Source: Candidatus Buchananbacteria bacterium (lineage in GTDB: Bacteria > Patescibacteriota > Patescibacteriia > Buchananbacterales > UBA6539). From it: 64,000 nucleotides of DNA. Position 1 is the first letter of the stretch; the number at the start of each line of letters is the position of its first letter. Positions 1-64,000 of the stretch are shown in pieces. Both the position numbers and the translations under genes were made by a program. The stretch is taken from contig JBAYLH010000001.1 of the NCBI GenBank assembly GCA_041664165.1, forward strand, positions 9,469-73,468. The letters are read 5' to 3'. The notes beneath the pieces were generated by a model that worked only from the letters and a program-made list of their open reading frames with translations, was not told the DNA's origin and ran no database searches.

Positions 1-595
1 TTTCGCCTTTATCGCGATAAAAATTACCCAGTACTACCATTAATTCGCCGCTGGTAGGATTATTTTTTATGCCATCCAATAAAATCTCTTCCGCTTTTTT
101 ATCATCTTTTAAATAATAAAGGTAAAATTCGGCAAAACTTCGGTAAAATCTGAGATTTTTTTCTTCTCCCATTGAATTGGCAATCGCCGTTTGATAAGCC
201 GGTATGGCCTGGTTGTAATCTTTCAAAAAATTAGCGTACAAATCGGCTAAGTTGCCAAACGAAGTGCTGTTTTTTGGCTGCAGCTCACCGGCTTTGACCC
301 AAGCCAACTCCGCACCATCGTAATCACCGATATATTTTTTTATCATTCCCAAATTGAGCATGGCATAAAAATCATTGGGATCATTAGCCAAAGCTTCTTT
401 GGTTAAGTTAAAATCATTCAAATACTTATCTTTTTCTTCAGGCAATAAATCGTTTCGCATCACTTTAAAATTAAACAGCCCATTGTCGACAGCCGGCTGG
501 CTTTGGCCTTTTGGCCAAAAATAATAAGCCATCGCGCCGATAATTATAACTAAAATAATCACCCAAACAATTGATTTTACTTTTTTTGAATTCAT
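1..595 (-). CDS. TPR-repeat protein with N-terminal membrane anchor (partial; C-terminus lies beyond the window start)
   Basis: Minus-strand ATG at 595 gives MNSKKVKSIVWVIILVIIIGAMAYY, followed by repeated TPR-like helices (AYQTAIANSMGEEKNLRFYRSFAEFYLYY). Open to position 1. Confidence 0.5.
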   Translation of the reverse strand, partial: MNSKKVKSIVWVIILVIIIGAMAYYFWPKGQSQPAVDNGLFNFKVMRNDLLPEEKDKYLNDFNLTKEALANDPNDFYAMLNLGMIKKYIGDYDGAELAWVKAGELQPKNSTSFGNLADLYANFLKDYNQAIPAYQTAIANSMGEEKNLRFYRSFAEFYLYYLKDDKKAEEILLDGIKNNPTSGELMVVLGNFYRDKGE

Positions 596-600
596 AGATT

Positions 601-2310
601 TTAATTTAGAATTAATTTATAAATTTTAAAGGCTAATTGGTTATTTTTATTATTGACTGAATTCAAGCTGGCATTATTATTTTTGAATATGCTTTCCAAT
701 TTACTGGCGGCGGCTTGGTTAGCCGGCTCTAACCGGCCGGGATCAAAAACCAAATTATTGGCTCCCCTGATATAATAAAGATTTTTTACCCCGTAATTTT
801 TAAAAAATTCAAACCAGTTGGTATTAGGTATGGCTAAAGATAAATCGGCGGCCGAAACGAAATTAACGCCATAATAAACTGAAAACTGCCGAAAATACCA
901 AAGCGCGGAAAACCAATTCAGATTAGGGTCGTAGACAAAAAAATCTTTTCCCTGCAAATCCTTGGAAACATCAACTTTTAAGTCATCCAGACTGGCAATA
1001 GATTTGCGGCTTAAAGTATCCGGCTTGATAATTTTTCCCAAATAATCATTGAGCTGATTGAATCCCCCGTTTTCCCAGCGGCTGACCGAATAATATTTCC
1101 CGGCTTCGCCCAAGGGCTGGCTAAAAATATTGGTGTTTAGGCTGTAAAATATTTCAAAACCAAAAACGACGGCTAAAAACAAAAAATAAAATCCCTTTTT
1201 AAAAATTTCCAACGATCCGACCTGGTTGCCATTGATCAGCTCAAATGACTTGATCAATCCCAAGGCCAGAACTAAGGCGAAAAACGGATTAAGCAATGAA
1301 ACAAATCTGGCACTTGAGCCGATTAGGGAAAATTCGAGGCTGGCGAAAAGGATAACTAAGACTAAAAACAAATCCTTGGGTTCTTTATACCTGCTGACAA
1401 AATTAACCACCAAATAAAGAATCGAAGCAACAATTAAAATATAAATCGGCAAAGAATAATAACCGCTGAACTGCTGCCAAAAATCAAAAAATTGCTGCAA
1501 ATAATTGCCCGAACCGCCGCTCATGCCGGCCAGACCCGGCCAATCAGACATTTTCTGGCCAAGCAAAGTGGCAAACTGCAAATCAAAATGGCCGCGAGCC
1601 TGAAAAACTTTCAGGTTATAAAAAATTACCGGGGAAAAAATTAAAACCGCAATCGCAATGCTGGAGACAAAATATTTGCTGGCCAAAATTTTTCTTTGAG
1701 TCAAAAGCAGATAAAAAAATAGGACGGGAATCAGGAAAAAAACCGTGTACTTGGTTAATAAAGTCAGACCCAAAGAAATTCCGAACAAAATAAATTTTTT
1801 ATGGTCAACTAAACTGACAAAAAATAAATAGCCGGTCAATAAAATAAAAAATAAGGCAATCGGCTCCAAATAGCCGACCCGGCTGGCCCAGATATGATAG
1901 CTGAAAACGGTTAAAATCAAGCTGGAAATCCAGGCGACTTTTTGATTGTAAATTTGCCGCGCTAACAAATAAAGTAGGACAACCGAACCTAAACCGGCTA
2001 AAGCAAACGGCAATCGAGCCGTAAAAACCGATACCCCAAACAGGCTAAAAAATAAATGCTGGATAATAAAAACCAAAGGCGGCGCATCGTGAAAAGAAAG
2101 TTTTGACCACCAAGGAATCGTACCAAACCACTGAATCGGCGTTGTTTGCAGTTGCGAATCAGTATAATCCAAATAGCCGACCGCCCGAAAAGAATAAATG
2201 GCGTCATCATGCTGGATGTCGGCGCGGTTCAGGCCAAAAAATAACAGCCAAGCGGCCAAAACCACTATTGCCGGCAAAAAATATTTTGTTTTTTTAGTAA
2301 AAAAGCTCAT
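601..2310 (-). CDS. GT39-family (PMT/ArnT-like) integral membrane glycosyltransferase
   Basis: 569 aa with more than 10 predicted TM helices and a PMT_2/ArnT-like N-terminal loop architecture. Lies directly downstream of the giant Ser/Thr-rich secreted protein. Confidence 0.5.
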   Translation of the reverse strand: MSFFTKKTKYFLPAIVVLAAWLLFFGLNRADIQHDDAIYSFRAVGYLDYTDSQLQTTPIQWFGTIPWWSKLSFHDAPPLVFIIQHLFFSLFGVSVFTARLPFALAGLGSVVLLYLLARQIYNQKVAWISSLILTVFSYHIWASRVGYLEPIALFFILLTGYLFFVSLVDHKKFILFGISLGLTLLTKYTVFFLIPVLFFYLLLTQRKILASKYFVSSIAIAVLIFSPVIFYNLKVFQARGHFDLQFATLLGQKMSDWPGLAGMSGGSGNYLQQFFDFWQQFSGYYSLPIYILIVASILYLVVNFVSRYKEPKDLFLVLVILFASLEFSLIGSSARFVSLLNPFFALVLALGLIKSFELINGNQVGSLEIFKKGFYFLFLAVVFGFEIFYSLNTNIFSQPLGEAGKYYSVSRWENGGFNQLNDYLGKIIKPDTLSRKSIASLDDLKVDVSKDLQGKDFFVYDPNLNWFSALWYFRQFSVYYGVNFVSAADLSLAIPNTNWFEFFKNYGVKNLYYIRGANNLVFDPGRLEPANQAAASKLESIFKNNNASLNSVNNKNNQLAFKIYKLILN

Positions 2311-2425
2311 AGATTATTTATTTGAGCTAGTTTAATTTTAACAAAAAAAGTCATTTTTAGCAAGCGCTAAAAGTCCCCGCTTTTGGCAGGGACTTTTAGT
2401 TTTATGTGATCTTCAACTATTCCTA

Positions 2426-5400
2426 TTACTTACTGAAAGTAACCGCAGTTGAAGTAGCGTCAAGTTTGCTGGAAGCACCCTTGGCGACAACGTAGCCATT
2501 CATCCATTGTTCAGTACTGGAAGCAGTGGTGGATGAATTCTTTTGAACTGAGGTTCTCCAGTAATCCGTCCAGATAAAGCTGCTACCAAAGTAGTCAACC
2601 GCTAAACCGGTAAGCGCACTTTGATCAACCGTACCGCTGAATATGGTACCAATTGGAGCCGGATAAGCTGCAGGTAAGTTAGAATCACCTAATAACATGA
2701 TACTAACTGAACCACCGGTCGGATTTGAGGAAGCCGCACAGTTAACCGTGTTACAAACTAAATCACCTTTTAAGGTTAAGTAGTTTGAAGTTCCGGCGCC
2801 AATTTGTAAGGCTTGGAACTTGGTCGAATCGGTCGCACTGATGGCTGAACCATCGCTGGTCAAAGGAATGACAATGACTGAATCGCAGGTAGAACCGGCA
2901 TCGCAGGCAGCCGGAGCTGACCAGTCAACGCCGACATAGCTTAGCGAATCGTTTGTACCAAGCAAAGTGCCGTTTTGATCATACAATTTCCAGTTGGTGG
3001 TAGTAGCCGTACTGGTGGCGAAGGCAAAGGTAACTTGACCAATACCAATCGGGCCGGCCGAATCGGCACTGACTTTGAGCCGATATAATGGCGCGCCTGT
3101 TTGGTTAGTTAAGGTACCGCCCGCAACCTTGGAATTATCACCGCTGGTCGGCAATTCTTCGTTCGGGACAACGGTCGGAACGCTTCTGAATAAATACTGG
3201 TTCTTAGTAGTCGAACCGGTAATGGTAATAGAAGTAATCGTACCGCCTGATTGAGCGCCTTTGGCGGTAATATCACCAGCGGCGTTAATCTTTAATGACA
3301 AACCCTGGCCGGAAGCACCGCGTGAACCGATTTCGTAGTCGGAACCGGCGGTATCAACTTTAACCGTCAATAAGATACTGTTGTCTTTAGGAACAACAAT
3401 CGGACTGCCGGTAACGTCAATTAAGACGGTATCGCCAGTGCTGTCGGTTGAAGTTGGGGTTACTTCGGCTAGTTTGGTACTGCCGTTGTAAAGATAAACT
3501 TTGCTAACCTGGTCTAAACCACCGCTATTAAGGGCAGTTGAGGTCAGATAAAGTTTCTCAATTTTGACATCTTCATATTTAGCAAAAGCGCTGAATATGC
3601 CGAAAGTCAAACCGCTGGTGGAAGCCGGCATCAAACCTTCTTTAGGCGAAGTACTGTCTAAAGAAATGGTTAATTGACCGAGGTCAGTAAAGGTCATACC
3701 TTGACCATTACTCGGGCTGACAACAACAGTGGCTGTCAAATTGGTGGTACCACCTTTGGCCGTAACGTCTTCAGCACCGGTAATGGAAGCCATACCGACT
3801 TGCATTGTGCCGTTAGTCGCTGCGGTACTGATATCGCCTTTAACCGTTAAAGTCTTGCTTGTACCTTTGGTAATAACTAAAGGTGTTGAAAGCATCCAGG
3901 TAGCGGTGGCTTCATCATTATCAGTTGTTTTAGCCGCGGTATCGGAATCTGGATCATTGGTGGTAGCTAATTCAGTCGCACCGTCAAATAAACTCCAGTT
4001 AGATACTTCGGCCGGGTTGCAAGTGCTGTCGCAAGTAACCGCAGCCATGACTTTGGTAACTTTAACGTCTTCACCGCTGCCTTCCGCGCCCAAGATTAAA
4101 TTGGCGAAGGTAACAGCTTTAGAGCCGGCAACAATACTTTGGGCAATTGGTGAAGGTGAAGTTGAAAGCGACAATTGAGCTGATTTTATCGTCATGGTCG
4201 CTGAGCTCTGGGAACTGGCCGGGGTTGGAGTAACAGCTAAACCAGTGGTTGAGCCTTTGGCGGTTAAACCATTAGGGGTAATGCTGGCGACAATGGTGTC
4301 ATCAGCTTCCCAATCAGCGCTTAAGTCACCTTTAATGGTGTAGTAGTGCAAACCAACTGGAACCGTGATGGTGTCAGTTGAGGTTACACCGACAATATAG
4401 GTTCTGGTTGAATAACCAGCGCTATAAACAGTGTCATCAGGACCGGCAACAATACTGCCGTTTTCATCATAAACCGCAATATTGGTTAAGTCAGCTTCGG
4501 TAACGTTACCGACAGTACTGGCCGAAGAGGTAGTAATGGTAAAGACAATCGGCAATGAGGTGATTTCAGTTTCTTCACCCTTGGCCTCAAATTCGAATTT
4601 ACCTAAAACTGCCTGGTCTGAATCAGTCGCAACATTAGCGGCTGATAAAGTGGCCGGGCCGATTCTCAATGAACCGCGGTCAACGCTAGTAACCGGAGCG
4701 GTCCAGAATGGTTCGGCGTCGGCAGTGGCACCGTTGCCACCATCGGCGAGTTTAACGGCATAGCCATAAAGTTGGCCCATGCTGACGATATCGGATTCAT
4801 CGTTGACATCAAAGCGGATAGTTCTGGCTGAACCGCTGACAATGTCCAGTCTTAAATCAAACTGAACGGTTTTGCCTTTGGCAACCAAAATTGGGCTGGC
4901 GGATAAGTCAAAAGTGACCATCCCGCCGGTTACGGCCGCTACGGTGGCGACTTTGGCGTCATCAACTAATAAGCTTAAGTTGGCAACGTCGGCATCAGAA
5001 GCGGTTCCGCCTTGTTTAAAGCTAATTTGGCTAACTTTAAAGTCTTCAACGGAACTGGCAACTAATTTAAAGCCGGAAACGATGTAATTTGTCGTACCAA
5101 TCTTTTGCGTACTGGCCGACGGGTTGTTAGCGCCATCCGATAAGCTCAAAGCGCCAATCGTGATGGTACCATTGATATTTTGGTAATTACCGACAATCGG
5201 CAAAGTGCCAACAATGGCGGCAGTACCAACCAAGGTAACGGCTGATAAATTCAATGATGGAATTTCACCGGCGTAGGAAGCAGTGGCTCCCATGTTACCA
5301 GCTAAGTAAATTGACTTAGTGGTACCGGCGGCAACCGTGATGTTTTGGTTAAACACCGCTTGGTGTGACGAATTCAAGGTTTTGGTGTTGCCGATTCTGA

Positions 5401-6196
5401 CACCAGTCGCGGCATCAATTAAAGCGATGCTGCTGAATGGCGAATCGGAAGCAACCGTTCCACCTCGGGTAACTGTCAATGAATCAATTACGATATCACC
5501 GTCAGCTGAGGCGGTTAAGTTTACTTTGGTGAATTTGTTGTTAATTGAATTACCAACAACAATACCACTGGCTGGAGTATCTGAGGCTAAAGCCACAGTT
5601 AAACTAGTACCAGTAGCAACCGGACCACCAGTCAAATTCTTATCGTCATTGATTGTGGCGGCTTCGCTGGTTTCAGTGGCTTTGTTGTAGTCACTGGCAA
5701 CAGTGATGTCAGCGCCGACTTTGTAGTTAACAAAGAAAGCATCTGAGACATCTTCAACGGATGTTCTAGCCCAGTTGACACCATAGAGGGCTTCAGCTAT
5801 TGCAGCTGTGGTAACCCATCTTAAGGTACCGTTAGCGGAAACAGCGTAAACTTTTGGATCGGTTGTAATTTTGACTAATTTAACACCCGGTCGGTAGGTA
5901 ACATTACCACCAATGGCATAAGAACTCATCTCGGTTAAAGAAACAATCTTCACGCCGGAAAAGTCTGAGTACCAAGTCATATAAGTTTTCTCATTTGGGA
6001 AAACATATCTTTTGGCATCAGCACCAAGGTAATAAACAGCTTTACATGGGTCATTGACGCCGGCTCCAGCAGCACACTGAAGCTTAATCAAATCACCAGA
6101 AGTAGCTGCACCTACGGCCAACGGCATTGAAAACAAGCCAACTGACCAAACGATTGTCGTTATGGCAATTGTGTAGGTTAATAATTTCTTAATCAT
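2426..6196 (-). CDS. Giant (about 1,256 aa) secreted Thr/Ser/Ala/Gly/Val-rich surface protein (adhesin or S-layer-like) with repeated Ig-like beta-rich segments
   Basis: Track ORF 2426..6226. The internal ATG at 6196 (MIKKLLTYTIAITTIVWSVGLFSMPLAVGAA) gives a canonical signal peptide and has an upstream GGAAA ribosome-binding site. Composition is low-complexity and Cys-poor. Confidence 0.6.
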   Translation of the reverse strand: MIKKLLTYTIAITTIVWSVGLFSMPLAVGAATSGDLIKLQCAAGAGVNDPCKAVYYLGADAKRYVFPNEKTYMTWYSDFSGVKIVSLTEMSSYAIGGNVTYRPGVKLVKITTDPKVYAVSANGTLRWVTTAAIAEALYGVNWARTSVEDVSDAFFVNYKVGADITVASDYNKATETSEAATINDDKNLTGGPVATGTSLTVALASDTPASGIVVGNSINNKFTKVNLTASADGDIVIDSLTVTRGGTVASDSPFSSIALIDAATGVRIGNTKTLNSSHQAVFNQNITVAAGTTKSIYLAGNMGATASYAGEIPSLNLSAVTLVGTAAIVGTLPIVGNYQNINGTITIGALSLSDGANNPSASTQKIGTTNYIVSGFKLVASSVEDFKVSQISFKQGGTASDADVANLSLLVDDAKVATVAAVTGGMVTFDLSASPILVAKGKTVQFDLRLDIVSGSARTIRFDVNDESDIVSMGQLYGYAVKLADGGNGATADAEPFWTAPVTSVDRGSLRIGPATLSAANVATDSDQAVLGKFEFEAKGEETEITSLPIVFTITTSSASTVGNVTEADLTNIAVYDENGSIVAGPDDTVYSAGYSTRTYIVGVTSTDTITVPVGLHYYTIKGDLSADWEADDTIVASITPNGLTAKGSTTGLAVTPTPASSQSSATMTIKSAQLSLSTSPSPIAQSIVAGSKAVTFANLILGAEGSGEDVKVTKVMAAVTCDSTCNPAEVSNWSLFDGATELATTNDPDSDTAAKTTDNDEATATWMLSTPLVITKGTSKTLTVKGDISTAATNGTMQVGMASITGAEDVTAKGGTTNLTATVVVSPSNGQGMTFTDLGQLTISLDSTSPKEGLMPASTSGLTFGIFSAFAKYEDVKIEKLYLTSTALNSGGLDQVSKVYLYNGSTKLAEVTPTSTDSTGDTVLIDVTGSPIVVPKDNSILLTVKVDTAGSDYEIGSRGASGQGLSLKINAAGDITAKGAQSGGTITSITITGSTTKNQYLFRSVPTVVPNEELPTSGDNSKVAGGTLTNQTGAPLYRLKVSADSAGPIGIGQVTFAFATSTATTTNWKLYDQNGTLLGTNDSLSYVGVDWSAPAACDAGSTCDSVIVIPLTSDGSAISATDSTKFQALQIGAGTSNYLTLKGDLVCNTVNCAASSNPTGGSVSIMLLGDSNLPAAYPAPIGTIFSGTVDQSALTGLAVDYFGSSFIWTDYWRTSVQKNSSTTASSTEQWMNGYVVAKGASSKLDATSTAVTFSK

Positions 6197-6382
6197 TTTT
6201 AATTTTTCCTTTCTTAAACTCATCAAACTTTTTAGTTAGGCTTTCTGATCTTGTTACGCCTAGGCGAACCTAACAACATCTTCGGAGCCGCTTTTAAACG
6301 GCCGACTAAACCCTTGCAGCCTTATTTGCTTAAAATTCCTGATTAGCCAGGACCGACCTTTATTTTGAGCAACTAAGGGGGT

Positions 6383-6408
6383 TTAGACCCTAATTCCTCT
6401 AAAAAGTT
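6383..6408 (-). promoter_or_regulatory. Candidate ECF-sigma-type promoter (AACTT-N16-TCTAA) in the leader of the giant surface protein gene
   Basis: Minus strand reads ttAACTTtttagaggaattagggTCTAAac, about 190 nt upstream of the 6196 start and just downstream of the anti-sigma stop. It resembles the GGAACTT-N16-TCTRA class. Confidence 0.25.
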
Positions 6409-6476
6409 AACAAGTTTTAATACCCAACTGATTTATATCTAAACTGGTTGGGGGCAAAAAAACTTAATTAATTAAT

Positions 6477-7361
6477 CTATTTATTAATATCGCTAGTTGA
6501 TTCTGATTGATCAGCCGGTAAGCCAGCGCCATCTTGAGCCTGATCGGCTGGCGGCAAACTGGCGTCCGAATCGTTAGTTACTCCTTTAACCGTACCTTCG
6601 TCGGCCTTGTCCGCTTCTTCATTCACGGTTTGAGCCAGCTGCTGAGCGGAAAGACTGGTGTCTTGAACGCTTTGAACCGCCTGGCTGACGATATCTTTAA
6701 CCTCGACATTATCGGCCGCGGAAATCTTTTCCACTTTGGTATCTAATGATTTAACTAACTCCTGGGCTTTTGAACTTAGAGTCAGCGCCATTTTAACTGT
6801 CCGTTCTTTGTCTTCCATATTAACATTGCTGTCTGACTGCTTCATTGATTGATTCATTTTGCTGATATGATTATTAACATCGGTAACATTATTTTTAAGT
6901 TCAGCGACTAAAGTTTCAATCTGCCTTTTCTTTTCTTGAGGATTAACACCGGGCTCGTCAATTATCTTGTCCAATTCTGCCACCCGTTTTTGGGCAAATT
7001 CAATTTTTAATTCCGCCCGCTGGTTGGCATCGGTAACTAAAGCGGCATGGGTATTTTCCAAGGCAATTTTAACCGGATAAAGCGAACTGCCGGGCAGACT
7101 GTAAAAAGCCGCATTGATCGTCAAGCTGCTGCCCAAAAAAACCACCATCATCAAAATCATCACCACCACCGGCTCGACTAAATTCTGGCGAAAAATCTGG
7201 GCGACTAAATTAAAGTAATCGCCGATTCCCAGTTTCACTCTTTCCGGCTGGCTGGCAGAAATTTCTTTTAACAAAACATCCCTCGTCAGAGCTTTCCACT
7301 CCGGACGGGGGCAAATTTCTTTTCTTAAATTTTTGATTTCTTTAATTAAACTGTTTTCCAT
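6477..7361 (-). CDS. Putative single-pass membrane anti-sigma factor
   Basis: 294 aa with a cytoplasmic N-terminus, one TM (VVVMILMMVVFLGSSLTI) and a coiled-coil, acidic extracytoplasmic domain. It overlaps the ECF sigma gene stop by 20 nt. Confidence 0.4.
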   Translation of the reverse strand: MENSLIKEIKNLRKEICPRPEWKALTRDVLLKEISASQPERVKLGIGDYFNLVAQIFRQNLVEPVVVMILMMVVFLGSSLTINAAFYSLPGSSLYPVKIALENTHAALVTDANQRAELKIEFAQKRVAELDKIIDEPGVNPQEKKRQIETLVAELKNNVTDVNNHISKMNQSMKQSDSNVNMEDKERTVKMALTLSSKAQELVKSLDTKVEKISAADNVEVKDIVSQAVQSVQDTSLSAQQLAQTVNEEADKADEGTVKGVTNDSDASLPPADQAQDGAGLPADQSESTSDINK

Positions 7362-7914
7362 TTTTGCTTAATAATTCTCGGGTAACTTTTAAAGCGCGAT
7401 GCAAAATGACGCGAACGGAACCTTTTGATTTATCCAGCACGCCGGCGATTTCGGTAATCGACAAGTCTTCGACAAAGCGGAGAATAATCACTTCCCGATA
7501 TTCATCTTTAAGCTGGCGTAAAATTCCTTCGATGCTTTTAATTTCAAAGTGGCTGTCAATTTTGTTTAATAAGCTCTGCTGCCTTTCGTCTTTGACTGCC
7601 TCCAATACTTCTTGGTCTTGGACAAATTCTCTCTTGGCTTTTTGGCGGTAAGAATCAATCACTAAATTTCTGGCCGTTCGATACAGCAAAGCGCGGAGAT
7701 TACCGATCTCATCTTCAGTCTCCTTAATATATTGCCAAATTTTTAAAAAGGCTTCGGAAGTTAAGTCTTCCGCATCCTGACGGCTCGCCACCTTAAAATA
7801 AATAAATCTGTAGATAGGAGTTACGTACAGATCATAAATTTGGGCGAAAGCTTCAGGATCCTTGTTTTTCAATCTCAATAATAGCAGCTTTTCTGAAATT
7901 TTTGAAGGTTTCAT
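7342..7914 (-). CDS. ECF (sigma-70 family group 4) RNA polymerase sigma factor
   Basis: 190 aa with region 2 (AEDLTSEAFLKIWQ) and a region 4 helix-turn-helix (SITEIAGVLDKSKGSVRVILHRALKVTRELL). Confidence 0.75.
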   Translation of the reverse strand: MKPSKISEKLLLLRLKNKDPEAFAQIYDLYVTPIYRFIYFKVASRQDAEDLTSEAFLKIWQYIKETEDEIGNLRALLYRTARNLVIDSYRQKAKREFVQDQEVLEAVKDERQQSLLNKIDSHFEIKSIEGILRQLKDEYREVIILRFVEDLSITEIAGVLDKSKGSVRVILHRALKVTRELLSKNGKQFN

Positions 7915-8244
7915 TATATATGACGTGAAAGCTTAATAAATGTTACAGTCGTAGCATTTACTATAACTAATTAACTAAAATAAGTCAAACGCTAAAATTG
8001 GCTAATTTACTCATTAATCGCTCAATTATGTTGCTTATTTAATTTTTCTATATTATACTAAATATCGTGATTTGTCCAGGCTAATCTAGACAAATAACCA
8101 TACTTAAACCTGTTTATAACTTAAAACCTAATATTTCAATCAAATTAATTATTTTTCAAAAAATTTCGCCAATATTTCCTTTAACCTAACAAATACAAGT
8201 TAATCAAATACTGCCAAAACTAATCAAAATTAAACCATTCCAAT

Positions 8245-8520
8245 ATGCCAAATGTCATTCGATTATCAGTGTCTGAAGCTTCCCGAATTTTCGGGGTTGA
8301 CCAAAAAACTATCAGACGGGCAATCAAGGCCGACGAGTTGCGCTATATCGTTGTTTGCGGCCGCTATAAAATTAATTTTAGCAGTATTTTGGAATGGTCT
8401 CAAGGCAGGACTACCACCAAAAATAAGCTGGCAGCTAAAGGCATCGGCCAATATGTAGACAAATGGAAAATCAAAAATAAACTCTACTCCCCCAACCCGG
8501 CTTTAGCAGATAAAAAATAA
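8245..8520 (+). CDS. Small helix-turn-helix DNA-binding protein (excisionase/MerR-like HTH_17)
   Basis: 91 aa. SVSEASRIFGVDQKTIRRAIKADEL is a typical HTH. It is the only plus-strand gene in a minus-strand block, followed by GC hairpins and a terminator. Confidence 0.5.
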   Translation: MPNVIRLSVSEASRIFGVDQKTIRRAIKADELRYIVVCGRYKINFSSILEWSQGRTTTKNKLAAKGIGQYVDKWKIKNKLYSPNPALADKK

Positions 8521-8600
8521 GAGATCCCGCCTCCGCCAACCTGCGGCAGGGGCTTCGGCGGGCAGGCAGAAATCAGAGATCAGAAATTAGAAGCGGAAAA
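8521..8600. repeat. GC-rich hairpin segment plus CAGA-rich repeat (solo copy of the family that flanks the 4HB gene at 33.3 kb)
   Basis: Contains cccgcctccgccaacctgcggcaggggcttcggcgggcagg, then cagaaatcagagatcagaaattagaag. Confidence 0.4.
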
Positions 8601-8607
8601 GCCAAAA

Positions 8608-8640
8608 CGCAGAAGCTTATGCTCCTGCGTCTTTTTTTAT
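8608..8640 (+). terminator. Rho-independent terminator
   Basis: acgcag-aagcttatgctc-ctgcgt, then T7. Confidence 0.5.
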
Positions 8641-8653
8641 ATGAGAAAAATTT

Positions 8654-9814
8654 TTACGGCAAATTGCCCAAGGTAACAGTTTTAGTCAAGACTTTACCAG
8701 CTCGCAAAATTTCCAATTCCGTTTGTTCTCCCGGCCGATACTGCATAATCAAATCAGTTAAGCTGCTGGCTTTATCCAGTTGCTGACCATCAACGCTGGT
8801 GATAATATCGTTAGCTAAAATTCCCGCCATCGCTGCCGGACTGCCGGCTTTAGGATTTTGGTAAACTAGCGCTCCCTGATTTAGATTTTGCGTTACCGCC
8901 GGGTCTAAACCAAAAGTCCAAGCTAAGTCCAGATAATTAATCCCTAAAAACGGCCGCTTGATCGGATTATTCTTTAAAACATCCAAAACAATTGACCGAA
9001 ATTGATTTATCGGAATCGCCGCGGTAATTCCTTTTTCGGAGTCCACTTCTTTTACGACTCCAATGACTTCCCCGCCGAGATTTAAAACCGGACTGCCCAA
9101 ATAGCCATTGCCGAAATCACCGCTAAGCGAAATCAACTTTTGGTATTGCTCCGAAGAAATCAAAAAGTTATTTGCCGCCGCCAGCAAGCGATAATTATTA
9201 TTTTTAACATTGCCCACCGTTGCTTCAGTCGAATTATTAACCGCTAAAACCAGCTGGCCTAAAACCAACTCATCGGAATCACCCAAGGTAGCCACCGGCA
9301 GATTAGTCGCGGCAATTTTAATGAAAGAAACGCCGGTTGTCGCATCGCTGACTATTTTTTCGGCCGCAAATGTCTTGGCATTATAAACAACCGCCAATTG
9401 CTGGGGTTTTAGCCCGGCAAGATTTTTGGCATAGCTGACTAGCCAGCCGTCGCTGGTTAAAATAAAGCCATTAGCCTGAAGTTCTTTGACCAGATAAATT
9501 TGACTGAGCTGATTAGTCGAACCCGGCTTTTTCAGGTAGATGCCAACCAATGCCGAGGAAATTTTTTCTATTGTTTTGTTAACCTCAAAATCCTGCTGGA
9601 TGCCTAAAAATTTTTTCACCCGCTGAAGCTCCGGTACGACCGCGGCGGCGTCTTGATTAATATTAACGCTGCCGGCCGAATAGTCTTGCTGCCAAGGATT
9701 GATATAAACGTCCGAAAAAATCTGGCCGACCACCCCGGCGGCAAAACCAAAAATCATTGATAAAACGACAACCTGGGAAATAAACTGATTTTTTTGCTTT
9801 TTAAATAAATTCAT
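8654..9814 (-). CDS. HtrA/DegP-like trypsin-fold serine protease with C-terminal PDZ domain, membrane-anchored
   Basis: 386 aa with an N-terminal TM, a trypsin-like core and a C-terminal PDZ (GALVYQNPKAGSPAAMAGILANDIITSVDGQQL). The catalytic motif region is divergent. Confidence 0.55.
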   Translation of the reverse strand: MNLFKKQKNQFISQVVVLSMIFGFAAGVVGQIFSDVYINPWQQDYSAGSVNINQDAAAVVPELQRVKKFLGIQQDFEVNKTIEKISSALVGIYLKKPGSTNQLSQIYLVKELQANGFILTSDGWLVSYAKNLAGLKPQQLAVVYNAKTFAAEKIVSDATTGVSFIKIAATNLPVATLGDSDELVLGQLVLAVNNSTEATVGNVKNNNYRLLAAANNFLISSEQYQKLISLSGDFGNGYLGSPVLNLGGEVIGVVKEVDSEKGITAAIPINQFRSIVLDVLKNNPIKRPFLGINYLDLAWTFGLDPAVTQNLNQGALVYQNPKAGSPAAMAGILANDIITSVDGQQLDKASSLTDLIMQYRPGEQTELEILRAGKVLTKTVTLGNLP

Positions 9815-9823
9815 AAATTTAAA

Positions 9824-10588
9824 TTAAAACCATTTAGCCGTAGCTAAAATTATAATTAAAGAAACGACGCCGATCGCCAAATAACGAATCACCACTTTTT
9901 TTTCCTTAATACCCAAAAGCCAGTTGCGGGACAAACCGGTGATTAAATAATAACTAATCGTAACAACCAGACCGCTGACATAGACACTGACCGGCAAAAA
10001 ACTGACCACCCAAAAAACTTCCGTTGCCAATAAGGCGGTAATGACAATGTGGCGCCAGCCGGTTTTTATCGTATGGTCGCTGGCCCAAACGATTTGATGG
10101 GTCAAAAAAAGACTGATTAAAGCAAAGGCGGCCAAAAACGGCCATAGCGAAAGGCCAAGAAAAATAATCAGGCTGAAAAAACCAGAAGTCATCAGAAAAA
10201 CCGTCAGCAGATTAATGTTAACTGAGATATTTTCCAGGGAGTGAACCTGGTATTTCGGCCGGAAATGGTACTGAACAAAAATCGTTTCCAAAAATACCCA
10301 GATTAAAGCCACAAAACACCCCAAAAAAATGTGCTTTAAAAAATTGCCCTCGGCAAAAATTAAAAAAATAAAACAGCTGCTTAAAAATAATACCGGGGTT
10401 AAAACATTGCGCCAGAACTTTCCGCTTTTAAAATTATAATCCATTAGCTGATAAATACCCAAAAAAACAATCACCAAACATAGAATAATCGCCCAATAAA
10501 ATTGTTTGGGTAAAGCGAAAACTATTTCAATCAGAAAAAAGATTAGGAAAGAAGAAAGAATTGGAATAAAACGATTGATAATTTTCAT
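9824..10588 (-). CDS. Polytopic membrane protein, function unknown
   Basis: 254 aa with about 8 predicted TM helices. It overlaps its neighbours by 4 bp, which fits an operon. Confidence 0.4.
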   Translation of the reverse strand: MKIINRFIPILSSFLIFFLIEIVFALPKQFYWAIILCLVIVFLGIYQLMDYNFKSGKFWRNVLTPVLFLSSCFIFLIFAEGNFLKHIFLGCFVALIWVFLETIFVQYHFRPKYQVHSLENISVNINLLTVFLMTSGFFSLIIFLGLSLWPFLAAFALISLFLTHQIVWASDHTIKTGWRHIVITALLATEVFWVVSFLPVSVYVSGLVVTISYYLITGLSRNWLLGIKEKKVVIRYLAIGVVSLIIILATAKWF

Positions 10589-11391
10589 TGGCTTGCCGGC
10601 TGGTTAAAATTAAGGCTCCAATCAATATTGCTGGCTTTTATCCTGGCTGCTAATATTTTTTGGATTGATTCGGCGTTAATCATGACTTCAATGACTATTT
10701 TCCCGGAAACGAGTTCAAATTTTTTAAAAACGATATTATCCTTGAGCCAATCAAGTTTGGCCGGATCAATATTAAATTTTTTGACCTGGCTTTTATTAAC
10801 CTGATTAGCATACTGTTTAAGCAGCCAGTCAGCAATAAACGGCGGCAAGCTTAAATCGCCGATTTTGGCTTGAGTAACCTGATAGCTGCCGGCATTATCC
10901 AAAAAATTAGCTTTCATTCTTAAAGTCAGGTTAGCGGTAAAAGGTTTTATCATCAAACCGAATAATTCGATTTCGCCGTTATCAATAATAAATTGGGTGT
11001 TTTGGGCAAACATCGCTTTGGGATCGGCGGCTAATTTTTGCCGGACAAAAAAAGTCAATTCATTTTCCGTCAGCTCGGCATGGAGTATTTTATTCTGCTC
11101 GTCGTAAGAATAAACCACCGACTTTTGGGAAAAATCAGCGGGGTTTTGCGGCGGAATCAGACGCGAAGGCTGGGGCAAGCGGTAAAAAATCGAAGAAAAA
11201 ACCGGTATTTCAATGATTCCGGTTTTAGCGATAACGGCCAAACCGGCAGCTAAAAAAATAACCAGCAAAACGCTAAAAATCAACCAGCAATTGGTTTTTA
11301 ATTTTCGCTTTCTGACTCTCTTCGGCTTTTCCGGCACCGGCAAAGAAGCCTCTGACTTTTGAATTAATTCTTCCAAACTGATTCTTGCCAT
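10585..11391 (-). CDS. Membrane-anchored protein in the pilus gene block (PilN/PilO-like topology), function unknown
   Basis: 268 aa with a basic N-terminus and a single TM (LIFSVLLVIFLAAGLAVIA). Confidence 0.35.
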   Translation of the reverse strand: MARISLEELIQKSEASLPVPEKPKRVRKRKLKTNCWLIFSVLLVIFLAAGLAVIAKTGIIEIPVFSSIFYRLPQPSRLIPPQNPADFSQKSVVYSYDEQNKILHAELTENELTFFVRQKLAADPKAMFAQNTQFIIDNGEIELFGLMIKPFTANLTLRMKANFLDNAGSYQVTQAKIGDLSLPPFIADWLLKQYANQVNKSQVKKFNIDPAKLDWLKDNIVFKKFELVSGKIVIEVMINAESIQKILAARIKASNIDWSLNFNQPASQ

Positions 11392-11392
11392 A

Positions 11393-11866
11393 TTAGCGGA
11401 TAATAATTAGATAATCGGCTTTGTCGGCATTGCCTTCGTTAGAACCGTCTCCGCAAGAATTATTATGAAATTCCGCCTTGGCTGTCTCCATATTTTCTAC
11501 GGAAACCGTCGGAAAAGTCAAGCCATTGCAAAGATTGTCTTTGACGTAATAGTAATAATAATCATTGGCTCCGGTTCCGCCTTTGTCCAGAGGGTCTTTC
11601 GGCAAGGCCGGAAAATATTTTTTAAGCTGGCTATCGACAGCTTCGCCGCGACCCAAATAGCCGCTGTCTGGCGGATAATTACCGTCATTTTCCTGAGCAT
11701 ACATCAACAAAGCCTTAACGTACTGGGAAGCGTCATAAGCCCGTTTAGCATCGTGGCTTTTAGCCTGAGCGCTTCTAAAGGCAACCAAGCCAATCGTCGC
11801 GATTAAAGCGATAATTAAAACCGCAACCATCAATTCAATTAAAGTTATGCCTTGATTTTTTCTCAT
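11393..11866 (-). CDS. Type IV pilin / pseudopilin with class III prepilin signal
   Basis: MRKNQG|ITLIELMVAVLIIALIATIGL is the prepilin peptidase motif (G-1, E+5). Confidence 0.7.
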   Translation of the reverse strand: MRKNQGITLIELMVAVLIIALIATIGLVAFRSAQAKSHDAKRAYDASQYVKALLMYAQENDGNYPPDSGYLGRGEAVDSQLKKYFPALPKDPLDKGGTGANDYYYYYVKDNLCNGLTFPTVSVENMETAKAEFHNNSCGDGSNEGNADKADYLIIIR

Positions 11867-11879
11867 ATAGCTTAAAAAA

Positions 11880-12281
11880 CTAATTAGCTTTTAGCCAGCC
11901 GTACTTAACCTTTAATTCATCGAGTTTGGCCAGGCCTTTATCAATTTTGGCTTGGTCGGCACTGCCTTGACCCTGCTCAATCAGCTCAAAAGCGACTACT
12001 AAATTAAAATGCAAATCCAAGTATTTAGCCGGCACGCGCAAAGCCAAAATCCGGCTTTTAACTCCGGCATAACTTTCATTTTGCCAAACTGGCTTTAAAA
12101 TATCAATTAATTCGGATTCGTATTTGCTTTCCAGTTCCGGTTCGGTTAAAACCGGCGGCTGAGCCGTTTCGTTATCTATCGGCTGAATCGGTTTATTTTT
12201 AACGCAGCCAAAAAGTACCGGCGCTAAAAAAAATAAAATTACAAAAACAAAAAAACTTTTTTTCCGCCCAATTTCAATCAT
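11880..12281 (-). CDS. Putative lipoprotein, function unknown
   Basis: 133 aa with an LFGC lipobox after a hydrophobic signal. Confidence 0.4.
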   Translation of the reverse strand: MIEIGRKKSFFVFVILFFLAPVLFGCVKNKPIQPIDNETAQPPVLTEPELESKYESELIDILKPVWQNESYAGVKSRILALRVPAKYLDLHFNLVVAFELIEQGQGSADQAKIDKGLAKLDELKVKYGWLKAN

Positions 12282-12290
12282 ATTAAGGCT

Positions 12291-12623
12291 TTAATAAATT
12301 AGGGAAACCAAAATAAAAACCAAAATCCCGATGATCATTAGAGTGACTAAGGTCGTCAAAGCGGTCATCAAAGCCTCGGCAAATCTTTGTTTAAAGGCCA
12401 AATAAGCCGGATAGCCAAAAACTAAAACTGCGGAAACCGCGGCGCTAAAAACAAAAATCAATAAAAAAAGCAAAGACCCGGCGATGGAATTCAAATTCGG
12501 CATCGCTTGCTGTAAAACCATCAACGAGACGACGACAAAAAAACAGTAACTCGCCTGGGCGATACCGCCCAAAAACCCGAATTTTAATACTTCAGATTCA
12601 TTAACTTTTTGTTTTCCCGCCAT
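12291..12623 (-). CDS. Small 3-TM membrane protein, function unknown
   Basis: 110 aa, hydrophobic. Confidence 0.4.
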   Translation of the reverse strand: MAGKQKVNESEVLKFGFLGGIAQASYCFFVVVSLMVLQQAMPNLNSIAGSLLFLLIFVFSAAVSAVLVFGYPAYLAFKQRFAEALMTALTTLVTLMIIGILVFILVSLIY

Positions 12624-12649
12624 ATTTTTGATTTTAATAATAATTATGA

Positions 12650-12988
12650 TTAAAACGACATCTCCCCTTTTTCCATCGTCATCTCAATCCAAATCCCGTC
12701 TTTTTCATCAAAACGATAAGCATTAAACCGATGGACTTTTTCCGTTTCGGAATAAACATATTCCACCGATGCCTGACTGCCAATTCGGCGCGAACCAATC
12801 GTTTTTTTGTCAATTACCAGCGGCTGGGTTGTCCGCTGCAATTTCATTTTTCCCAAAGGCCCGTCAAATTCAACAATTTCAACTGTCCCCAGCCCGGCGT
12901 CTTCGGGCAAATCCTGTGTCTGCTGGTTGGTAATTTTAAAATTATCCTTGATTTGGCCGATAATACTTTGCCATTTTTCGTCAGTCAT
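12650..12988 (-). CDS. Hypothetical cytoplasmic protein
   Basis: 112-aa ORF between the pilT gene and the membrane protein genes. No recognised motif. Confidence 0.35.
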   Translation of the reverse strand: MTDEKWQSIIGQIKDNFKITNQQTQDLPEDAGLGTVEIVEFDGPLGKMKLQRTTQPLVIDKKTIGSRRIGSQASVEYVYSETEKVHRFNAYRFDEKDGIWIEMTMEKGEMSF

Positions 12989-13039
12989 AAATCTTTAAAC
13001 TTAAATCTTAAATCTAGAAATTTAACAAGACTTTGAGTT

Positions 13040-14083
13040 TTAATAATAAGTATTTAAGGTATCAGCGTTGCCGATCCGGTTCAAATAAGACTGCCGATCA
13101 ATTAAGCCTTCCTCATAAAGCCGCTTTAAGGATGAATGCATGGTAATCATGCCTTCGCTGCGCCCGGTTTGCATCGCTGAAGTGATGTGAGCGATTTTAT
13201 CTTCCCGGATTAAATTCGCAATGGCCGGCGTGTTAATCATAATTTCTCTAGAAACAATGATCCCGCCGCCTTTTTTGGGCAGCATCTGCTGGCAAATTAC
13301 CGCCCGCAAAACCGAGGCTAATTGCATTAGAATCTGCTGCTGCCGGTGAGACGGAAACATATCGACAATTCTTTCAATGGTTTCCGCCGCCGTATTGGTG
13401 TGCAAAGTCGATAAAACCAAGTGGCCGGTTTCCGCCGCCGTCAAAGTCGCCGAAATTGTTTCCAAGTCTCTCATTTCGCCGACCATAATCACGTTTGGAT
13501 CCTGGCGCAAGGCCCGCTTCAGCGCTTCCGAAAAAGAATGGGTATCGCGACCCAACTCCCGCTGTTCGATAATACTTTGATCTTCTTGAAAAATAAATTC
13601 AACCGGATCTTCAATTGTAATAATATGCGCTCTTCTCTCGGTATTGATTAGATTGATTAAAACCGCCAAAGTCGTTGATTTACCGGAGCCGGAAGGACCG
13701 GTAACTAAAATTAATCCCTGGTTTAAATGGCTCAATTTATAAATCGTCTCATCGAAATAAATTTGTTTGGGAGTAGGAATAGATCCCGGAATAACCCTGG
13801 CGGCTAAACCCAGCTGGCCTTCCTGCTGGTGCAAATTAACCCGGAAATGACCCCCGGCAATATCTAAAGCGAAGTCAAGCTCTTTTTCTTTTTTAAAAAC
13901 ATTAACTTCACTTTCTTTCATTAAAGAAAAAATTGCCACCTCTAACTCATTATTGACAATGGCTTCTTCGGAAACAACTTCCAAATTGCCTAAAATTCTG
14001 AGAGTTGGTTTATTGCCCGCGACCAGATGAAGGTCGGAGGCTTTGCTCTTTAAAGCTAATTCAAAATATTTTTTTATATCCAT
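13040..14083 (-). CDS. pilT: Type IV pilus retraction ATPase PilT
   Basis: 347 aa with Walker A LVTGPSGSGKSTTLA and PilT-type Asp/His boxes. Confidence 0.85.
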   Translation of the reverse strand: MDIKKYFELALKSKASDLHLVAGNKPTLRILGNLEVVSEEAIVNNELEVAIFSLMKESEVNVFKKEKELDFALDIAGGHFRVNLHQQEGQLGLAARVIPGSIPTPKQIYFDETIYKLSHLNQGLILVTGPSGSGKSTTLAVLINLINTERRAHIITIEDPVEFIFQEDQSIIEQRELGRDTHSFSEALKRALRQDPNVIMVGEMRDLETISATLTAAETGHLVLSTLHTNTAAETIERIVDMFPSHRQQQILMQLASVLRAVICQQMLPKKGGGIIVSREIMINTPAIANLIREDKIAHITSAMQTGRSEGMITMHSSLKRLYEEGLIDRQSYLNRIGNADTLNTYY

Positions 14084-14089
14084 CGTCTC

Positions 14090-14168
14090 TACGAATTACA
14101 AATAAATACGAATATACAAATAGACTGCCCGAAATTCGTATATTCGTAACAATTCGTAATTTGTAGCT
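14090..14168. repeat. Palindromic intergenic repeat element (family 'tacgaatatacaaata...aaattcgtatattcgt')
   Basis: acgaatatac pairs with gtatattcgt. A near-identical copy lies at 45215-45265. Confidence 0.5.
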
Positions 14169-14171
14169 ACA

Positions 14172-14618
14172 TTATAACACAAAATCCTGCTTTTTTAAAA
14201 GAAATTGATTAGCTTTTTGCAATAGGTCTTGGCCATTTTGGAAAAACAGCCTTTGATGGGCAGTGGTAAAATCAAACCAGCCGTAGTCTAAATGCTCGTC
14301 AGAAATTACGATCTTGTCTTGTTTGACCTCGCCGAGGTAAAAAATAACCGTTTTGTAAACTTTCTGCCTCACGCCGTTTTTAATTTCCGTATCAAAATCA
14401 TAATCATAACTTTCCAAAAAACCGTCAATAATCTTAACTTCGGTAATTCCGGTCTCTTCCTCTAGCTCCCGCAAGGCCGTCTGTAAATCAGCTTCGCCTT
14501 TCTCCTGAGTCCCTTTGGCGAAATTCCAATATTGGCCGCCGTGGTGCAACAAAAGATAACGGATGCCCCGGCCGTCTTTGGTATAAATAATTACGCCCGC
14601 TGATTTTTTTCTAATCAT
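14172..14618 (-). CDS. NUDIX hydrolase
   Basis: NUDIX box GTQEKGEADLQTALRELEEETGI. Confidence 0.75.
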   Translation of the reverse strand: MIRKKSAGVIIYTKDGRGIRYLLLHHGGQYWNFAKGTQEKGEADLQTALRELEEETGITEVKIIDGFLESYDYDFDTEIKNGVRQKVYKTVIFYLGEVKQDKIVISDEHLDYGWFDFTTAHQRLFFQNGQDLLQKANQFLLKKQDFVL

Positions 14619-14662
14619 AGTTAGGCTAGTAGGTTGGTAGGAAGGTAGGTTGGTAGAAATTC
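14619..14662. repeat. GGTAGG/CCTACC-rich leader repeat directly abutting the NUDIX start codon
   Basis: Coding strand reads cctaccaacctaccttcctaccaacctactagcctaactATG. Belongs to the (ACCUAA)n-like leader family. Confidence 0.45.
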
Positions 14663-15946
14663 CTACCGTCCTACTACCCTACCCCCCCCCCACTTACTAA
14701 TTAAATACTTTTTTCCTTTTAACTTCTCCGGCAGGTACTCCTGATCCTCTTGCCAGTCGTAGCTTGGCGAATACTTATAATCTTTGCCGTAATTCAAATC
14801 CTGCATCAGCTTGGTCGGCGCGTTGCGCAAATGAAGCGGCACCGGTTCGTCCATGGTCTCTTTCACATCCTGTTTGACCTGGCCATAAGCCTGGTAAACT
14901 TCAACTGACTTTTTGGCCCGCGCCAAATAGACAACGCATTCCGCCAAGGCAATATCACACTCCGGCATGCCTAAAAAATGAGCGGCCTGGTAAGCGGCAA
15001 CGGCCAAAGGCAGCGCCGCCGGATCGGCTAAACCGATATCTTCAACCGACATCCGAACCAGCCGCCGCGCGACATAAAGCGGGTCTTCGCCGGCCTCCAG
15101 CATCCGACCCAGCCAATATAACGCCGCATCGGCATTGCCGCCGCGAACGGATTTATGCAGCGCCGAAATAATATTATAATGCTGCTCGCCGGCTTTGTCG
15201 TATAAAAAACTGGACTTCTGCAGCGACTCTTTGATTATCTCTTTATCTAAAATGATTTTACCTTGCGAATTAGGTTTAGTCGAGTTGACGGCAAATTCCA
15301 AGGCATTTAACGCCACCCGGCCATCGCCATTGGCAAGACTGGCTAAATAACGAATCAGTTTATCGTCAGCGTCAATTTTTAACTTCGGAAAACCGGTCTG
15401 AACCGCCCGCTGGATAATCAATTCTAAATCATGCTCCGACAGCTGGTTTAAGACAAAAACCCGGCTGCGGGAAAGCAAAGCGGAGATCACTTCAAAACTC
15501 GGATTTTCCGTCGTCGCCCCGATTAGAGTAATCATCCCCTGCTCAACATAAGGCAAAAGCCCATCTTGTTGGGCTTTGTTCCACCGGTGGATTTCATCAA
15601 TGAATAAAATTGTCCGCTGGCCGTTAAATTTACGCCGGTCGGCCGCCAGCTTGATAATTTCCCGAAATTCCTTAACCCCGGAGCTAACGGCGGAAAGCTG
15701 GACAAAATGAGATTTAGTCATTTTGGCGATAATTCGCGCCAACGTACTTTTGCCCGTGCCCGGCGGACCCCAAAAAATCATGGACGGAATTTCATCGTTT
15801 TCCATGGCCTGGCGCAAAAGCTTGCCTTCGCCGACAATTTCTTTTTGGCCGACAAAGTCAGCCAAGCTTTCCGGCCGCAAACGGTCAGCTAAAGGCGCAT
15901 TACGCTTGATATCTTGTTGAAATTGTTGGTCAAATAGATCACTCAT
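14663..15946 (-). CDS. rarA: Replication-associated recombination protein A (AAA+ ATPase RarA/MgsA)
   Basis: WGPPGTGKSTLARIIA Walker A. Start taken as MSDLFDQQF at 15946. The track ORF extends to 15970 only by reading into the inserted GC-rich element. Confidence 0.85.
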   Translation of the reverse strand: MSDLFDQQFQQDIKRNAPLADRLRPESLADFVGQKEIVGEGKLLRQAMENDEIPSMIFWGPPGTGKSTLARIIAKMTKSHFVQLSAVSSGVKEFREIIKLAADRRKFNGQRTILFIDEIHRWNKAQQDGLLPYVEQGMITLIGATTENPSFEVISALLSRSRVFVLNQLSEHDLELIIQRAVQTGFPKLKIDADDKLIRYLASLANGDGRVALNALEFAVNSTKPNSQGKIILDKEIIKESLQKSSFLYDKAGEQHYNIISALHKSVRGGNADAALYWLGRMLEAGEDPLYVARRLVRMSVEDIGLADPAALPLAVAAYQAAHFLGMPECDIALAECVVYLARAKKSVEVYQAYGQVKQDVKETMDEPVPLHLRNAPTKLMQDLNYGKDYKYSPSYDWQEDQEYLPEKLKGKKYLISKWGGGRVVGR

Positions 15947-15952
15947 ATTTTT
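15883..15952. repeat. Direct repeat copy 1 (about 68 bp, includes rarA codons 1-21)
   Basis: ggtcagctaaaggcgcattacgcttgatatcttgttgaaattgttggtcaaatagatcactcatatttt. Repeated at 16116-16183. Confidence 0.8.
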
Positions 15953-16115
15953 GAGCCCGCCCCGCACCAAGCCTATATTTGAACCCTGATATCAAACTGG
16001 CTGAGCCGGAGACCTGCTTCGCCAATGATTAAGACTGGGGGGCTAGTCAAGGCAGGCGACTTCGCGCGAACCAAACTTAAATTTTAATTAAACTTAATCG
16101 CGGGCTTTGGTGCGG
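15953..16115. mobile_element. 163-bp GC-rich insertion with 11-14 bp terminal inverted repeats (MITE-like), flanked by a ~68-bp target duplication
   Basis: Left end gagcccgccccgcaccaagcc. Right end cgcgggctttggtgcgg, reverse complement ccccgcaccaaagcccgcg. GC content is far above the local background. Confidence 0.5.
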
Positions 16116-16183
16116 GGTCAGCTAAAGGCGCATTACGCTTGATATCTTGTTGAAATTGTTGGTCAAATAGATCACTCATATTT
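16116..16183. repeat. Direct repeat copy 2 (orphan copy of the rarA 5' end)
   Basis: Identical to 15883-15952. Reads into the element instead of into rarA. Confidence 0.8.
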
Positions 16184-16185
16184 TA

Positions 16186-16222
16186 TAGTGACATGTTACA
16201 TGTTACATGTCACATGTCACTT
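16186..16222. repeat. Tandem array of the palindromic hexamer ACATGT (5 copies)
   Basis: gtgacatgttacatgttacatgtcacatgtcac. Confidence 0.5.
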
Positions 16223-16249
16223 ACTTACTACCTGTTACTTATTTCTAAT

Positions 16250-16942
16250 TTATTTACCAAATCTCCTCTGCCTCTTATCATACTCGGCAATAATTAAATC
16301 TAAATCTTTTTCACCAAAATCCGGCCAGGTTTTTTTAATAAACATAATTTCCGAATAAACGGATTGCCAGGTTAAAAAATTGGAAAGCCGCTTTTCGCCG
16401 GAAGTTCGGACAATCAAATCCGGATCGGCAATACCCTGAGTCCAGAGATTTTTAGCAATCAACTCTTCCGTAATTTTTTTGGCCGGTGTTTTTTTGGCGG
16501 CGATTTTTTTAACCGCTTGCAAAATATCAGGCCGGCCGCCGTAGGAAACGGCGAGATTAAATAAAAGCTTATGGTTATTTTTAGTTTTAACCTCGGCTGA
16601 CTTAATCATTTTTTGGATATCAGGGGCTAACCGTTTTATCTGGCCAATGACTCTGACTTTTACCCCTTGTTTAGCCAATTGGCTGATATCTCGGCTTAAG
16701 GCCAGGCGAAAAAGATCCATCAAATAGCTTACTTCTTCTTTGGTGCGATTCCAGTTTTCACTTGAGAAGGCATAAACCGTTAAAACCTTGATTCCCCGGT
16801 CAATACACCACTGGGCAACCTTTTTCATTTTGTCGTAGCCTCGGCGATGGCCTTCCAAGCTCGGCAGACCCTTACTTTTGGCCCAGCGGCGATTACCATC
16901 CATAATAATGGCTAAATGGACTAAAGAGGGTTTTTGGTTCAT
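16250..16942 (-). CDS. uppS: Undecaprenyl-diphosphate synthase (isoprenyl transferase)
   Basis: LAIIMDGNRRWAKSKGL and RTSGEKRLSNFLTWQ motifs. Confidence 0.85.
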   Translation of the reverse strand: MNQKPSLVHLAIIMDGNRRWAKSKGLPSLEGHRRGYDKMKKVAQWCIDRGIKVLTVYAFSSENWNRTKEEVSYLMDLFRLALSRDISQLAKQGVKVRVIGQIKRLAPDIQKMIKSAEVKTKNNHKLLFNLAVSYGGRPDILQAVKKIAAKKTPAKKITEELIAKNLWTQGIADPDLIVRTSGEKRLSNFLTWQSVYSEIMFIKKTWPDFGEKDLDLIIAEYDKRQRRFGK

Positions 16943-17132
16943 ATTTCCCGCTAGAAATTAAAGGTTAAAAAGGCTTAAATTTTGGGCATTTTATAGTAAT
17001 TTCTGAATCTAAGCACCCAAACTCCATTAATCACTTCTAATGGGGTAAAATCGCCAAATTTAAGCAAATAAGACTACTTCATTGTAACGCTAAAAGCCAT
17101 TCTGGTCAAAAGAACAGCGGGGGTCAAAAATG

Positions 17133-17161
17133 TTGACAAAAATATTAGAATATGCTATAGT
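17133..17161 (+). promoter_or_regulatory. Near-consensus sigma-70 promoter (TTGACA-N17-TATAGT) of GC-rich cassette i
   Basis: ttgacaaaaatattagaatatgctatagt. Confidence 0.5.
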
Positions 17162-17223
17162 ACAATCTGCTTCGGATACCGCAACCAACTGGGCTACAAA
17201 CCAGCCCAATAAGAAAGGAAGCT

Positions 17224-17436
17224 ATGTTAAACCGAGTTTGGATGGTAATCGTGGTTGGCGGTTTTCTCGGCTGTGCTGTAGCCTGGTTCTTCGGAACCAT
17301 TGGTGAATGGCCGACTGGAAAGACCGTGGCCTTGACAGCTCTAAGCTGCCTGGCTATCGGAGTCGCCATGTACCCGCTGACCCTCCGCAAGGATGGTCTC
17401 GGATACTGGGGTGTCTTGAGGAAGTATTTCTTCTGA
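17224..17436 (+). CDS. Small 2-TM membrane protein (70 aa) on a GC-rich (~55%) cassette
   Basis: MLNRVWMVIVVGGFLGCAVAWFF...; RBS aaggaag; codon usage and GC differ from the flanking genes. Confidence 0.5.
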   Translation: MLNRVWMVIVVGGFLGCAVAWFFGTIGEWPTGKTVALTALSCLAIGVAMYPLTLRKDGLGYWGVLRKYFF

Positions 17437-17453
17437 CAAGACCCCTCCCGCCC

Positions 17454-17511
17454 GCAAGGCCGCTTTAGTCGCTCCTAACCCGAGAGACGACAGCGGCCTT
17501 GTCTTCTTTCT
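17454..17511 (+). terminator. Terminator hairpin (caaggccgc...gcggccttg, then a U-rich tract)
   Basis: 9-bp perfect stem with a structured loop, then tcttctttct. Confidence 0.4.
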
Positions 17512-17566
17512 ACCGGAGTTGATTTTTTAGCTAAAAGTGCTAAACTAAAATCTGTATTTAATAACG

Positions 17567-17672
17567 GGCCTGCCTGCCGGTAGGCAGGCTGTAGTCCCGC
17601 CCTTCGCGAAGGGCGGGATAAACTCCGCTGCCCGCCCGCCTGCTTCACAGGCGAAGCGGGCGGGACTAGCGC
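17567..17672. repeat. Cluster of three strong GC-rich hairpins upstream of tRNA-Pro
   Basis: gcctgccggtaggcaggc; tcccgcccttcgcgaagggcggga; cccgcccgcctgcttcacaggcgaagcgggcggg. Not protein-coding. Confidence 0.5.
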
Positions 17673-17704
17673 GTCCCTCACCTTTAACAATCTTTCACCT
17701 TTGT

Positions 17705-17778
17705 CGGGGTGTAGCGTAATTGGTTATCGCGCACGCTTCGGGTGCGTGAGATTCCGGGTTCGAGTCCCGGCACCCCGA
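17705..17778 (+). tRNA. tRNA-Pro (anticodon CGG)
   Basis: Cloverleaf CGGGGTG/CACCCCG acceptor, anticodon arm CACGC-TTCGGGT-GCGTG, T-arm CCGGG-TTCGAGT-CCCGG. No CCA encoded. Flanked by a 13-bp inverted repeat (tccctcaccttta / taaaggtgaggga). Confidence 0.8.
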
Positions 17779-17783
17779 TAAAG

Positions 17784-17832
17784 GTGAGGGATTCGGGACG
17801 ATGAGGTCAGGAGTTCGAATCTCCCCAGCCCG
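17784..17832 (+). pseudogene. tRNA-like 3'-half fragment (T-arm GGAGTTCGAATCTCC plus acceptor-like CCAGCCCGA), probably an integration scar
   Basis: No matching 5' acceptor strand or D/anticodon arms were found upstream. Confidence 0.35.
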
Positions 17833-17837
17833 ATTTA

Positions 17838-17861
17838 GAATCGCTTGAAGCGATTTTTTTG
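17838..17861 (+). terminator. Rho-independent terminator
   Basis: aatcgct-tga-agcgatt plus T7. Confidence 0.6.
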
Positions 17862-17890
17862 TTGTCAAAAAAGCTCTAATAACTTAAAAT
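17862..17890 (+). promoter_or_regulatory. Sigma-70-like promoter TTGTCA-N17-TAAAAT
   Basis: ttgtcaaaaaagctctaataacttaaaat. Confidence 0.4.
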
Positions 17891-17897
17891 ATAACTA

Positions 17898-17952
17898 TCA
17901 CTCCTTTCGAGTCTCATCGTGTTACTGCCATTGTAAAACCGAAAGGAGGTGA
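17898..17952 (+). promoter_or_regulatory. Leader hairpin that sequesters the Shine-Dalgarno sequence (anti-SD ctcctttcg pairs with cgaaaggag)
   Basis: 9-bp perfect helix plus 4 more bp across a 1-nt bulge. The 3' strand is the RBS aaggaggtga of the downstream small ORF. Confidence 0.4.
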
Positions 17953-17957
17953 GTTCC

Positions 17958-18119
17958 ATGTTTTGGTCAAAGAAAAAGTCAAAAAATCACCAGAAAGAAA
18001 AACCGAAAAGAAAAAAAAGAGGCACCAAAAAATGGAGCTTACTCTGTATGCTCTTCGAACATAGTTGGAGTGGAATGGTCTGCCGCCGCTGCGGCATCCA
18101 TTATGAGCCGAAGAAATAA
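17958..18119 (+). CDS. Small (53 aa) highly basic protein with C-terminal Cys/His cluster (zinc-ribbon-like); below the ORF-track size cutoff
   Basis: MFWSKKKSKNHQKEKPKRKKRGTKKWSLLCMLFEHSWSGMVCRRCGIHYEPKK. Strong RBS 7 nt upstream and a terminator immediately after. Confidence 0.35.
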   Translation: MFWSKKKSKNHQKEKPKRKKRGTKKWSLLCMLFEHSWSGMVCRRCGIHYEPKK

Positions 18120-18120
18120 A

Positions 18121-18158
18121 AGCACCTATTCCCCTGAATAGGTGCTTCGTCTTTTATT
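18121..18158 (+). terminator. Rho-independent terminator (also serves the convergent korB)
   Basis: agcacctattc-ccctg-gaataggtgct, then cgtcttttatt. Confidence 0.5.
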
Positions 18159-18165
18159 AAAAATC

Positions 18166-19020
18166 TTATTTGAATTCTTTCAGTAACTCGCTAATTTCAA
18201 CTTTTTTAACTTCCTGTTTGACTAAGGTTTGCTTGGCCAGCTGGGGCAGCTGCTGCTCATAAGTCGGCCGGCTTTCTTGATATAAAACGCCGATCGGCAA
18301 TTTTTCAGTTTCACCGGCTTTGGCATAGGCGACCGCTTTATCGTTTGGCTGATAATTGCTTTCTTCAAGTTTGTAAACTTTGGCCCGATATTGTTCCCGC
18401 ACGTCTTTGCCGTTAAAAATCACGCAAGGCTGTAAAACATCAACCAAAGAAAAACCCGGATGCGAGATGGCTTTTTTGAATAATTCCTTGAGATGGACAA
18501 CTTCATCGGAATACCCCTGAGCGACAAAAGTGGCGCCCAAAGTAATGGCGACTTGCAAGCCGTTAAACGGATATTCGATTAAACCATCGGGCGTCGATTT
18601 GGTTTTTTCGCCATGACCGGTCGTCGGCGAAGCTTGGCCGGTGGTTAAGCTATAGCGATGGTTATTATGAATAATGTAAGTAATATCGATATTACCGCGG
18701 CAAGTATGGATAAAATGGTTGCCGCCTTCGCCGTAGCCCCCGCCATCGCCGGAAATCGCAATGACTTTTAAGTCGTGATTGGCTAATTTAACCGCATAAG
18801 CAACGGGCAACGGCCGGCCGTGCAGGCTGTGAAAGCCGTAAACTCGATGCCAGTTGGCGCCATTGCCGCAGCAGCCGATATCAAAACTCATTACCACTTG
18901 ATGCGGTTCCAAACTTAATTCCGCCAGCGCCTGCCGCAAAGCCGTCCAGATGCCGAAGTTGCCGCAACCGACGCACCAGGTCGGCTTAATTTTTGTCATG
19001 AAATCAGTATCTTTTGCCAT
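18166..19020 (-). CDS. korB: 2-oxoacid:ferredoxin oxidoreductase beta subunit (TPP-binding)
   Basis: CVGCGNFGIWTALRQAL, the TPP-binding GDGG region, 284 aa. Confidence 0.75.
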   Translation of the reverse strand: MAKDTDFMTKIKPTWCVGCGNFGIWTALRQALAELSLEPHQVVMSFDIGCCGNGANWHRVYGFHSLHGRPLPVAYAVKLANHDLKVIAISGDGGGYGEGGNHFIHTCRGNIDITYIIHNNHRYSLTTGQASPTTGHGEKTKSTPDGLIEYPFNGLQVAITLGATFVAQGYSDEVVHLKELFKKAISHPGFSLVDVLQPCVIFNGKDVREQYRAKVYKLEESNYQPNDKAVAYAKAGETEKLPIGVLYQESRPTYEQQLPQLAKQTLVKQEVKKVEISELLKEFK

Positions 19021-19056
19021 ATTCCAAAATTTATAATTTTTAATTTATAATTTACT

Positions 19057-20826
19057 TTACAATTTACCAACCAATTCAACAATTTCTTCGGGAAAAAACT
19101 GCGCGCCATTATATTTAGTTAACCGCTGGTCGACGCTGATACCGGTTGCTTGCTGCAGTAAATTGGCCAGCTGAGCGGTTTGATTGTTTTCAATTGACAC
19201 TAATTTCTTTGCCCCTTTAACCGCCACTTTCATAGTCGCGGAATCAAGCGGCCAGGGAGCGGCAAGATGCAAATAGTTAACATCAGTTAATGATTTTAAG
19301 GCTTCCAAAACCGGGCCTTTGACCGAACCCCAGCCAACTAAAGTCAGCTTGGCAATAGCCGGGCCGAATAATTCCGGCTTAGGCAAATCAGCCAAAATGC
19401 CGGCTAACTTGGCGGCTCGTTTTTTTGCCATTTGGTTTCTGATTTCCGGCGTGAAACCTTCAATCGTAAAACCAAATTCGTCATGCTCATCAGAATTGAC
19501 TAAATGGACTCCGCCCGCTTGGCCGGGAATTGCCCGAGGCGAAACGCCGTCGGCAGTTATTTGGTAACGCTGATAATCAGTGATTTTAGCTAAATCAGCC
19601 TCGGTCAGAAGCTTACCGCGATTAATTTCAAATTTGGCCAAATCAGGTTCGACAATCGACTCATGGCCTTCCGAAATGTATTTATCAACCAAGACAAAAA
19701 CTGGAATCTGATATTTTTCCGCTAAATTAAACGCTTGAGTAGTTAAATAAAAGGCTTCGGTCGGATCACCGGGCGCTAAAACCACGCGCAAAAATTCGCC
19801 ATGGCCGGAATTGACGACATAAGCCAAATCGCCTTGTTCAGTCCAAGTCGGTAACCCGGTTGCCGGACCCGGCCGCTGCGATTCAATAATCACTAACGGC
19901 GTTTCGGTAATTCCGGCTAAAGACAAACCTTCGTTCATTAAAGCAAAGCCGCCGCCGGAAGTGCAAGTCATTGACCGAACGCCGGCGTACGCGGCACCGA
20001 TGGCCATGTGCATGGCGGAAATTTCATCTTCGGGATGCTTGACGACCATGTCGGTTTTTAAAGCCCAGCCGGCCAAAATTTGCAAAATCGAAGAGGCCGG
20101 CGTCATCGGATAAGCCGAAAAAAACTTACAGCCGCAAGCCACGGCAGCCAGACAAATCGTATCATTAGCCGTTACCACGATTGACTGATCATTTTTACCC
20201 TGCGCTTTGAGTTTGTAAGGAAACTTGTCCGCGTCTAAATTCTTTTTGGCGTAATCATAGCCGAATTTGGCCGCGGTCAGGTTCATAGCGACAACTTCTT
20301 CACCTTTACCAGCAAAGGTTTCTTTAATCACCTCGTTTAAAATCTCCAAATCATAATCAAGCAAAGCCGTGCAGGCGCCGGTGATAATAATGTTTGAAGC
20401 GATTGATTTAATCCCCGCTTCTTTCGCCAATTTTTCCAGCGGCAGCGGATAAATCTTTTTGCCATTGGCTTCGTCGGCCTTAATTTCAAACTCATCGCTA
20501 TCGTACAAAATAACGCCCTCAGCGGCCACATCGGCTAGACAATATTCAAAAGCTTCCCGAGTCAGAGCGATTAATAGCTGGTTTTTCTGATAAATTGAAT
20601 TGACCGGCTCTTGGCCGATACTTACCCGATAAGTGACTAGACCGCCCCGGATCCGCGACGGATACTCGGAACTGTCGAAAGTGTAAAGCCCACCATGAAC
20701 GCAGGCCTTGGTAAAAATTAAACCGGCCACCTGTTGTCCCCCGCCAGCAATGCCGCCGATTTTCCAGGTGAAGACCGGGTTATTTTTCGTATTTTTATCA
20801 TTTTTCATACTTTGATATTTTATCAC
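19057..20826 (-). CDS. korA: 2-oxoacid:ferredoxin oxidoreductase alpha subunit (fused gamma/alpha domains)
   Basis: 589 aa with an N-terminal POR gamma-like domain followed by a transketolase-like alpha domain. Confidence 0.75.
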   Translation of the reverse strand: MIKYQSMKNDKNTKNNPVFTWKIGGIAGGGQQVAGLIFTKACVHGGLYTFDSSEYPSRIRGGLVTYRVSIGQEPVNSIYQKNQLLIALTREAFEYCLADVAAEGVILYDSDEFEIKADEANGKKIYPLPLEKLAKEAGIKSIASNIIITGACTALLDYDLEILNEVIKETFAGKGEEVVAMNLTAAKFGYDYAKKNLDADKFPYKLKAQGKNDQSIVVTANDTICLAAVACGCKFFSAYPMTPASSILQILAGWALKTDMVVKHPEDEISAMHMAIGAAYAGVRSMTCTSGGGFALMNEGLSLAGITETPLVIIESQRPGPATGLPTWTEQGDLAYVVNSGHGEFLRVVLAPGDPTEAFYLTTQAFNLAEKYQIPVFVLVDKYISEGHESIVEPDLAKFEINRGKLLTEADLAKITDYQRYQITADGVSPRAIPGQAGGVHLVNSDEHDEFGFTIEGFTPEIRNQMAKKRAAKLAGILADLPKPELFGPAIAKLTLVGWGSVKGPVLEALKSLTDVNYLHLAAPWPLDSATMKVAVKGAKKLVSIENNQTAQLANLLQQATGISVDQRLTKYNGAQFFPEEIVELVGKL

Positions 20827-20885
20827 AGTAAAATTAGAATTAAAAGGGTAAATAATTTTTAATTTCTAGTTCGCCATTAATCATT

Positions 20886-22244
20886 CTAATATTGCAAAAC
20901 CATTTTCGGCTCTTTGGCTTTTTCAAACTGATGACAAGTAACTTTGGCGATGTTATAAGTCCCGAATTTCGGCGCTTCCAAAAAACCCTGCATCGCCGCT
21001 TCGGCAAACCAGCCCGACTCCACCCAGTCTAAAATCCATTCGTTGGCGTATTTCGGATTATCCTGGGAAACGCCGGAGCCGATGGTTCTCAGCCACTTGC
21101 GATTGAATTCTTCCTGCGAGCCGATCGGCGGCGCCATCACAATCGGTATTCCCAAAGCGCCATAAAAACTCAATTCCGACGGTTTGGTCCATAAAATGTC
21201 GGTTGTCCTCAAGGCCGAATTGAATTTTCTAAAGTAATCCTGCTTATTGGAAGCAAAAATAATTTTTATTCCCCGGTTAATTTCATTGCCCAAACCGGCA
21301 CTTTTGGCCGCCGTTCGAAAAAATTGGTTGACTTCGTTATGAATTCCGGCCACCATAACTAACCGGATTTTTTTGCCGCTGATTTCCCGTTTTAAGCTGT
21401 TGATTATTTGCGCGCCGATTTCCCGCTGGGCGGCGGCACCGCCGACGGAAAACATCAAAGTCAAAGGATGATTGCTTTTTTTCGGCAACGATTTGATGCC
21501 CAAACGATCCTGAATAACTTGTTTATATAAATTCCAGTAGCGGCGCTGAGGATCCAAATTGGCCAGCCTTTGAACCAAATCGGATTTTAAAACGTCGAGT
21601 TTTTCACTGCCGATATTTTCCAACGGCAACGGAAAGCCGGTTAAAAAAATCCTTTCCGGCAAAACGCCGTAAAGCTTGAGCCTTTCCACCACCCGGTAAT
21701 TGCTGGCTAAATAATTAATCCGGCTTTTAGCCGGACATTTCGGCACCCAGGCTCGGCTGATATCGGCGTCCGTTGTCAAACAATAAATTTCCCCGGGATA
21801 ATCAAAAACTTCCGCCATAAAAGCCGGAATAAAAAAAGTGGCAACCAGCGGCAGCGGCTTTTTGGCCAGTTTGTTGATTAAGTGCTTTCCCCATTGCCGG
21901 CCTTCAATCAAGCTGTAAATATTTTTAACCTGAAAACTTAGCTTGGAAAGATCGCGCTTGGGATAAAATTTCGGAATTTCCTGCAAACTGTCGTAGATAT
22001 CCCAAACTACCGGGCCAATAATGGGAATTTGTTTGAACCGGGAAATGAATTCGTAAAACTTTCTGGTTTCCTGCCAAATCCTCCGATCAGCCGCCGGAAT
22101 GCCCGGATAAGTGTTGGCCGTAACAATTTTATTGCCCAAAGCCAGATATTTTAAAGGATAAGCCGCCCGCTGATGGCCATAGCCCATGTCAACGGAAACG
22201 ACCCAGACTTTAGGACATTTTTTGTCAGTTTTAACTTTTGCCAT
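20886..22244 (-). CDS. GT28-like glycosyltransferase (MGDG synthase / UgtP-like)
   Basis: N-terminal VVSVDMGYGHQRAA motif typical of MurG/MGDG-synthase-like enzymes. 452 aa. Confidence 0.45.
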   Translation of the reverse strand: MAKVKTDKKCPKVWVVSVDMGYGHQRAAYPLKYLALGNKIVTANTYPGIPAADRRIWQETRKFYEFISRFKQIPIIGPVVWDIYDSLQEIPKFYPKRDLSKLSFQVKNIYSLIEGRQWGKHLINKLAKKPLPLVATFFIPAFMAEVFDYPGEIYCLTTDADISRAWVPKCPAKSRINYLASNYRVVERLKLYGVLPERIFLTGFPLPLENIGSEKLDVLKSDLVQRLANLDPQRRYWNLYKQVIQDRLGIKSLPKKSNHPLTLMFSVGGAAAQREIGAQIINSLKREISGKKIRLVMVAGIHNEVNQFFRTAAKSAGLGNEINRGIKIIFASNKQDYFRKFNSALRTTDILWTKPSELSFYGALGIPIVMAPPIGSQEEFNRKWLRTIGSGVSQDNPKYANEWILDWVESGWFAEAAMQGFLEAPKFGTYNIAKVTCHQFEKAKEPKMVLQY

Positions 22245-23373
22245 ATAAATTTATTTTACCAAAAATTTTAATAAAAAATAAGGCTAAAAATAAAAAGATT
22301 AAAGGCAAAAAGCCGGCAATAATCCCCCTCAAATCAGCAAAACTAAAGTCGGCAAAATAGATTCTAAAAATATTCAAATGGTTGGCAAAAATAAACGACA
22401 GCCAGGACGAAACCGTAACTACCGGCCAAAACCAGAACAACAGCCATTGGCTAAGTTTGATTTTTTTGATTAACAGCAAAACGAGTGTCGCTAAAACGAA
22501 TAAGGGGAAAATTAAGACTAGCCCGTCGTTTCTAGTCCAGACGCTGAAAGCCATTGCAATGCCGGAAAAATAAAAAAAGGAATTGCCGCGGCCGGTCAAA
22601 TAGTAAAAAAAGTTGGCTAACGTTAAAAATAAAAAAATGGCAAAAACCCAGTCAACGGCAGTGGCGCCGAAATAAAAAAACAGCAACGGCAAATTGCTCA
22701 AAAAATAAACCGATAGCAGCTTTGCAAACCGGCTGATTTTTTTGGGTAAGGAAGTATAAAAAACCGCCAAAATTATGAAATAATAAAAAATTACTAGAAA
22801 TTTTGAATAATCAGCAGTAAATCGGCCAGCCATTTCCGCTAGCCAAACCTGCGCCAGGCTGCCATTCAAAGGATAATTTTTTAGCCCAATTTCGGCCAAG
22901 CTGATAGTTTTGGCATTAAAAATCAACTGGGCGGAATTATCGGCGGCTGAATTGACATTTACCTGCCAAACAAAAATACCGGAAACTAAAAAACTCAAAG
23001 CCAAAATTACTAAAATTAAATATTCATTTTTTGACCAACTTAAAAAATTATTTTTCTGGCGGGAAAAAAAAGTACCGACATTTTCAAACTTGGGCCATAA
23101 AAGTTTTCGCTCAAACAAAAAAATCACTGCCTCTAAACCGAAAACCTGGCTAATGACAGAAAAATAAAAAAGCCAGGGATTAAGTTTGAACCCGCCAAAA
23201 ACATTAGCGGAAAAAAGGTCAATCGTAAAAGCGGCTAAGCCAAAAATCCAGCCGGCAAAAAACTTGAAGCCGAAATCAAAATTCTTCGCCCGATCAATGA
23301 CATAAACCAAAAGATAGCCCCGCGGCCAAATCAAAATTAAGGCTAAAATTAATTTAAACCAAAGGTAATTCAT
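22231..23373 (-). CDS. Polytopic membrane protein, co-operonic with the glycosyltransferase
   Basis: 380 aa with more than 9 TM helices. Its start at 23373 is in the last codon of the track. Confidence 0.4.
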   Translation of the reverse strand: MNYLWFKLILALILIWPRGYLLVYVIDRAKNFDFGFKFFAGWIFGLAAFTIDLFSANVFGGFKLNPWLFYFSVISQVFGLEAVIFLFERKLLWPKFENVGTFFSRQKNNFLSWSKNEYLILVILALSFLVSGIFVWQVNVNSAADNSAQLIFNAKTISLAEIGLKNYPLNGSLAQVWLAEMAGRFTADYSKFLVIFYYFIILAVFYTSLPKKISRFAKLLSVYFLSNLPLLFFYFGATAVDWVFAIFLFLTLANFFYYLTGRGNSFFYFSGIAMAFSVWTRNDGLVLIFPLFVLATLVLLLIKKIKLSQWLLFWFWPVVTVSSWLSFIFANHLNIFRIYFADFSFADLRGIIAGFLPLIFLFLALFFIKIFGKINLYGKS

Positions 23374-23402
23374 CTCTTTTATTTTACCTTATTTGGCCTA
23401 AT

Positions 23403-23450
23403 AAAAAAAGGAGTTGCTTGCATTTATCATAAAGCAGCAACTCCTGGTAA
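23403..23450 (-). terminator. Terminator of GC-rich cassette ii
   Basis: Minus strand ccaggagttgctgc-tttatgataaat-gcaagcaactcc plus T8. Confidence 0.5.
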
Positions 23451-23870
23451 ATCCCCCTCTGACTTCATTATGCCGACTTCGGCATTAATCTCCTTTGGTG
23501 AAACCAAAGCCTTACTTGACAGCTGGCGTTTGAGCCTGACCCGGCGCTCGGCCTCCAAAACAATGGCGATAAAAGCCGGGTTTTGCGGCAACAATCCGAA
23601 CCGAGCCCGGTCTTTGATGGTAACCAACACCAGCAGCATGCTCATCGCATTAAACTCAAAACTGAATCCCAGTTTTTTGAGTGCCAGTTGGACTTCACAC
23701 AGATTCGCTTCCAATAACACCGGATCAACTTCCTGCAGAAGTCGTTTCTTGGCTATTGCCAGATAAACGGGTGAGACCCCCAGCCGATACCAGTGTTCCT
23801 CTTCGGTAAGACGAGCGGTCAGCAAACGTGATCCAGCTTTCAGCATGCCACTTATTTGAGTACCTCCCAT
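23427..23870 (-). CDS. Hypothetical 147-aa protein on GC-rich (~52%) cassette ii
   Basis: MGGTQISGMLKAGSRLLTARLTEEEHWYRLGV...; RBS aaggaaggaggg; no recognised domain. Confidence 0.45.
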   Translation of the reverse strand: MGGTQISGMLKAGSRLLTARLTEEEHWYRLGVSPVYLAIAKKRLLQEVDPVLLEANLCEVQLALKKLGFSFEFNAMSMLLVLVTIKDRARFGLLPQNPAFIAIVLEAERRVRLKRQLSSKALVSPKEINAEVGIMKSEGDLPGVAAL

Positions 23871-23924
23871 TACGACTCCCTCCTTCCTTCCCTTAAGCTA
23901 ATTATGGCCACGGCAACTTACGAT

Positions 23925-23953
23925 AATATAACAAAAAGTTTTTCAAGTTTCAA
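23925..23953 (-). promoter_or_regulatory. Near-consensus sigma-70 promoter (TTGAAA-N17-TATATT) of cassette ii
   Basis: Minus strand cTTGAAActtgaaaaactttttgtTATATT. Confidence 0.45.
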
Positions 23954-24020
23954 GAGCTTGTCATCCAAAACTAATCGCTAATTTCTTGCCTTAATTCTGA
24001 TTAGAAACTATAATTATTCC

Positions 24021-24638
24021 ATGATTACGATAATTATCGATTTTTTAACCAATTTAGTTATCCAAATAATCGGCATTATCGGCTATGCCGGAATTTTTTT
24101 ATTAATGCTGGCCGAAAGCGGCGGCGTACCGATGCCGTCAGAAGTGATTATGCCGTTTTCCGGCTTTCTGGTCGAGGCCGGAAAAATGAATTTTTGGACG
24201 GTAGTTTTAATCGGTACGCTGGGAAATTTAGCCGGTTCCCTTCTAGCTTACTGGATTGGTAAGGCCGGCGGCCGGCCATTAATTGAAAAATGGGGAAAAT
24301 ATATTTTGATTTCAAAACACGACTTGGATTTAGCCGATCACTGGTTTGGCCGCTGGGGCAATTTAACCGTGTTTTTCGGCCGGCTCTTGCCGGTGGTCAG
24401 GACTTATATTTCTTTTCCGGCCGGGATCGCCAAAATGGACCTTAAAAAGTTCAGCTTCTATACTTTCATTGGTGCCCTGCCTTGGTGCATTCTCTTTACC
24501 TGGCTCGGGGTTAAAATGGGCGCTAACTGGGATTTAGTCCGGCAAAAACTCCATAACTTTGATCTGGCAATATTAATTTTAGTAATTTTAATAATTGCTT
24601 TATACGTCTGGCGACATTTGAAAAATAGAAATAAGTAA
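24021..24638 (+). CDS. DedA/SNARE-associated (VTT domain) membrane protein
   Basis: GIFLLMLAESGGVPMPSEVIMPFSGFLV and FFGRLLPVVRTYISFPAG motifs. Confidence 0.75.
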   Translation: MITIIIDFLTNLVIQIIGIIGYAGIFLLMLAESGGVPMPSEVIMPFSGFLVEAGKMNFWTVVLIGTLGNLAGSLLAYWIGKAGGRPLIEKWGKYILISKHDLDLADHWFGRWGNLTVFFGRLLPVVRTYISFPAGIAKMDLKKFSFYTFIGALPWCILFTWLGVKMGANWDLVRQKLHNFDLAILILVILIIALYVWRHLKNRNK

Positions 24639-24657
24639 ACTAAATTTCGGTAACTAA

Positions 24658-24690
24658 AAGAGTCCCGCTGAATCGGGACTCTTTTATGAT
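24658..24690. terminator. Bidirectional terminator between the convergent DedA and HU genes
   Basis: aagagtcccg-ctgaat-cgggactctttt. Confidence 0.5.
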
Positions 24691-24706
24691 GTAAAACTTT
24701 AGTCGT

Positions 24707-24988
24707 TTATAAGACTGCTTCTTTGGCAGCTTTGGCAACGCGGAATTTCACCACGGTTTTAGCCGGAATCTGGATGGTGGCGCCAGTGGCAGGATTGCGG
24801 CCGACTCTGGCTTTGCGAGCGACTTTAACTAATTTGCCAATTCCCGGCACGACAAATTCACCGCTACCTTTGACCTCTTTGTAGGCCAATTCTACCATTT
24901 TGTCCAAGATAGTAGTAACATCTTTTTTGCTTAACTCAGCGCTTTCTGCCAAGGCGGCAAGCAACTGAGCTTTAGACATCTTTGCCAT
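24707..24988 (-). CDS. hup: HU/IHF-family nucleoid-associated DNA-binding protein
   Basis: 93 aa with the RNPATGATIQIPAKTVVKFRVAKAAKEAV arm. Confidence 0.85.
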   Translation of the reverse strand: MAKMSKAQLLAALAESAELSKKDVTTILDKMVELAYKEVKGSGEFVVPGIGKLVKVARKARVGRNPATGATIQIPAKTVVKFRVAKAAKEAVL

Positions 24989-25134
24989 AAGTTTTTATTA
25001 CTTATTAAATAATTATTAGCTTATAGATACATTATACATCAAACTTTTAGAAAAGCCAATAAAACCAAGGGGTTTGAAATAAAATCAACTTTGCCAGACC
25101 ATTTTAAAAATATCAAAATTAGAATACTCGCTCA

Positions 25135-25773
25135 TTAAACCAAATTTTGAGACAATTTACCTTGTCTTTTAAACCCTAACTTTATGGCCGCTAAAATTAC
25201 CAAACCCGCCAAACAAATATAAAAAGGAAAAGCCAGCAAAATAAAATCAAGCCGGCCAACCGCGATACAAGCTAAAAAACCGCCGAGAGCCGTCAGCACC
25301 CAGGCGCTGGCTGTTTCGGTCGCTGGGCTTTGGTAAGATTTTACTACCGTTAAAACCACGCCGATGGCATCGACAAAAATCACCAAAAACAGGGCAATGG
25401 CGGCTTCGCTGGTTAAATACCAAAACCATAGGCTAATGCCGGCACCGACTAACGAAATAATGTCTCTTTTCATCAAACCGCCAATCCCATATTTAACGGC
25501 TAAAATAAAAATAAACAAATCCCCAATCGCCTGCACTCCGGTCAGAATTAAAGAATAAGACGCGCCTTTGGCCAATTGGGAAAAAAAAGAAATCAACCCC
25601 AATATTGCCCAGATTAACCATGACGTTCGCTGAGGTTTTGTCCGGCACCGAAAAATGTCTTTGAGATAAGGCCAAAAAGACAATAAAATTACTAGCCCCG
25701 CTAAATATCCCGCTGTTTCGCTGATCATATTATTTACGCTGTTCTGATCAAATTGAGATGCCATGACTGCCAT
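25135..25773 (-). CDS. Polytopic membrane protein, function unknown
   Basis: 212 aa with about 6 TM helices. Confidence 0.4.
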   Translation of the reverse strand: MAVMASQFDQNSVNNMISETAGYLAGLVILLSFWPYLKDIFRCRTKPQRTSWLIWAILGLISFFSQLAKGASYSLILTGVQAIGDLFIFILAVKYGIGGLMKRDIISLVGAGISLWFWYLTSEAAIALFLVIFVDAIGVVLTVVKSYQSPATETASAWVLTALGGFLACIAVGRLDFILLAFPFYICLAGLVILAAIKLGFKRQGKLSQNLV

Positions 25774-25781
25774 CTCGAAAT

Positions 25782-26765
25782 TTAAAGCAAACCTATTCTG
25801 ATAAAAAATTTTAAATACGGTATTTGTTTTGCCAATTCATCCAATAAAATAACGTATTTTTCCAATGAATTTTCAGTCAGCTCAGGAAAATGTTCTTTTA
25901 AATCTTGCAACAGAAAATTTCTAATATCTTCCAAAGTTTTGCGCTTGGCACTGTCAGCCTCGGTATAAACATTTTCAACCAAACCAAGGTCAATTGAAGT
26001 GATATTCGCTTTTGCCCAAAGCAAATTGGTGCTGCCCTCGTCAACCGAAAAAGAAAAAAAGTTCGTACCATCCCAATCCAAATAAACTCGGCTGCGTTTC
26101 TGCGTATTGGTCAGTATATGGCGCAGCTGGTAAGGATCAACTTTAATCGCATTAAAAGAATTTTTAAAATCTGTCCGCTGATTACTGGCGACAAAACCGA
26201 TCGGCGCAATTCTATCGTTAAAATCATTTGAAGATTGATCAATGGCTTGGGTTTGGAATTTCAGCTCCGTTCTGGTATCAAATTGTCCCGGCGGCGTTAC
26301 CTTGATTTGAACCAGCTCTCTGCCGCTTTTTGCATCAGTTGGGTCAGTGGTGTTAATTCGTAAGCGATGCCGCGCGCTATTGTTGTTTTTATATAGATCA
26401 AGACTTGCGGTATCAAAATAATCATCGGTAAAGATACTGATGTCATCACGTTGCTCACCCTTTAAATTCAGCTCGGGAAAAGCCTGGCTTAATTTCTCAT
26501 TTGATTTAACATAAGTATTGCGAAGATAATCATAAACCTCCTGTGCCTTGCCCTGAGGAATATTAAGGGTGATTTGACTATCAACTCGGGCGGCATTAGT
26601 GCCAAACCCCTCCGAGGAATGCGAGCTTTGGTCGAAAGGATTGTTTATTTTTTGATCGCTACCTGGCTGCTGCGCCCAAAGGTAATAAAAGACACCAAGC
26701 AGCAATAGTAAAAATATAGAAACGGAAAGTACTAATTTTAATTTTTTATTCATATTTTTAAACAT
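25782..26765 (-). CDS. Membrane-anchored/secreted hypothetical protein
   Basis: 327 aa with N-terminal TM VLSVSIFLLLLLGVFYYLW. Confidence 0.4.
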   Translation of the reverse strand: MFKNMNKKLKLVLSVSIFLLLLLGVFYYLWAQQPGSDQKINNPFDQSSHSSEGFGTNAARVDSQITLNIPQGKAQEVYDYLRNTYVKSNEKLSQAFPELNLKGEQRDDISIFTDDYFDTASLDLYKNNNSARHRLRINTTDPTDAKSGRELVQIKVTPPGQFDTRTELKFQTQAIDQSSNDFNDRIAPIGFVASNQRTDFKNSFNAIKVDPYQLRHILTNTQKRSRVYLDWDGTNFFSFSVDEGSTNLLWAKANITSIDLGLVENVYTEADSAKRKTLEDIRNFLLQDLKEHFPELTENSLEKYVILLDELAKQIPYLKFFIRIGLL

Positions 26766-26820
26766 TATAATTATGGCCTAATTCTACCATAAAATCCGAA
26801 TAACGTTAATGTTTTAAATA

Positions 26821-26852
26821 AAAAAAATCCTCCTAACACTTGGCTAGGAGGA
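26821..26852 (-). terminator. Terminator of GC-rich cassette v
   Basis: Minus strand tcctccta-gccaagtgt-taggagga plus T8. Confidence 0.5.
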
Positions 26853-26860
26853 GCTTAACT

Positions 26861-28699
26861 TTAGCGCGCAACCTTCACCGATGCCAAACTCCCGGCAATC
26901 GTCGGCTCGTTGGAGCAAGGATTGCATAGCGGCGGCTCGACACCGCTTGGTATCAGGATTGCCAGCACTTCGGTCAAGTTGGCGTCGTGGTAGTCAGTTT
27001 CGATGTCGCACAAAAACGTACTATCCGCGTTAATAGTCGTCAACGGCCGGTTCAAGTATGGCTTGATCCACCAAGACCCGTAAGCCTTGATGTAAACCGC
27101 TACCCGGCAATCAGCGGGGTTGACGCCACTCACCTTGCCTTGCATCAGGCTAGTACTGCCGGCTGGCGGCAAATAGGTGATTTCAATGCTCGGCACCGTT
27201 ATTATCGGCGGCCAGATTGGCACTGCCAACTGCCAGCCAAAGTCGCTGACCGTTACCACGGTTTCGCTGTTATTTTGCGGACCGTTGTTATCGCTCAACC
27301 ACAGGTTGAAGTGAAATGCCTCATTGCCCGGAACTGGAATGGCTTCCCGGTCATACACCCAGGAACGCACCAGTTTTTCGGCTGGCGGCAAATTCGCCAA
27401 GGTATAGCGGCCGTAATAGGTCCGAAATTCGACATAAGTCGACTGCCACACCAAATAGTGGGTAATGTCCGGCGCCGCGTCCGGCAGCGTAACGTAATAA
27501 CGCTGGACCATGCCCAGCCAAAACGGGTTGATGGCAAACTGGGCGTTATCCGAATCGTTTGCGTTCCCCCACCGGCTGAACTCGAAGTCGAACTCCTTGT
27601 GCTTGATCATTTTCTCCGCATCCGACCAGGTAAAAAGGCCGAAAGTCAGATTCGGATCAAGTAGGTCAACGCGGCCGTGAGTCGAAAAGCAGTAAGTACC
27701 GTAGCCCAAGGATTCTTCGAGAAAAACCTCGCTGCAGTACCAATTGCCGCCAAGTTGGCGCAGGGCCAAATTGATGCCCGAGGAGTCTATCCAGACGCTG
27801 TTTTCCGTGTCGGAGAAGAAGTTCTGGCCCGGATCAATCCGTTGTCCCTCGTCGCTTCGCTTGACCGTCCATGTTCGGCCGGCAAAAGGAATCCGGCGAA
27901 TCGGCAAAATCACTTTCTTGAGCACCGCCGTGACGGTTCGATTGGCCGTCATCGTGGTCGTCGTCGGATTGGCATGAATGTTTGCGACATTGCCAGTCCA
28001 GTAATCAAATTGCCAGCCTTCGGCCGGGTTCGCTTTAACCGTAACTACGGTTCCTTGGTTATAGCGAGCGCTTGACGGCACCACCTCGCCAGATCCGCTC
28101 GGACTAACCATCGTGGTCAGCAAATACGTTGTCGGATTGACCGTAACAAATACCGCCGTGATCGTCCGATTGGCCGTCATCGCCAGCGTCGTCGGATTGG
28201 TAGAAACGTCGGCAACCTCGCCGGTCCAATGGTCAAACTGCCAGCCAGCGGCTGGACTTGCCGTCAAGCTAATCTCTTGGCCGTAAGCAAAAGTGCCACT
28301 GGCCGGGTGGACTGAGCCGCCGTTCGAAGGAACCGCCGCCGTATTCAACTCAACCTCGGCCGGCGGTTCGGTGATGGTAACATTAACCATCTGCTGATCG
28401 ACAATGCCGATGGGGCCATTGAGCATCAGGAAAAAACTGCTCTTTCCAACTTGCCCCATCGCCCTAACCGACATCGTGTTGCCAGTGATACCAACCTGGA
28501 CATATTGGCTGTCAATACCAGTCACACTCCAGGTCAAAATCCGACCAGCGCCGTTTTGGATGTGACCACTCAAGTTGATAGTACTTTCGCCCATCGGCGT
28601 CAGCACTAAATCTGAAACAGGCGGAGAAATCTTGGTCGGATGAGGGCACCCCGCCAAAGCCAACATCACAACGATTACTACCAACATTTTCTTGTACAT
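26861..28699 (-). CDS. Lipoprotein with two InlB-B-repeat (Flg_new-like) domains and a GH16-like glycoside hydrolase domain; GC-rich (~58%) cassette v
   Basis: LALAGC lipobox; duplicated GWQFDHWTGEV / GWQFDYWTGNV segments; EFDFEF fits the GH16 ExDxxE catalytic pattern. Confidence 0.55.
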   Translation of the reverse strand: MYKKMLVVIVVMLALAGCPHPTKISPPVSDLVLTPMGESTINLSGHIQNGAGRILTWSVTGIDSQYVQVGITGNTMSVRAMGQVGKSSFFLMLNGPIGIVDQQMVNVTITEPPAEVELNTAAVPSNGGSVHPASGTFAYGQEISLTASPAAGWQFDHWTGEVADVSTNPTTLAMTANRTITAVFVTVNPTTYLLTTMVSPSGSGEVVPSSARYNQGTVVTVKANPAEGWQFDYWTGNVANIHANPTTTTMTANRTVTAVLKKVILPIRRIPFAGRTWTVKRSDEGQRIDPGQNFFSDTENSVWIDSSGINLALRQLGGNWYCSEVFLEESLGYGTYCFSTHGRVDLLDPNLTFGLFTWSDAEKMIKHKEFDFEFSRWGNANDSDNAQFAINPFWLGMVQRYYVTLPDAAPDITHYLVWQSTYVEFRTYYGRYTLANLPPAEKLVRSWVYDREAIPVPGNEAFHFNLWLSDNNGPQNNSETVVTVSDFGWQLAVPIWPPIITVPSIEITYLPPAGSTSLMQGKVSGVNPADCRVAVYIKAYGSWWIKPYLNRPLTTINADSTFLCDIETDYHDANLTEVLAILIPSGVEPPLCNPCSNEPTIAGSLASVKVAR

Positions 28700-28766
28700 C
28701 TTTCAAACTCCTTGTCCTGTTGCTCCACGTTTTACTACTAATAACTCAGCCAAACCTCTCACCATC

Positions 28767-28795
28767 GGTATACTCCAAAAAAAATTAATTGTCAA
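28767..28795 (-). promoter_or_regulatory. Near-consensus promoter TTGACA-N17-TATACC of cassette v
   Basis: Minus strand TTGACAattaattttttttggagTATACC, about 70-nt leader, RBS aaggag. Confidence 0.45.
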
Positions 28796-28865
28796 ACCAA
28801 AAAAGACCAATAAAACCCGGCCTGTTTGGTACCAAAAAACCGCCCCTTCAAGGCGATTTTCCGTA

Positions 28866-28939
28866 TGGCAGGGGCGGAAGGTGATGCTCCCTCGTCTGCG
28901 GTTTTGGAGACCGCCGTTCTACTGTTGAACTACGCCCCC
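28866..28939 (-). tRNA. tRNA-Trp (anticodon CCA), intact copy with unusual T-loop
   Basis: GGGGGCG acceptor, D-arm GTTC-AACAGTA-GAAC, anticodon arm GCGGT-CTCCAAA-ACCGC, 3' CGCCCCT-G-CCA (CCA encoded). T-loop AGCATCA is atypical. Confidence 0.65.
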
Positions 28940-28954
28940 GTAAAAAACTCCAAC

Positions 28955-29206
28955 CTATTTTAATCCTAATCTTTTCATTAATGCCATATACACTGAACCA
29001 CTTGATTTTATTCCTTTTTCTCTTTTTAACGCCAGATATTTATCATTATATGCTTCATAATACAATAATCTTGGGTTTTTGTCCTTGGTTGTTTTTACCC
29101 GACCTGACAAATGTTCCTCTAACCTCTTTTTAAGATCCGAGGCATAACCAATATAAAAATCTTTATTTTTAATACCATCAATTTTTAATAAATAAACGTA
29201 GTACAT
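28955..29206 (-). CDS. Small GIY-YIG nuclease family protein (copy 1)
   Basis: MYYVYLLKIDGIKNKDFYIGYASDLKKRLEEH is the GIY-YIG motif. 83 aa. Confidence 0.75.
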   Translation of the reverse strand: MYYVYLLKIDGIKNKDFYIGYASDLKKRLEEHLSGRVKTTKDKNPRLLYYEAYNDKYLALKREKGIKSSGSVYMALMKRLGLK

Positions 29207-29211
29207 AATCG

Positions 29212-29312
29212 ACTAGTTTTGGAGACACCCGTCGCTCGCGAGCCACGTCGCACGTGTGCGACTGTGGCGAGCAACGGGTGAGACCGCCGTTCTACTGTTG
29301 AACTACGCCCCC
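29212..29312 (-). pseudogene. Orphan 5' copy of tRNA-Trp (positions 1 to ~41) interrupted by a 58-nt GC-rich hairpin insertion in the anticodon stem-loop
   Basis: gttttggagaccgccgttctactgttgaactacgccccc duplicates 28895-28939. The insert at 29227-29284 is bounded by a 5-bp repeat gagac. Confidence 0.55.
29227..29284. repeat. 58-nt GC-rich imperfect palindrome (hairpin element) inside the orphan tRNA-Trp
   Basis: cacccgtcgctcgc-gagccacgtcgcacgtgtgcgactgtggc-gagcaacgggtg. Confidence 0.55.
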
Positions 29313-29339
29313 ATGGCCAAAAGTCCCGATGGCCGGGAC

Positions 29340-29495
29340 TTACTTGGTTTCTTTATGTGTTACATGCTTTTTACAATGCTTGCAGAATTTTTTCATTTCC
29401 AGTCGGTTCTTAAGAGTCTTTTTATTCTTTTTGGAAAAATAATTCACTCTTTTACAGGCAGTGCATTCTAATTTTATCAGGTTGTCTTGGGACAT
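29340..29495 (-). CDS. rpmG: 50S ribosomal protein L33 (below the ORF-track cutoff)
   Basis: [51 protein letters not shown]. Confidence 0.7.
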
Positions 29496-29560
29496 AAATT
29501 AGGTATTAGGTTATTAGGTGTTAGGTTGCTAGGTATTAGCTGTTAGTTTTAAAGCCAACA
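29496..29560. repeat. (ACCUAA)n-type leader repeat abutting the rpmG start codon
   Basis: Coding strand reads ...acctagcaacctaacacctaataacctaatacctaatttATG. Confidence 0.5.
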
Positions 29561-29666
29561 GCTCCGATTTTAAGCTGGGACGACCTACTTATTTATCCCG
29601 ACTTCTTTATTTTTTTTAAACAATTCGGTACGTCGGGACAAAACAGTTGTTCCACCTGCCCTTGCC

Positions 29667-29700
29667 TTAGCCGACGGGGTGATTTGAACACCCGACCAAT
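29667..29700 (-). pseudogene. tRNA 3'-half-like fragment (T-arm GGGTG-TTCAAAT-CACCC)
   Basis: Canonical T-arm with no matching 5' half nearby. Confidence 0.3.
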
Positions 29701-29729
29701 AGTTTATCCCGATTTTATTTAAAATTTTA

Positions 29730-29803
29730 CTGGAGCCGGGGACAGGAATTGAACCTGCGACCAATAGTTTACAAAACTACTGCTCTACCGCTGAGCTACC
29801 CCG
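29730..29803 (-). tRNA. tRNA-Thr (anticodon UGU)
   Basis: GCCGGGG-TA-GCTCAGCGGTAGAGC-A-GTAGT-TTTGTAA-ACTAT...GCAGG-TTCAATT-CCTGT-CCCCGGC-T-CCA. Confidence 0.85.
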
Positions 29804-29860
29804 GCTCGGGCTAAGGCGGGCAGGTCTACCACTGAACTATCCCGGCTCGCGGGAGCAGGT
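29804..29860 (-). pseudogene. Diverged partial duplicate of a tRNA 5' end (acceptor plus D-arm), possibly a decayed tRNA-Gly
   Basis: gagccgggatagttcagtggtagac resembles the adjacent gagccggggtagctcagcggtagagc. Confidence 0.35.
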
Positions 29861-29865
29861 CTAAA

Positions 29866-29950
29866 TGGTGGGTGGAGCAGGATTCGAACCTACGTAGGCG
29901 TAAGCCAGCTGATTTACAGTCAGCCCTCGTTGACCGCTTGAGTATCCACC
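29866..29950 (-). tRNA. tRNA-Tyr (anticodon GUA), long variable arm
   Basis: GGGTGGA...GCTGA-CTGTAAA-TCAGC, variable arm TGGCTTACGCCTAC, T-arm GTAGG-TTCGAAT-CCTGC, 3' TCCACCC-A-CCA. Confidence 0.85.
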
Positions 29951-29960
29951 CATGGATTTA

Positions 29961-30200
29961 TTATTTCAAAATACTATCTAAATATTTTCTGCCTTGACCT
30001 GATTTTAAAAATTTTTCTCTTTTCATTGTCTCAGCTCTAGTTGAAAACTCTTCTTGATAAACTAACAGCCAAGGTCTCCTTCCTTTGGTATATCTGCACT
30101 TGCTCCGATTATGCTCCTCTATTCTCTTAACGACATTTTCCGTACTGCCAATATACCTATTTAAATATTTTACACTTTTTAAGACATAAACATAATACAT
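29961..30200 (-). CDS. Small GIY-YIG nuclease family protein (copy 2)
   Basis: MYYVYVLKSVKYLNRYIGSTENVVKRIEEH. Start taken at the internal Met at 30200; the track ORF runs to 30266 through GC-rich hairpin DNA. Confidence 0.7.
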   Translation of the reverse strand: MYYVYVLKSVKYLNRYIGSTENVVKRIEEHNRSKCRYTKGRRPWLLVYQEEFSTRAETMKREKFLKSGQGRKYLDSILK

Positions 30201-30202
30201 AG

Positions 30203-30314
30203 CAACATATATATAGTCAGCAAGGTTGGGCGGATTCCCCGCCAGAGCCTGTCTGTCGGCAGACAAGGCGAGTGCGCCTCTTGAGCCAGAGGCTCATCTG
30301 TTTTCGGTATGAGG
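30203..30314. repeat. GC-rich hairpin cluster between GIY-YIG copy 2 and the orphan tRNA-Tyr
   Basis: gcctgtctg-tcgg-cagacaagg; gcctct-tgagcc-agaggc. Confidence 0.4.
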
Positions 30315-30436
30315 CGCAGAACCTACGTAGGCGTAAGCCAGCTGATTTATGATGCCAAAGGCACATCCGCCTTACCCGCCTCTGGTGTGGCCTTCCGGCG
30401 GACAGTCAGCCCTCGTTGACCGCTTGAGTATCCACC
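30315..30436 (-). pseudogene. Orphan degenerate 5' copy of tRNA-Tyr with a 53-nt GC-rich insertion in the anticodon loop (insert 30350-30402)
   Basis: Matches 29884-29950 except for the T-arm end and the insert tgatgccaaaggcacatccgccttacccgcctctggtgtggccttccggcgga, which sits between anticodon positions 34/35. Confidence 0.55.
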
Positions 30437-30503
30437 CATGGATTTATTATTTCAAAATACTATCTAAATATTTTCTGCCCTGGCCTGATTTTAAAAATTT
30501 TTC

Positions 30504-30579
30504 TGGAGCCCACTCGCGGATTTGAACCGCGGACCTACTCCTTACCATGGAGTTGCTCTACCAACTGAGCTAAGTGGGC
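30504..30579 (-). tRNA. tRNA-Thr (anticodon GGU)
   Basis: GCCCACT-TA-GCTCAGTTGGTAGAGC-A-ACTCC-ATGGTAA-GGAGT-AGGTC-CGCGG-TTCAAAT-CCGCG-AGTGGGC-T-CCA. Confidence 0.85.
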
Positions 30580-30591
30580 AAAAAATCAAAA

Positions 30592-31419
30592 TTACTTCTC
30601 TAAATCAGGCAAACTGTCAATTTCCTCTTTCAATTCCGAAAGCTTTTGATTGCCCGGATCGGCCGCCTTTAAATCAGAAAAGGCCTGCCAGGCCAGCTTT
30701 TTGTTCTTTAATATTATACTCATTTTCAATAATAAGTCAAGAAAACGCGGGTTAGTCGGTTCGAGTTCAACTGCTTTTTGAAAATTGCTTAAACTGAAAT
30801 TCTGCTTGTTTTCAAGCTGATAAACCCAGCCAAGATCGGCATAGCAATTGGCTAAGCGGTGTTTATTCGACCCATCTTCGGTTTGACTAACATTTTTATT
30901 CAATAATTTAAGCAAATAGCGGCAAGTCTCCCGCGCTTTTTTATAATCTTTTTGACCCAGATAAACGTCCGCTAAATAATCATAGACATCCAAATTCTGG
31001 GGATCTAATTCAACAATCGAAATGCCGATTTCTTCCGCTCTGGCAAATTCCTGAGCCGCCAGCGCTTTTTCCAGTTCGGCTAATTTATCTTTGACTTGGC
31101 CGCTAATATCAATTTCCTTCAACGGCTGATTTCTTTTTAAACTCTGTTTTTCCAGTTCAAGAGTTTTTTGATAAAAATCTTTCGCCGTAGTTTTAATATT
31201 TTCGACTAGCGGCTTGGAAATATCAACGGTAGCTCGCCTTAGATTGGAATAGCTTCTGGCCAGGCGTTCAATCATAATCCGGTTTTTAACTTTATTTTCC
31301 TTTTCCTTGGCGATTGATTCAATATTAATCGCCGCCAAATTGGGAAACTTTTTAACCACGATAAAAATTATTATCGATAAGCTGATAATAATGATAATTA
31401 AAGGTATGAGATAAAGCAT
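30592..31419 (-). CDS. Membrane-anchored TPR-repeat protein
   Basis: N-terminal TM LYLIPLIIIIISLSIIIFIVV followed by TPR-like repeats (ADVYLGQKDYKKARETCRYLLK). Confidence 0.5.
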   Translation of the reverse strand: MLYLIPLIIIIISLSIIIFIVVKKFPNLAAINIESIAKEKENKVKNRIMIERLARSYSNLRRATVDISKPLVENIKTTAKDFYQKTLELEKQSLKRNQPLKEIDISGQVKDKLAELEKALAAQEFARAEEIGISIVELDPQNLDVYDYLADVYLGQKDYKKARETCRYLLKLLNKNVSQTEDGSNKHRLANCYADLGWVYQLENKQNFSLSNFQKAVELEPTNPRFLDLLLKMSIILKNKKLAWQAFSDLKAADPGNQKLSELKEEIDSLPDLEK

Positions 31420-31476
31420 GGCCTTAAAAAACTAACGGCAGCAAATTAGCTTGAAACTTGCTACCGATATTATTAG

Positions 31477-32232
31477 CTAAATATTTTTTATTAAGCTACC
31501 AAACTCAGCGGCTTTGATTGAAGCGGCGCCGACTAAAACTCCGGCCGTATTTTCCAAACCGATAAAATCAGTAATATTAGTTTGATCAACGCTCCCGCCA
31601 TAAATAACCCGGAAATTATTCTTGACCAAAACGGCCGGAAACAGGTCAAACAAACTTTGGCGGATTACCTGGTGGGCGGCGGCGGCTTCTTGGGGCTCAA
31701 TCGCCTGGCCGGAGCCAATCACCCAAACCGGTTCATAGGCAATGATTAGCTGATTTTTGTCTTCGACCTCCAGCCCTTCCAAGGCTTTGGCAGTTTGCTC
31801 GATTAAAACATAATCCTTAGCGCCGTCTTGCCGCTGCTGAAAAGTTTCACCGACGCAGATAATCGGCGTCAAGCCGGCTTTCAAGGCCATAACCACTTTT
31901 TGATGAACCATGTCATCGGTTTCGTTCAAATATTTGCGCCGCTCGGAATGGCCTAAAATTACAAATTCGCAGCCGATTTCTTTAAGCTGGCTGGCCGAAA
32001 CTTCGCCCGTATAAGCGCCTTTGTCTTCCCAAAAGCAGTCTTGCGCTCCCAGTTTGATACCGCTGCCTTTTAATATATTTCCCACGGCAACCAGACTGAC
32101 AAAGGACGGGCAAACCACGGTTTCAACTTCGGCCGAAACACTGCCTTTGACGGCCGTGGCTAGCTGGACGCTTTCGGCCGCGCCCAATTTCATCTTCCAA
32201 TTGGCGATAACGATTGGCTTTTTATTGGACAT
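31477..32232 (-). CDS. tpiA: Triosephosphate isomerase
   Basis: IVIANWKMK, GHSERR and AYEPVWVIGSG motifs. Confidence 0.85.
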   Translation of the reverse strand: MSNKKPIVIANWKMKLGAAESVQLATAVKGSVSAEVETVVCPSFVSLVAVGNILKGSGIKLGAQDCFWEDKGAYTGEVSASQLKEIGCEFVILGHSERRKYLNETDDMVHQKVVMALKAGLTPIICVGETFQQRQDGAKDYVLIEQTAKALEGLEVEDKNQLIIAYEPVWVIGSGQAIEPQEAAAAHQVIRQSLFDLFPAVLVKNNFRVIYGGSVDQTNITDFIGLENTAGVLVGAASIKAAEFGSLIKNI

Positions 32233-32390
32233 AATGAGTAAATTATGGCATAAAATTGAAAATTATCACTTTACTATTATATAATTTTTCCGTATAAATC
32301 TCAAGACTATAAAAACATCAAAAATTAATAAATTAAGAAATTAAATTGCTTTTTTAATTTTTTACTTTTCTATTTTCTTAATTTCTTAAA

Positions 32391-33293
32391 CTACGGCCAG
32401 ACATAATTTCTAAACACCCAATCAACTAACCCCTTGGCTTCCTGCCAACGATCAGTAATGCTGGCCGCCCCGAGTATCACTAACGTTAAATCAGGACCAT
32501 TATTTTTTTTCAGCTGCAAAAGCAAGCAATAGCCGGCCTCGTTAAGATAGCCGGTTTTAGCGCCTAAAATTTGATATTCGCCTTGATTTAAAAAACTGCC
32601 CAGCAAGCGGTCGGTGTTAACTGCCCGGCTCTGGCGCTGATTATTTAAAACTAAAAACGGATGTTCCTCGCTCGTTACCGCTTGGGCAATTTCCGGCCGG
32701 GCGAAAGCGGCCTGGGCTAGTTTCGCCAAATCAGCGGGTGAAGAAACATTGCCCGGCTCCACGCCGCTGGGGTCAATAAAATAAGTATCCGCCATCCCTA
32801 ATTCTTTGGCCTTATGGTTCATCGCCGCGGCAAAATCCGGCAAGCCAATACTTTTAGCCAAAGCCACGGCGGCTTCGTTAGTTGACGATACCAGCATCAA
32901 ATAAAACAAATCTTTGACCGTCACTTCTTCGCCGGGCAAAAGATTGACCAATCCCCCTTCGCGCTGGTCATCTTTAGTAATCATCACTTTTTTATTCCAG
33001 TCCGGTTTGGCGTCTAAAACCACCAAGGCATTCATTAGTTTGGTGATGCTGGCAATCGGTAAAATTAAGTCGGGACTTTTGCTGTATAAAACGGTGCCAG
33101 TGGCGTTATCAATAACCAAAATACTTTTGGCCGTTGTCTGCAAGCCGAAACTGTTATTGGCAACTCTTTGCGGCAAAACTTTAGAAGCGGCGGCAAAGGC
33201 ATAAGAATTATCAGCCGGCTTGGCAATTAAAAAATTAAAGCCGCTAGGAATTAGCAGGCTGGCAAAAATTAGGCTGGCAAGAAAATTAAACAT
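32391..33293 (-). CDS. D-alanyl-D-alanine carboxypeptidase (S11 family PBP)
   Basis: Signal peptide, SxxK motif ASITK, SSTN-like motif VSSTNEAA. Confidence 0.7.
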   Translation of the reverse strand: MFNFLASLIFASLLIPSGFNFLIAKPADNSYAFAAASKVLPQRVANNSFGLQTTAKSILVIDNATGTVLYSKSPDLILPIASITKLMNALVVLDAKPDWNKKVMITKDDQREGGLVNLLPGEEVTVKDLFYLMLVSSTNEAAVALAKSIGLPDFAAAMNHKAKELGMADTYFIDPSGVEPGNVSSPADLAKLAQAAFARPEIAQAVTSEEHPFLVLNNQRQSRAVNTDRLLGSFLNQGEYQILGAKTGYLNEAGYCLLLQLKKNNGPDLTLVILGAASITDRWQEAKGLVDWVFRNYVWP

Positions 33294-33294
33294 A

Positions 33295-33350
33295 GTTTAA
33301 ATATCAGATATCAGAAAACAGAAATAAGAGATCAGAGATAAGTTTAGATT
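33295..33350. repeat. CAGA-rich repeat block (left inverted-repeat flank of the 4HB gene)
   Basis: atcagatatcagaaaacagaaataagagatcagagataag. Confidence 0.5.
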
Positions 33351-33353
33351 AAT

Positions 33354-33725
33354 TTATTTTAATTTTTGTTTATTGCTATTAATCCAGCCATAAAGTATTT
33401 TACTAGTCTCTTCTGTTTCTTGAGCTATTTGGTTATATTCTTTTTGATCTAATAATTTTAGGTCAAAACTTAGCATCAATTGATATTTTAATTCTTCAAG
33501 TGAACCCTGGGCAATATTATAAAAATTAAGACTATCTTTTACTGTTTTTCTACGGAATCCTTCAACAATATTACAGGCTAATGATACAACCGCCCGTCTC
33601 ATCTGAGAAACTAGACCGAATTTTTCTTCAGCCGGAAAAAATTTAGTAATCTCATAAACATGCAAAGCAAGATTATGAGACTTCTGCCAAACAATTAAAT
33701 CTTTAAACGTTCTAATTTGCGCCAT
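33354..33725 (-). CDS. Four-helix-bundle protein (23S rRNA intervening-sequence protein / DGR Avd-like family)
   Basis: IVWQKSHNLALHVYEITKFFPAEEKFGLVSQMRRAVVSLACNIVEGF is the TIGR02436-like signature. Confidence 0.7.
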   Translation of the reverse strand: MAQIRTFKDLIVWQKSHNLALHVYEITKFFPAEEKFGLVSQMRRAVVSLACNIVEGFRRKTVKDSLNFYNIAQGSLEELKYQLMLSFDLKLLDQKEYNQIAQETEETSKILYGWINSNKQKLK

Positions 33726-33744
33726 AATTTATTATATTAATAAT

Positions 33745-33850
33745 TAGTTGGCGCTATGTTGATTAATATCTAAATCTGCTTCTATTTACTGCTCTCTGTT
33801 TTCTGATTTCTGCTATCTGCTCTCTGCCATCTGCTCTCTATTCTCCGGGC
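33745..33850. repeat. CAGA-rich repeat block in inverted orientation (right flank of the 4HB gene)
   Basis: Reverse complement contains gcagatagcagaaatcagaaaacagagagcag and shares ATCAGAAAACAGA with the left flank. Confidence 0.5.
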
Positions 33851-34379
33851 TTAATATTTTTTCCAAACTTTCGCTGGAATTCAATTTGTCATAATCAGGC
33901 AGCTGCGACGGTTCATTAATTCCTAAAAAGTTGAGAAAGTCAAAAGTGATGCTGTAAGTGGTTTGCATTTTCTTTTTATCATCATGGCTTTCCACTAAGC
34001 CCCGAATCAAAAGATTGCGTAAAATTATGGCACAGTTGACTCCCCGGATTTGCTCCAGTTCCGCCCGGGTAACTGGTCCGCGATAAGCGATAATGGTCAA
34101 TGTCTCCAAAGCCGGCCGGGTTAATTCGCCGGTAGTTTCTTCTTTGATAAAATCTTTAACCATTTTGCCGTTGTCGGCCAAAGTTACCATTTGGACTTTG
34201 TCGCCGATTCGCTGGACCTGAATTCCTTTGTCTGGCTGGTTGTAATCAGCCATCAATTCCTTAATTCCTTGCTCAACTTTATCTTTTTCGGCCTTGGTTA
34301 AATCCACTAAGCGCTTAACACCCAAGGGCTGATTAGAAACAAAAAGCAGGCTTTCAATTTTTGATTTTAGACTGGGCAT
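33813..34379 (-). CDS. scpB: Segregation and condensation protein B
   Basis: IESLLFVSNQPL...ELTRPALETLTIIAY winged-helix pattern. Confidence 0.8.
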   Translation of the reverse strand: MPSLKSKIESLLFVSNQPLGVKRLVDLTKAEKDKVEQGIKELMADYNQPDKGIQVQRIGDKVQMVTLADNGKMVKDFIKEETTGELTRPALETLTIIAYRGPVTRAELEQIRGVNCAIILRNLLIRGLVESHDDKKKMQTTYSITFDFLNFLGINEPSQLPDYDKLNSSESLEKILSPENREQMAESR

Positions 34380-34459
34380 AAATCTTGAAATTTAAAGCCC
34401 AAAACTTAAATAATACTCCGAGTTTTAGGCTAACTATATTATATCAAATTTTTTTAACC

Positions 34460-34488
34460 TTGACAAAAATAGTAATTTATGCTAAGAT
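34460..34488 (+). promoter_or_regulatory. Near-consensus promoter TTGACA-N17-TAAGAT of GC-rich cassette iii
   Basis: ttgacaaaaatagtaatttatgctaagat, followed by an ~90-nt leader and RBS agaaggagga. Confidence 0.5.
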
Positions 34489-34585
34489 TAGCTGCTATTG
34501 CTCATTGAATTATCCTTTTAATCCTGCCGGTTAGAAGGTTGAATCTGTTAGAACAAAACAACACAAAAAGAAGGAGGATTCTGCA

Positions 34586-35149
34586 TTGGATACAACACCA
34601 AAAAACCATTTCGCCTTCCTGGTAACACACGGCGAAAAGGAGGATTGTCCAGATCCAGGGATGACGCCGCAAGGTATGAAGCGCGTCGAGTCACTGCGCA
34701 AACCACTGGCCGAATTTCTGCCCAACGGGCCTTCCCAAGTTCATATCGGACTGGGCAAGCGACAACAGGAAGTGGCCGATGCTCTGGGACTGGAAGAACA
34801 CAGCCCCTTTTACTCCGCAGTTTGGGGAGGACCGGAAACAGAGACCAGGCGCGGTGGCAAGTCTTTGATAATGCTGCCAAACGGCCGACTAATTGACTGG
34901 GAACACTACCTGTCAACCATGCATTTGCAGTCGGCGATTTTCCAGGCGATCACTGGCTTACCGGACGGTGCTGTCATCTGTTCCGGCCGACCGGTTCTCA
35001 TCCGGCTCGGTATGGCGCTGACCGACCAATGTTGCCAAAGCGGGGCGTTGTATACCATCCGTTTTACCCCCGGCGACCCCGATTCGATCGAAGTCGAATT
35101 GAAAGTTACCGGCGTCAACCTCGGCGACGACAAAGGCGCGGCAGTTTAA
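34586..35149 (+). CDS. Histidine-phosphatase (SixA/PGAM)-like protein with degenerate catalytic motifs; TTG start; GC-rich cassette iii
   Basis: FLVTHGEKED has Thr in place of the Arg of the RHG motif, and there is no second catalytic His (VICSGRPVL). 187 aa. Confidence 0.45.
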   Translation: MDTTPKNHFAFLVTHGEKEDCPDPGMTPQGMKRVESLRKPLAEFLPNGPSQVHIGLGKRQQEVADALGLEEHSPFYSAVWGGPETETRRGGKSLIMLPNGRLIDWEHYLSTMHLQSAIFQAITGLPDGAVICSGRPVLIRLGMALTDQCCQSGALYTIRFTPGDPDSIEVELKVTGVNLGDDKGAAV

Positions 35150-35170
35150 GCCGCACCGGCAAAAACAAAC

Positions 35171-35211
35171 AGGCACCAGGCCAATTGAGTCTGGTGCCTT
35201 TTCTTTTTTTT
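35171..35211 (+). terminator. Rho-independent terminator
   Basis: aggcaccag-gccaattgagt-ctggtgcct, then TTTTCTTTTTTTT. Confidence 0.6.
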
Positions 35212-35222
35212 AAGCATTCTAA

Positions 35223-36662
35223 CTATTTCAATTTTGTTGCCAGCCCCTTATCTGCATCAACTTCGACTAAATCACCGGTTTTAAAAATCTTAGTTGCAAA
35301 CTTAGTCCCAATAATGCACGGCTTTTTAAATTCCCGAGATATTATCGCCGCATGGCTCAGTACTCCCCCTTCGTCAGTTACCACCGCGGCGGCTTGTTTG
35401 ACTAATGACACCATATTCGTTGTCGTCATTTGGGTTACTAAAATGCTGCCTTTTTTAAATTTAACTTTAGAAAAATCAACTCCCGTTTGAATCAGCATCA
35501 CTCGACCCGTTACCTTGCCGTTATAGGCGGCAAAGCCAGAGACCTTTAAAGACTTAGCTATGGTTGGCTCTAAAATTTTTCGGATTCTTTTAATTTCCGC
35601 CGTCGTTAAAACCTGCCAGCGGCCATGAAGCATTAATACCCCGTTGTCTTTAAACCGGCGGGCAATTTCTCGCTTATTGATTTTGCCGGAAATTACTTCC
35701 GGCGGGGTCAATTCAATAAATTGTTCATAAGACAAGTCAAGTGTTTTGGCTAATTTTTCAAACAATGGCCGAACCAAATAATAAATCCGGGTTGCTTCCT
35801 CAATTTTAACCGAATGCCAATGAGTTGCTTCGGCTAAAATATCAGCCATTTTTTTCAGCCGCTGGCTGGGCCAGTGCGATAAAATTTGCCGACGCTGAGA
35901 AATCAATTTCAGCCGGTCGCGTTCAGCTACTCGCAGCAAAGCCGCTGGATTTTTTCTAAGTAATGGTAGCAATTCTTTTTTCAGCTGTTGAATCGTCAAC
36001 GGATGCTGCTGATACAACCAGGAATTTTTCCAACCCCAATAATTACGGTGCTTCAAGATGTCTCTTTCGTGTTTTTTTAGGCCATCGTTTTTAATTTTTG
36101 CCGCCAATTTCAATAATGCAACATGCTCCTGATTATGTAAAGTCTTTTTCGGCGATTGGCCTAAAATTTTAAATAAACGGGAAAAATCATGCGGCGAAAT
36201 TTTTAGTTCATTAAATAAATCCCTGATTTCAAATTCAATGGCATCGCCTAATAAAAACGGCAAATAGCACCAATGCCAAATTATATTAATCTGCCGTTCA
36301 AACTCAAGATACAATTTTTTTAATTGCTGCTCGCTGAATTCTTCTTTTTCAAGACGCGGTTGAAGGCGGCGAACCCAGTTGGAAAGCTTTTTTGATTCTA
36401 AAAAATATCGCCGAAACCATTGAAAAGCCTGCTCTGGCCGGCGACTTAAAATACTTCTAAGTTCCTTAATTAATGCCTGCGACTCCGACTCTGATAAATA
36501 AGAACCGCCGCTGATCCGGCAATAAGTCTTTATCCGAGACTTAAAATTGCCGACTCGGTGAGTCCTTAAGAGTCCTTGATTCAGTTCATAAATTAAAAGG
36601 GTGGGATACTTGCCCCGAGCTACAATTTTTCGCCAATTTTGCGCCGACGGAATTTTTAGCAT
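35223..36662 (-). CDS. Protein with C-terminal PEP-utilising-enzyme mobile (phosphohistidine swivel) domain; N-terminal region unknown
   Basis: C-terminal GGVLSHAAIISREFKKPCIIGT. 479 aa. Last gene of a four-gene operon. Confidence 0.5.
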   Translation of the reverse strand: MLKIPSAQNWRKIVARGKYPTLLIYELNQGLLRTHRVGNFKSRIKTYCRISGGSYLSESESQALIKELRSILSRRPEQAFQWFRRYFLESKKLSNWVRRLQPRLEKEEFSEQQLKKLYLEFERQINIIWHWCYLPFLLGDAIEFEIRDLFNELKISPHDFSRLFKILGQSPKKTLHNQEHVALLKLAAKIKNDGLKKHERDILKHRNYWGWKNSWLYQQHPLTIQQLKKELLPLLRKNPAALLRVAERDRLKLISQRRQILSHWPSQRLKKMADILAEATHWHSVKIEEATRIYYLVRPLFEKLAKTLDLSYEQFIELTPPEVISGKINKREIARRFKDNGVLMLHGRWQVLTTAEIKRIRKILEPTIAKSLKVSGFAAYNGKVTGRVMLIQTGVDFSKVKFKKGSILVTQMTTTNMVSLVKQAAAVVTDEGGVLSHAAIISREFKKPCIIGTKFATKIFKTGDLVEVDADKGLATKLK

Positions 36663-36664
36663 AT

Positions 36665-38053
36665 TTACAATTCGTAATGGGCTTTGGCAATGGCTAGCTT
36701 TGTCTTTTGAGCCAGCGACTTTAAAGCCGGACTAATCTCAGACGAATATTTTACCCGCTGATTAACCGCGAATAAAGCCGGGCTGAATTTTTTGCACTCG
36801 GCTTGATAATGCTGATTTATTTTTTGCAAAGCCGGCAGTTTACAAACCAGCTTGCCTTTTTTAATAATCGGCATCAGCAATTTTTTACCGCTAATTTTTT
36901 CCTCATCCAGTCCGACGATATCTCTAAAATATTTTCCGTCCTTAGTTTGGCGAAAGACCTGCTTTTTCCCCGGATAAGATAATTTGCCTTCGGAAAGTTT
37001 CATTTTGGGAATTACGGCTGACCCGTCAATCATTTCGCTTAGCTTGCTGACAAAGCCTAATTTCGGCGCATCCGGCGAGGTGGTCAGCTCTTCCCCGCCC
37101 ACGACCACATCGGCAATCATGCCTTGTTTATACATCTTGGTAATTTTATATTCATCTAAGTTTGAGATTAAAATTATCTTAACTTCTTTCAAGCCCGCCT
37201 GATCTAATTTTTTTCTGGCAATTTTGCTTTGTTTGACCAAATCGCCGCTATCGAATTGAATCATATTCGGAAACGGTTTTTTTTGCTTCTTCAATTCTTT
37301 GGCGACTTTGATGAAAATAGCCAAACCTTTCATTGAATCATAAGTATCAAGTAGCCAAAGTCCCCGACCCCGGCAATATTTAGAAAAAACCCTTAAGGCC
37401 TGCTCTTCGGTGGCAAAAGAAGAAATAAAAGAATGAGTAACAGCGCCTTTTTCAACTTCCAAATTATTGCGCAAACCAAATATCGGCATAGCCGCCAGGT
37501 CAACCCCGACCGACTTAGCCGCTCTTAAAGCGATCGCGGAAGCTTGCGGGCCGTGGGCGCGGATAAAATTAACGCCGGTCGTTATTCCCGGTTTAACCGA
37601 ATGGACAAACCGCGACATTTTGGTAGTCAGAACCGAATAAGCCATCACCGCATTTAAAACATAGCGCTCAATAATCTGAGCTTCGATTAAAGGCGCACAG
37701 ATTCGCATAACTGGTTGGTAAGGAAAAAATAGTGAGCCTTCCGGCATCGCGTATAAATCGCCGGTAAACCGAAAATTACGGTAATATTCCATTACTTCAT
37801 CGGAAAAATTATAGCCTTTTTTCAGATATTCAAGCTGGGCTTGATCAAATTTCAAATTGAGTAAATAATCAACCACCGGCTCCAGCCCGGCAAAAACTAG
37901 ATAATTGCGGCAAGCCGGCATTTCGCGGACAAAAATATCATGAGTGCCCCAAAGATTCTGCATTCCTTCAGAAACCATCATTCCACCCGTGGCAATGAAC
38001 CCGCCGCTGGTAAAAAGCGACAATTCCTCTTGGGTAATAAATTCATTAAACAT
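36665..38053 (-). CDS. Nicotinate phosphoribosyltransferase-like protein (paralog B)
   Basis: AGLEPVVDYLLNLKF...FRFTGDLYAMPEGSLFFPYQPVMRI...EAQIIERYVLNAVMAYSVLTTKMSR and FDSGDL fit the NAPRTase family pattern. 462 aa. Confidence 0.55.
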   Translation of the reverse strand: MFNEFITQEELSLFTSGGFIATGGMMVSEGMQNLWGTHDIFVREMPACRNYLVFAGLEPVVDYLLNLKFDQAQLEYLKKGYNFSDEVMEYYRNFRFTGDLYAMPEGSLFFPYQPVMRICAPLIEAQIIERYVLNAVMAYSVLTTKMSRFVHSVKPGITTGVNFIRAHGPQASAIALRAAKSVGVDLAAMPIFGLRNNLEVEKGAVTHSFISSFATEEQALRVFSKYCRGRGLWLLDTYDSMKGLAIFIKVAKELKKQKKPFPNMIQFDSGDLVKQSKIARKKLDQAGLKEVKIILISNLDEYKITKMYKQGMIADVVVGGEELTTSPDAPKLGFVSKLSEMIDGSAVIPKMKLSEGKLSYPGKKQVFRQTKDGKYFRDIVGLDEEKISGKKLLMPIIKKGKLVCKLPALQKINQHYQAECKKFSPALFAVNQRVKYSSEISPALKSLAQKTKLAIAKAHYEL

Positions 38054-38067
38054 AATTAATTATTTAT

Positions 38068-39453
38068 TTATAAATCATAATGGACTTTATAAATCGTCTT
38101 TTTGGTTTTTTGAGTCAATTTGGCTAACTCCGGACTGATTTTTACCTGATAACTTGTTTTATGGCTAATGGAAAAAAGATTGCTGAAAAATTTTTTCCGC
38201 TCCTTTTCGTAGCGGCGGTTAATCTCTTCCGGCGTCGGCAAATTATACCTTAATTTTCCTTTTTCAATCATCGGCAAAAGCAGCCGCTGGCCTTTAATTT
38301 TTTCCGCTTCCAGTCCGACAATGTCTTTAGAATACCGGCCATTTTTAATCTGCCGAAATACCTGTTTTTTCCCAGGCAAAGAAACTTTACCGACTGACAA
38401 TTTCATTTTGGGAATCGGCTGGCCGTTTTTAATAACTTCGCTCAATTTATAAACCACGCTTAGCTTGGGCGCGTCGGGCGAAGTGGTCAATTCCTCGCCG
38501 GCAACATAATAATCAGCTGCTGCTCCCTGCTGATTCATTTTTTTAACCCGGTGTTCGTTCAAATTCGACAGTAACATTATTTTCACGTCTTTTAAATTCG
38601 TCCGGTCAAGCAATTTTCTGGCAACTTTGCTTTGCTTGACCAAATCGCCGCTGTCAAACAAAACATACGGCGGATAAAACTTTTTTTTCTTTTTTAATTC
38701 CGAAGCAACTTTGATAAAAATATCAAGGCCTTTTTTGGCGTCATAAGTATCAAGCAGCCAAAGCCCCTTGCCCCGGCAATATTTGGCATAAGTCCTCAAG
38801 GCCGCTTCTTCGGTCGGAAAAGAAGAAATATAAGCGTGCGTTGTCCCGCCGCTGTCTGGTTTTAATTTGTGTTTCTGGCTGATATAAGGGATACTTGCCA
38901 TTTTAGCCCCGACAATTTTAGCCGAACGCAGGGAAATATTTGAAGCCTCAATCCCTTGAGCTCGCGTGTAATTAAGGCCGCAGCTGACCTGACCGGCGGC
39001 GATGACAAACCGGGAAATTTTTGAGGCTAAAACCGTATAAACCATTACCCGATTGATAATAAATCTTTCAATCAGCTGGGCTTCGATAATCGGCGCCGAA
39101 ATTGTCATTACCGGCTCATTGGCAAAAAACAAACTCCCCTCCGGCATCGCCCAAACATTTCCCGAAAACCGCAGCTGTCGATAATATTTCATTACGGCCG
39201 GCGGAAAACCATAACTTTTTTTCAAATAGCTTAGCTGATCCTTGGTCAATTTATAATCAAGCAAATAATGAATAATGTTTTCCAGGCCGGAAAACACCAA
39301 ATAATTTCTATTTTCCGGCAAGTCGCGGACAAACACGTCGTAAGTTACCCATAAATCTTTCATTCCTTCCTGAAAATAAATCGACCCTAAAACAAAACAA
39401 GCGCCACTGGTATAAAAAGGCAAATCTTCTTTTTCAACGAATTCATCAAACAT
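38068..39453 (-). CDS. Nicotinate phosphoribosyltransferase-like protein (paralog A, tandem duplicate)
   Basis: Collinear with paralog B along the whole length (SGLENIIHYLLDYKL...FRFSGNVWAMPEGSLFFANEPVMTI...FDSGDL). 461 aa. Confidence 0.55.
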   Translation of the reverse strand: MFDEFVEKEDLPFYTSGACFVLGSIYFQEGMKDLWVTYDVFVRDLPENRNYLVFSGLENIIHYLLDYKLTKDQLSYLKKSYGFPPAVMKYYRQLRFSGNVWAMPEGSLFFANEPVMTISAPIIEAQLIERFIINRVMVYTVLASKISRFVIAAGQVSCGLNYTRAQGIEASNISLRSAKIVGAKMASIPYISQKHKLKPDSGGTTHAYISSFPTEEAALRTYAKYCRGKGLWLLDTYDAKKGLDIFIKVASELKKKKKFYPPYVLFDSGDLVKQSKVARKLLDRTNLKDVKIMLLSNLNEHRVKKMNQQGAAADYYVAGEELTTSPDAPKLSVVYKLSEVIKNGQPIPKMKLSVGKVSLPGKKQVFRQIKNGRYSKDIVGLEAEKIKGQRLLLPMIEKGKLRYNLPTPEEINRRYEKERKKFFSNLFSISHKTSYQVKISPELAKLTQKTKKTIYKVHYDL

Positions 39454-39456
39454 AAA

Positions 39457-40224
39457 TTATATTCCGCCTCCGTCTTCAAATTCTTCCTGATTTCTCATAA
39501 ACTCACCCAGATTATAACGGCGAAGCTGCTCTTGAGTTTCTTCATCGACCGGCACGCCTAAACTTTGCCAATAATAACTCTCAACAATTTTTTCCGTTAA
39601 TTCCGCGCCTTGCGGCTCATTGCCCAAAACATAAACATTATCCAATATTTTCGGGTCATTAAGCTTTTTTTCTTTCCTGGCTTGCAAAGTTAAAAGGTCA
39701 GTATGTTTTAAAGTTGGATCCAAAATAATCACCGGCCGGACTGGTTTTTCTTCTTCGCCGATTCGCTGACCAATCCGCTCGCTTTCCAACGCCGTAAATA
39801 ATTCAACCACGGTTCCCTGTCCCCCGCCTAAAACGACATAGGCGCTAGACTCATCAACTAAATGGCCCAACCGCTGCGGCAAAGTTTCAGACCGGATAAC
39901 TCCGGCTTTCTTGGCCTCTCTTGATCTTAATTTTTCCGCTTCAAAAGTAAAAGCTTTAACCATTGCTTTTGGTTTCAGTCCGAGCGCTTCGGCTTTTTCG
40001 ACGCCGGCTTCGCTGGCCGCTTTCATCACCCCGCCATAGCCGCCGGTGCCAAGACTAAAGCCATTTTCAACCAGCCGAGTCGCAACTTGACTGGCGTTTT
40101 CGATAGCAATTTTATCTTCTTTGGTTGTCTCGCCGCCGGTGCCAAAAATCGCCACTTGGTAAGCTGCTCGCCGTTCTGACGAATCTTGACTTTCTCTTGC
40201 TCCCTCTGGTCCTTTGGTTCTCAT
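39457..40224 (-). CDS. LOG-family (TIGR00730) Rossmann-fold nucleotide phosphoribohydrolase-like protein
   Basis: GTGGYGGVMKAAS and VLGGGQGTVVEL motifs. Confidence 0.6.
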   Translation of the reverse strand: MRTKGPEGARESQDSSERRAAYQVAIFGTGGETTKEDKIAIENASQVATRLVENGFSLGTGGYGGVMKAASEAGVEKAEALGLKPKAMVKAFTFEAEKLRSREAKKAGVIRSETLPQRLGHLVDESSAYVVLGGGQGTVVELFTALESERIGQRIGEEEKPVRPVIILDPTLKHTDLLTLQARKEKKLNDPKILDNVYVLGNEPQGAELTEKIVESYYWQSLGVPVDEETQEQLRRYNLGEFMRNQEEFEDGGGI

Positions 40225-40235
40225 ATTTTTTAAAT

Positions 40236-40943
40236 TTAATTCAATTTCTCAATCGTAATATCATCAAAAGTTTTCGTCTGCCTGGCAACGACTACTCTTT
40301 GCTTAATTAATTCCAAAAGCGCCAAAAAACTGACAATCACTTCGGTTCGATCCTTAGCCTCCCGCAAAATTTCAGAAAAATTAGCCGAAGCCTGGCGGTA
40401 AATTTTTTCCCGGATCTGGGCGATTTTTTCCTGGATACTGATGGTTTTTCTGACGACTTCCGTGGGCAAATTCAAAATCGGCGCCAAACCGCGGATAATC
40501 TCTTCAAAAACTTGGGCTAATTTATTTTTGGTTAATTTTTCCGGCGGGGCAAAACCGATTTCTTCGGCGACTAAAAGTTTTTCGCGGGAAAAACTGAATC
40601 GTTTTTTGCCAATCATTCCCGAAACCACCTTGCACGCTTCCAGGTATTCTTTGTAAATTTTAAGCTGCTTGGTCAGCTCTTCGCCCTCTTCTTCTTCGCC
40701 CCATTCCAAAAACGGCAAGAGCGCTTTGGATTTGATCAAAAGCAATCTGGCCGCAATCACTAAAAAATCAGCCAACTCCTCGGCTGAAACCGCGCTTTGG
40801 GTTGATTGATTTAGAATCTGAATATATTGCTCAGTTACCTGGGCCAAAGAAACTTTGGTAATCTCTAATTTTTGTTCTTCGATTAGCTGAAGCAACAAAT
40901 CGAGCGGCCCTTCAAACTGTTGGACTTTGACTTTATGCATCAT
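40236..40943 (-). CDS. scpA: Segregation and condensation protein A
   Basis: FEGPLDLLLQLIEEQKLEITKVSLAQVTEQY. Confidence 0.8.
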   Translation of the reverse strand: MMHKVKVQQFEGPLDLLLQLIEEQKLEITKVSLAQVTEQYIQILNQSTQSAVSAEELADFLVIAARLLLIKSKALLPFLEWGEEEEGEELTKQLKIYKEYLEACKVVSGMIGKKRFSFSREKLLVAEEIGFAPPEKLTKNKLAQVFEEIIRGLAPILNLPTEVVRKTISIQEKIAQIREKIYRQASANFSEILREAKDRTEVIVSFLALLELIKQRVVVARQTKTFDDITIEKLN

Positions 40944-41027
40944 AAAAGCAAATCAAGTTGGCAAGCAAATCAAGTTGGCAAGCTTACCTTACTTGATTTA
41001 CTGAATTCACTAACTTTCTATTCATCA

Positions 41028-41621
41028 TTACTTGCGTCTTTTTCCTGTGGCCTTCTTGGTTAATTTTCTTTTTGGTTTTTTAGATGATTTTTTAGCTACC
41101 TTCTTCTTACCACTTTTTTTAACTTTCTTTTTTGACCTAACCTGCAGCTTATAACCGCCCGTTTTGGCAAAATTTGCCAGTTTGGCCTGTTCTAATTCAA
41201 TAAAATCCTTGGCTTTCATTCGAATCGAATCGGTAAAACTGCCGGCAGTCAAAATCACGTCTTTGGTTTTGAGCAGACTTTTATCCACCCAGACTTCGAC
41301 TTTGTGCAAACCGCCGAAAGCTGTCATGGTTCCGGGCTTAACTTTAAAAACCTTGAGCATCATTTTCTCGTCGGGAATAGAAACTTTTTTTACCTTCAGT
41401 GCCTGTTTGAGCTTGGCTAAATCAATTCTCATGTGCGCCGGCACCACGGCGATAATATAAGCTTTGTCCGTGGCAACTAATAAATTCTTGGCAATTTCCT
41501 TGAGCTCTTTTTGCAAAGTCTGCGCCGCGTCATAAGCGGTATAAACGGTTTTATGGGTAATGGCATCGTATTTGGCCAAATTTTTATCGAGATAAGTTTT
41601 GATGTGTTTAGGGATTGGCAT
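41028..41621 (-). CDS. YbaK/ProX-like aminoacyl-tRNA deacylase domain protein with Lys-rich C-terminal tail
   Basis: YDAITHKTVYTAYDAAQTLQ...TMTAFGGL core, then a 50-aa K/R-rich tail. Confidence 0.5.
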   Translation of the reverse strand: MPIPKHIKTYLDKNLAKYDAITHKTVYTAYDAAQTLQKELKEIAKNLLVATDKAYIIAVVPAHMRIDLAKLKQALKVKKVSIPDEKMMLKVFKVKPGTMTAFGGLHKVEVWVDKSLLKTKDVILTAGSFTDSIRMKAKDFIELEQAKLANFAKTGGYKLQVRSKKKVKKSGKKKVAKKSSKKPKRKLTKKATGKRRK

Positions 41622-41674
41622 AGATTAGATAATTATAAATTATAAATTATTGATTATTGATTATTGATTTTCAT

Positions 41675-42625
41675 CTAGTTAACTGGCGCTGCCTGGGGTA
41701 CGGGGGCAGGTATTATTTTGCCATTTAAGGAATCAGTAACCGTTGAATTAAAACACTGATAGCCTGCCTGGTGATAAGACCAATCTTTGTTGCCGCCATA
41801 AGTATAATCCCGATTGTTTGAGTCTACGGCCAAAGAAAAAGTCGCGCAAAGTTCGTAGTTTTTATCGCCTAAAATTTTGTAACCATAAGGTTTCTCGTTT
41901 TCCGGATCTTTAAACTGAGCAAATTTTGCGGCCGTCAAATCAGCGGGCAATTTTTTATTTTGGGCATAATCATCATTAATCATTCCGTCAAGATTATACA
42001 AATCGCTAATTCGCTGCTGATCAAATTTAATGAGTCGAGCCTGGGCTGGCGAATCGATAATCATAAACCCACCAATTACTGAGGCTAAAGCAATAATAAC
42101 AACTATAATCATGGCCAATTTGGAAACTAGGCTTTTCTGGCTAAAATCTTTTCTGGTTAAATCATAAAGATAATAGCCGAAAATCCCGCCGGCAATTACA
42201 AAAATTACCAGGGTTTTTAAAACGACCGCCATCGCATAATCGCCGTCTAGAAAGCGGAAAAGCTGGTAAATCAACCGGCCGATGATGGTTAAAGCCGAAA
42301 CTAAAAGCATTAAATAAGTCAGCCAGCGATGAACGCCGCTTTGATGGCTAAGCTTGCCAATTTTATAATTATGATGCAGCCAGCCGGAAATTGCCAAATA
42401 GACCGGCGTCAAAATTATGGCCGAAGCAATGCCGAATTTAAGCGGACCCTGAGAAAAAACAGCGACATAATCAATGGCTTTGGCAGTAAAAAATTTGTTG
42501 ACGATCTGAAATAAAATCATGCCAATGGCAATTGACATCCAGCCAACCGTAATCAAGCTTAGCAGATTCAAAAAGGCGTCTAAAGCCCCTTTGCCTTTAA
42601 ATTGTTCTTGAGTTTGTGTCTCCAT
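41675..42625 (-). CDS. Membrane protein, function unknown
   Basis: 316 aa with 4-5 TM helices and a Cys/Trp-containing C-terminal extracytoplasmic domain. Confidence 0.4.
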   Translation of the reverse strand: METQTQEQFKGKGALDAFLNLLSLITVGWMSIAIGMILFQIVNKFFTAKAIDYVAVFSQGPLKFGIASAIILTPVYLAISGWLHHNYKIGKLSHQSGVHRWLTYLMLLVSALTIIGRLIYQLFRFLDGDYAMAVVLKTLVIFVIAGGIFGYYLYDLTRKDFSQKSLVSKLAMIIVVIIALASVIGGFMIIDSPAQARLIKFDQQRISDLYNLDGMINDDYAQNKKLPADLTAAKFAQFKDPENEKPYGYKILGDKNYELCATFSLAVDSNNRDYTYGGNKDWSYHQAGYQCFNSTVTDSLNGKIIPAPVPQAAPVN

Positions 42626-42652
42626 ATTTTTTTTAAAATTAAAAATTAGAGC

Positions 42653-42964
42653 TCATTTTTTAATATTTTTAAATGGCAGTTTTTGCTGAAAGCCAAATAG
42701 ACTTTTGGCTAACTTGCTGCCTTTAGGGGTTAATTTAACCTGTTTGATAAACCACTTATGCGACGTTTTCCAGCCGTAACCGATTATCAGCTCTTTTTTA
42801 ATCAGCCGCTCTACACTTTTGGTGATGATATTAATCGCATCTTTGGCTTTTGGCAATTTAGATTTGTTACTATAAAAATGTTCCAAAGTTGCTTTAGAAA
42901 TTATTTTGTCTTTCGTTTGGACACACTGCTTTAGGATGTATTTTTGGAGAACGGAAAGTTTCAT
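42653..42964 (-). CDS. Small basic hypothetical protein
   Basis: 103 aa, Lys-rich. Confidence 0.35.
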   Translation of the reverse strand: MKLSVLQKYILKQCVQTKDKIISKATLEHFYSNKSKLPKAKDAINIITKSVERLIKKELIIGYGWKTSHKWFIKQVKLTPKGSKLAKSLFGFQQKLPFKNIKK

Positions 42965-43034
42965 AGTTTCAGTAAATCAAGTTTGCAAGCTAACAAGCCG
43001 CTTGATTTACTTGTTGACTTGCCAGCTGGCGAAC

Positions 43035-43703
43035 TTATAACAACTTGAAGTTATTAATTTCCAGCCCGAATTTATAGCCTAAATACTCGGCGGCAATGCG
43101 GCAAAACGCCATGCGTTCGGTAAAAATTTCGAAGTATTCCAGCGGCGCGGAAAATTTGGTGTCCAATTTAAGCCGTAAACTGATTAATTTCCTTTTCGGA
43201 TCAACCACTAAATCATTATCAATGATGGCATAATTAACCCGGTCATGAATGTCTTTTTCAAAATTATAACCCTTAGATTGTTTAACCCGCGACCGATGAA
43301 CATCGGATTTATCGGCTAAAATTAAAACCGCCGTGACGACATCAACAATTTTTAATTCATCTTTATCATGGCTGACAATCGCCTGCATAATCGTTGAAAC
43401 ATCATCGGGATTATCAACTTGATTCAAAAAAACCTGGGAAAAAAGCAAAGCGGCCCAATAATGATGCTGGGTTCGACCCAAAAAATTTCCCAAGTCATGG
43501 CAGTAGCCGGCAATTGACGATAATTCCTGATCGCGCTCTTTTAAACCAAGTTTTTTGGCGATGCTGCGCGCCCGGTCGGCCACGATATTGATATGGCGCA
43601 AACCATGGTCGGTATAACCCAAGGCATTTAAATACTTTTCCGTTTGGCCGATAAAATTTTTAATCTTTTTATCATTTTTAACGATGTCTAAGGTTAATTT
43701 CAT
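43035..43703 (-). CDS. HD-domain phosphohydrolase
   Basis: HGLRHINIVA...GYCHDLGNF HD motif. Confidence 0.6.
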   Translation of the reverse strand: MKLTLDIVKNDKKIKNFIGQTEKYLNALGYTDHGLRHINIVADRARSIAKKLGLKERDQELSSIAGYCHDLGNFLGRTQHHYWAALLFSQVFLNQVDNPDDVSTIMQAIVSHDKDELKIVDVVTAVLILADKSDVHRSRVKQSKGYNFEKDIHDRVNYAIIDNDLVVDPKRKLISLRLKLDTKFSAPLEYFEIFTERMAFCRIAAEYLGYKFGLEINNFKLL

Positions 43704-43776
43704 AGGAATTTAGGAAGTTAGGTACTAGGTACTTTAGGTGCTAGGTGTTAGGTTGTTAGGGGTTTAGAATTTTAAT
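43704..43776. repeat. (ACCUAA)n-type leader repeat abutting the HD-protein start codon
   Basis: Coding strand reads ccctaacaacctaacacctagcacctaaagtacctagtacctaacttcctaaattcctATG. Confidence 0.5.
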
Positions 43777-45207
43777 TTAATCGGCCATGGCGGTATCAAA
43801 GCCTTCTTCGGCCTCCACGCCTTTGGCTAAAGCAATATTGGCATCTTTTAAAGCCTTCTGGCTGGCCGGACTGGGCGCGCCCATCATTAAATCGCGGCTG
43901 TCGCCGGTTTTCGGAAAAACAATCACTTCGCGGATATTTAGTTCATTTTGTAAAATTGCCATAATCCGATCAATCCCCGACGCAATACCGCCATGCGGCG
44001 GGGCGCCAAAAGTAAAAGCTTCCAACATGTGGCCGAACCGAGCCTGGATTTCTTCTTCTTTCAACCCTAAAAGTTCAAAGACTTTTTGCTGGACTTCGCG
44101 CTGATGAATTCTGATTGAACCGCCAGAAATCTCAAAACCATTTAAAACCAAATCATAGCCATAAGCCCGCCATTTTCTCGGCTCGTCGGGATATTTTTGC
44201 ATATCTTCCGAGTTAGGCATGGTAAAAGGATGATGGCTGGCCACGAGTTTCTTTTCCGTTTCCGAATACTTAAACATCGGCGGATCAATTAACCACATAA
44301 AAGCCAATTCATTTGAATCTTCTTTATTTTTCCTTAAATCCGGCTTATCAGTACCATATTTTTCCAGACATTCGGCGTAAGTCAGCCGCGGGAAAGGTTT
44401 GGTCATTATTTTTTTATCCGGATACAGAGTTTCTACTAATTTGATCATCATCGGCTCAATTAACGCAAAAAGGTCTTCCTGGTCGACAAAACTCATTTCC
44501 AAATCAAGCTGGGTAAATTCCGCCTGGCGGTCGCCGCGGGTATCTTCATCGCGGAAACAGCGGGCAATCTGAAAATATTTTTCCACGCCGGCCACCATCA
44601 AAAGCTGCTTAAATTGCTGGGGCGACTGCGGTAAAACGTAAAACTGACCCGGCCAAAGCCGCGACGGGACTAAAAATTCTCGGGCGCCTTCCGGCGTGCC
44701 TTTGGTTAAAATCGGCGTTTCCACTTCCAAAAATCCCTCTTGGTCCAAATAATCACGAATAAATTTAACTACCCGGTGCCGCATCGTTAAATTATTTTTC
44801 ATTCTCTCGGTGCGCAAATCCAAATAACGGTATTTCAGCCTGATTTCTTCGTTAACTTGGCTTGAGTCTTTATCTAATTCAAATGGCGGCGTTTTGGCTT
44901 CGTTTAAAATTTCCAATTTTTCGCCGGTCATTTCCACGGTGCCGGTCGGAATCTTGTCATTAATCATTTTTTCCGGCCGTAAATTGATAGTACCTTCAAT
45001 GCAAATTACGAATTCCGACCGCAATGACATGGCTAAATTATGCGCCTCGGCGAATTTGGGCTCAAAAACCACCTGCAAAACCCCGCTTCGGTCGCGCAAA
45101 TCAATGAAAATTATCTTACCGTGGTCGCGCCGAGTATGAACCCAGCCGCAAATTCTGACCTTTTCTCCGGCCTTTTTAACCACCTCCGCAATTACTGTTT
45201 TTGTCAT
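43777..45207 (-). CDS. aspS: Aspartate--tRNA ligase, compact form (no GAD insertion domain)
   Basis: N-terminal OB fold, FRDEDTRGDRQAEFTQLDLEMSF motif 2, GGIASGIDRI motif 3. 476 aa. Confidence 0.8.
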   Translation of the reverse strand: MTKTVIAEVVKKAGEKVRICGWVHTRRDHGKIIFIDLRDRSGVLQVVFEPKFAEAHNLAMSLRSEFVICIEGTINLRPEKMINDKIPTGTVEMTGEKLEILNEAKTPPFELDKDSSQVNEEIRLKYRYLDLRTERMKNNLTMRHRVVKFIRDYLDQEGFLEVETPILTKGTPEGAREFLVPSRLWPGQFYVLPQSPQQFKQLLMVAGVEKYFQIARCFRDEDTRGDRQAEFTQLDLEMSFVDQEDLFALIEPMMIKLVETLYPDKKIMTKPFPRLTYAECLEKYGTDKPDLRKNKEDSNELAFMWLIDPPMFKYSETEKKLVASHHPFTMPNSEDMQKYPDEPRKWRAYGYDLVLNGFEISGGSIRIHQREVQQKVFELLGLKEEEIQARFGHMLEAFTFGAPPHGGIASGIDRIMAILQNELNIREVIVFPKTGDSRDLMMGAPSPASQKALKDANIALAKGVEAEEGFDTAMAD

Positions 45208-45214
45208 ATTTCTA

Positions 45215-45265
45215 CTAATTACGAATAAATACGAATATACAAATACCTAAATTCGTATATTCGTC
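45215..45265. repeat. Palindromic intergenic repeat element, second copy
   Basis: attacgaataaatacgaatatacaaatacctaaattcgtatattcgt. Confidence 0.5.
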
Positions 45266-45345
45266 CAAATTAGTACTTCGCAGTGAACAAAAATGTTATA
45301 AATTAACACTAATATCATACTATCTTTTGGCTTTTTTCGCAACTC

Positions 45346-45374
45346 TTGACAAAACGAAAAAAAGACGGTAGTAT
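45346..45374 (+). promoter_or_regulatory. Near-consensus promoter TTGACA-N17-TAGTAT of cassette iv
   Basis: ttgacaaaacgaaaaaaagacggtagtat. Confidence 0.5.
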
Positions 45375-45457
45375 AGAAATCTATTACTATGTTCCTTTGT
45401 CTCAAATCTGTGGTAAACGCAACCGATTAACTGCTGCCCCGTAAAGGAGGTGATAAC

Positions 45458-45709
45458 GTGGCTACTGCAATTGCGACACCCGACCAGATTCTCCGTGATC
45501 TACTCCAGGCCTGCCATGACGCCAGCGGACACTTGATTCTAGCGGCATTCGAAGAAGATAAGTTCAGAGCCTTAACCCTGGAGGAAGGAGCCCATCATGG
45601 AATCAAAGACGCACCCCAGCCCGACCAGCGCTGGAAAAACCAGGTCACTATGCCGGCCGGCGAGGTTTTTGAGATACGTACACCTCATCCTCTCGCATTG
45701 GCCGACTAA
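45458..45709 (+). CDS. Hypothetical 83-aa protein (GTG start) at the edge of the GC-rich pyr island
   Basis: RBS gtaaaggaggtgataacGTG; MATAIATPDQILRDLLQACHDASGHLILAAF...; followed by a terminator. Confidence 0.45.
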   Translation: MATAIATPDQILRDLLQACHDASGHLILAAFEEDKFRALTLEEGAHHGIKDAPQPDQRWKNQVTMPAGEVFEIRTPHPLALAD

Positions 45710-45730
45710 TAACACAGGCCCCCCCTCTCC

Positions 45731-45763
45731 GAGAGAACGCCAAAAACGTCCTCTCTTTTTTTT
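45731..45763 (+). terminator. Terminator (gagagaacg-ccaaaaa-cgtcctctc plus T8). An adjacent hairpin serves the convergent pyr operon
   Basis: Stem with one mismatch, then T8. The minus-strand hairpin accgcttctactcctgcagggaatgggagcggc plus T7 lies at 45766-45810. Confidence 0.45.
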
Positions 45764-45815
45764 ATAAAAAAAGCCGCTCCCATTCCCTGCAGGAGTAGAA
45801 GCGGTTTTTGGCTTT

Positions 45816-47459
45816 TCAAGCATGAATAGCCGAGACAATTTGCCCAGTACTGAAGCGATGCCGACAGTAAGCACAGTCGAAACTGGTCTTACCATCATAC
45901 GAATTGACATGAAGAAAACTTTCAGCTTCCGGGTCAATTCGGGTCACACAAGCTTCGTTGGGGCATATAAAGATCCTCGCAACTGCGGTTGGCGGACGAA
46001 ACATCAGCTTGCGATACAGACTTTCCTTCAATTCAATAACCCGCAAACTACCGACCAAGAGTGTCAGCGCCGCCAACACATCCTCTGACACAAACGCATC
46101 GGGCAAAAAGACAATATCCTTTCTACCCATTTCAGTTGACCTCTGGCGCTGAGCAATAATACTTGAGCTGCCAAGTCCTCCATGCACACCGGCACGGTTA
46201 ATAACGGCATCAACCATCAACCCAAAACCAGCCGTAATCCGATCAAGCACCATTCCCTTGTCTAAAGGATTAATAGCACGCTGTTCCGCTTGCCATCGTT
46301 CCTGCATTTTCTGCCAGTGGCTATGAATCTCCTCTGACGCCAAAACATCATAGGGAAACGATTTTGGAATGGTCAGCAAGTCCATATGCTGTTTTCGGTG
46401 CCCCCAACACATCTGGAAAACCGCCGTACGAGTTGGCGAACCCATTATTGCTTGTATATCCATAATAACCTGAGATTCGTTCCATATTGCCGGATCAATC
46501 ATCGGCCGCAAGACATCAAGCGGTTGAGCATCCATAATCAATGCCTCAGACTTATCAATAAATCGCCTATTAACCTGAATGGCCGAAAGAATAGCCTCAG
46601 CATCAGCGATAGTCATAACATTGCCCAACCGTTCGATTTGCGTTCGAATAGTATAGACAACATTATAAGCCACAGCATCGTCGAGCTTATCAGACACTGC
46701 AACGCGAAGACCCTGACATCGCCAAGCTTCAACCTGAAAAGAGTCAGGTGCAACCAACAGATATTGAATCTTGAAGTGCCGGCCTAAATCAAGCCAGCTG
46801 TTAGTTACCCGGCTATTACGCAAATCACCGACCAGTGCAATTTTCAGATTATCAAAGTGATTGGTAATAAACTCCGCCAAATCATCATCTGTGAGCTGTG
46901 TCAGACTAGATTCCAACCGCGCTACGCCAATTTCATTATTGGACGTCATTCCCAGGGCATGAGCAACAATCGTTACCATATCAAGCAGCACTTGCGTCGG
47001 ATGATTTTGCCGCCCGTCGCCGCCATTGATAATTGGCGTCTCCCGAAACCATTCAGGAAAACGACTAGATTCCCGCTCAAGATACAATGCCGCCTGCGTC
47101 GCATAACCTTCAACTGTTGTACGATAGCACATCATCCGATTCTGCTGTTGAATCGCCGTAATGGTTGCACGCGTTGGCGGTTCACCCTTCTTTAAGCTAC
47201 TAGTCTCTGGCGTAATCGGATTTGAACAACGAAAACCAGCCCGGACAGCGGCTTCTCTTAGAGTCCCAATCGTCCGCGAAGATGGTTCCTCAAACAAAAA
47301 TCCAACCTGAGGTACTAACCATCCGTCGCTGAATTCCAGTCGCAATTCGGGAGGTGGCAACTGATTACGGTAGTAGTAAGGCACCAAACGCAGCGCCCGC
47401 ACCACAACAGCGAGAATTTCATCTCGTGTCAATAAGTTTATTCCAATACAATGTTTCAT
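45816..47459 (-). CDS. pyrB: Aspartate carbamoyltransferase, fused catalytic (PyrB) and regulatory (PyrI) chains
   Basis: STRTR-like FEEPSSRTIGTL and HPTQ motifs in the N-terminal 300 aa. C-terminal EMGRKDIVFLPDAFVSEDVL...ICPNEACVTR...DCAYCRHRF matches the PyrI allosteric and zinc domains. Start taken at MKHCIGINLL with RBS gaaggagg; the track ORF extends to 47558. Confidence 0.8.
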   Translation of the reverse strand: MKHCIGINLLTRDEILAVVVRALRLVPYYYRNQLPPPELRLEFSDGWLVPQVGFLFEEPSSRTIGTLREAAVRAGFRCSNPITPETSSLKKGEPPTRATITAIQQQNRMMCYRTTVEGYATQAALYLERESSRFPEWFRETPIINGGDGRQNHPTQVLLDMVTIVAHALGMTSNNEIGVARLESSLTQLTDDDLAEFITNHFDNLKIALVGDLRNSRVTNSWLDLGRHFKIQYLLVAPDSFQVEAWRCQGLRVAVSDKLDDAVAYNVVYTIRTQIERLGNVMTIADAEAILSAIQVNRRFIDKSEALIMDAQPLDVLRPMIDPAIWNESQVIMDIQAIMGSPTRTAVFQMCWGHRKQHMDLLTIPKSFPYDVLASEEIHSHWQKMQERWQAEQRAINPLDKGMVLDRITAGFGLMVDAVINRAGVHGGLGSSSIIAQRQRSTEMGRKDIVFLPDAFVSEDVLAALTLLVGSLRVIELKESLYRKLMFRPPTAVARIFICPNEACVTRIDPEAESFLHVNSYDGKTSFDCAYCRHRFSTGQIVSAIHA

Positions 47460-47475
47460 AATTTCCCTACCTCCT

Positions 47476-48378
47476 TCATCTACATTCTGCCTTTTTCTGC
47501 CTGAACTCTTCCAAGCTACCAAACCCATTCTGCTCCAACCAACCTGCAATTCCCTCAATGATTTCTGCCATCACCAAGGGATTGCCAAAATTGGCTGTCC
47601 CGACTGCCACCGCGCTAGCGCCGGCCCAAAGAAACTCCAGGGCGTCGCTAGCCGAGGCAATACCACCCATGCCAATCACCGGGATTTTTACCGCCCGGCA
47701 AACTTCCCAAACCTTTCGCAGGGCTTGCGGCATTATCGCCGGACCCGACAAACCACCACTGATAATAACTTGACCCGTATTGGGATTAATGCGCATGGCA
47801 GTAAACGTGTTGACCGCCACAATCGCATTAGCTCCTTCTCGTTCGGCCGCTTTGGCAATGGCGGCAATGTCAGTTACGTTCGGTGTCAACTTGACGATCA
47901 AAGGCAGGCCAGTTGCCAACCTCGTAGCACGGACGATCTCAGCGGTGAGCTGAGGGTCAGTACCGATGATTGTGCCGCCGACATTGGGACAAGAGATATT
48001 AAGTTCAATGCCACTGATTCTGGTGTCCCCAAGACATTGCGCCAAATGCACGTATTCCTGTGGCGTCTTGCCGGCAATACTGACGATGACCGGCTGGCCA
48101 AAGGACAGCCAGACCGATAACTCGTCCGCCAAGAATCTATCAATACCAGGACCAGCTAAGCCAATCCAATTGATTAGACCGCTCGCAGTCTCACGAAGCC
48201 GTGGCGGCGGATTGCCCGGCCTTGGCTCAATGGTAACGCTTTTAGTCACCAAAGCTCCGGGTCGAAACCGACCCGCCTCAAGGAGAATTTTCTGGCTTTC
48301 AATCCCCCAAGTGCCCGAAGCCGGAACTACCGGATTATCCATCCTGATTCCAGCTAATCCCACAGTTAAATCAACCAT
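47476..48378 (-). CDS. pyrD: Dihydroorotate dehydrogenase 1B catalytic subunit
   Basis: MVDLTVGLAGIRMDNPVVPASG start with RBS ggaggtg; FMN-binding pattern. Confidence 0.85.
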   Translation of the reverse strand: MVDLTVGLAGIRMDNPVVPASGTWGIESQKILLEAGRFRPGALVTKSVTIEPRPGNPPPRLRETASGLINWIGLAGPGIDRFLADELSVWLSFGQPVIVSIAGKTPQEYVHLAQCLGDTRISGIELNISCPNVGGTIIGTDPQLTAEIVRATRLATGLPLIVKLTPNVTDIAAIAKAAEREGANAIVAVNTFTAMRINPNTGQVIISGGLSGPAIMPQALRKVWEVCRAVKIPVIGMGGIASASDALEFLWAGASAVAVGTANFGNPLVMAEIIEGIAGWLEQNGFGSLEEFRQKKAECR

Positions 48379-49222
48379 TCCAATCCACCTCCGAAGCGTC
48401 AAAAATCGGCCCATCTTCGCAGACGTAACGAGTTTCACCGCTAGTCATTTTGACAACGCAGCCTTTGCAAACGCCCAAGGCGCAACCCATCACCTCTTCC
48501 AGAAAAACTGAGCAGTCAATTCCTGCTGCCCGACAGATACCCGCAACTTCAGCCATCATCGGCTTCGGTCCGCAAGTGAACAGCTGGATTTTACTCCAAT
48601 CAGGCAGACTTTCGTCGCGAAAGATTTCCCGGCAGAGATCAACTGCCGTTTTTCCAGCTTCCTGCTGAGTCGCAAATTTCAGCTCGACTCCCAGTTTCCG
48701 GAAATCTTCCAGTCCAAAGACATACCGATTATCGCGAAAACCAGCCGCGACAATGATCCGAGCTTGGGTCTGTTTTTTCGCCCAAGCAACCGGATAGCCA
48801 AACGAAGCTAAGCCGCAGCCACCGCCTAAAAAAATCAGGCACTCCGCGTCTGGCTTAATTGCCATTGCCTGGCCGCAAGGACCAAGCAGTGAAACTTCCA
48901 CTCCCTCTTTCCACCGAGCATATCGCTCTGTGTTCGGACCGACTGTCCGAAAGACCAGCCGGATAGTCTGGCCGTCCGTTGAGTAAACTGTGAACGGCCG
49001 CCGCAAAACCGAAGTTTGACTGGCCGCCACGGTTACAAATTGGCCAGGCCTAACCAATTTGGCAATTCCCGGACAAAGCAGGTCGGCGGCATAGATGCCG
49101 TCGTTGACTCCTTTGTCGGTTCGGCCAGGTGCCAGCCGAATTAGCTCTTGGACTGTTGCTGTCGTCGCTACTATCATATCACTCCTCCTCCTAAAATAGG
49201 CTAAGTTGAGACAAAATGGCAC
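48371..49222 (-). CDS. pyrK: Dihydroorotate dehydrogenase electron-transfer subunit (FAD/2Fe-2S)
   Basis: FAD/NAD fold plus C-terminal CALGVCKGCVVK...YVCEDGP iron-sulfur cluster ligands; RBS aggaggaggag. Confidence 0.8.
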   Translation of the reverse strand: MPFCLNLAYFRRRSDMIVATTATVQELIRLAPGRTDKGVNDGIYAADLLCPGIAKLVRPGQFVTVAASQTSVLRRPFTVYSTDGQTIRLVFRTVGPNTERYARWKEGVEVSLLGPCGQAMAIKPDAECLIFLGGGCGLASFGYPVAWAKKQTQARIIVAAGFRDNRYVFGLEDFRKLGVELKFATQQEAGKTAVDLCREIFRDESLPDWSKIQLFTCGPKPMMAEVAGICRAAGIDCSVFLEEVMGCALGVCKGCVVKMTSGETRYVCEDGPIFDASEVDWNG

Positions 49223-49231
49223 AAAAAAATA

Positions 49232-49258
49232 ACGGCCCGCGCCGTTAATCTTTGGTTG
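49232..49258 (-). terminator. Terminator downstream of recO, upstream of the pyr operon
   Basis: Minus strand taacggc-gcgg-gccgtta plus T7. Confidence 0.4.
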
Positions 49259-49307
49259 TCAAATAACAACCTCCTTCAAGAAATATTATCAGAGTTTAGC
49301 ACATCAG

Positions 49308-49877
49308 TCAAGGCCGCATTCTTCCCATTTTGACCAAAAACTTTTCCGTTTGCAGCGGAAATTCCAGGTGCTGGTTCAAAAAAATCTCAAGCTTTTTCCG
49401 GTCACCGGCAATGTCAGCCGGCGGCGCCATGCCCAGGATTGACAAAAGTTTAATCACGAAGGCTTGTTTGATTACCGGCCAATCCTGATTCGCCAAAGAA
49501 TTGCCATTAATCACGGCTAAATATTTAACCAATAAAACAAAAATTTTAGGGTCCGGCTCGCCGGTTTTGGTCATTTTTTCTACCAATTCTAAAGCGTAGC
49601 TGGCTAAAATCGTTTTTTTGAAATCACCGGCAATGCCGGAAAACTTTTTAAAGATTTGCGCGCCGGCAACGTGATCATGATTTTTACCCAAAGCCACCAT
49701 TAAATCAACAACTGCCAGCTGTTGCAGATGCGAATTCAATTTGCTTTTGATTTTTTTTGTTCCCTTGCCTAGGGCGAAAATTTTTCCTTTTTTGTCCGTA
49801 TAAATACTAAAAAGCTGATCCGCTTCGCCGCGATCAGTCTTTTTCAAAATTATTCCTTTGACTTGATAAGTCGCCAT
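49308..49877 (-). CDS. recO: DNA repair protein RecO (short form)
   Basis: MATYQVKGIILKKTDRGEADQLFSIYTDKKGKIFALGKG is the N-terminal OB fold. Confidence 0.65.
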   Translation of the reverse strand: MATYQVKGIILKKTDRGEADQLFSIYTDKKGKIFALGKGTKKIKSKLNSHLQQLAVVDLMVALGKNHDHVAGAQIFKKFSGIAGDFKKTILASYALELVEKMTKTGEPDPKIFVLLVKYLAVINGNSLANQDWPVIKQAFVIKLLSILGMAPPADIAGDRKKLEIFLNQHLEFPLQTEKFLVKMGRMRP

Positions 49878-49911
49878 AGCCTTTCTTGCCGTCAGCTAAA
49901 ACAAAAATCAA

Positions 49912-50343
49912 CTAATGATTCAATTTGTCTAAATAGCTTTGGAGTATCAACATGGCCGCGACGGCATCATCGGGGCCTTTTTTAACTAAGTCCCGGCGCA
50001 AGCCATTCGCCATTTTAGTGCTTAACCGCTCATCCTCAGTTTCAACCGGTAAATCAATATTTTCTTTAAGCCAGGCAACAAAATTTAAAACTTCTTGCAT
50101 CTGCTTATTCTGCAAATCAACCTCGCGAAATAACTCCCCGTTTCCTTTAGCTCGCATGCTGACCGGAACACCAACGATAATTTTTTCAATCTGGTGCTCC
50201 TGGCAAACTTCGTTTAAACGGGCTAAAATTTCCGGCTGGCTTTTGCCGGTTAAAATTTCCAGCGGCAAGGCAAATTTATTAGCTTCATCTGATTTAGCCA
50301 AGCCGATTTTTTTCGCGCCGTAATCAATGCCTAAAATAGCCAT
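49912..50343 (-). CDS. ruvX: Holliday-junction resolvase-like YqgF/RuvX
   Basis: MAILGIDYGAKKIGLAKSDE. Confidence 0.8.
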   Translation of the reverse strand: MAILGIDYGAKKIGLAKSDEANKFALPLEILTGKSQPEILARLNEVCQEHQIEKIIVGVPVSMRAKGNGELFREVDLQNKQMQEVLNFVAWLKENIDLPVETEDERLSTKMANGLRRDLVKKGPDDAVAAMLILQSYLDKLNH

Positions 50344-50448
50344 ACATTAAATTTTTAATTTTAAAATTAGAATTTCAATTCAATATTTCAATATTCTAAT
50401 ATTTAAAATTCATTAAAAATTAAAAATTATAATTTATGAAAGAGTATA

Positions 50449-51228
50449 TTAGATTTTGGTTAGAATCTCAACCCCACCTTTAGTCACCGCGACTGTGTGT
50501 TCAAAATGAGCGCAAAGCTGGCCGTCAGCCGTAAAAACTGCCCAGCTGTTAGGCGAAAAAATCACGGCCGGTTTCCCGACATTGACCATCGGTTCAATCG
50601 CTAAAACCATGCCGGCTTCCAGTCTAACCGGTTTCTGCTTGGCGTCAAAATAATTCGGAATTCTCGGATCCTCGTGAACCGCATAACCGACGCCATGGCC
50701 GACTAATTGGCGGACAATGGAAAAGCCTTCAGCCTCAACATATTTTTGAATGGCTGAACCGATATCGGAAATATAATTGCCTTCTTTAATTTGACTGATG
50801 CCGATGGCTAAAGATTTTTCCGTCACTTTGATTAATTTGCGGGTGGCGGCAGAAATTTTGCCGATCGGAATCGTTACCGCCATATCGGTAAAATAGCCAG
50901 TCCCGGTCGCTGGATATTTCATGCCGATGTCAATACTTAAAATATCACCGTTTTGCAGCTGGTAATTGCCGGGTGCCCCATGAACCAACTCGTTATTGAC
51001 CGAAGCGCAAATGGTGCCGGGAAAAGGAATTTCATTAACACCTTCTTTATAATTTTTAAAAGCCGGAACCCCGCCCCGAGCTAAAATTAATTTCTCTGCC
51101 AATTCGTCGAGTTCAATGGTTTTAATGCCAATTTTAGCCGCTTTGACTAATTCGGATAAAATTTCCGCTAAAATTTTACCGCCGGTTTTAATCGCTGCAA
51201 TTTCCTCGGCTTTTTTTATCGTAATCAT
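50449..51228 (-). CDS. map: Methionine aminopeptidase type I
   Basis: Pita-bread-fold metal ligand pattern. 259 aa. Confidence 0.85.
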   Translation of the reverse strand: MITIKKAEEIAAIKTGGKILAEILSELVKAAKIGIKTIELDELAEKLILARGGVPAFKNYKEGVNEIPFPGTICASVNNELVHGAPGNYQLQNGDILSIDIGMKYPATGTGYFTDMAVTIPIGKISAATRKLIKVTEKSLAIGISQIKEGNYISDIGSAIQKYVEAEGFSIVRQLVGHGVGYAVHEDPRIPNYFDAKQKPVRLEAGMVLAIEPMVNVGKPAVIFSPNSWAVFTADGQLCAHFEHTVAVTKGGVEILTKI

Positions 51229-51230
51229 AG

Positions 51231-51869
51231 TTATATCTTACTGGCTTGATTAATGATTTGATCAATCTGCTGATAGACCTCTTCAATTGATTTCGCGCCA
51301 TCAACTCGGTAAAAAATTCCTAATTCTTTATAAACCTTTACCAATGGCTCGGTTTCTTGATGGTAAATTTCCAGCCGTTTTTTAATTGCTTCCGGCTCGT
51401 CGTCATCCCGCCGAAAAAGTTTATCCCCGCATTTATCGCAAATGCCGCTGACCTTGGGCGGACAATAATTAACGTGATAGCTTAAACCGCATTTACAAGC
51501 CAAGCGGCCGGTCAGCCGGTCAATTGCCTGCTGATCGGTCAAATCAATGGCAATGGCCAAATCAATTTTAGTAATGCCCCTAATGAACTCTAGCTGACTT
51601 TTATTTCTCGGATACCCGTCTAACACAAAACCAACCGCGCAATCGGGTTGGTGGATTCTATCGGAAACGATCTGATTGGTTAAATTGTCCGGAACTAAAT
51701 GGCCGGCATTAATGGCCGCCGCAACCTGTTTGCCGATTTCAGTTTGGTTTTTTAAATTATAACGAAATATATCGCCGGTAGAAATATACGGCCAGCCGTG
51801 CCGGCGGGCAATTGATTCTGCTTGCGTTCCCTTACCTGAACCCTGGGGACCAAAAATAATTAGACGCAT
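51231..51869 (-). CDS. adk: Adenylate kinase with zinc lid
   Basis: GPQGSGKGTQ P-loop, CKCG...CDKCG lid. Confidence 0.9.
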   Translation of the reverse strand: MRLIIFGPQGSGKGTQAESIARRHGWPYISTGDIFRYNLKNQTEIGKQVAAAINAGHLVPDNLTNQIVSDRIHQPDCAVGFVLDGYPRNKSQLEFIRGITKIDLAIAIDLTDQQAIDRLTGRLACKCGLSYHVNYCPPKVSGICDKCGDKLFRRDDDEPEAIKKRLEIYHQETEPLVKVYKELGIFYRVDGAKSIEEVYQQIDQIINQASKI

Positions 51870-51904
51870 AATTCTAAAAGCTAAATGCTGAAAGCTAAAA
51901 GCTT

Positions 51905-53182
51905 CTAAAGTCCTTCGTAATCGCGCATCGTCAACTGTGATTCAATCTGCTTGAAAGTTTCAATTACCACTGAAACAACAATCAACAAGCTCGTGCCGCC
52001 GATAACCAAAGTGGTAACGCCGGTAAAGCCTCTTAAAGCTAAAGGTAAAACCGCAATTATGCCCAGAAATAAGGCACCGGCTAAAATTATTCGGCTAGTC
52101 GTATTTTTTAAATATTCTGCCGTATGGCGGCCGGGTCGAATCCCGGGAATAAAGCCGCCCTGTTTTTGTAAATTTTCCGCCACTTGATCGGGATGAAAAA
52201 CCACTTCAGTATAAAAATAAGTAAAGCCAAAAACCAAAATAAAATACATTACCCCGTAGAAAAGCTGATTTTCAAATAAAGCAATGACTTTTTCGGCAAT
52301 TGCCACTAAAAGCTGAGTTTTAGCCGTTAAGAAAAACTGGGCGATCATCGGCGGGAATAAAATGATTGAGATGGCGAAAATAATCGGAATCACGCCGGCC
52401 ATGTTAACTCGCAACGGCAAATGAGTGTTGACACCGCCATACATTTTCATTCCCCGCACCCGCCGGGCGTAAGAAACCGGCACATTGCGCTGGCCTTCGG
52501 AGATAATAACCACGCCGGCAATGGTAATAATGGCAATAGCAATAAAAAGTAAAAAGGTTAAGATCTGAGTTTTATCAAAAACTAAAATTGTTTGCTGAAT
52601 TGCTCCTGGCACTTCAGAAACAATACCGGCAAAAATCAAAAGGGAAATCCCGTTACCAATATGTTTTTCGGAAATTAATTCACCAATCCACATTAAAAAT
52701 ACCGTCCCGGCGGTTACGGTTACCACCATAGTAAATATCCGCCAAGAACTTAAATCAGTAAAAATTCCATTGGCTGATTTATTCAATAAAGCAATCAAGG
52801 CATACCCCTGCATCGCTGCCAACGGCACGGAAAGCATCCGAGTCCATTGATTAATTTTATGTTGGCCTTGTTCCCCTTCTTTGGATAATTCCTCAAGCTT
52901 GGGGATAATCATTACTAAAAGCTGAAAAATAATGGAAGCGGTGATATAAGGGGCAACACCCATCGCCACCACGGAAAAATTCATCATGCCGCCGCCGGAC
53001 AAAATATTCATTATTCCTAACAGCTGATTGGCATTAAAAAAATCTTTCAAGGCTTGGGTGTTAATGCCGGGAATGGGAATATGGCCGGCAATCCGAAAAA
53101 TAACCAGCATCGCCGCTACGAATAAAATGCTGTTTCGCAAATCTTTAATCTTCCAAATTTGAACCAGTTTTTTCCACCACAT
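51905..53182 (-). CDS. secY: Preprotein translocase SecY
   Basis: 425 aa with 10 TM helices, in the conserved position after rplO. Confidence 0.9.
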   Translation of the reverse strand: MWWKKLVQIWKIKDLRNSILFVAAMLVIFRIAGHIPIPGINTQALKDFFNANQLLGIMNILSGGGMMNFSVVAMGVAPYITASIIFQLLVMIIPKLEELSKEGEQGQHKINQWTRMLSVPLAAMQGYALIALLNKSANGIFTDLSSWRIFTMVVTVTAGTVFLMWIGELISEKHIGNGISLLIFAGIVSEVPGAIQQTILVFDKTQILTFLLFIAIAIITIAGVVIISEGQRNVPVSYARRVRGMKMYGGVNTHLPLRVNMAGVIPIIFAISIILFPPMIAQFFLTAKTQLLVAIAEKVIALFENQLFYGVMYFILVFGFTYFYTEVVFHPDQVAENLQKQGGFIPGIRPGRHTAEYLKNTTSRIILAGALFLGIIAVLPLALRGFTGVTTLVIGGTSLLIVVSVVIETFKQIESQLTMRDYEGL

Positions 53183-53210
53183 AAACGCCAGTTGCTTCTT
53201 TTATTATTTT

Positions 53211-53666
53211 TTATCGTCTGACAACTACCATTTTTCCGCCTGCTTCCATTATAGCCTTTTTTGCCGTTTCCGAAAATGAGTTGGCAACAATGGTTAATTT
53301 TTTGACTAGCTTGCCTTCGCCTAAAACTTTAACGCCGGTTTTATAGTCTTTGATTAAATTTTTTGCCACTAATTTCTTCGGGGTAACTAATTCGCCACTG
53401 CTAAAAGATTTTTCCAAATCGGCCAAATTAACAATTACCATTTTCGGCCGCAAACTTCGAAAACCGCCGATTTTTGGCTTATTGCGCAAAAGCTGCTTCA
53501 AGCCGCGAAGCTTTAGGCCGCCTTTGCCGCCGGAACGGGAGCGCTGACCCTTTAACCCCCGGCCGCTATAAGTGCCATGACCGGAAGCATTGCCCCGGCC
53601 GACCCGCTTGGCCTTTTTTTTGGCTGATTTATTGATTTTCAAATTGTGTAAAGATAATTGCGCCAT
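53211..53666 (-). CDS. rplO: 50S ribosomal protein L15
   Basis: GRGNASGHGTYSGRGLKGQ. Confidence 0.85.
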   Translation of the reverse strand: MAQLSLHNLKINKSAKKKAKRVGRGNASGHGTYSGRGLKGQRSRSGGKGGLKLRGLKQLLRNKPKIGGFRSLRPKMVIVNLADLEKSFSSGELVTPKKLVAKNLIKDYKTGVKVLGEGKLVKKLTIVANSFSETAKKAIMEAGGKMVVVRR

Positions 53667-53668
53667 AA

Positions 53669-54223
53669 TTATTTATTCTCCTTAGTAATTTCCTGATTTT
53701 CAGTTTTATCTTCCTTATTTGGCTTAACCCGCTTCAACATTTTTAAAGCGATAATCGTTGCTTTAACGTTATTAATTTTATTATTAGTGCCTAAAATTTT
53801 TGCCACGACGTTAGTAACACCGGTCAGATCCAAAACCGATCTCACCGCCCCACCGGCAATAATACCAGTTCCTTTCGGAGCGGGTTTTAACATCACCCGA
53901 GCCGCGCCATATTTGACATTAACCCGATGAGGAATAGTTTCATTGGTGATTAAAACATTAACCATGTCTTTTCTGGCTTTAGTCACGGCTTTGTTGACCG
54001 CGGCGGTAACGTCGGCCGCTTTAGCTACGGCTGAACCGATCCGGCCATGCCGGTCGCCAATCACGACGCAGGCTCGAAATCGCATCCTTTTGCCGCCGGC
54101 CATAACCCTAGTCACCCGGGCAATATCAATAATTACCTGATCAAATTCCTTCTCCGCCGGCCTGGCTGGACCGCGGCGGCCGCCGGTACTTCGATTATTT
54201 CTCTTATTGTTATCTTTTTCCAT
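53669..54223 (-). CDS. rpsE: 30S ribosomal protein S5
   Basis: Conserved order and motif. No L30 gene between rpsE and rplO. Confidence 0.85.
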   Translation of the reverse strand: MEKDNNKRNNRSTGGRRGPARPAEKEFDQVIIDIARVTRVMAGGKRMRFRACVVIGDRHGRIGSAVAKAADVTAAVNKAVTKARKDMVNVLITNETIPHRVNVKYGAARVMLKPAPKGTGIIAGGAVRSVLDLTGVTNVVAKILGTNNKINNVKATIIALKMLKRVKPNKEDKTENQEITKENK

Positions 54224-54232
54224 AAAAATATA

Positions 54233-54592
54233 TTAAAATTTTAAGCCGGCTTTTCTGGCGCCATCGGCAACCGCTTTAACTCGGCCGTGATATTGATAAG
54301 AAGATTTATCAAAAACCGCTTCGGTAATTCCTAATTTTTGAGCTTTCGCCCCCAATAATTCTCCAGTTTTAAAAGCTAAATCGGTTTTTTTGTCTTTACC
54401 GGCTTTAATTTCCGTATCTTTTGCCGAAACGACAGTTACTCCTTTTTGATCATCAATCAACTGGATAAACAAATGCCGGGCGGAACGAAAAACACTGATT
54501 CTCGGTTTTTTAGCCGTACCAAAAATTTTGGCTCGGACGCGTTTTTTTCTTCTTGCCTTAAGTATTTTTTTATTAACTTCTTTTTTTGCCAT
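54233..54592 (-). CDS. rplR: 50S ribosomal protein L18
   Basis: Conserved order. Confidence 0.8.
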   Translation of the reverse strand: MAKKEVNKKILKARRKKRVRAKIFGTAKKPRISVFRSARHLFIQLIDDQKGVTVVSAKDTEIKAGKDKKTDLAFKTGELLGAKAQKLGITEAVFDKSSYQYHGRVKAVADGARKAGLKF

Positions 54593-54613
54593 ATTAATTT
54601 AATTTAATTGCGG

Positions 54614-55162
54614 TTAAGCTGCTCCTTTGGCGGCCGTTTTACCGGCCTTTCGGCGAATAACTTCAGTCGTATATTTGATACCCTTGCCTTTATAAGGTTC
54701 TGGCTTTCTTAAAGACCTGATTTCAGCGGCCGTTTGGCCGACTACGCTTTTATCCGCGCCGGTAACCGTAATCAGGTTTTTTTCAACTTTAATATCGATT
54801 CCTTTTGGAAAATCGTATTCAATCGGATGGGAATAGCCGAGCTGCAAATTCAGTTTACCGCCGGCGCTAACGGCTCGATAGCCGACGCCGTTAATTTCTA
54901 ATTGTTTGGAAAAACCATCAGTAACTCCGGTTACCATATTGGCAATTAACTGGCGGAAAAGCCCCCAAAGTGACTTTTGATTTTTCTCATCCTGATTTTT
55001 AACCGAAATTATTAATTCATTATCTTTTTTTTCAACTAAAACCTGCGGATGAAGCTTTTGGCTTAATTCACCCTTTGGCCCCTTGACTATGATTAACCCG
55101 GACTCGATTTTAATCTCAACGCCAGCCGGGATAACAATTGGTTTTTTGCCGATTCTGCTCAT
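54614..55162 (-). CDS. rplF: 50S ribosomal protein L6
   Basis: MSRIGKKPIVIPAGVEI. Confidence 0.85.
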   Translation of the reverse strand: MSRIGKKPIVIPAGVEIKIESGLIIVKGPKGELSQKLHPQVLVEKKDNELIISVKNQDEKNQKSLWGLFRQLIANMVTGVTDGFSKQLEINGVGYRAVSAGGKLNLQLGYSHPIEYDFPKGIDIKVEKNLITVTGADKSVVGQTAAEIRSLRKPEPYKGKGIKYTTEVIRRKAGKTAAKGAA

Positions 55163-55164
55163 AA

Positions 55165-55566
55165 TTAGTATATTTCACAAATTAATTCACCGCCCAGATT
55201 TTTCTTTTTGGCTTCAAAATTAGTCATTACGCCGTGAGAAGTCGAAACAATGGCAATGCCTAAATTATTCAAAACTACGGGCAATTCATCTTTAGTTTTA
55301 TAGACTCGGCGGCCGGGCTTGCTAATCCGCTTTAAATTGGTAATCGCCGGCTCTTTGCCTAAATACTTCAAAACTATTTTTATTTCATCAAAATTTTTGC
55401 CATTCGTGCCTTTGCTGATTTTTTCAACCTTTTTAATATAATTGCGTTTCAGTAAAATTTCCGCAATTGTCAATTTAATTTTAGAAAAAGGCAAAACCAC
55501 CTCTGGCTTTCTTACCGCCATGGCGTTGCGAATTCTTGTAAGCATATCTGCGATTGGATCAATCAT
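55165..55566 (-). CDS. rpsH: 30S ribosomal protein S8
   Basis: [15 protein letters not shown]. Confidence 0.85.
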
Positions 55567-55587
55567 ATAAAAATTGAAATTAATAAT

Positions 55588-55773
55588 TTACCAGCTTGAT
55601 TTTCTTATTCCCGGAATTTGGCCGTTATTGGCTAATTCCCGAAAGCAAATTCGGCACAAGTTGAAGTCCCGCATATAACTGCGCGAGCGGCCGCACCGCC
55701 AACAGCGTCTAACAATTCGCGATGAATATTTCGGCCTTTTCTTTGATTTTGCAATTTTTGCTTCTGTTGCCAT
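55588..55773 (-). CDS. rpsN: 30S ribosomal protein S14 type Z (zinc-binding)
   Basis: 61 aa, CWRCGRSRSYMRDFNLCRICFRE. Confidence 0.85.
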   Translation of the reverse strand: MATEAKIAKSKKRPKYSSRIVRRCWRCGRSRSYMRDFNLCRICFRELANNGQIPGIRKSSW

Positions 55774-55899
55774 ATCCGGTAGTGATCCCCCACTTATTTT
55801 ACAAAAGTGAAGGACAAATATTTTTATTAATTATCTTTTAACTCTAGCCGGCGGTAATCTCTTAAATTATTAAGTGAGGGACTACTACCGGACATATTT

Positions 55900-56445
55900 T
55901 TATTCTTCTTTCTGGAAAGGAAAACCGACCAGTTTTAATAATTCTAAACCTTCCGGTCTGGTTTTGGCGGTTGTAACTACCGAAATCTGCAAGCCATGGA
56001 TTTTTTCGATTTCGTCAGATTTAATTTCCGGAAAAGAAATGTGTTCTTTAAAACCAATATTTAAATTACCTTTTTGATCAACAGTTTTGGTCGAAATTCC
56101 GCGAAAATCCCGAATCCGGGGAAAAGTAATATTGATTAATTTATCAATAAAATCTTCCATTTTCTTGCCGCGCAAGGTTACCATCACTCCCACCACCAAG
56201 CCTTCTCTGATTTTAAAATTAGAGATTGATTGTTTGGCTCTGGTTCTAATCGGCCGCTGACCGGTGATCCGCTGCAGCGTATCAGCGACAACGTCATTGA
56301 ACTTTGCATCCTTCAATCCCTGGCCGGTGCCGATATTTAAAACTACCTTTTCAATTTTAGGCATGGCTAAGGCATTTTTATAGCCAAACTGAGCTTGCAT
56401 GGCTGGCGCGACAACCTTTTTGTATTTTGCTTTATAGTTATCCAT
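55900..56445 (-). CDS. rplE: 50S ribosomal protein L5
   Basis: Conserved order and motif. Confidence 0.85.
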   Translation of the reverse strand: MDNYKAKYKKVVAPAMQAQFGYKNALAMPKIEKVVLNIGTGQGLKDAKFNDVVADTLQRITGQRPIRTRAKQSISNFKIREGLVVGVMVTLRGKKMEDFIDKLINITFPRIRDFRGISTKTVDQKGNLNIGFKEHISFPEIKSDEIEKIHGLQISVVTTAKTRPEGLELLKLVGFPFQKEE

Positions 56446-56449
56446 AAAT

Positions 56450-56761
56450 TTAGGCGATTATTTCCTTACATTTTTTACAAATTCTCACCTTTTTTTTATT
56501 CTCCAAAATTTTATGGCCGACTCGGGAAACCTGGCTGCATTGCGGGCAGACTAAAGCAATATTACTGGCAGCGACCGGCGCGGGAAACTGAATCCGCTGG
56601 CCTTTTTCATTTTGTTTTTTCGGCCTCATGTTTTTAAATAATAAATTTATTCCTTCAATTGAAACTTTTTTGCGCTCGCTAAAAATCTGCAATACCTTGC
56701 CGGTTTTGCCTTTGTCTTTTCCCGCTAAAATTTTGACTTTGTCACCTTTCTTGATATTCAT
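56450..56761 (-). CDS. rplX: 50S ribosomal protein L24
   Basis: KGDKVKILAGKDKGKTGKV KOW motif. Confidence 0.85.
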   Translation of the reverse strand: MNIKKGDKVKILAGKDKGKTGKVLQIFSERKKVSIEGINLLFKNMRPKKQNEKGQRIQFPAPVAASNIALVCPQCSQVSRVGHKILENKKKVRICKKCKEIIA

Positions 56762-56766
56762 AATTT

Positions 56767-57138
56767 TTATAATACCTCCGGGGCTAAGGAAATTATTTTG
56801 GAAAAACCGCCGTTTCTTAATTCTCTGGCGACGGGTCCAAAAATCCGGGTGCCTTTCGGTTCTTTATTTTCTTTATCAACGATTACAGCGGCATTATCAT
56901 CAAATCTGACGTAAGAACCGTCAGGCCGCCTGATTTCCTTTTTAGTCCGAACAACCACCGCATGTAAAACATCGCTTTTTTTGACCATACTGTGGGGAAC
57001 CGCTTCTTTAACAACTACCGTAATAATATCGCCAACCCGGGCATAGCGCTTCTGAAATCCACCCAAGACTCTAATGCACTGAAGCTTTTTCGCACCAGTA
57101 TTATCGGCCACTTTTAACATTGTTCGCAATTGAATCAT
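56767..57138 (-). CDS. rplN: 50S ribosomal protein L14
   Basis: [17 protein letters not shown]. Confidence 0.9.
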
Positions 57139-57149
57139 ATAAAAACAAA

Positions 57150-57416
57150 TTAAGAACTTTTTTTAGCTTTAGGCATGACCCGCCATCTCTTATCTTTGCT
57201 AATCGGCCGGCATTCAGTAAACGCTACCTTTTCGCCTTTTTTATATTCATTACTGGGGTCATGAACCTTATATTTTTTACTGGTGATATAACGCTTAAAA
57301 TATTTAGGATGAAGCTTGGTGCTGCTGGTTTTGACAATAATGGTCTTTTCCAGCTTATCCGAGACAACAATCCCTTCAAATTTTTTCTTGATAATCTTTT
57401 TTTCAACTTTAGTCAT
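57150..57416 (-). CDS. rpsQ: 30S ribosomal protein S17
   Basis: [16 protein letters not shown]. Confidence 0.85.
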
Positions 57417-57423
57417 ATTCTAA

Positions 57424-57627
57424 TTATTTAGTCTTAGTAAGACTTTTATTACCTTTTAAAGCAAACAATAACTGAGCAATTGTTTTTCTTAAAGATCTGA
57501 TCTCGCGGACATTCTTTAATTGATTTGAAGCAACTTTGAACTTTAGCTCCCTTAATTTTTCCCGGGAATCAGTCAAAAGTTTTTGGAGCTCGGTTTCCGG
57601 TTTGCTTTTTAATTCTTTGTATTTCAT
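57424..57627 (-). CDS. rpmC: 50S ribosomal protein L29
   Basis: Conserved position. 67 aa. Confidence 0.75.
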   Translation of the reverse strand: MKYKELKSKPETELQKLLTDSREKLRELKFKVASNQLKNVREIRSLRKTIAQLLFALKGNKSLTKTK

Positions 57628-57630
57628 AAA

Positions 57631-58035
57631 TTAGTCTTCAATAAAAATAGTTTTAACCGGTAATTTATGGGAAGCCAATCTCATGGCTTCTTTCGCCTTG
57701 TCTTGGGGTACGCCGTCAATTTCAAATAAAATCATCCCTGGCTTAATCACGGCCACATAATGGTCAACCGGGCCTTTGCCGGAACCCATTGTTGATTGCT
57801 CTCCTTTTTGGGTTACTGGCTTGTCGGGAAAAACCCGAATCCAAATTTTTCCGCCCCGTTTAACAAAGCGAGTCATGGCGCGCCGGGCGGCTTCAATCTG
57901 TCTCGCCGTTAACCAGCAGCTGCCCAGAGCTTTCAAAGCATACTGGCCGAAATTAATTTCTGTTCCGGCCGAAGCTTTGCCTTTTAAAACTCCCTTATGC
58001 CATTTTCGATGTTTTACTTTTCTTGGCGACAACAT
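57631..58035 (-). CDS. rplP: 50S ribosomal protein L16
   Basis: [15 protein letters not shown]. Confidence 0.9.
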
Positions 58036-58038
58036 ATC

Positions 58039-58710
58039 TTATTTTTTAGTTTGATTATTATTTTCTTTATCGTTGTTATTGAAAATTTCACCCTTATAAA
58101 TCCAGACTTTAACCCCAATCGCGCCGTAAGTCGTCCGAGCCACGCCGCGGGCATAGTCAATATCCGCTCTCAAAGTATGTAACGGCAGATTGCCATGAAT
58201 TAAAGTTTCGGTTCGGGCAATTTCCGCGCCATTTAACCGGCCGGAAACAATAATCTTAACGCCTTTGGCATCGGTTCTTTGCACTTTCATTATGGCTTGC
58301 TTCATCGCTCGCCGGAAAGGAATCCGTTTTTCCAAATCAGCAATAATCGCTTGGCAGATCAATTCAGACGAAGTATTGGGATTAGTCACTTCTTTAATAT
58401 TGATATTCAAGCTGCTTTTGTAGTCCAAAAAATTCTTTTTAACTTTCTTTTTCAATTCTTCAACTCCCTGACCGCCGCGGCCGATAATAATTCCGGGTTT
58501 GGCAGAATGGATAATTACAGTGGTAACCGTGGCTGATCGTTCAATATCAATTTGAGCGATTGAAGCATCCTTAAGTTCTTTTTTTAAAAACTTCTTAATT
58601 AAAATATCCTGCTGCAAAAACTTAATATAATCCCGGCGGGAAAACCATTTTGAATTCCAGCCATATAAATAGCCGATGCGAAATATTTTTGGATGTACTT
58701 TGTGTCCCAT
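58039..58710 (-). CDS. rpsC: 30S ribosomal protein S3
   Basis: MGHKVHPKIFRIGY, KH domain. Confidence 0.9.
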   Translation of the reverse strand: MGHKVHPKIFRIGYLYGWNSKWFSRRDYIKFLQQDILIKKFLKKELKDASIAQIDIERSATVTTVIIHSAKPGIIIGRGGQGVEELKKKVKKNFLDYKSSLNINIKEVTNPNTSSELICQAIIADLEKRIPFRRAMKQAIMKVQRTDAKGVKIIVSGRLNGAEIARTETLIHGNLPLHTLRADIDYARGVARTTYGAIGVKVWIYKGEIFNNNDKENNNQTKK

Positions 58711-58754
58711 ATTTTAGTTAGTGAGTTGGCAAATTGCTAATATTATCTTAAGAA

Positions 58755-59363
58755 TTATCCGGTCTTTCTCTGAAACATTCCTTTCATAAAGCCTTTTTGA
58801 TCTTTATTCTGGCCATCTGGACCTTTCCGGGAATTGTTTTTGAGCGCTTCTTTTTTGACCTCGTTAGGTTTAACAACTTTAACTTCTTCCTCTTTAGACT
58901 CTGATTTTGTAATCTTACCTTTTTTAGCACCCGGTCTAACTCCTAAAATCAATTCCAGATGCGCGGTCTGTTTTCTGATGGCTCCGGCACGGCCATGAGC
59001 TCTTGGCCGCCAGCGTTTCAATACCGGGCCAGTATTAGCTACAAAACTTTTAACATATAAATCTTTTTTGTCTAAAGTAAAATTATTTTCCGCATTGGCA
59101 ATCGCTGATTTAATCAGCTTGGTAATCGGCAAAACGGATCCTTTGTTGACAAATCTCAAATAATCCAAAGCTTTCTCCGCTTCCAAACCTTTTACGCGTT
59201 CAATTACTAAACGGGTCTTTTTGGCTGACAGCCGTAAATAGTTAGCCGAAGCCTTGATTTCCGTCACCTCTTTAGTCTTTTCTTTATCTGACTTAGGCTG
59301 AACCTTGACCGGCTGGCTTGGTTTGGCTGTTTTATCTTCAATTTTTTTAGTAACTTTTTCCAT
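58755..59363 (-). CDS. rplV: 50S ribosomal protein L22 with long N- and C-terminal extensions (202 aa)
   Basis: L22 core ASANYLRLSAKKTRLVIERVKG plus about 70-aa Lys/Glu-rich tails. Confidence 0.8.
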   Translation of the reverse strand: MEKVTKKIEDKTAKPSQPVKVQPKSDKEKTKEVTEIKASANYLRLSAKKTRLVIERVKGLEAEKALDYLRFVNKGSVLPITKLIKSAIANAENNFTLDKKDLYVKSFVANTGPVLKRWRPRAHGRAGAIRKQTAHLELILGVRPGAKKGKITKSESKEEEVKVVKPNEVKKEALKNNSRKGPDGQNKDQKGFMKGMFQRKTG

Positions 59364-59371
59364 AGCTTAAA

Positions 59372-59710
59372 TTATTTTTTTTCCGCCGCCGCCTGAGCCT
59401 TAACTCTTGACTCGGCTTCTTTAACGGCAGCGGCCTTGGCCTCTTCTTTTGCCATTTTCCCGCCATGAGTAACAAATTTTCTCGTTGGCGAAAATTCGCC
59501 TAGCTTATGGCCAATCATATTTTCAACAATCAAAACCGGAGTATGAACCCGGCCGTTATGAACGCCGATGGTAAAACCGATCATTTCCGGGGTAATTGAA
59601 CAGGCTCGATCCCAAGTCTTAACCACGGTTTTATCGCCCGGCTTAAGGTTGTGCAACTTTTTCAGCAGCCTTTCGTTGATGTATGGACCTTTTTTTAAAC
59701 TTCTGGACAT
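59372..59710 (-). CDS. rpsS: 30S ribosomal protein S19
   Basis: MSRSLKKGPYI. Confidence 0.9.
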   Translation of the reverse strand: MSRSLKKGPYINERLLKKLHNLKPGDKTVVKTWDRACSITPEMIGFTIGVHNGRVHTPVLIVENMIGHKLGEFSPTRKFVTHGGKMAKEEAKAAAVKEAESRVKAQAAAEKK

Positions 59711-59725
59711 AAAATTAAATTAAAA

Positions 59726-60571
59726 TTATTTCTTCCGCTTATTTTTGCGGCGAGTAACAATAAACTTGTTGGAATACTTTTTATGCTTGCGGGTAATTAC
59801 GCCTAAAGCTTTTTTACCCCAAGGAGTTTTTGGCGCTTTCATCCCGATCGGATTATGGCCTTCACCGCCGCCATGCGGGTGATCAACCGGATTCATCACT
59901 TTACCGCGAACCGACGGCCGCCAGCCCAAATGGCGATTCCGGCCGGCTTTACCGATCCGAATATGCATCGCATCTGGGTTAGAGACCTGGCCAATCGTTG
60001 CCATGGCTTTGCGGTTAATCAGCCTGACTTCCGTTGAAGGCATTTTAATCGTAGCGTATTCGCCTTCCACGGCCATTAATTTGGCAGCTGACCCGGCGGT
60101 GCGAACGAGCTTGCCGCCGCCGTTAGGCGTAATTTCAATATCATAAATCATTGAACCCAAAGGAATATGCTCAAGCGGCATCCGGTTGCCGGTTCTGATT
60201 TCCGTCCGCTTGGTTGAAGACATTAATTCATCGCCGGTCTTAACGTCAATCGGCGCAATAATATAACTTTTAGTCCCGTCGGCATATTGCAATAAAGCTA
60301 ACCGAGCCCGGCGGTTTGGGTCATATTCAATCGCCATGACTTTGGCCGGCATATCAAACTTATTCCGCTTGTAATCAATTAAGCGATAGTATTGCTTGGC
60401 GCCGCCGCCCCGATGTCGAACGGTAATTTTACCGGACGCGTTGCGACCGCCGGTTTTTTTCTTGATGCGAATCAGGCTCTTTTCCGGTACCATTTTGGTA
60501 ACATCGCTAAAAGTATCAACGGATGTCTGGCGTCGGCCTGGGGTGGTTGGTTTGTAAATTCTGATCGGCAT
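59726..60571 (-). CDS. rplB: 50S ribosomal protein L2
   Basis: [14 protein letters not shown]. Confidence 0.9.
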
Positions 60572-60577
60572 AATTTA

Positions 60578-61045
60578 TTAAACTCCTTCGTAAACTTCAA
60601 TTTTATCGCCTGGTTTTAAGGTCACAATCGCTTTTTTCCAGCCTTTTTTCGCACCGGTCATTTTGCCGTAGCGGATGCTTTTGCCGGAAAAATTGCAGAT
60701 GTTGACAAATATCGGATTAACTTTATAAACGGTTCGAATCGCCTTTTTTATTTCCACTTTATTCATTTTCGAATTAACCACAAAAACATACTTATTCAAT
60801 GCCGCCAAATGGCTGGCTTTTTCGGTTACTAACGGCTTAACTAAAATCAAATGGGCTAATTTAGTTTTGCCAGCGAGCTTGGTTTCTTTGGCGCCAGCTG
60901 CCACAACCGCCTTTTCTTCCTTTTTTTCCGCCGTCTGTTTTTCTTTCGGCTCTTCCTTTTTAACTGGTTTATCCGAAACCGGCTTGGCTTTCATTTCATC
61001 TTGCCCAGCTTGCGGTTTGGATTTAAATGTATTAAAAATTCCCAT
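60578..61045 (-). CDS. rplW: 50S ribosomal protein L23 with ~60-aa Lys-rich N-terminal extension
   Basis: C-terminal L23 core (LILVKPLVTEKASHL). 155 aa. Confidence 0.75.
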   Translation of the reverse strand: MGIFNTFKSKPQAGQDEMKAKPVSDKPVKKEEPKEKQTAEKKEEKAVVAAGAKETKLAGKTKLAHLILVKPLVTEKASHLAALNKYVFVVNSKMNKVEIKKAIRTVYKVNPIFVNICNFSGKSIRYGKMTGAKKGWKKAIVTLKPGDKIEVYEGV

Positions 61046-61051
61046 ATAAAA

Positions 61052-61756
61052 TTACTTAATAAAAGTTTTTTCAATTTCCGCGATTGAATCAACCGACATC
61101 AGGATATACTGGTATTTGACAATGTCTAAAACATTTAAACTATCGGCTAAAATCAAATTAAGCTTGCTGATATTTTTAGCGGCTCGCCAAATGTTTTGGT
61201 CTTTTTTCGGCATTACCACCAAGATACTTTTTTCCGACTCTTTCTTTTTCTTATCCTTGGCATCAATTTTTATTTTATCGTCTTTTTTATTCAATTTCTT
61301 TTTTGACCGCAAATTCAAATTCCTTAAAATCTCAAAAAACTTTTTGGTCTTAACCGCTGTCAATTCAATTTTATCAACTAAAATTATTCTATCATTAGCG
61401 GCTTTGTCCGAAAGACCCATTAAAATCGCCTTCCGGTTGGCTTTTTTGTTCATTTTAATCGAAAAATTTCTTTCTTTGGTCGGCCCAAAAGTGATGCCGC
61501 CGCCGCGCCATAAAGGTGAACGGATTGAACCGTGTCTCGCCCGGCCGGTGCCTTTTTGTTTCCAAGGTTTTTTACCGCCGCCGCGGACTTCGCTTTTGTC
61601 TTTGGTATGGGCTAAAACCTGGCGGCTGTTGGCCTGCAAGGTAATGATTGCTTGAGTAACTAATTCCGGCTTGACTTTAACTTCAAAGATGGCTGGGTTT
61701 AATTCCAGTTCTTTGACGACTTCGCCGGAGGTATTGTAAACATTAGCCTTGATCAT
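61052..61756 (-). CDS. rplD: 50S ribosomal protein L4 with extended C-terminus
   Basis: Conserved order. 234 aa. Confidence 0.8.
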   Translation of the reverse strand: MIKANVYNTSGEVVKELELNPAIFEVKVKPELVTQAIITLQANSRQVLAHTKDKSEVRGGGKKPWKQKGTGRARHGSIRSPLWRGGGITFGPTKERNFSIKMNKKANRKAILMGLSDKAANDRIILVDKIELTAVKTKKFFEILRNLNLRSKKKLNKKDDKIKIDAKDKKKKESEKSILVVMPKKDQNIWRAAKNISKLNLILADSLNVLDIVKYQYILMSVDSIAEIEKTFIK

Positions 61757-61760
61757 AAAA

Positions 61761-62507
61761 TTACGGTTTTACCGTTTCTTTCTCGGGGGCTGGAATTTCC
61801 GCCGCGACTTCGGTTTTGGCTGTTGCCGCTTCGACGGTCTCAGCGGTCTCAGCCGATTTTTGCTCTTTAATTTCTTCGACTTCAATGATTAAATCGCCAA
61901 CACCGGCAAGCAAAAGCAAATTGCTTTTAGCTCCGGGCAAAGCGCCTTTGATAAAAATTTCGTTATTTTGCGGGTTAACTTCCACTATTTTTAAATTTGT
62001 GACCGTAACAATTTCCCCGCCCATTCTGCCGCCCATTCTGGTGCCTTTAAAAACATGCTGCGGACCGCCGGCGCCGATTGAACCGGGCATGCGCAACTGA
62101 TCTTTGTGGCCATGAGTGGCAGGACTGCCGTGAAAACCATGCCGTTTTACTACCCCTTGGAAACCTTTTCCTTTTGACACACCCGTCGCTTTAATCACGT
62201 CGCCGATTGAAAAAACCTTAGCGGTAATTTTGGTGCCGACTGGCAATTTATTAGCTTCAGCTTCGGTGATCCGGAATTCTTTAAGATAAGCGAAATTACC
62301 AAGGTCTTTCAAATGCTTTTTGACTGGCTTGCTTAAATTCTTTTTTGAGCCAAAACCCAACTGAACGGAAGTGTAGCCGTCGGTTTTATCGGTTTTTACC
62401 TGAGTCACGACACAAGGACCAGCCACTACCCGGGTAACCGGAATAACGGATCCGTCTTCCGCGAATTTCTGGGTCATTTCTTGTTTTTGGGCCAAAATGA
62501 ATTTCAT
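61761..62507 (-). CDS. rplC: 50S ribosomal protein L3 with acidic C-terminal extension
   Basis: GKGFQGVVKRHGF motif. 248 aa. Confidence 0.85.
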   Translation of the reverse strand: MKFILAQKQEMTQKFAEDGSVIPVTRVVAGPCVVTQVKTDKTDGYTSVQLGFGSKKNLSKPVKKHLKDLGNFAYLKEFRITEAEANKLPVGTKITAKVFSIGDVIKATGVSKGKGFQGVVKRHGFHGSPATHGHKDQLRMPGSIGAGGPQHVFKGTRMGGRMGGEIVTVTNLKIVEVNPQNNEIFIKGALPGAKSNLLLLAGVGDLIIEVEEIKEQKSAETAETVEAATAKTEVAAEIPAPEKETVKP

Positions 62508-62777
62508 AAGGATATAATACTAATCTACCCGCTTCGCTCTCTCGCTCCAGCGAGGCGAGCGAATGAATACTAATTTACAAATACTCGTATCGGGTTAAAA
62601 TAAAAATCTGCCTCAAAAAGCCAGATATAAATAATCCTGCTGGCAAGTTGTAAGCCTAATTTTATAAGTTTTTAATCTCCTTGAAATAATCGTTTGAATT
62701 TATAGAGGTTTTTTCTAAATTTAGAAAGCTTTCTCTATATTCTCAAAGATTACGCAATATATCAAACTGATATACAC

Positions 62778-63146
62778 TTAAACCATTTTTATCTCAACGT
62801 CAACTCCGGCGGGTAAATTCAAACTGGTCAGCGAATCAACCGTTTTTGGGGTAGGATCTAAAATATCTAGCAATCGTTTATGAATCCGCATTTCGTACTG
62901 TTCCCGCGCGTCTTTATGGACAAACGATGACTTCAAAACGGTATATTTCTTCTTTTCCGTCGGCAAAGGTATGGGGCCCAAAATCCTTGCTCCCGTTCGC
63001 TCAACCGTATCCATGATCGTCTTCGTCGATTGGTCGATAATCTTATGATCATAAGCCCGAATTTTAATCCTAATTTTTTGCTTACTTTCCTCGATTTCAT
63101 CCTCGGGCTTATGAGAAGAAACCGGTACTCTTTTAATGGCAACCAT
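62778..63146 (-). CDS. rpsJ: 30S ribosomal protein S10
   Basis: [14 protein letters not shown]. Confidence 0.9.
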
Positions 63147-63154
63147 GTTAGTCT

Positions 63155-63205
63155 AAAGAACTTATCCCCCCCACTTTTTTAAAAAAAGTGGGGGGATTGA
63201 TTATC
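63155..63205 (-). terminator. Hairpin (attenuator/terminator-like) between tuf and rpsJ
   Basis: Minus strand ccccccac-tttttttaaaaaa-gtggggggg. Confidence 0.35.
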
Positions 63206-63209
63206 TTTA

Positions 63210-64000
63210 TTATTTTAATATCTTAGAAATCGTTCCAGCTCCAATCGTTCGACCACCTTCACGTAAAGAGAATCTTTGCTTTTCTTCCAAAGCCACCGGT
63301 TTGATCAAAACAATCTTCAATTCAACCGTATCTCCCGGCATCACCATTTCGGCGCCTTCCGGCAAAATCACTTCACCGGTAACATCGGCCGTGCCAATGT
63401 AGAATTGCGGCTTATAGCCTTTAAGAAATGGGCTATGGCGGCCGCCTTCTTCTTTGGTTAAAATATATGTCTTACCTTCGTATTCAGTATGTGGAGTAAC
63501 GCTACCAGGTTTAGCTAAAACCTGACCGCGTTCAACATCTTCTTTTTTAACACCGCGCAGTAAGATACCGGCATTATCACCGGCTCGGCCTTCGTCAAGT
63601 GACTTATTAAACATTTCAATTCCCGTGACAACCGTGGTTTGGGTCGGGTTTAAACCGACAATTTCAACGTTATCGTTTAATTTGACAATCCCTCTTTCAA
63701 TTCTGCCGGTAACAACCGTGCCTCGGCCTTCAATGGAAAAGATATCTTCAATCGGCAATAAAAATGGCTTTTCAATATCGCGGATTGGTTCCGGAATATA
63801 TTCATCAACCGCTTTCATTAATTCTTCCAAACATTTGGTGGCTTCCGGATCGCTCGGGTTTTCCAAAGCCTTGACAGCTGAACCACGAATAACTGGGATT
63901 TTATCGCCGGGGAATTCATATTTTTTAAGCAAGTCGCGGACTTCTTCTTCGACTAAGTCGATTAGTTCCGGGTCTTTGACCTGATCAATTTTGTTCAAAA
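63210..64000 (-). CDS. tuf: Elongation factor Tu, C-terminal ~262 aa (N-terminus beyond the window end)
   Basis: Domains II/III of EF-Tu ([13 protein letters not shown]...). Open at 64000. Confidence 0.9.

Follow-up and report, generated by a model that had tools for sequence, protein, structure and literature searches.

The question raised by this locus is whether four closely packed genes act together in one pathway of nucleotide or NAD-precursor salvage, as an earlier note had proposed, or whether smaller units with their own functions share the site. We analyzed a stretch of 64,000 nt (called the window) from the Patescibacteria genome of Candidatus Buchananbacteria bacterium (GCA_041664165.1 JBAYLH010000001.1:9469-73468). 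The four minus-strand ORFs, numbered ORF1 to ORF4 from the LOG-type gene to the swivel gene, lie exactly where the earlier note had placed them (Table 1) and are separated by 3, 14 and 2 bp. The family calls were reproduced as well, with PF18306/PF03641 for ORF1, TIGR01513 for ORF2 and ORF3 (paralogs A and B) and PF00391 for ORF4.

Table 1. Features of the locus in window coordinates.
Feature	Position	Strand	Basis or remark
scpA, conserved upstream flank	40236..40943	-	PF02616 genes in the same position in L001, L003, L006, L007, L089 and L091
ORF1, LOG-type SLOG protein, 255 aa, predicted nucleoside-5'-monophosphate phosphoribohydrolase	39457..40224	-	
ORF2, NAPRT-like paralog A, 461 aa, D-clade type II PRTase	38068..39453	-	TIGR01513, AF2 and Foldseek
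ORF3, NAPRT-like paralog B, 462 aa, D-clade type II PRTase	36665..38053	-	TIGR01513
ORF4, swivel protein, 479 aa	35223..36662	-	
ORF4, N-terminal helical domain (about residues 1-371)	35550..36662	-	AF2, Foldseek, profile alignment
ORF4, C-terminal phosphohistidine swivel domain	35223..35549	-	PF00391
Terminator-like hairpins	35135..35199	.	between the convergent swivel gene and a plus-strand orphan gene; consensus scan
scpB, conserved downstream flank of the variable scpA-scpB interval	33813..34379	-	family fam12

Spacing alone does not define a four-gene operon here, because scpA is similarly close (11 bp from its end to ORF1) and the co-directional string running downward from aspS contains no convincing internal terminator in a terminator consensus scan. 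The scan detected, as pattern matches only, a plus-strand hairpin with an 11-bp stem and a T-run (35171-35199) and a minus-strand hairpin with an 8-bp stem (35157-35135), which likely mark the 3' end of the minus-strand transcription unit. The scpB ORF of the window falls into one family with the scpB of L007. In L007 and L091 the NAPRT-like gene is directly followed by scpB, and in L003 scpB is located further downstream. Between scpA and scpB lies a variable island.

The two paralogs are both full-length and 56% identical to each other; their tandem duplication was seen in no other locus so far. Paralog A is closest to a gene of L089 (65% identity) and to P0122 in L006 (62%), and paralog B shares 80% identity with the single-copy L007 gene, with which it grouped in 100% of the neighbor-joining (NJ) bootstraps. 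Both match the NAPRTase_N and NAPRTase_C domains and marginally exceed the cut-off of the TIGR01513 NAPRTase equivalog (312.5 bits for A and 307.1 bits for B; cut-off 297.4). PRK09243.1-3 stayed below its threshold (346 versus 503), and the Pfam catalytic domain PF04095 gave no match at E <= 0.1 for either paralog. The AF2 model of paralog A (pLDDT 93.8) displays the complete type II PRTase fold with an N-terminal open-faced sandwich domain and an irregular alpha/beta barrel, and in Foldseek it reached TM scores of 0.92 to E. faecalis NAPRT (2f7f, E 7e-40), 0.83 to 4yub and about 0.67 to NAMPT. The assignment to type II PRTases made in the earlier note was thereby confirmed and narrowed to the NAPRT family of TIGR01513, E. 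faecalis and human; archaeal-type NAPRT and E. coli-type PncB were rejected.

Mapping of the active site, performed by sequence alignment and not on a ligand-bound structure, indicated that the equivalents of human Tyr21, Arg171, Arg318 and Thr380 (the first three being E. faecalis Tyr17, Arg163 and Arg262) are Ala18, Thr163, Leu265 and Glu320 in paralog A and Gly18, Ile164, Gln266 and Glu321 in paralog B. The phospho-His equivalent, on the other hand, is kept as His206 in A (nt 38836-38838) and His207 in B (nt 37433-37435), and Lys396 as Lys336 and Lys337, respectively. In NAPRT, Arg318 contacts the nicotinate carboxylate, the PRPP ribose and the ATP adenine, and the Y21A and R318A exchanges abolish the activity without ATP (PMC4442680).

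These losses characterize a monophyletic clade of divergent NAPRTs from Patescibacteria and DPANN, which we call the D clade. PF04095, present in the canonical homologues, is missing in 51 of the 120 best homologues, and all 51 form one bipartition with 100% NJ bootstrap. Tyr21 (in D-x-Y-E-x-T-M), Arg171 (the first Arg of RR) and Arg318 (the Arg of R-L-D-S-G-D) occupy columns with 96-100% conservation among canonical sequences. In the D clade these residues are lost or variable, and so are the motifs G-T-M-A-H-S and G-V-G-T-x-M-G, which canonical sequences keep invariant. What the D clade keeps is His206, DTYD, DSGD, NLDE, Lys336 and PGRKQV (paralog A numbering), the phospho-His and the Lys396 equivalent being invariant throughout. 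Conservation was confined to canonical sequences in 93 alignment columns and to the D clade in 2, and 70 columns were conserved in both; 35 columns are invariant in a 43-sequence D-clade alignment, including the phospho-His and many charged phosphate- or ribose-binding residues. Judged from the alignments, the D clade has retained the phospho-His and the residues binding ribose-phosphate and pyrophosphate and has lost those holding nicotinate and part of those holding PRPP. This supports the earlier view that the paralogs are not simple pncB. The ratio of 93 to 2 columns suggests relaxed constraint or a loss of catalysis rather than a newly fixed specificity. Canonical NAPRTs exist in Patescibacteria as well (P0226), and the D clade is therefore not simply 'the CPR version' of the enzyme.

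ORF1 passed the cut-offs of PF18306 (LDcluster4; 36.5 bits, cut-off 26.3) and PF03641 (36.1 bits, cut-off 27) and remained below the curated cut-offs of TIGR00730 (35.9 versus 96.35 bits), TIGR00725 (31 versus 106.9 bits) and the cytokinin LOG equivalog (35.1 versus 300 bits). A profile of its subfamily matched the solved LOG enzymes 5wq3, 3qua, 1weh and 7w2i with E values of about 1e-15. LOG enzymes cleave nucleoside 5'-monophosphates. The catalytic Arg118 (nt 39871-39873), Gly134, Gly137, Thr138 and, in the GGGQGTVVE motif, Glu141 (nt 39802-39804) are invariant among 19 aligned sequences comprising the subfamily and TIGR00725-like relatives. The N- and C-terminal extensions are specific to the subfamily, which ends in a conserved tail (...EF.xGGGI) and is rare, with 11 close clusters among 5.8e9 proteins.

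This SLOG subfamily was found at eight loci (the window, L006, L007, L008, L043, L089, L090 and, as a decayed copy, L091), and at all eight the next gene downstream is a D-clade NAPRT-like gene; the loci represent at least three genomic contexts. No NAPRT was found near generic LDcluster4/TIGR00725 SLOG genes in 80 control loci (521 kb), and canonical NAPRT genes had neither a SLOG nor a swivel neighbor in 69 loci. Half of the D-clade loci are without a SLOG partner, and the decay in L091 implies that the pair is dispensable. The conserved core is a two-gene module of the rare SLOG gene and a D-clade PRTase-like gene, not a four-gene unit. The expectation of conserved synteny held for this pairing and failed for the four-gene order; the shorter order SLOG-NAPRT-swivel is repeated only in L006. 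In L008, rpiB-rpe-tkt comes directly after a second LDcluster4 SLOG gene, an arrangement consistent with the production of ribose-5-phosphate.

In ORF4, PF00391 covers residues 402-473 (81 bits); no other Pfam family was matched, in the N-terminal domain or elsewhere. The catalytic His437 lies within TDEGGVLSHAAI (nt 35352-35354), in the T/SxxGGxxxH context TDEGGVLSH437, and is invariant in 55 homologues. At position -2 from the catalytic His, where a regulatory Thr serves as criterion (PMC12167813), ORF4 carries a Leu, as do small-molecule dikinases and unlike PpsA or PPDK. The swivel region aligns to PEP synthase 8a8e across the His motif; PEP synthase and PPDK were nevertheless rejected as identities, since only this region aligns and the protein ends at the swivel domain, with neither the ATP-grasp N-domain nor the C-terminal PEP/pyruvate TIM barrel of those enzymes. 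The N-terminal part, the subject of a further suggestion in the earlier note, is helical in the AF2 model (pLDDT 93.7, pTM 0.90). The best Foldseek matches in the PDB were the RPH-Lm structures 5fbt, 5fbu and 5hv1 (whole-protein TMq 0.55-0.60, E about 1e-12). The family profile could be aligned to residues 564-866 of RPH, in its rifampin-binding and swivel domains, and the nearly invariant Glu322 and Arg336 of the swivel family align to conserved RPH positions. By model and profile, the N-terminal domain resembles the rifampin-binding (second-substrate) domain of RPH and that of HpeH, and the architecture is that of HpeH or of the C-terminal two-thirds of rifampin phosphotransferase. HpeH is a component of the two-component dikinase HpeHI (PMC12167813). 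A jackhmmer search seeded with the PpsA ATP-grasp domain retrieved no ATP-grasp ORF of the HpeI/PpsB type in the 64-kb window or in 91 other loci, except the PpsA of L059.

The claim of a four-gene functional unit was not supported by the comparison of loci. Swivel genes occur without the pair in L001, L003 and L005, with the scpA-adjacent position kept in the first two, and the pair occurs without a swivel gene in L007 and L090. The swivel family is large in CPR/DPANN, forming tandem arrays of 3-5 paralogs and double-swivel fusions, and the arrays adjoin unrelated enzymes (a PLP enzyme, a methyltransferase, SAM synthetase and AdoHcy hydrolase). We infer that the swivel gene encodes a separate, loosely linked kinase component and is a facultative neighbor of the pair. 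It is perhaps not fully independent, because 4 of 18 loci have an HpeH-like gene no more than 2.5 kb from a D-clade gene, and a fifth has a PpsA 13 bp upstream.

Taken together, we favor, with a probability of roughly 45%, a reading in which the scpA–scpB island harbors a separable pair for making and cleaving a ribotide plus an HpeH/RPH-type dikinase component. Most likely this is an uncharacterised pair and not plain pncB, and its substrate is probably a different ribose-phosphate compound. The D-clade PRTase-like protein would form, and the LOG-like protein would hydrolyze, the N-ribosidic bond in a 5'-phosphoribosyl compound with a base that is recognized in another way than nicotinate. 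Such a salvage or cleavage module would feed free base, ribose-5-phosphate or PRPP instead of performing a plain Preiss-Handler step. ORF4 would contribute a second-substrate helical domain and a swivelling phospho-His carrier, with no ATP-grasp partner encoded nearby. One objection to this reading is that a futile cycle would result from a PRTase and a hydrolase working on one ribotide, unless their substrates differ or the enzymes are regulated.

A second objection is that the TIGR01513 equivalog cut-off is still exceeded, so that the paralogs could be working NAPRTs with a remodelled pocket. This leads to ordinary NAD salvage, in which the paralogs would catalyze step 1 of the Preiss-Handler pathway and the LOG-like enzyme would be an NMN/NaMN nucleosidase recycling pyridine mononucleotides, e.g. 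NMN from NAD-dependent DNA ligase, to the free base. The complete NAPRT fold, the retained phospho-His, Lys396 equivalent, DTYD and DSGD and the match of the SLOG profile to solved enzymes acting on nucleoside 5'-monophosphates agree with such a role, as does the reliance of CPR bacteria on salvage. We consider it unlikely, however, since the residues lost at Tyr21, Arg171 and Arg318 are conserved across both NAPRT and NAMPT, with Arg318 contacting the nicotinate carboxylate, and the Pfam catalytic model is not matched. Canonical NAPRTs are available in Patescibacteria, nadD, nadE and pncA are absent among the neighbors annotated or listed with Pfam families, and the pair can be dispensed with. 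The loss of canonical columns, with base-pocket positions left variable and not re-fixed, would suit pseudoenzymes, i.e. partners that bind a ligand or act as a scaffold without catalysis, perhaps as an A-B heterodimer, and that regulate the LOG-like hydrolase or supply its substrate; the SLOG tail and extensions, absent from stand-alone relatives, could then be a docking element. A mere scaffold would have no need of the phospho-His and the charged phosphate- and ribose-binding residues, nor does it account for the 70 columns conserved in both clades, the 35 invariant ones or the SLOG partner missing at half of the D-clade loci, and we regard this explanation as less likely still.

Lowest in our estimation, and improbable, is a true four-gene pathway in which the swivel protein acts with the PRTase-like proteins, for instance by exchanging phosphate between His437 and His206/207 or by phosphorylating the product of the pair. 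HpeH alone can catalyze phosphoryl exchange between substrates (PMC12167813). The swivel gene has no ATP-grasp partner nearby, and the D clade keeps the His but lacks Arg318, which in NAPRT touches the adenine of ATP. A swivel-domain gene is moreover directly adjacent to a D-clade gene in the window, L006, L041 and L059 (where it is a true PpsA), and in L008 the distance is 2.2 kb. As the window is closely related to L006, however, independent co-occurrences are few, and chance adjacency is plausible given the abundance of the swivel family in these genomes; the swivel orthologues of L001 and L003 have no SLOG or NAPRT gene at all, L007 and L090 do without a swivel gene, and the arrays beside other enzymes point the same way.

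Within the favored reading of a ribotide pair beside a dikinase component, each protein can be set against a known system. In ORF4, as in HpeH, CreH, phenylphosphate synthase PpsA and RPH domains 2-3, a C-terminal swivel His domain comes after a helical second-substrate domain, the residue at -2 is not Thr, and a TIM-barrel PEP domain is lacking. Its N-domain is shorter (about 370 aa versus about 440 aa for the rifampin-binding region of RPH, residues 327-766 by our own reading of the published domain limits), no HpeI/PpsB-type gene is adjacent as in two-component dikinases, and no aromatic-catabolism genes surround it, unlike in HpeH/PpsA systems. With NAMPT/NadV the paralogs have in common the type II PRTase fold and an aromatic residue at the Leu170/Phe193 clamp position, namely Tyr162 in paralog A and Phe163 in paralog B; the structural likeness is much lower, identity is 15%, and the equivalents of NAMPT Tyr18, Arg196 and Arg311 are missing, for which reasons this identity was rejected. 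With the NAPRTs of the TIGR01513/PRK09243 group (2F7F and human 4YUB) they share the full-length fold, the domain order NAPRTase_N, barrel, NAPRTase_C, the His213 and Lys396 equivalents and the motifs DTYD, DSGD, NLDE and PGRKQV. They depart from them in that the D clade has lost, or varies at, the equivalents of Asp19/Tyr21, Arg171, Arg318, the GxGT loop and, in most members, Ser214, and in that Thr380 is Glu in both paralogs. ORF1 has the Rossmann-like SLOG core, the GGYGGxM motif, the catalytic Arg and the Glu of GGxGTxxE in common with LOG, TIGR00725 and PpnN of the SLOG superfamily (Pfam LDcluster4), from which it differs by an additional N-terminal segment of ~20 aa, a C-terminal segment of ~65 aa with the conserved terminal GGGI, and membership in a very rare subfamily that always adjoins a D-clade PRTase-like gene.

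The four minus-strand ORFs proposed from the sequence alone lie exactly at the coordinates claimed for them (see table), and the families assigned to them (one LOG-like protein, two NAPRT-like proteins and a swivel-domain protein) are borne out by Pfam and TIGR01513 matches. The genes, called ORF1 (LOG-type SLOG protein), ORF2 and ORF3 (NAPRT-like paralogs A and B) and ORF4 (swivel protein), are separated by 3, 14 and 2 bp. Tight spacing is not confined to these four, the end of scpA lying 11 bp upstream of ORF1, and a terminator scan detected no convincing internal terminator in the co-directional string from aspS; the first plausible terminators are found just past the swivel gene. A defence system was ruled out, as PADLOC returned 0 matches for the four proteins. 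A mobile or phage origin was also rejected: tblastn against phages retrieved only canonical-type NAPRTs (~31% identity) and matches confined to the swivel domain.

Positions of the features discussed, in the window or in comparison loci (L numbers) fetched from other genomes
Feature	Locus	Position	Strand	Length	Remark
ORF1, LOG-type SLOG protein	window	39457-40224	-	255 aa	
ORF2, NAPRT-like paralog A	window	38068-39453	-	461 aa	
ORF3, NAPRT-like paralog B	window	36665-38053	-	462 aa	
ORF4, swivel protein	window	35223-36662	-	479 aa	
Orphan gene	window	34460-35199 (ORF 34586-35149)	+	187 aa	convergent to swivel gene
Fused aspartate carbamoyltransferase (PyrB-PyrI)	window	45816-47558	-	580 aa	catalytic + regulatory
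ORF with GIY-YIG-like motif	window	29961-30266	-	101 aa	YVYVLKS...YIGST...R..EH, by eye
Decayed module between scpA and scpB	L091	6001-7025		164 aa; 171 aa	truncated SLOG gene; fragment
PEP synthase, then D-clade gene	L059	216-11042		808 aa	Candidatus Kerfeldbacteria; E 3.6e-267 to 2ols
Second, canonical LDcluster4 SLOG gene	L008	11674-16442			122 bits; directly upstream of rpiB-rpe-tkt (tkt split)
TrmB-family regulator	L027	1567-2313			
TrmB-family regulator	L029	67-813			
TrmB-family regulator	L025	6985-7722			
TrmB-family regulator	L043	6228-6989			
YfjL_C-like protein	L003	9255-10091			
YfjL_C-like protein	L006	5711-6373			
Tandem HpeH-like array	L001	8001-16005		~480 aa each	CPR genome; no ATP-grasp
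Tandem HpeH-like array	L005	8001-15666		~480 aa each	CPR genome; no ATP-grasp
Tandem HpeH-like array	L041	850-9192		~480 aa each	CPR genome; no ATP-grasp

ORF2 and ORF3 match NAPRTase_N and NAPRTase_C and score just over the cut-off of the TIGR01513 NAPRT model; neither is matched by PF04095, the Pfam catalytic-domain model. The choice between NAPRT, NAMPT and archaeal-type families, which the earlier note had left to be decided, falls on the first: HMM matches, sequence and predicted structure place the paralogs, among the type II PRTases, in the NAPRT branch of E. faecalis and human and exclude NAMPT, Thermoplasma-type NAPRT and E. coli-type PncB. The paralog model (pLDDT 93.8) gave Foldseek TM scores of 0.92 to 2f7f, 0.83 to 4yub and ~0.67 to NAMPT. 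The 51 of the 120 best homologues that lack a PF04095 match form a single bipartition with 100% neighbour-joining bootstrap, called here the D clade as opposed to the canonical, i.e. ordinary, NAPRT sequences. Patescibacteria (Nealsonbacteria) and Woesearchaeota (DPANN) are among its named members. D-clade genes were also observed on contigs labelled 'uncultured Gammaproteobacteria bacterium' (L009, L010, L043, L075), one of which (L043) carries the 255-aa SLOG partner found elsewhere in Patescibacteria; these MAGs may be mislabelled taxonomically.

Comparison of alignment columns revealed 70 that are conserved in both clades, 93 conserved in canonical NAPRT only and 2 conserved in the D clade only. 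Common to both are His206 (human His213, the phosphorylated His of NAPRT; PMC4442680), Lys336 (Lys396), Arg164 (Arg172) and the motifs DTYD, DSGD, NLDE and PGRKQV. The canonical-only columns include the active-site positions Tyr21, Arg171, Ser214 and Arg318 (human numbering). Tyr21 stacks on the pyridine ring (Marletta et al., PMC4442680), Arg171, which holds the phosphate of PRPP, is a structurally conserved residue of NAPRT, NAMPT and QPRT, Ser214 is an active-site residue of the human enzyme, and Arg318, described as a 'major player', contacts the carboxylate of nicotinate, the ribose of PRPP and the adenine of ATP; without ATP, the Y21A and R318A variants had no activity (PMC4442680). According to an alignment-based mapping, the positions of Tyr21, Arg171 and Arg318 are occupied by Ala18, Thr163 and Leu265 in paralog A and by Gly18, Ile164 and Gln266 in paralog B, and both paralogs have a Glu at the GxGT phosphate-loop Thr that is otherwise found in both clades. 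The paralogs are NAPRT-like in fold and phospho-His machinery, yet, because the equivalents of Tyr21, Arg171 and Arg318 are replaced, they do not have the active site of an ordinary nicotinate PRTase; a remodelled pocket may nevertheless still bind nicotinate. Among the loci found, only the window contains a tandem duplication of the NAPRT-like gene. Paralog B is the orthologue of the single gene in L007 (80% identity), whereas the nearest relative of paralog A is the first of the L089 genes, which is contig-truncated (65%), followed by the gene of L006 (62%). Since type II PRTases must dimerise and have composite active sites (PMC4442680), an A-B heterodimer is conceivable.

ORF1 scores above the Pfam cut-offs of the SLOG cluster 4 and 'lysine decarboxylase-like' LOG models and far under those of TIGR00730, TIGR00725 and the cytokinin-LOG model. 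It retains the LOG catalytic residues Arg118 and Glu141 of GGxGTxxE, which are invariant throughout its subfamily and the 175-aa TIGR00725-like relatives of the latter, and the subfamily profile hits solved LOG phosphoribohydrolases at E ~1e-15. Additional parts are an N-terminal segment and a ~65-aa C-terminal extension with a conserved GGGI at its end. The 255-aa subfamily is very rare (11 close clusters among 5.8 billion proteins) and was found at eight loci, i.e. the window, L006, L007, L008, L043, L089, L090 and, as a decayed copy, L091. At all eight, the SLOG gene lies immediately upstream of a D-clade PRTase-like gene, in differing contexts: the scpA-scpB interval, between mnmA and alaS (L090), after an RNase-H-like gene (L008) or after a TrmB-type regulator (L043). 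No NAPRT gene was detected near generic LDcluster4 SLOG genes (0 of 80 control loci, 521 kb) and no SLOG gene near canonical NAPRT (0 of 69 loci). From the invariable adjacency and these two negative controls, it follows that the pair is a real and specific two-gene module. A search of metagenome contigs for further copies of the subfamily yielded only distant SLOGs (≤36% identity), whose loci served as the SLOG-side negative control above.

About half of the D-clade loci have no SLOG partner, and several of these have a TrmB-family regulator nearby instead. Such HTH regulators of ~250 aa recur beside or near D-clade genes, mostly at SLOG-less loci. In L091, the pair has decayed and the shorter coding remnants include a fragment that matches the NAPRT C-terminal region only (residues ~293-458), which shows that the pair is dispensable in a close relative. 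Our literature search found neither a SLOG/LOG-NAPRT gene pair nor NAPRT in CPR; the SLOG classification of Burroughs et al. (2015) may mention the neighbourhood.

The four genes had been proposed to act as a unit, which the comparison loci do not support. An orthologous swivel gene directly follows scpA in L001/L002 and L003/L004 (57% and 47% identity), with no SLOG or NAPRT gene, and L007 and L091 have the pair or its remnant between scpA and scpB without a swivel gene. L006 alone repeats the order scpA-SLOG-NAPRT-swivel and has another swivel gene after it. The pair can be lost without the swivel gene and vice versa, and because they come and go among these loci, the scpA-scpB interval acts as a variable island within a housekeeping string that is otherwise conserved (pyrB/I, aspS, ybaK-like, scpA ... 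scpB, D-Ala-D-Ala carboxypeptidase, tpiA). Some neighbourhoods speak against full independence. Genes resembling HpeH, the substrate-binding and swivel component of the two-component dikinase HpeHI, flank D-clade genes in L041 (four copies), and L008 has one at a distance of 2.2 kb upstream. In L059, 13 bp separate the end of a true PpsA gene from the D-clade gene after it, and a second D-clade copy follows 5.6 kb downstream. The association of swivel and D-clade genes is suggestive but weak, since independent events are few and these genomes have many members of the family. Two relatives encode a protein of 220-280 aa that faintly matches YfjL_C and has no counterpart in the window: in L003 its gene comes directly after the swivel gene, and in L006 it comes after the second swivel copy. 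This gene may be a more regular companion of the swivel gene.

The gap at 34380-35222 (843 bp) is GC-richer and missing in relatives. It holds the orphan gene, with a near-consensus promoter (TTGACA-17-TAAGAT with TG), a AAGGAGGA Shine-Dalgarno sequence, a TTG start codon and, at its end, a strong terminator made of an 11-bp stem and a T-run. Its protein has no Pfam, NCBIfam, PDB or Rfam match; by eye, the N-terminus FAFLVTHGE... is faintly like histidine-phosphatase motifs. An RNA gene in the gap was rejected (no Rfam match at E ≤ 1, no tRNA/tmRNA, folding z-scores of only -2.6 and -2.2, presence of the protein gene). The fused PyrB-PyrI scores well under curated cut-offs and lies in a GC-richer region (0.48-0.49); the fusion is kept in L001, L007, L089 and L091. 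The GIY-YIG-like ORF lies within a four-gene tRNA cluster, between tRNA-Tyr (29866-29951) and tRNA-Thr (30504-30579).

In the mechanism that we infer for the pair, the PRTase-like enzyme would join PRPP-derived ribose-5-phosphate, through an N-ribosidic bond, to a base that makes no carboxylate-Arg318 contact or, reversed with PPi, would break such a bond. The LOG-like enzyme would hydrolyse a nucleoside 5'-monophosphate to base and ribose-5-phosphate, and the two together would be a module for the salvage or cleavage of ribotides. Ordinary NAD salvage combined with an NMN/NaMN nucleosidase, the main rival, is in keeping with the TIGR01513 score over threshold and is opposed by the active-site residue losses. 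That the NAPRT-like proteins are pseudoenzymes is an explanation we keep alive, as the D clade has almost no conserved residues of its own. Two hints, which are not proof, speak for a connection of the module with ribose-phosphate metabolism rather than NAD: the additional SLOG gene of L008 precedes rpiB-rpe-tkt, suggesting that LDcluster4 enzymes supply the non-oxidative pentose phosphate pathway with ribose-5-phosphate, and TrmB-type (sugar-responsive) regulators occur near other D-clade genes.

We consider it improbable that CPR bacteria contain a new phosphorelay connecting PEP/ATP dikinase machinery and a phosphoribosyltransferase, in either direction. In one version, the PRTase His would be charged His-to-His by a swivel carrier (an orphan HpeH-like protein, or PpsA in L059) and not by ATP autophosphorylation; it is raised because the D clade lost the ATP/adenine contact (the Arg318 equivalent) and kept the phosphorylatable His. 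In the other, the NAPRT-like protein would be the ATP-using charger of the ATP-grasp-less swivel family.

CPR/Patescibacteria and DPANN are scavengers of nucleotides and cofactors in which the annotation of many enzymes goes no further than a name. The names that the present genes receive automatically, 'nicotinate phosphoribosyltransferase' and 'LOG family protein', imply NAD salvage. In a subset of these genomes the D clade is tied to a LOG-type hydrolase that is itself rare. Should the two act on another ribotide, or free ribose-5-phosphate/PRPP from scavenged nucleotides, metabolic reconstructions of CPR and DPANN would be wrong at this step and the D-clade/LOG pair would represent a new enzyme specificity. 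The locus is relevant to the annotation of CPR metabolism. On present evidence it is not a new kind of system; it combines members of a divergent NAPRT-family clade and their rare LOG-type partner with an orphan dikinase component of the HpeH type.

The NCBI/JGI entry 'PEP-utilizing enzyme [Patescibacteria group bacterium]' matches the swivel protein with 100% identity, and the protein's only Pfam match is the PEP-utilising mobile (swivel) domain (residues 402-473). Its AlphaFold model (55-sequence alignment; pLDDT 93.7, pTM 0.90) best matches rifampin phosphotransferase (RPH) structures over the whole chain (5fbt, 5fbu, 5hv1; E ~1e-12, TMq 0.55-0.60), and the family profile aligns to RPH residues 564-866, i.e. 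the C-terminal half of the rifampin-binding domain plus the swivel domain. For the N-terminal part, in which no domain had been recognised, Foldseek and profile point to a counterpart of the RPH rifampin-binding domain. A degenerate ATP-grasp was rejected for it, given the same fold and profile evidence and a partial PPDK_N match in only 1 of 55 members. RPH comprises ATP-grasp (1-314), rifampin-binding and swivel (767-865) domains (PMC4844700), of which the window protein corresponds to the second and third only. A split ATP-grasp partner was not found nearby: apart from the genuine PpsA in L059, the 64-kb window and all fetched loci are devoid of ATP-grasp ORFs. The family is large and fast-diverging (134 clusters at 50% identity for the N-domain alone, E ≤ 1e-3) and forms tandem arrays of 3-5 paralogs in L001 (neighbours: a Cys/Met PLP enzyme and a methyltransferase), L005 (SAM synthetase, AdoHcy hydrolase and a cytidylyltransferase-like protein) and L041; longer homologues (P0021-P0028 and P0043, 600-840 aa) contain two swivel domains. 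An orphan family with a substrate domain and swivel His, arrayed in tandem and ATP-grasp-less, poses a testable question as to the source of its His charge. Its architecture of substrate and swivel domains matches that of HpeH, CreH and the phenylphosphate synthase PpsA, the second-substrate and swivel components of two-component small-molecule dikinases, whose ATP-grasp part resides in a protein of its own, HpeI (PMC12167813). His437, the catalytic residue, does not vary in the family, and position -2 holds a Leu; in this the protein agrees with the small-molecule dikinases and differs from PpsA/PPDK, which have a regulatory Thr there (PMC12167813).

Follow-up and report, generated by a model that had tools for sequence, protein, structure and literature searches.

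The window, a 64-kb stretch of DNA from a tiny-genome CPR/Patescibacteria bacterium, carries pyrK, pyrD and pyrBI, which all lie on the minus strand and are read in one direction, in the order pyrK-pyrD-pyrBI. The genes and the features around them are as follows.

49283..49311, minus strand: pyr operon promoter (TTGACT, 17 nt, TAATAT; TG upstream)
49254..49274, minus strand: invariant leader element GGAGGTTGTTATTTGACAACC, with hairpin P1 (GGTTGT/ACAACC)
49223..49247, minus strand: candidate attenuator, an intrinsic terminator (TAACGGC-GCGG-GCCGTTA, then T7) between promoter and pyrK
48371..49177, minus strand: pyrK, 268 aa, ribosome-binding site (RBS) AGGAGGAGG
47476..48378, minus strand: pyrD, 300 aa, RBS GGAGG
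45816..47459, minus strand: pyrBI, 547 aa in one ORF, RBS GAAGGAGG
46404..47459, minus strand: PyrB catalytic part, aa 1-352 (CP domain, helical insertion, Asp domain)
45816..46403, minus strand: linker (aa 353-395, ~45 aa) and PyrI regulatory part
45764..45802, minus strand: intrinsic terminator 3' of pyrBI (stem 45795..45777, then a T run)
45458..45709, plus strand: small gene, 83 aa, convergent with pyrBI, GTG start, RBS AAAGGAGG
45346..45374, plus strand: promoter-like site of the small gene (TTGACA-17-TAGTAT)
45231..45264, no strand: palindrome with a 14-bp stem, 24 nt upstream of the aspS start

The start of pyrD overlaps the stop of pyrK by 8 bp (ATGGTTGA; 48371..48378 shared), in agreement with the class 1B dihydroorotate dehydrogenase (DHODH) pair that a sequence-only reading of this DNA had proposed, and the two genes appear to be translationally coupled. 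The pyrD product is predicted to be the catalytic (FMN) subunit: it scored 336 bits against NCBIfam NF005574, above the equivalog cut-off of 269, aligned over its full length with 1EP1_A and 5UE9_A (~250 bits), and shares with DHODH B structures the ELNISCPNV stretch containing the catalytic Cys. The pyrK product is in all likelihood the electron-transfer subunit (FAD and 2Fe-2S) in a divergent form. It matched PF10418 with 49.6 bits, reached 102-120 bits with the NCBIfam PyrK models, below their cut-offs of 219-314, and was nearer to NfnA-type structures than to Lactococcus lactis PyrK (4ylf, 86 bits; 1ep3_B, 62 bits); its Fe-S domain has four Cys in the pattern C-x4-C-x2-C...C.

The Pfam domains of pyrBI are collinear in a single ORF, in the order OTCace_N, OTCace, PyrI and PyrI_C. 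The PyrI part, with an allosteric domain at about aa 396-475 and a zinc domain (C499, C504, C529 and C532), matched PF01948 and PF02748, TIGR00240 (53 bits) and the PDB PyrI chains 1pg5_B and 1d09_B. Since all relatives carry the same PyrB-PyrI fusion, pyrBI is not a frameshift artefact, and the in-frame fusion recognised earlier holds. A length of 547-580 aa had been given for this ORF: the 547-aa form stands, while the 580-aa form with a TTG start is unsupported because all homologues begin M-K-x-C-I. Of the motifs that had been named, HPTQ and the four-Cys zinc site (CPNEAC...CAYC) are present, the latter with all four Cys invariant in the family, and the STRTR-like motif reads SSRTI.

The PyrBI family has a helical insertion of 35 aa (~aa 168-203) between the CP and Asp domains. 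In PyrBI, DAQP stands in place of the HxLP motif that all known transcarbamylases share, so that His265 and Leu267 are replaced, and Thr53 and Arg56 are changed to Ser and Ile, respectively. The aspartate carbamoyltransferase (ATCase) ligand residues for carbamoyl phosphate and aspartate, F48, E50, S52, R54, T55, S80, K84 and R105 are kept in the family, as are H134, P135, T136, Q137, R167, R229, Q231, E233, R234 and Pro268, a set that matches the ATCase signatures listed in PMC4581275. PyrBI scored 119 and 117 bits against the NCBIfam ATCase equivalogs, whose cut-offs are 263 and 237. The AF2 model of the PyrB part (pLDDT 82.9) retrieved in Foldseek only ATCase catalytic chains as top matches, for example 1ml4 with a TM score of 0.84. 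These data are consistent with the 547-aa product being a single-chain ATCase, in which an archaeal-like catalytic chain, presumably active, is joined to a PyrI-type zinc regulatory chain. The protein belongs to a "long-form" clade of fused PyrBI that is restricted to CPR.

We considered the possibility that a fuller pyr operon formerly occupied the slot and has left a decaying remnant, and that the PyrBI-like protein is now a repurposed pseudoenzyme, mainly non-catalytic, serving in nucleotide sensing, as a scaffold or as a regulator, much like the inactive DHOase that accompanies some ATCases. The altered HxLP and low HMM scores of the window PyrBI point in this direction, as does the content of the slot, which varies by lineage (pyrK-pyrD-pyrBI; pyrBI alone; pyrK-pyrD-pyrF plus an unknown gene). 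Moreover, a sister subclade has STGT for STRT and so lacks Arg54, a residue that the title of PDB entry 1ACM calls "critical for catalysis"; the HPxQ of this subclade is degenerate, its zinc cysteines are missing, and one of its genes still lies 3' of pyrK-pyrD behind the same leader. Some related lineages have pyrBI without pyrK-pyrD and others have pyrK-pyrD with a pyrBI-like gene without Arg54, a mixed retention in keeping with decay of the pathway or a change of role. Within the subfamily of the window protein, however, the ligand residues, the cis-proline and the zinc site are invariant across 8 sequences that are only 41-55% identical, which is hard to explain without substrate binding. 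We regard a remnant or pseudoenzyme in the window as unlikely.

As a single-chain ATCase, PyrBI would convert carbamoyl phosphate and aspartate into N-carbamoyl-aspartate and, by analogy with the Thermotoga enzyme, would presumably assemble into a nucleotide-regulated oligomer. PyrD (FMN) and PyrK (FAD, 2Fe-2S) would form the class 1B DHODH, passing electrons from dihydroorotate to NAD+, and the operon would thereby supply steps 2 and 4 of UMP synthesis. The pathway is partial here, as stated before: pyrC, pyrE and pyrF were absent from the 64-kb window, and so was carAB. Steps 1, 3, 5 and 6 would have to be encoded elsewhere in the genome or bypassed via exchange with a host. A de novo pyrimidine pathway that is nearly complete has been described in a Parcubacterium (PMC5220378).

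The same enzymes could in principle work catabolically, in the reverse direction, on scavenged orotate, dihydroorotate or carbamoyl-aspartate: orotate would be reduced with NADH, carbamoyl-aspartate would then undergo phosphorolysis to carbamoyl phosphate, and carbamate kinase would form ATP. A catabolic ATCase has been raised as an unproven possibility (PMC4581275), class 1B DHODH is the enzyme type of the orotate fermenter Clostridium oroticum (PMC10395836), the bacterium that carries the operon is fermentative with few biosynthetic pathways (PMC5220378; PMC8407418), and a 2-oxoacid:ferredoxin oxidoreductase is encoded in the window. Direct evidence for this use is lacking, though, the 64-kb window contains neither a dihydroorotase nor a carbamate kinase, and regulatory domains of the PyrI type are typical of feedback control in biosynthesis; we regard a catabolic role as improbable.

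The sequence-only reading had taken the segment for an acquired, GC-rich island (~55%) in a CPR-like host. The host assignment agrees with an identical protein in NCBI labelled 'Patescibacteria group bacterium'. As to composition, 45340..49260 is indeed the top-ranked 3.9-kb stretch for GC in the window, but the measured value is 0.501, against a window mean of 0.430 (sd 0.025). In pyrBI, codon positions 1 and 2 account for the excess and GC3, at 0.445, is that of the background (~0.44); among the genes of the segment GC3 is raised only in pyrK (0.517), pyrD (0.538) and the small ORF. Several core genes have GC3 values similar to those of pyrK and pyrD. Elsewhere in the window, a lipoprotein gene (26861..28699) has a GC3 of 0.657, far more anomalous than the pyr segment.

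The distribution of the genes spoke against the acquisition itself. The close relatives of the fused PyrBI are CPR proteins only, its nearest fused outgroups are from CPR and DPANN archaea (exhaustive search, NJ tree), and CPR PyrD sequences cluster in a rough NJ tree; the pyr genes thus group with other CPR sequences, an outcome that the earlier proposal had itself set against acquisition. The order secY-adk-map-ruvX-recO-[pyrK-pyrD]-pyrBI-small ORF-aspS, with the slot just 3' of the ribosomal-protein/secY/adk/map cluster, was found in 6/6 lineages with a readable locus, among them Magasanikbacteria and Buchananbacteria, and further lineages were found via the leader element. PyrBI identities between lineages are 44-71% and give the same ranking of the lineages as SecY, Adk, RecO and AspS from the flanks. 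Because related CPR lineages have the operon in the same chromosomal position, preceded by the same leader, it was inherited, probably vertically within one CPR/Patescibacteria group with the slot fixed between recO and aspS, rather than recently acquired; an ancient transfer into a CPR ancestor may have preceded this. Recent insertion of a block from a non-CPR donor between recO and aspS, which the GC maximum, the raised GC3 of pyrK and pyrD (0.52-0.54) and a PyrD about as similar to Firmicutes, Armatimonadota and Poribacteria (49-55%) as to CPR might suggest, is very improbable given the same genes and slot in CPR lineages with SecY only 75-83% identical, a PyrBI with no close non-CPR relative and with background GC3, the grouping of CPR PyrD, and borders where no integrase, tRNA target or direct repeats were found.

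At the 3' end of the operon, the convergent small ORF and its promoter-like site were both found as first described. The 83-aa gene lies directly 3' of pyrBI in 6/6 tight-family lineages (tblastn), and this conserved convergent gene is new here. Only 6 such proteins were found among 5.8 billion; the protein had no match in Pfam, and its AF2 model (pLDDT 74) gave no significant Foldseek matches. The palindromic repeat reported at this border was also confirmed, and it occurs a second time at 14108..14147, where another gene starts 25 nt further downstream; the copy at 45231..45264 marks the boundary and probably does not belong to the operon.

Upstream of pyrK, we found a leader conserved in 12 lineages and composed of a promoter, an invariant hairpin and a terminator, which is likewise new here. 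Among the intergenic stretches near the operon, this leader alone matched most related lineages (7/11). The -35 hexamer overlaps the recO stop codon, and the same -35/17 nt/-10 layout lies 7-8 nt 5' of the leader element in 12/12 lineages. The element, whose columns are invariant in the leader alignment, occurs once in the window and once per related locus. It contains an SD-like GGAGG, 7 nt and a TTG (49262..49260) that opens a mini-ORF, M-T-T-K-D-stop (49262..49245). P1 is predicted to fold in 12/12 leaders; the alignment showed no P1 covariation because P1 never varies, and no Rfam family matched the leader. The element may be the hairpin P1 or, alternatively, a DNA palindrome at about +1..+25, and could then act as a DNA operator. 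In two other lineages the terminator stems differ in sequence yet still pair (CCCGA/TCGGG in one, CCCG/CGGG in the other). Only ~45 nt, RBS included, separate the terminator from the pyrK start codon, and the part of this stretch ahead of the RBS showed no promoter-like site. Transcription would start at the conserved promoter directly 3' of recO, and the transcript would have to cross the promoter-proximal hairpin and the intrinsic terminator, which makes transcription attenuation the most likely control of the pyr operon.

Taken as a whole, the locus is best explained as an inherited CPR pyrK-pyrD-pyrBI operon encoding a fused ATCase and a class 1B DHODH under attenuation control, a reading to which we assign a probability of about 60%.

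Pyrimidine-operon attenuators include the E. coli pyrBI and pyrE leaders and the B. subtilis PyrR and pyrG leaders. The present leader resembles them in placing a promoter-proximal intrinsic terminator before pyr genes and in a short SD-plus-start mini-ORF that ends at or runs through the terminator (11/12 leaders); it differs in being only ~55 nt long, without a PyrR-type binding loop or an Rfam match. The dehydrogenase resembles the class 1B enzymes of L. lactis (1EP1-3) and Bacillus in its full-length PyrD match (~250 bits), its catalytic Cys and its overlapping pyrK-pyrD pair, unlike PyrK, which is divergent from the L. lactis subunit. For PyrBI, Thermotoga-like lineages had been named; this is sound as an analogy but not as a membership. 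NF009916/PRK13376 is the 'bifunctional ATCase catalytic/regulatory subunit' family. PyrBI is collinear with this model and has the four-Cys zinc domain, and the Thermotoga maritima PyrBI (Chen et al. 1998, as cited in PMC4581275, ref. 6) likewise has its catalytic part N-terminal and its PyrI part C-terminal on one chain. Assignment to NF009916 was rejected, since PyrBI scored 82 bits against a cut-off of 800 and 0/10 of its closest fused relatives tested reached it (maximum 237 bits); the 35-aa insertion, SSRTI for STRTR and DAQP for HPLP also set the window protein apart. The archaeal class B ATCases (P. abyssi 1ML4, M. jannaschii 3E2P and S. acidocaldarius 1PG5) match both parts best in sequence and in fold and have the same ligand residues, but they consist of separate PyrB and PyrI chains with a canonical HPLP, without the insertion, at ~22-26% identity. 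Finally, the fused PyrBI proteins of DPANN and other CPR (480-530 aa; for example Pacearchaeota MEM4703439.1 and Buchananbacteria PIS05427.1) share the fusion order, but mostly have canonical STRT, HPTQ and HPLP motifs and no insertion, and several of them, unlike the window PyrBI, reach or approach the ATCase equivalog score.

The genes pyrK, pyrD and pyrBI are tightly packed on the minus strand between recO and aspS, each preceded by a GGAGG-type ribosome-binding site (RBS), and a hairpin followed by a T run lies 3' of pyrBI, the last gene of the operon.

Genes of the operon and its borders
49877..49308, minus strand: recO, upstream border of the pyr genes
49177..48371, minus strand: pyrK, 268 aa
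48378..47476, minus strand: pyrD, 300 aa, its ATG overlapping the pyrK stop codon in ATGGTTGA
47459..45816, minus strand: pyrBI, a single ORF of 547 aa
45207..43777, minus strand: aspS, downstream border of the pyr genes

The sequence-only reading had called the three pyr genes correctly, and its observation held apart from the GC figure: no other stretch of 3.9 kb in the window (mean 43.0%, sd 2.5) is as GC-rich as 45340..49260, which has 50.1% and not the ~55% claimed. It had also left the length of the fused ORF between 547 and 580 aa. Since M-K-x-C-I opens all homologues, the ATG start giving 547 aa is the right one and the longer start was discarded. A start problem was also seen in isolate STC_49 (L006/L013, JAQTYZ010000001.1), in which the annotated PyrBI of 498 aa starts too late: the tblastn match extends over residues 1-541, with an in-frame start (MKHCLGIDL...) upstream of the annotated one.

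The base composition had been taken as the mark of a recently acquired island, a tempting inference from GC content that proved wrong. The GC3 of pyrBI (0.445) equals the background, its GC excess lying in codon positions 1 and 2, and the values for pyrK (0.52) and pyrD (0.54) are matched by several core genes (rplB, 0.528; tpiA, 0.536). Among 5.8 billion proteins searched, only seven PyrBI sequences were recovered, the window's own and six homologues with 41-55% identity; all homologues with a named source are Patescibacteria (CPR), including Magasanikbacteria and Buchananbacteria, and the identical sequence at NCBI is labelled "ATCase regulatory subunit [Patescibacteria group bacterium]". 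All homologues with a readable contig occupy one chromosomal slot in CPR genomes, with the common gene order ...secY-adk-map-ruvX-recO-[pyrK-pyrD]-pyrBI-small ORF-aspS-.... The pyrK-pyrD pair is found there in the window and in the related loci L003 and L007, and is missing from L006/L013 (isolate STC_49), L008 and L009-12. A scan of genome contigs found the tight family, comprising the window PyrBI and its close CPR homologues, in just one GTDB representative.

Between lineages, PyrBI identities range from 44 to 71% and rank the lineages in the same way as SecY, Adk, Map, RuvX, RecO, AspS and ScpA, at a rate of divergence resembling that of RecO; PyrK and PyrD rank them likewise. In a rough neighbour-joining (NJ) tree, which carries no support values, the PyrDs of the slot cluster with another CPR PyrD, apart from those of Firmicutes, Armatimonadota and others. 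PyrD did not resolve a donor, as its best matches reach 49-56% identity both in CPR and in many other phyla. On synteny, divergence congruent with the flanks and GC3, we thus rejected a recently acquired island: no related lineage examined lacks pyr genes at this site, and a grouping with CPR sequences is an outcome that the sequence-only reading had itself named as refuting acquisition. Pyr genes were therefore in the slot before the lineages split, and the subsets retained differ by lineage. The operon is the vertically inherited pyrK-pyrD-pyrBI of a CPR group, into which an ancient transfer is conceivable.

Several observations adjoin this question. In L003, L007, L006, L008 and L009, the GC3 of pyrBI (and of pyrK and pyrD where present) is 0.1-0.2 above that of the syntenic core genes; this is unexplained, as descent is apparently vertical and amelioration should have erased any donor signature. 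By far the most compositionally deviant gene of the window is 26861-28699 (minus strand; GC 0.543, GC3 0.657), encoding a predicted 612-aa lipoprotein with InlB B-repeat (Flg_new_2) domains; a foreign origin is more readily suspected for it than for the pyr genes. A 1266-aa ORF at 2426-6226 (minus strand) has a raised GC2 of 0.506 and no Pfam match. In the more distant Parcubacterium locus L018 (GCA_026395685.1, 5517-12635), the recO-aspS slot holds pyrK-pyrD-pyrF and a 255-aa protein, and an SRAP protein and a UMPH-1 pyrimidine 5'-nucleotidase are inserted between map and ruvX. The 255-aa protein has no recognisable domain, and its gene was ruled out as a PyrBI remnant (hhalign probability 1%). 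In the ribosomal-protein operon of the window, a gap at 55567-55899 shows DNA-level conservation among related loci and corresponds in position to a 61-aa rpsN (S14) of L003 and L006; a short gene that fell under the 120-aa filter used in calling the window's ORFs is probably located there. A palindrome, ACGAATATACAAAT ... ATTCGTATATTCGT, occurs in two copies (14108-14147 and 45231-45264), 24-25 nt upstream of the minus-strand starts of a PilT/T2SSE-like ATPase (14083) and of aspS (45207), and may serve as a shared operator, as a leader hairpin or as a bidirectional terminator.

The small ORF convergent with pyrBI (45458..45709, 83 aa) is real, as the sequence-only reading supposed: tblastn placed a homologue immediately 3' of pyrBI in all six tight-family lineages, and the gene is missing where the tight family is missing (L018 and the related locus L033). 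Only six such proteins were present in a large protein database. The protein has no Pfam match, and a fold search returned only a non-significant similarity to a glyoxalase-like beta-alpha-beta-beta-beta module.

The operon is preceded by a conserved leader, which begins directly after recO and had no place in the sequence-only reading.

Elements of the leader
49311..49283, minus strand: promoter TTGACT-17-TAATAT, directly after recO
49274..49254, minus strand: invariant element GGAGGTTGT-nnn-TTGACAACC, 7-8 nt past the promoter
49247..49223, minus strand: intrinsic terminator, after a spacer of 8-12 nt; the pyrK start codon lies ~45 nt further on, with the RBS between

The leader is the only true intergenic region around the operon that matches most of the related lineages (7 of 11). 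Its invariant element has no second copy in the window, and each related locus has it once; a pattern scan of metagenomes added six lineages, in all of which recO lies on the upstream side and either pyrK or a pyrBI-like gene on the downstream side, 34 of the 46 matches being due to chance or unrelated. Promoter geometry was common to all 12 lineages, and all 12 leaders fold as two hairpins (z-scores -1.9 to -4.8). In L008 and in another related locus, L049, the terminator stems differ in sequence and keep their pairing, that of L008 being judged by hand and by single-sequence folding since its stems are out of register in the MAFFT alignment. The first hairpin (P1) showed no covariation across the 12 leaders, its sequence never varying, and for this reason an RNA structure and a DNA operator (GGTTGT-N6-ACAACC) are indistinguishable here; the invariance itself is unexplained. 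No known RNA family was matched in an Rfam search of the leader.

The 45 nt separating the terminator from the pyrK RBS showed no promoter-like site, so that transcription of the operon must cross the terminator, and attenuation would be the most likely form of control. No antiterminator pairing was identified in the leader. A mini-ORF (M-T-T-...) starts at a TTG lying 7 nt downstream of a GGAGG; its end is 0-8 nt short of the terminator stem in seven of the 12 leaders, in four it runs through the terminator, and one leader lacks it. Translation-coupled attenuation controls pyrBI and pyrE in enterobacteria, and the mini-ORF may be compatible with such a mechanism, a part of the model that we hold loosely. 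With almost no gene regulation characterised in the phylum, the leader is a candidate new cis-regulatory element.

The Pfam domains OTCace_N, OTCace, PyrI and PyrI_C follow one another within the single pyrBI ORF. Because every relative has the fusion, it is not a sequencing frameshift, and the proposed in-frame joining of PyrB, the aspartate transcarbamylase (ATCase) catalytic chain, to the PyrI regulatory chain stands. An alignment of 102 sequences served to place PyrBI in the E. coli numbering. The motifs of the transcarbamylase superfamily are Fx[EKNDAQ]xSxRT, HPxQ and HxLP, the last with Leu followed by a cis-Pro (PMC4581275). The first, which binds carbamoyl phosphate, is present as F-E-E-P-S-S-R-T (aa 56-63; S60, S61, R62 and T63 family-invariant), and the second as HPTQ (aa 153-156; H, P and Q invariant in the family). 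The HxLP position aligns with D-A-Q-P, or H-A-Q-P in most relatives, such that His265 and Leu267 are replaced and the cis-proline is kept; related CPR proteins show the intermediate forms HPQP, HAQP and HALP. For aspartate binding, the 240s-loop motif RxQxER is present as R-T-Q-I-E-R and, together with R217 (= R167) and K91 (= K84), is conserved across the family except in one homologue, P0005. In E. coli numbering, the protein thus retains F48, E50, S52, R54, T55, S80, K84, R105, H134-P-T-Q137, R167, the ATCase-specific R229-x-Q231-x-E-R and Pro268, which are the carbamoyl-phosphate and aspartate ligands listed in a transcarbamylase review (PMC4581275), and deviates at T53S, R56I (SSRTI) and H106T. 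Across the tight family, the ATCase ligand residues do not vary, nor do the four zinc cysteines (C499, C504, C529 and C532).

Profile scores underline the divergence of the protein. The PyrI part passes PF01948 (29.1 bits, cut-off 25) and PF02748 (30.1 bits, cut-off 23.4) and stays below the TIGR00240 equivalog cut-off (53.5 vs 148.55); the PyrB part is below both ATCase equivalog cut-offs (NF002032, 119.5 vs 263 bits; TIGR00670, 116.7 vs 236.95 bits). The AlphaFold (AF2) model has a pLDDT of 82.9 and a pTM of 0.80. Further deviations are a two-helix insertion (~aa 168-203), which is confidently modelled, and a linker of ~45 aa. In a Foldseek search against the PDB, the top 50 matches were all ATCase catalytic chains (target-normalised TM-scores 0.72-0.88). 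For the N-terminal part, the nearest solved structures are archaeal ATCase catalytic chains, and the C-terminal part is matched by PyrI chains. We conclude that the 547-aa protein would work like an ATCase with a built-in regulatory chain, as a divergent variant, judging from its residues and predicted fold.

PyrD passes the NCBIfam equivalog NF005574 (336 bits vs 269) and aligns end to end with the dihydroorotate dehydrogenase (DHODH) B catalytic subunits of Lactococcus and relatives (5UE9 and 1EP1), including the motif NISCPN, whose cysteine is the catalytic base of class 1 DHODHs (PMC10395836). PyrK is divergent: all its PyrK equivalog scores are under the cut-offs, and its best PDB match is an NfnA-type homologue (86 bits, vs 62 bits for a true PyrK). 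It carries the PF10418 Fe-S domain with a C-x4-C-x2-C...C pattern and is translationally coupled to pyrD. The pair is best read as a putative class 1B DHODH.

With E below 1e-30, an exhaustive profile search retrieved 84 cluster representatives, almost all being fusions, which motif mapping and an NJ tree arranged in three layers. The first, in which the STRT/HPTQ/HPLP motifs are canonical, comprises fusions 480-530 aa long, the named ones from DPANN archaea (Pacearchaeota and Nanoarchaeota). The second (~490-510 aa) has a variable third motif and includes a Buchananbacteria protein. The third is a CPR long-form clade of 540-616 aa with the insertion, which contains the tight SSRT/HPTQ/[HD]AQP family of the window. 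The lineage of fused PyrBI to which the window ATCase belongs is restricted to CPR and altered in its motifs; the family offers a natural test of how far the HxLP signature can change. Within the long-form clade, a subclade of 570-616 aa (P0154, P0163, P0166, P0168-P0170, P0174, P0202, P0210 and the locus L040, leader +1881..3119) has STGT for STRT, with loss of Arg54, as well as a degenerate HPxQ and, in most members, no zinc cysteines. Arg54 is "critical for catalysis" according to the title of PDB entry 1ACM, and these proteins are probably pseudoenzymes. The STGT-type gene of L040 still sits after pyrK-pyrD, behind the same conserved leader; why relatives without the catalytic arginine are retained is unexplained.

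The pathway is partial locally, as the sequence-only reading had noted for pyrC, pyrE and pyrF: the 64-kb window contained no carAB, pyrC, pyrE, pyrF or carbamate kinase. CPR bacteria are thought to depend on hosts for nucleotides, and the operon would cover two non-adjacent steps of UMP synthesis. Its inheritance and apparent regulation across a CPR group indicate a partial capacity that is maintained, not accidental, pointing either to pathway intermediates being exchanged or to further genes scattered over the rest of the genome. CPR organisms are described as generally without complete nucleotide synthesis (PMC8407418), and a near-complete de novo pyrimidine pathway is recorded in a Parcubacterium (PMC5220378), so that scattered genes are plausible. 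Alternatively, the pyr enzymes may serve catabolism, a catabolic ATCase being an open possibility according to PMC4581275, or the pathway may have decayed with repurposing of the pyr genes. A literature search found no paper on a CPR ATCase or DHODH. Two further regions of the window (35223-39453 and 18166-20826) give metabolic context for a fermentative, salvage-dependent organism: genes for a PEP-utilising enzyme and for a protein of the LOG family adjoin two tandem NAPRTase-like paralogues, and a 2-oxoacid:ferredoxin oxidoreductase of two subunits is also encoded.

The most far-reaching reading, to which we give a probability of roughly one in six, is that of a CPR-specific radiation of fused PyrBI-like proteins, fixed beside the ribosomal-protein cluster under an undescribed invariant leader, with the ATCase scaffold being repurposed. 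The repurposed protein could be an enzyme of catabolism or exchange that uses pyrimidine intermediates from the host, or a non-catalytic sensor of nucleotides or carbamoyl phosphate; a sensor would explain why the gene is kept in some lineages after loss of Arg54, HPxQ and the zinc site, or after loss of pyrK-pyrD. On such repurposing, the window PyrBI, with an altered HxLP and its other ligands intact, would be an intermediate and not an ordinary biosynthetic ATCase.

The sequence-only reading had likened the fusion to that of Thermotoga-like lineages. Against the Thermotoga-type bifunctional model NF009916, the window PyrBI scored 82.1 bits for a cut-off of 800, which led us to reject its membership, and because none of the ten related fused representatives tested reached that cut-off either, the PyrBI fusions of CPR and DPANN form a family separate from the Thermotoga type.
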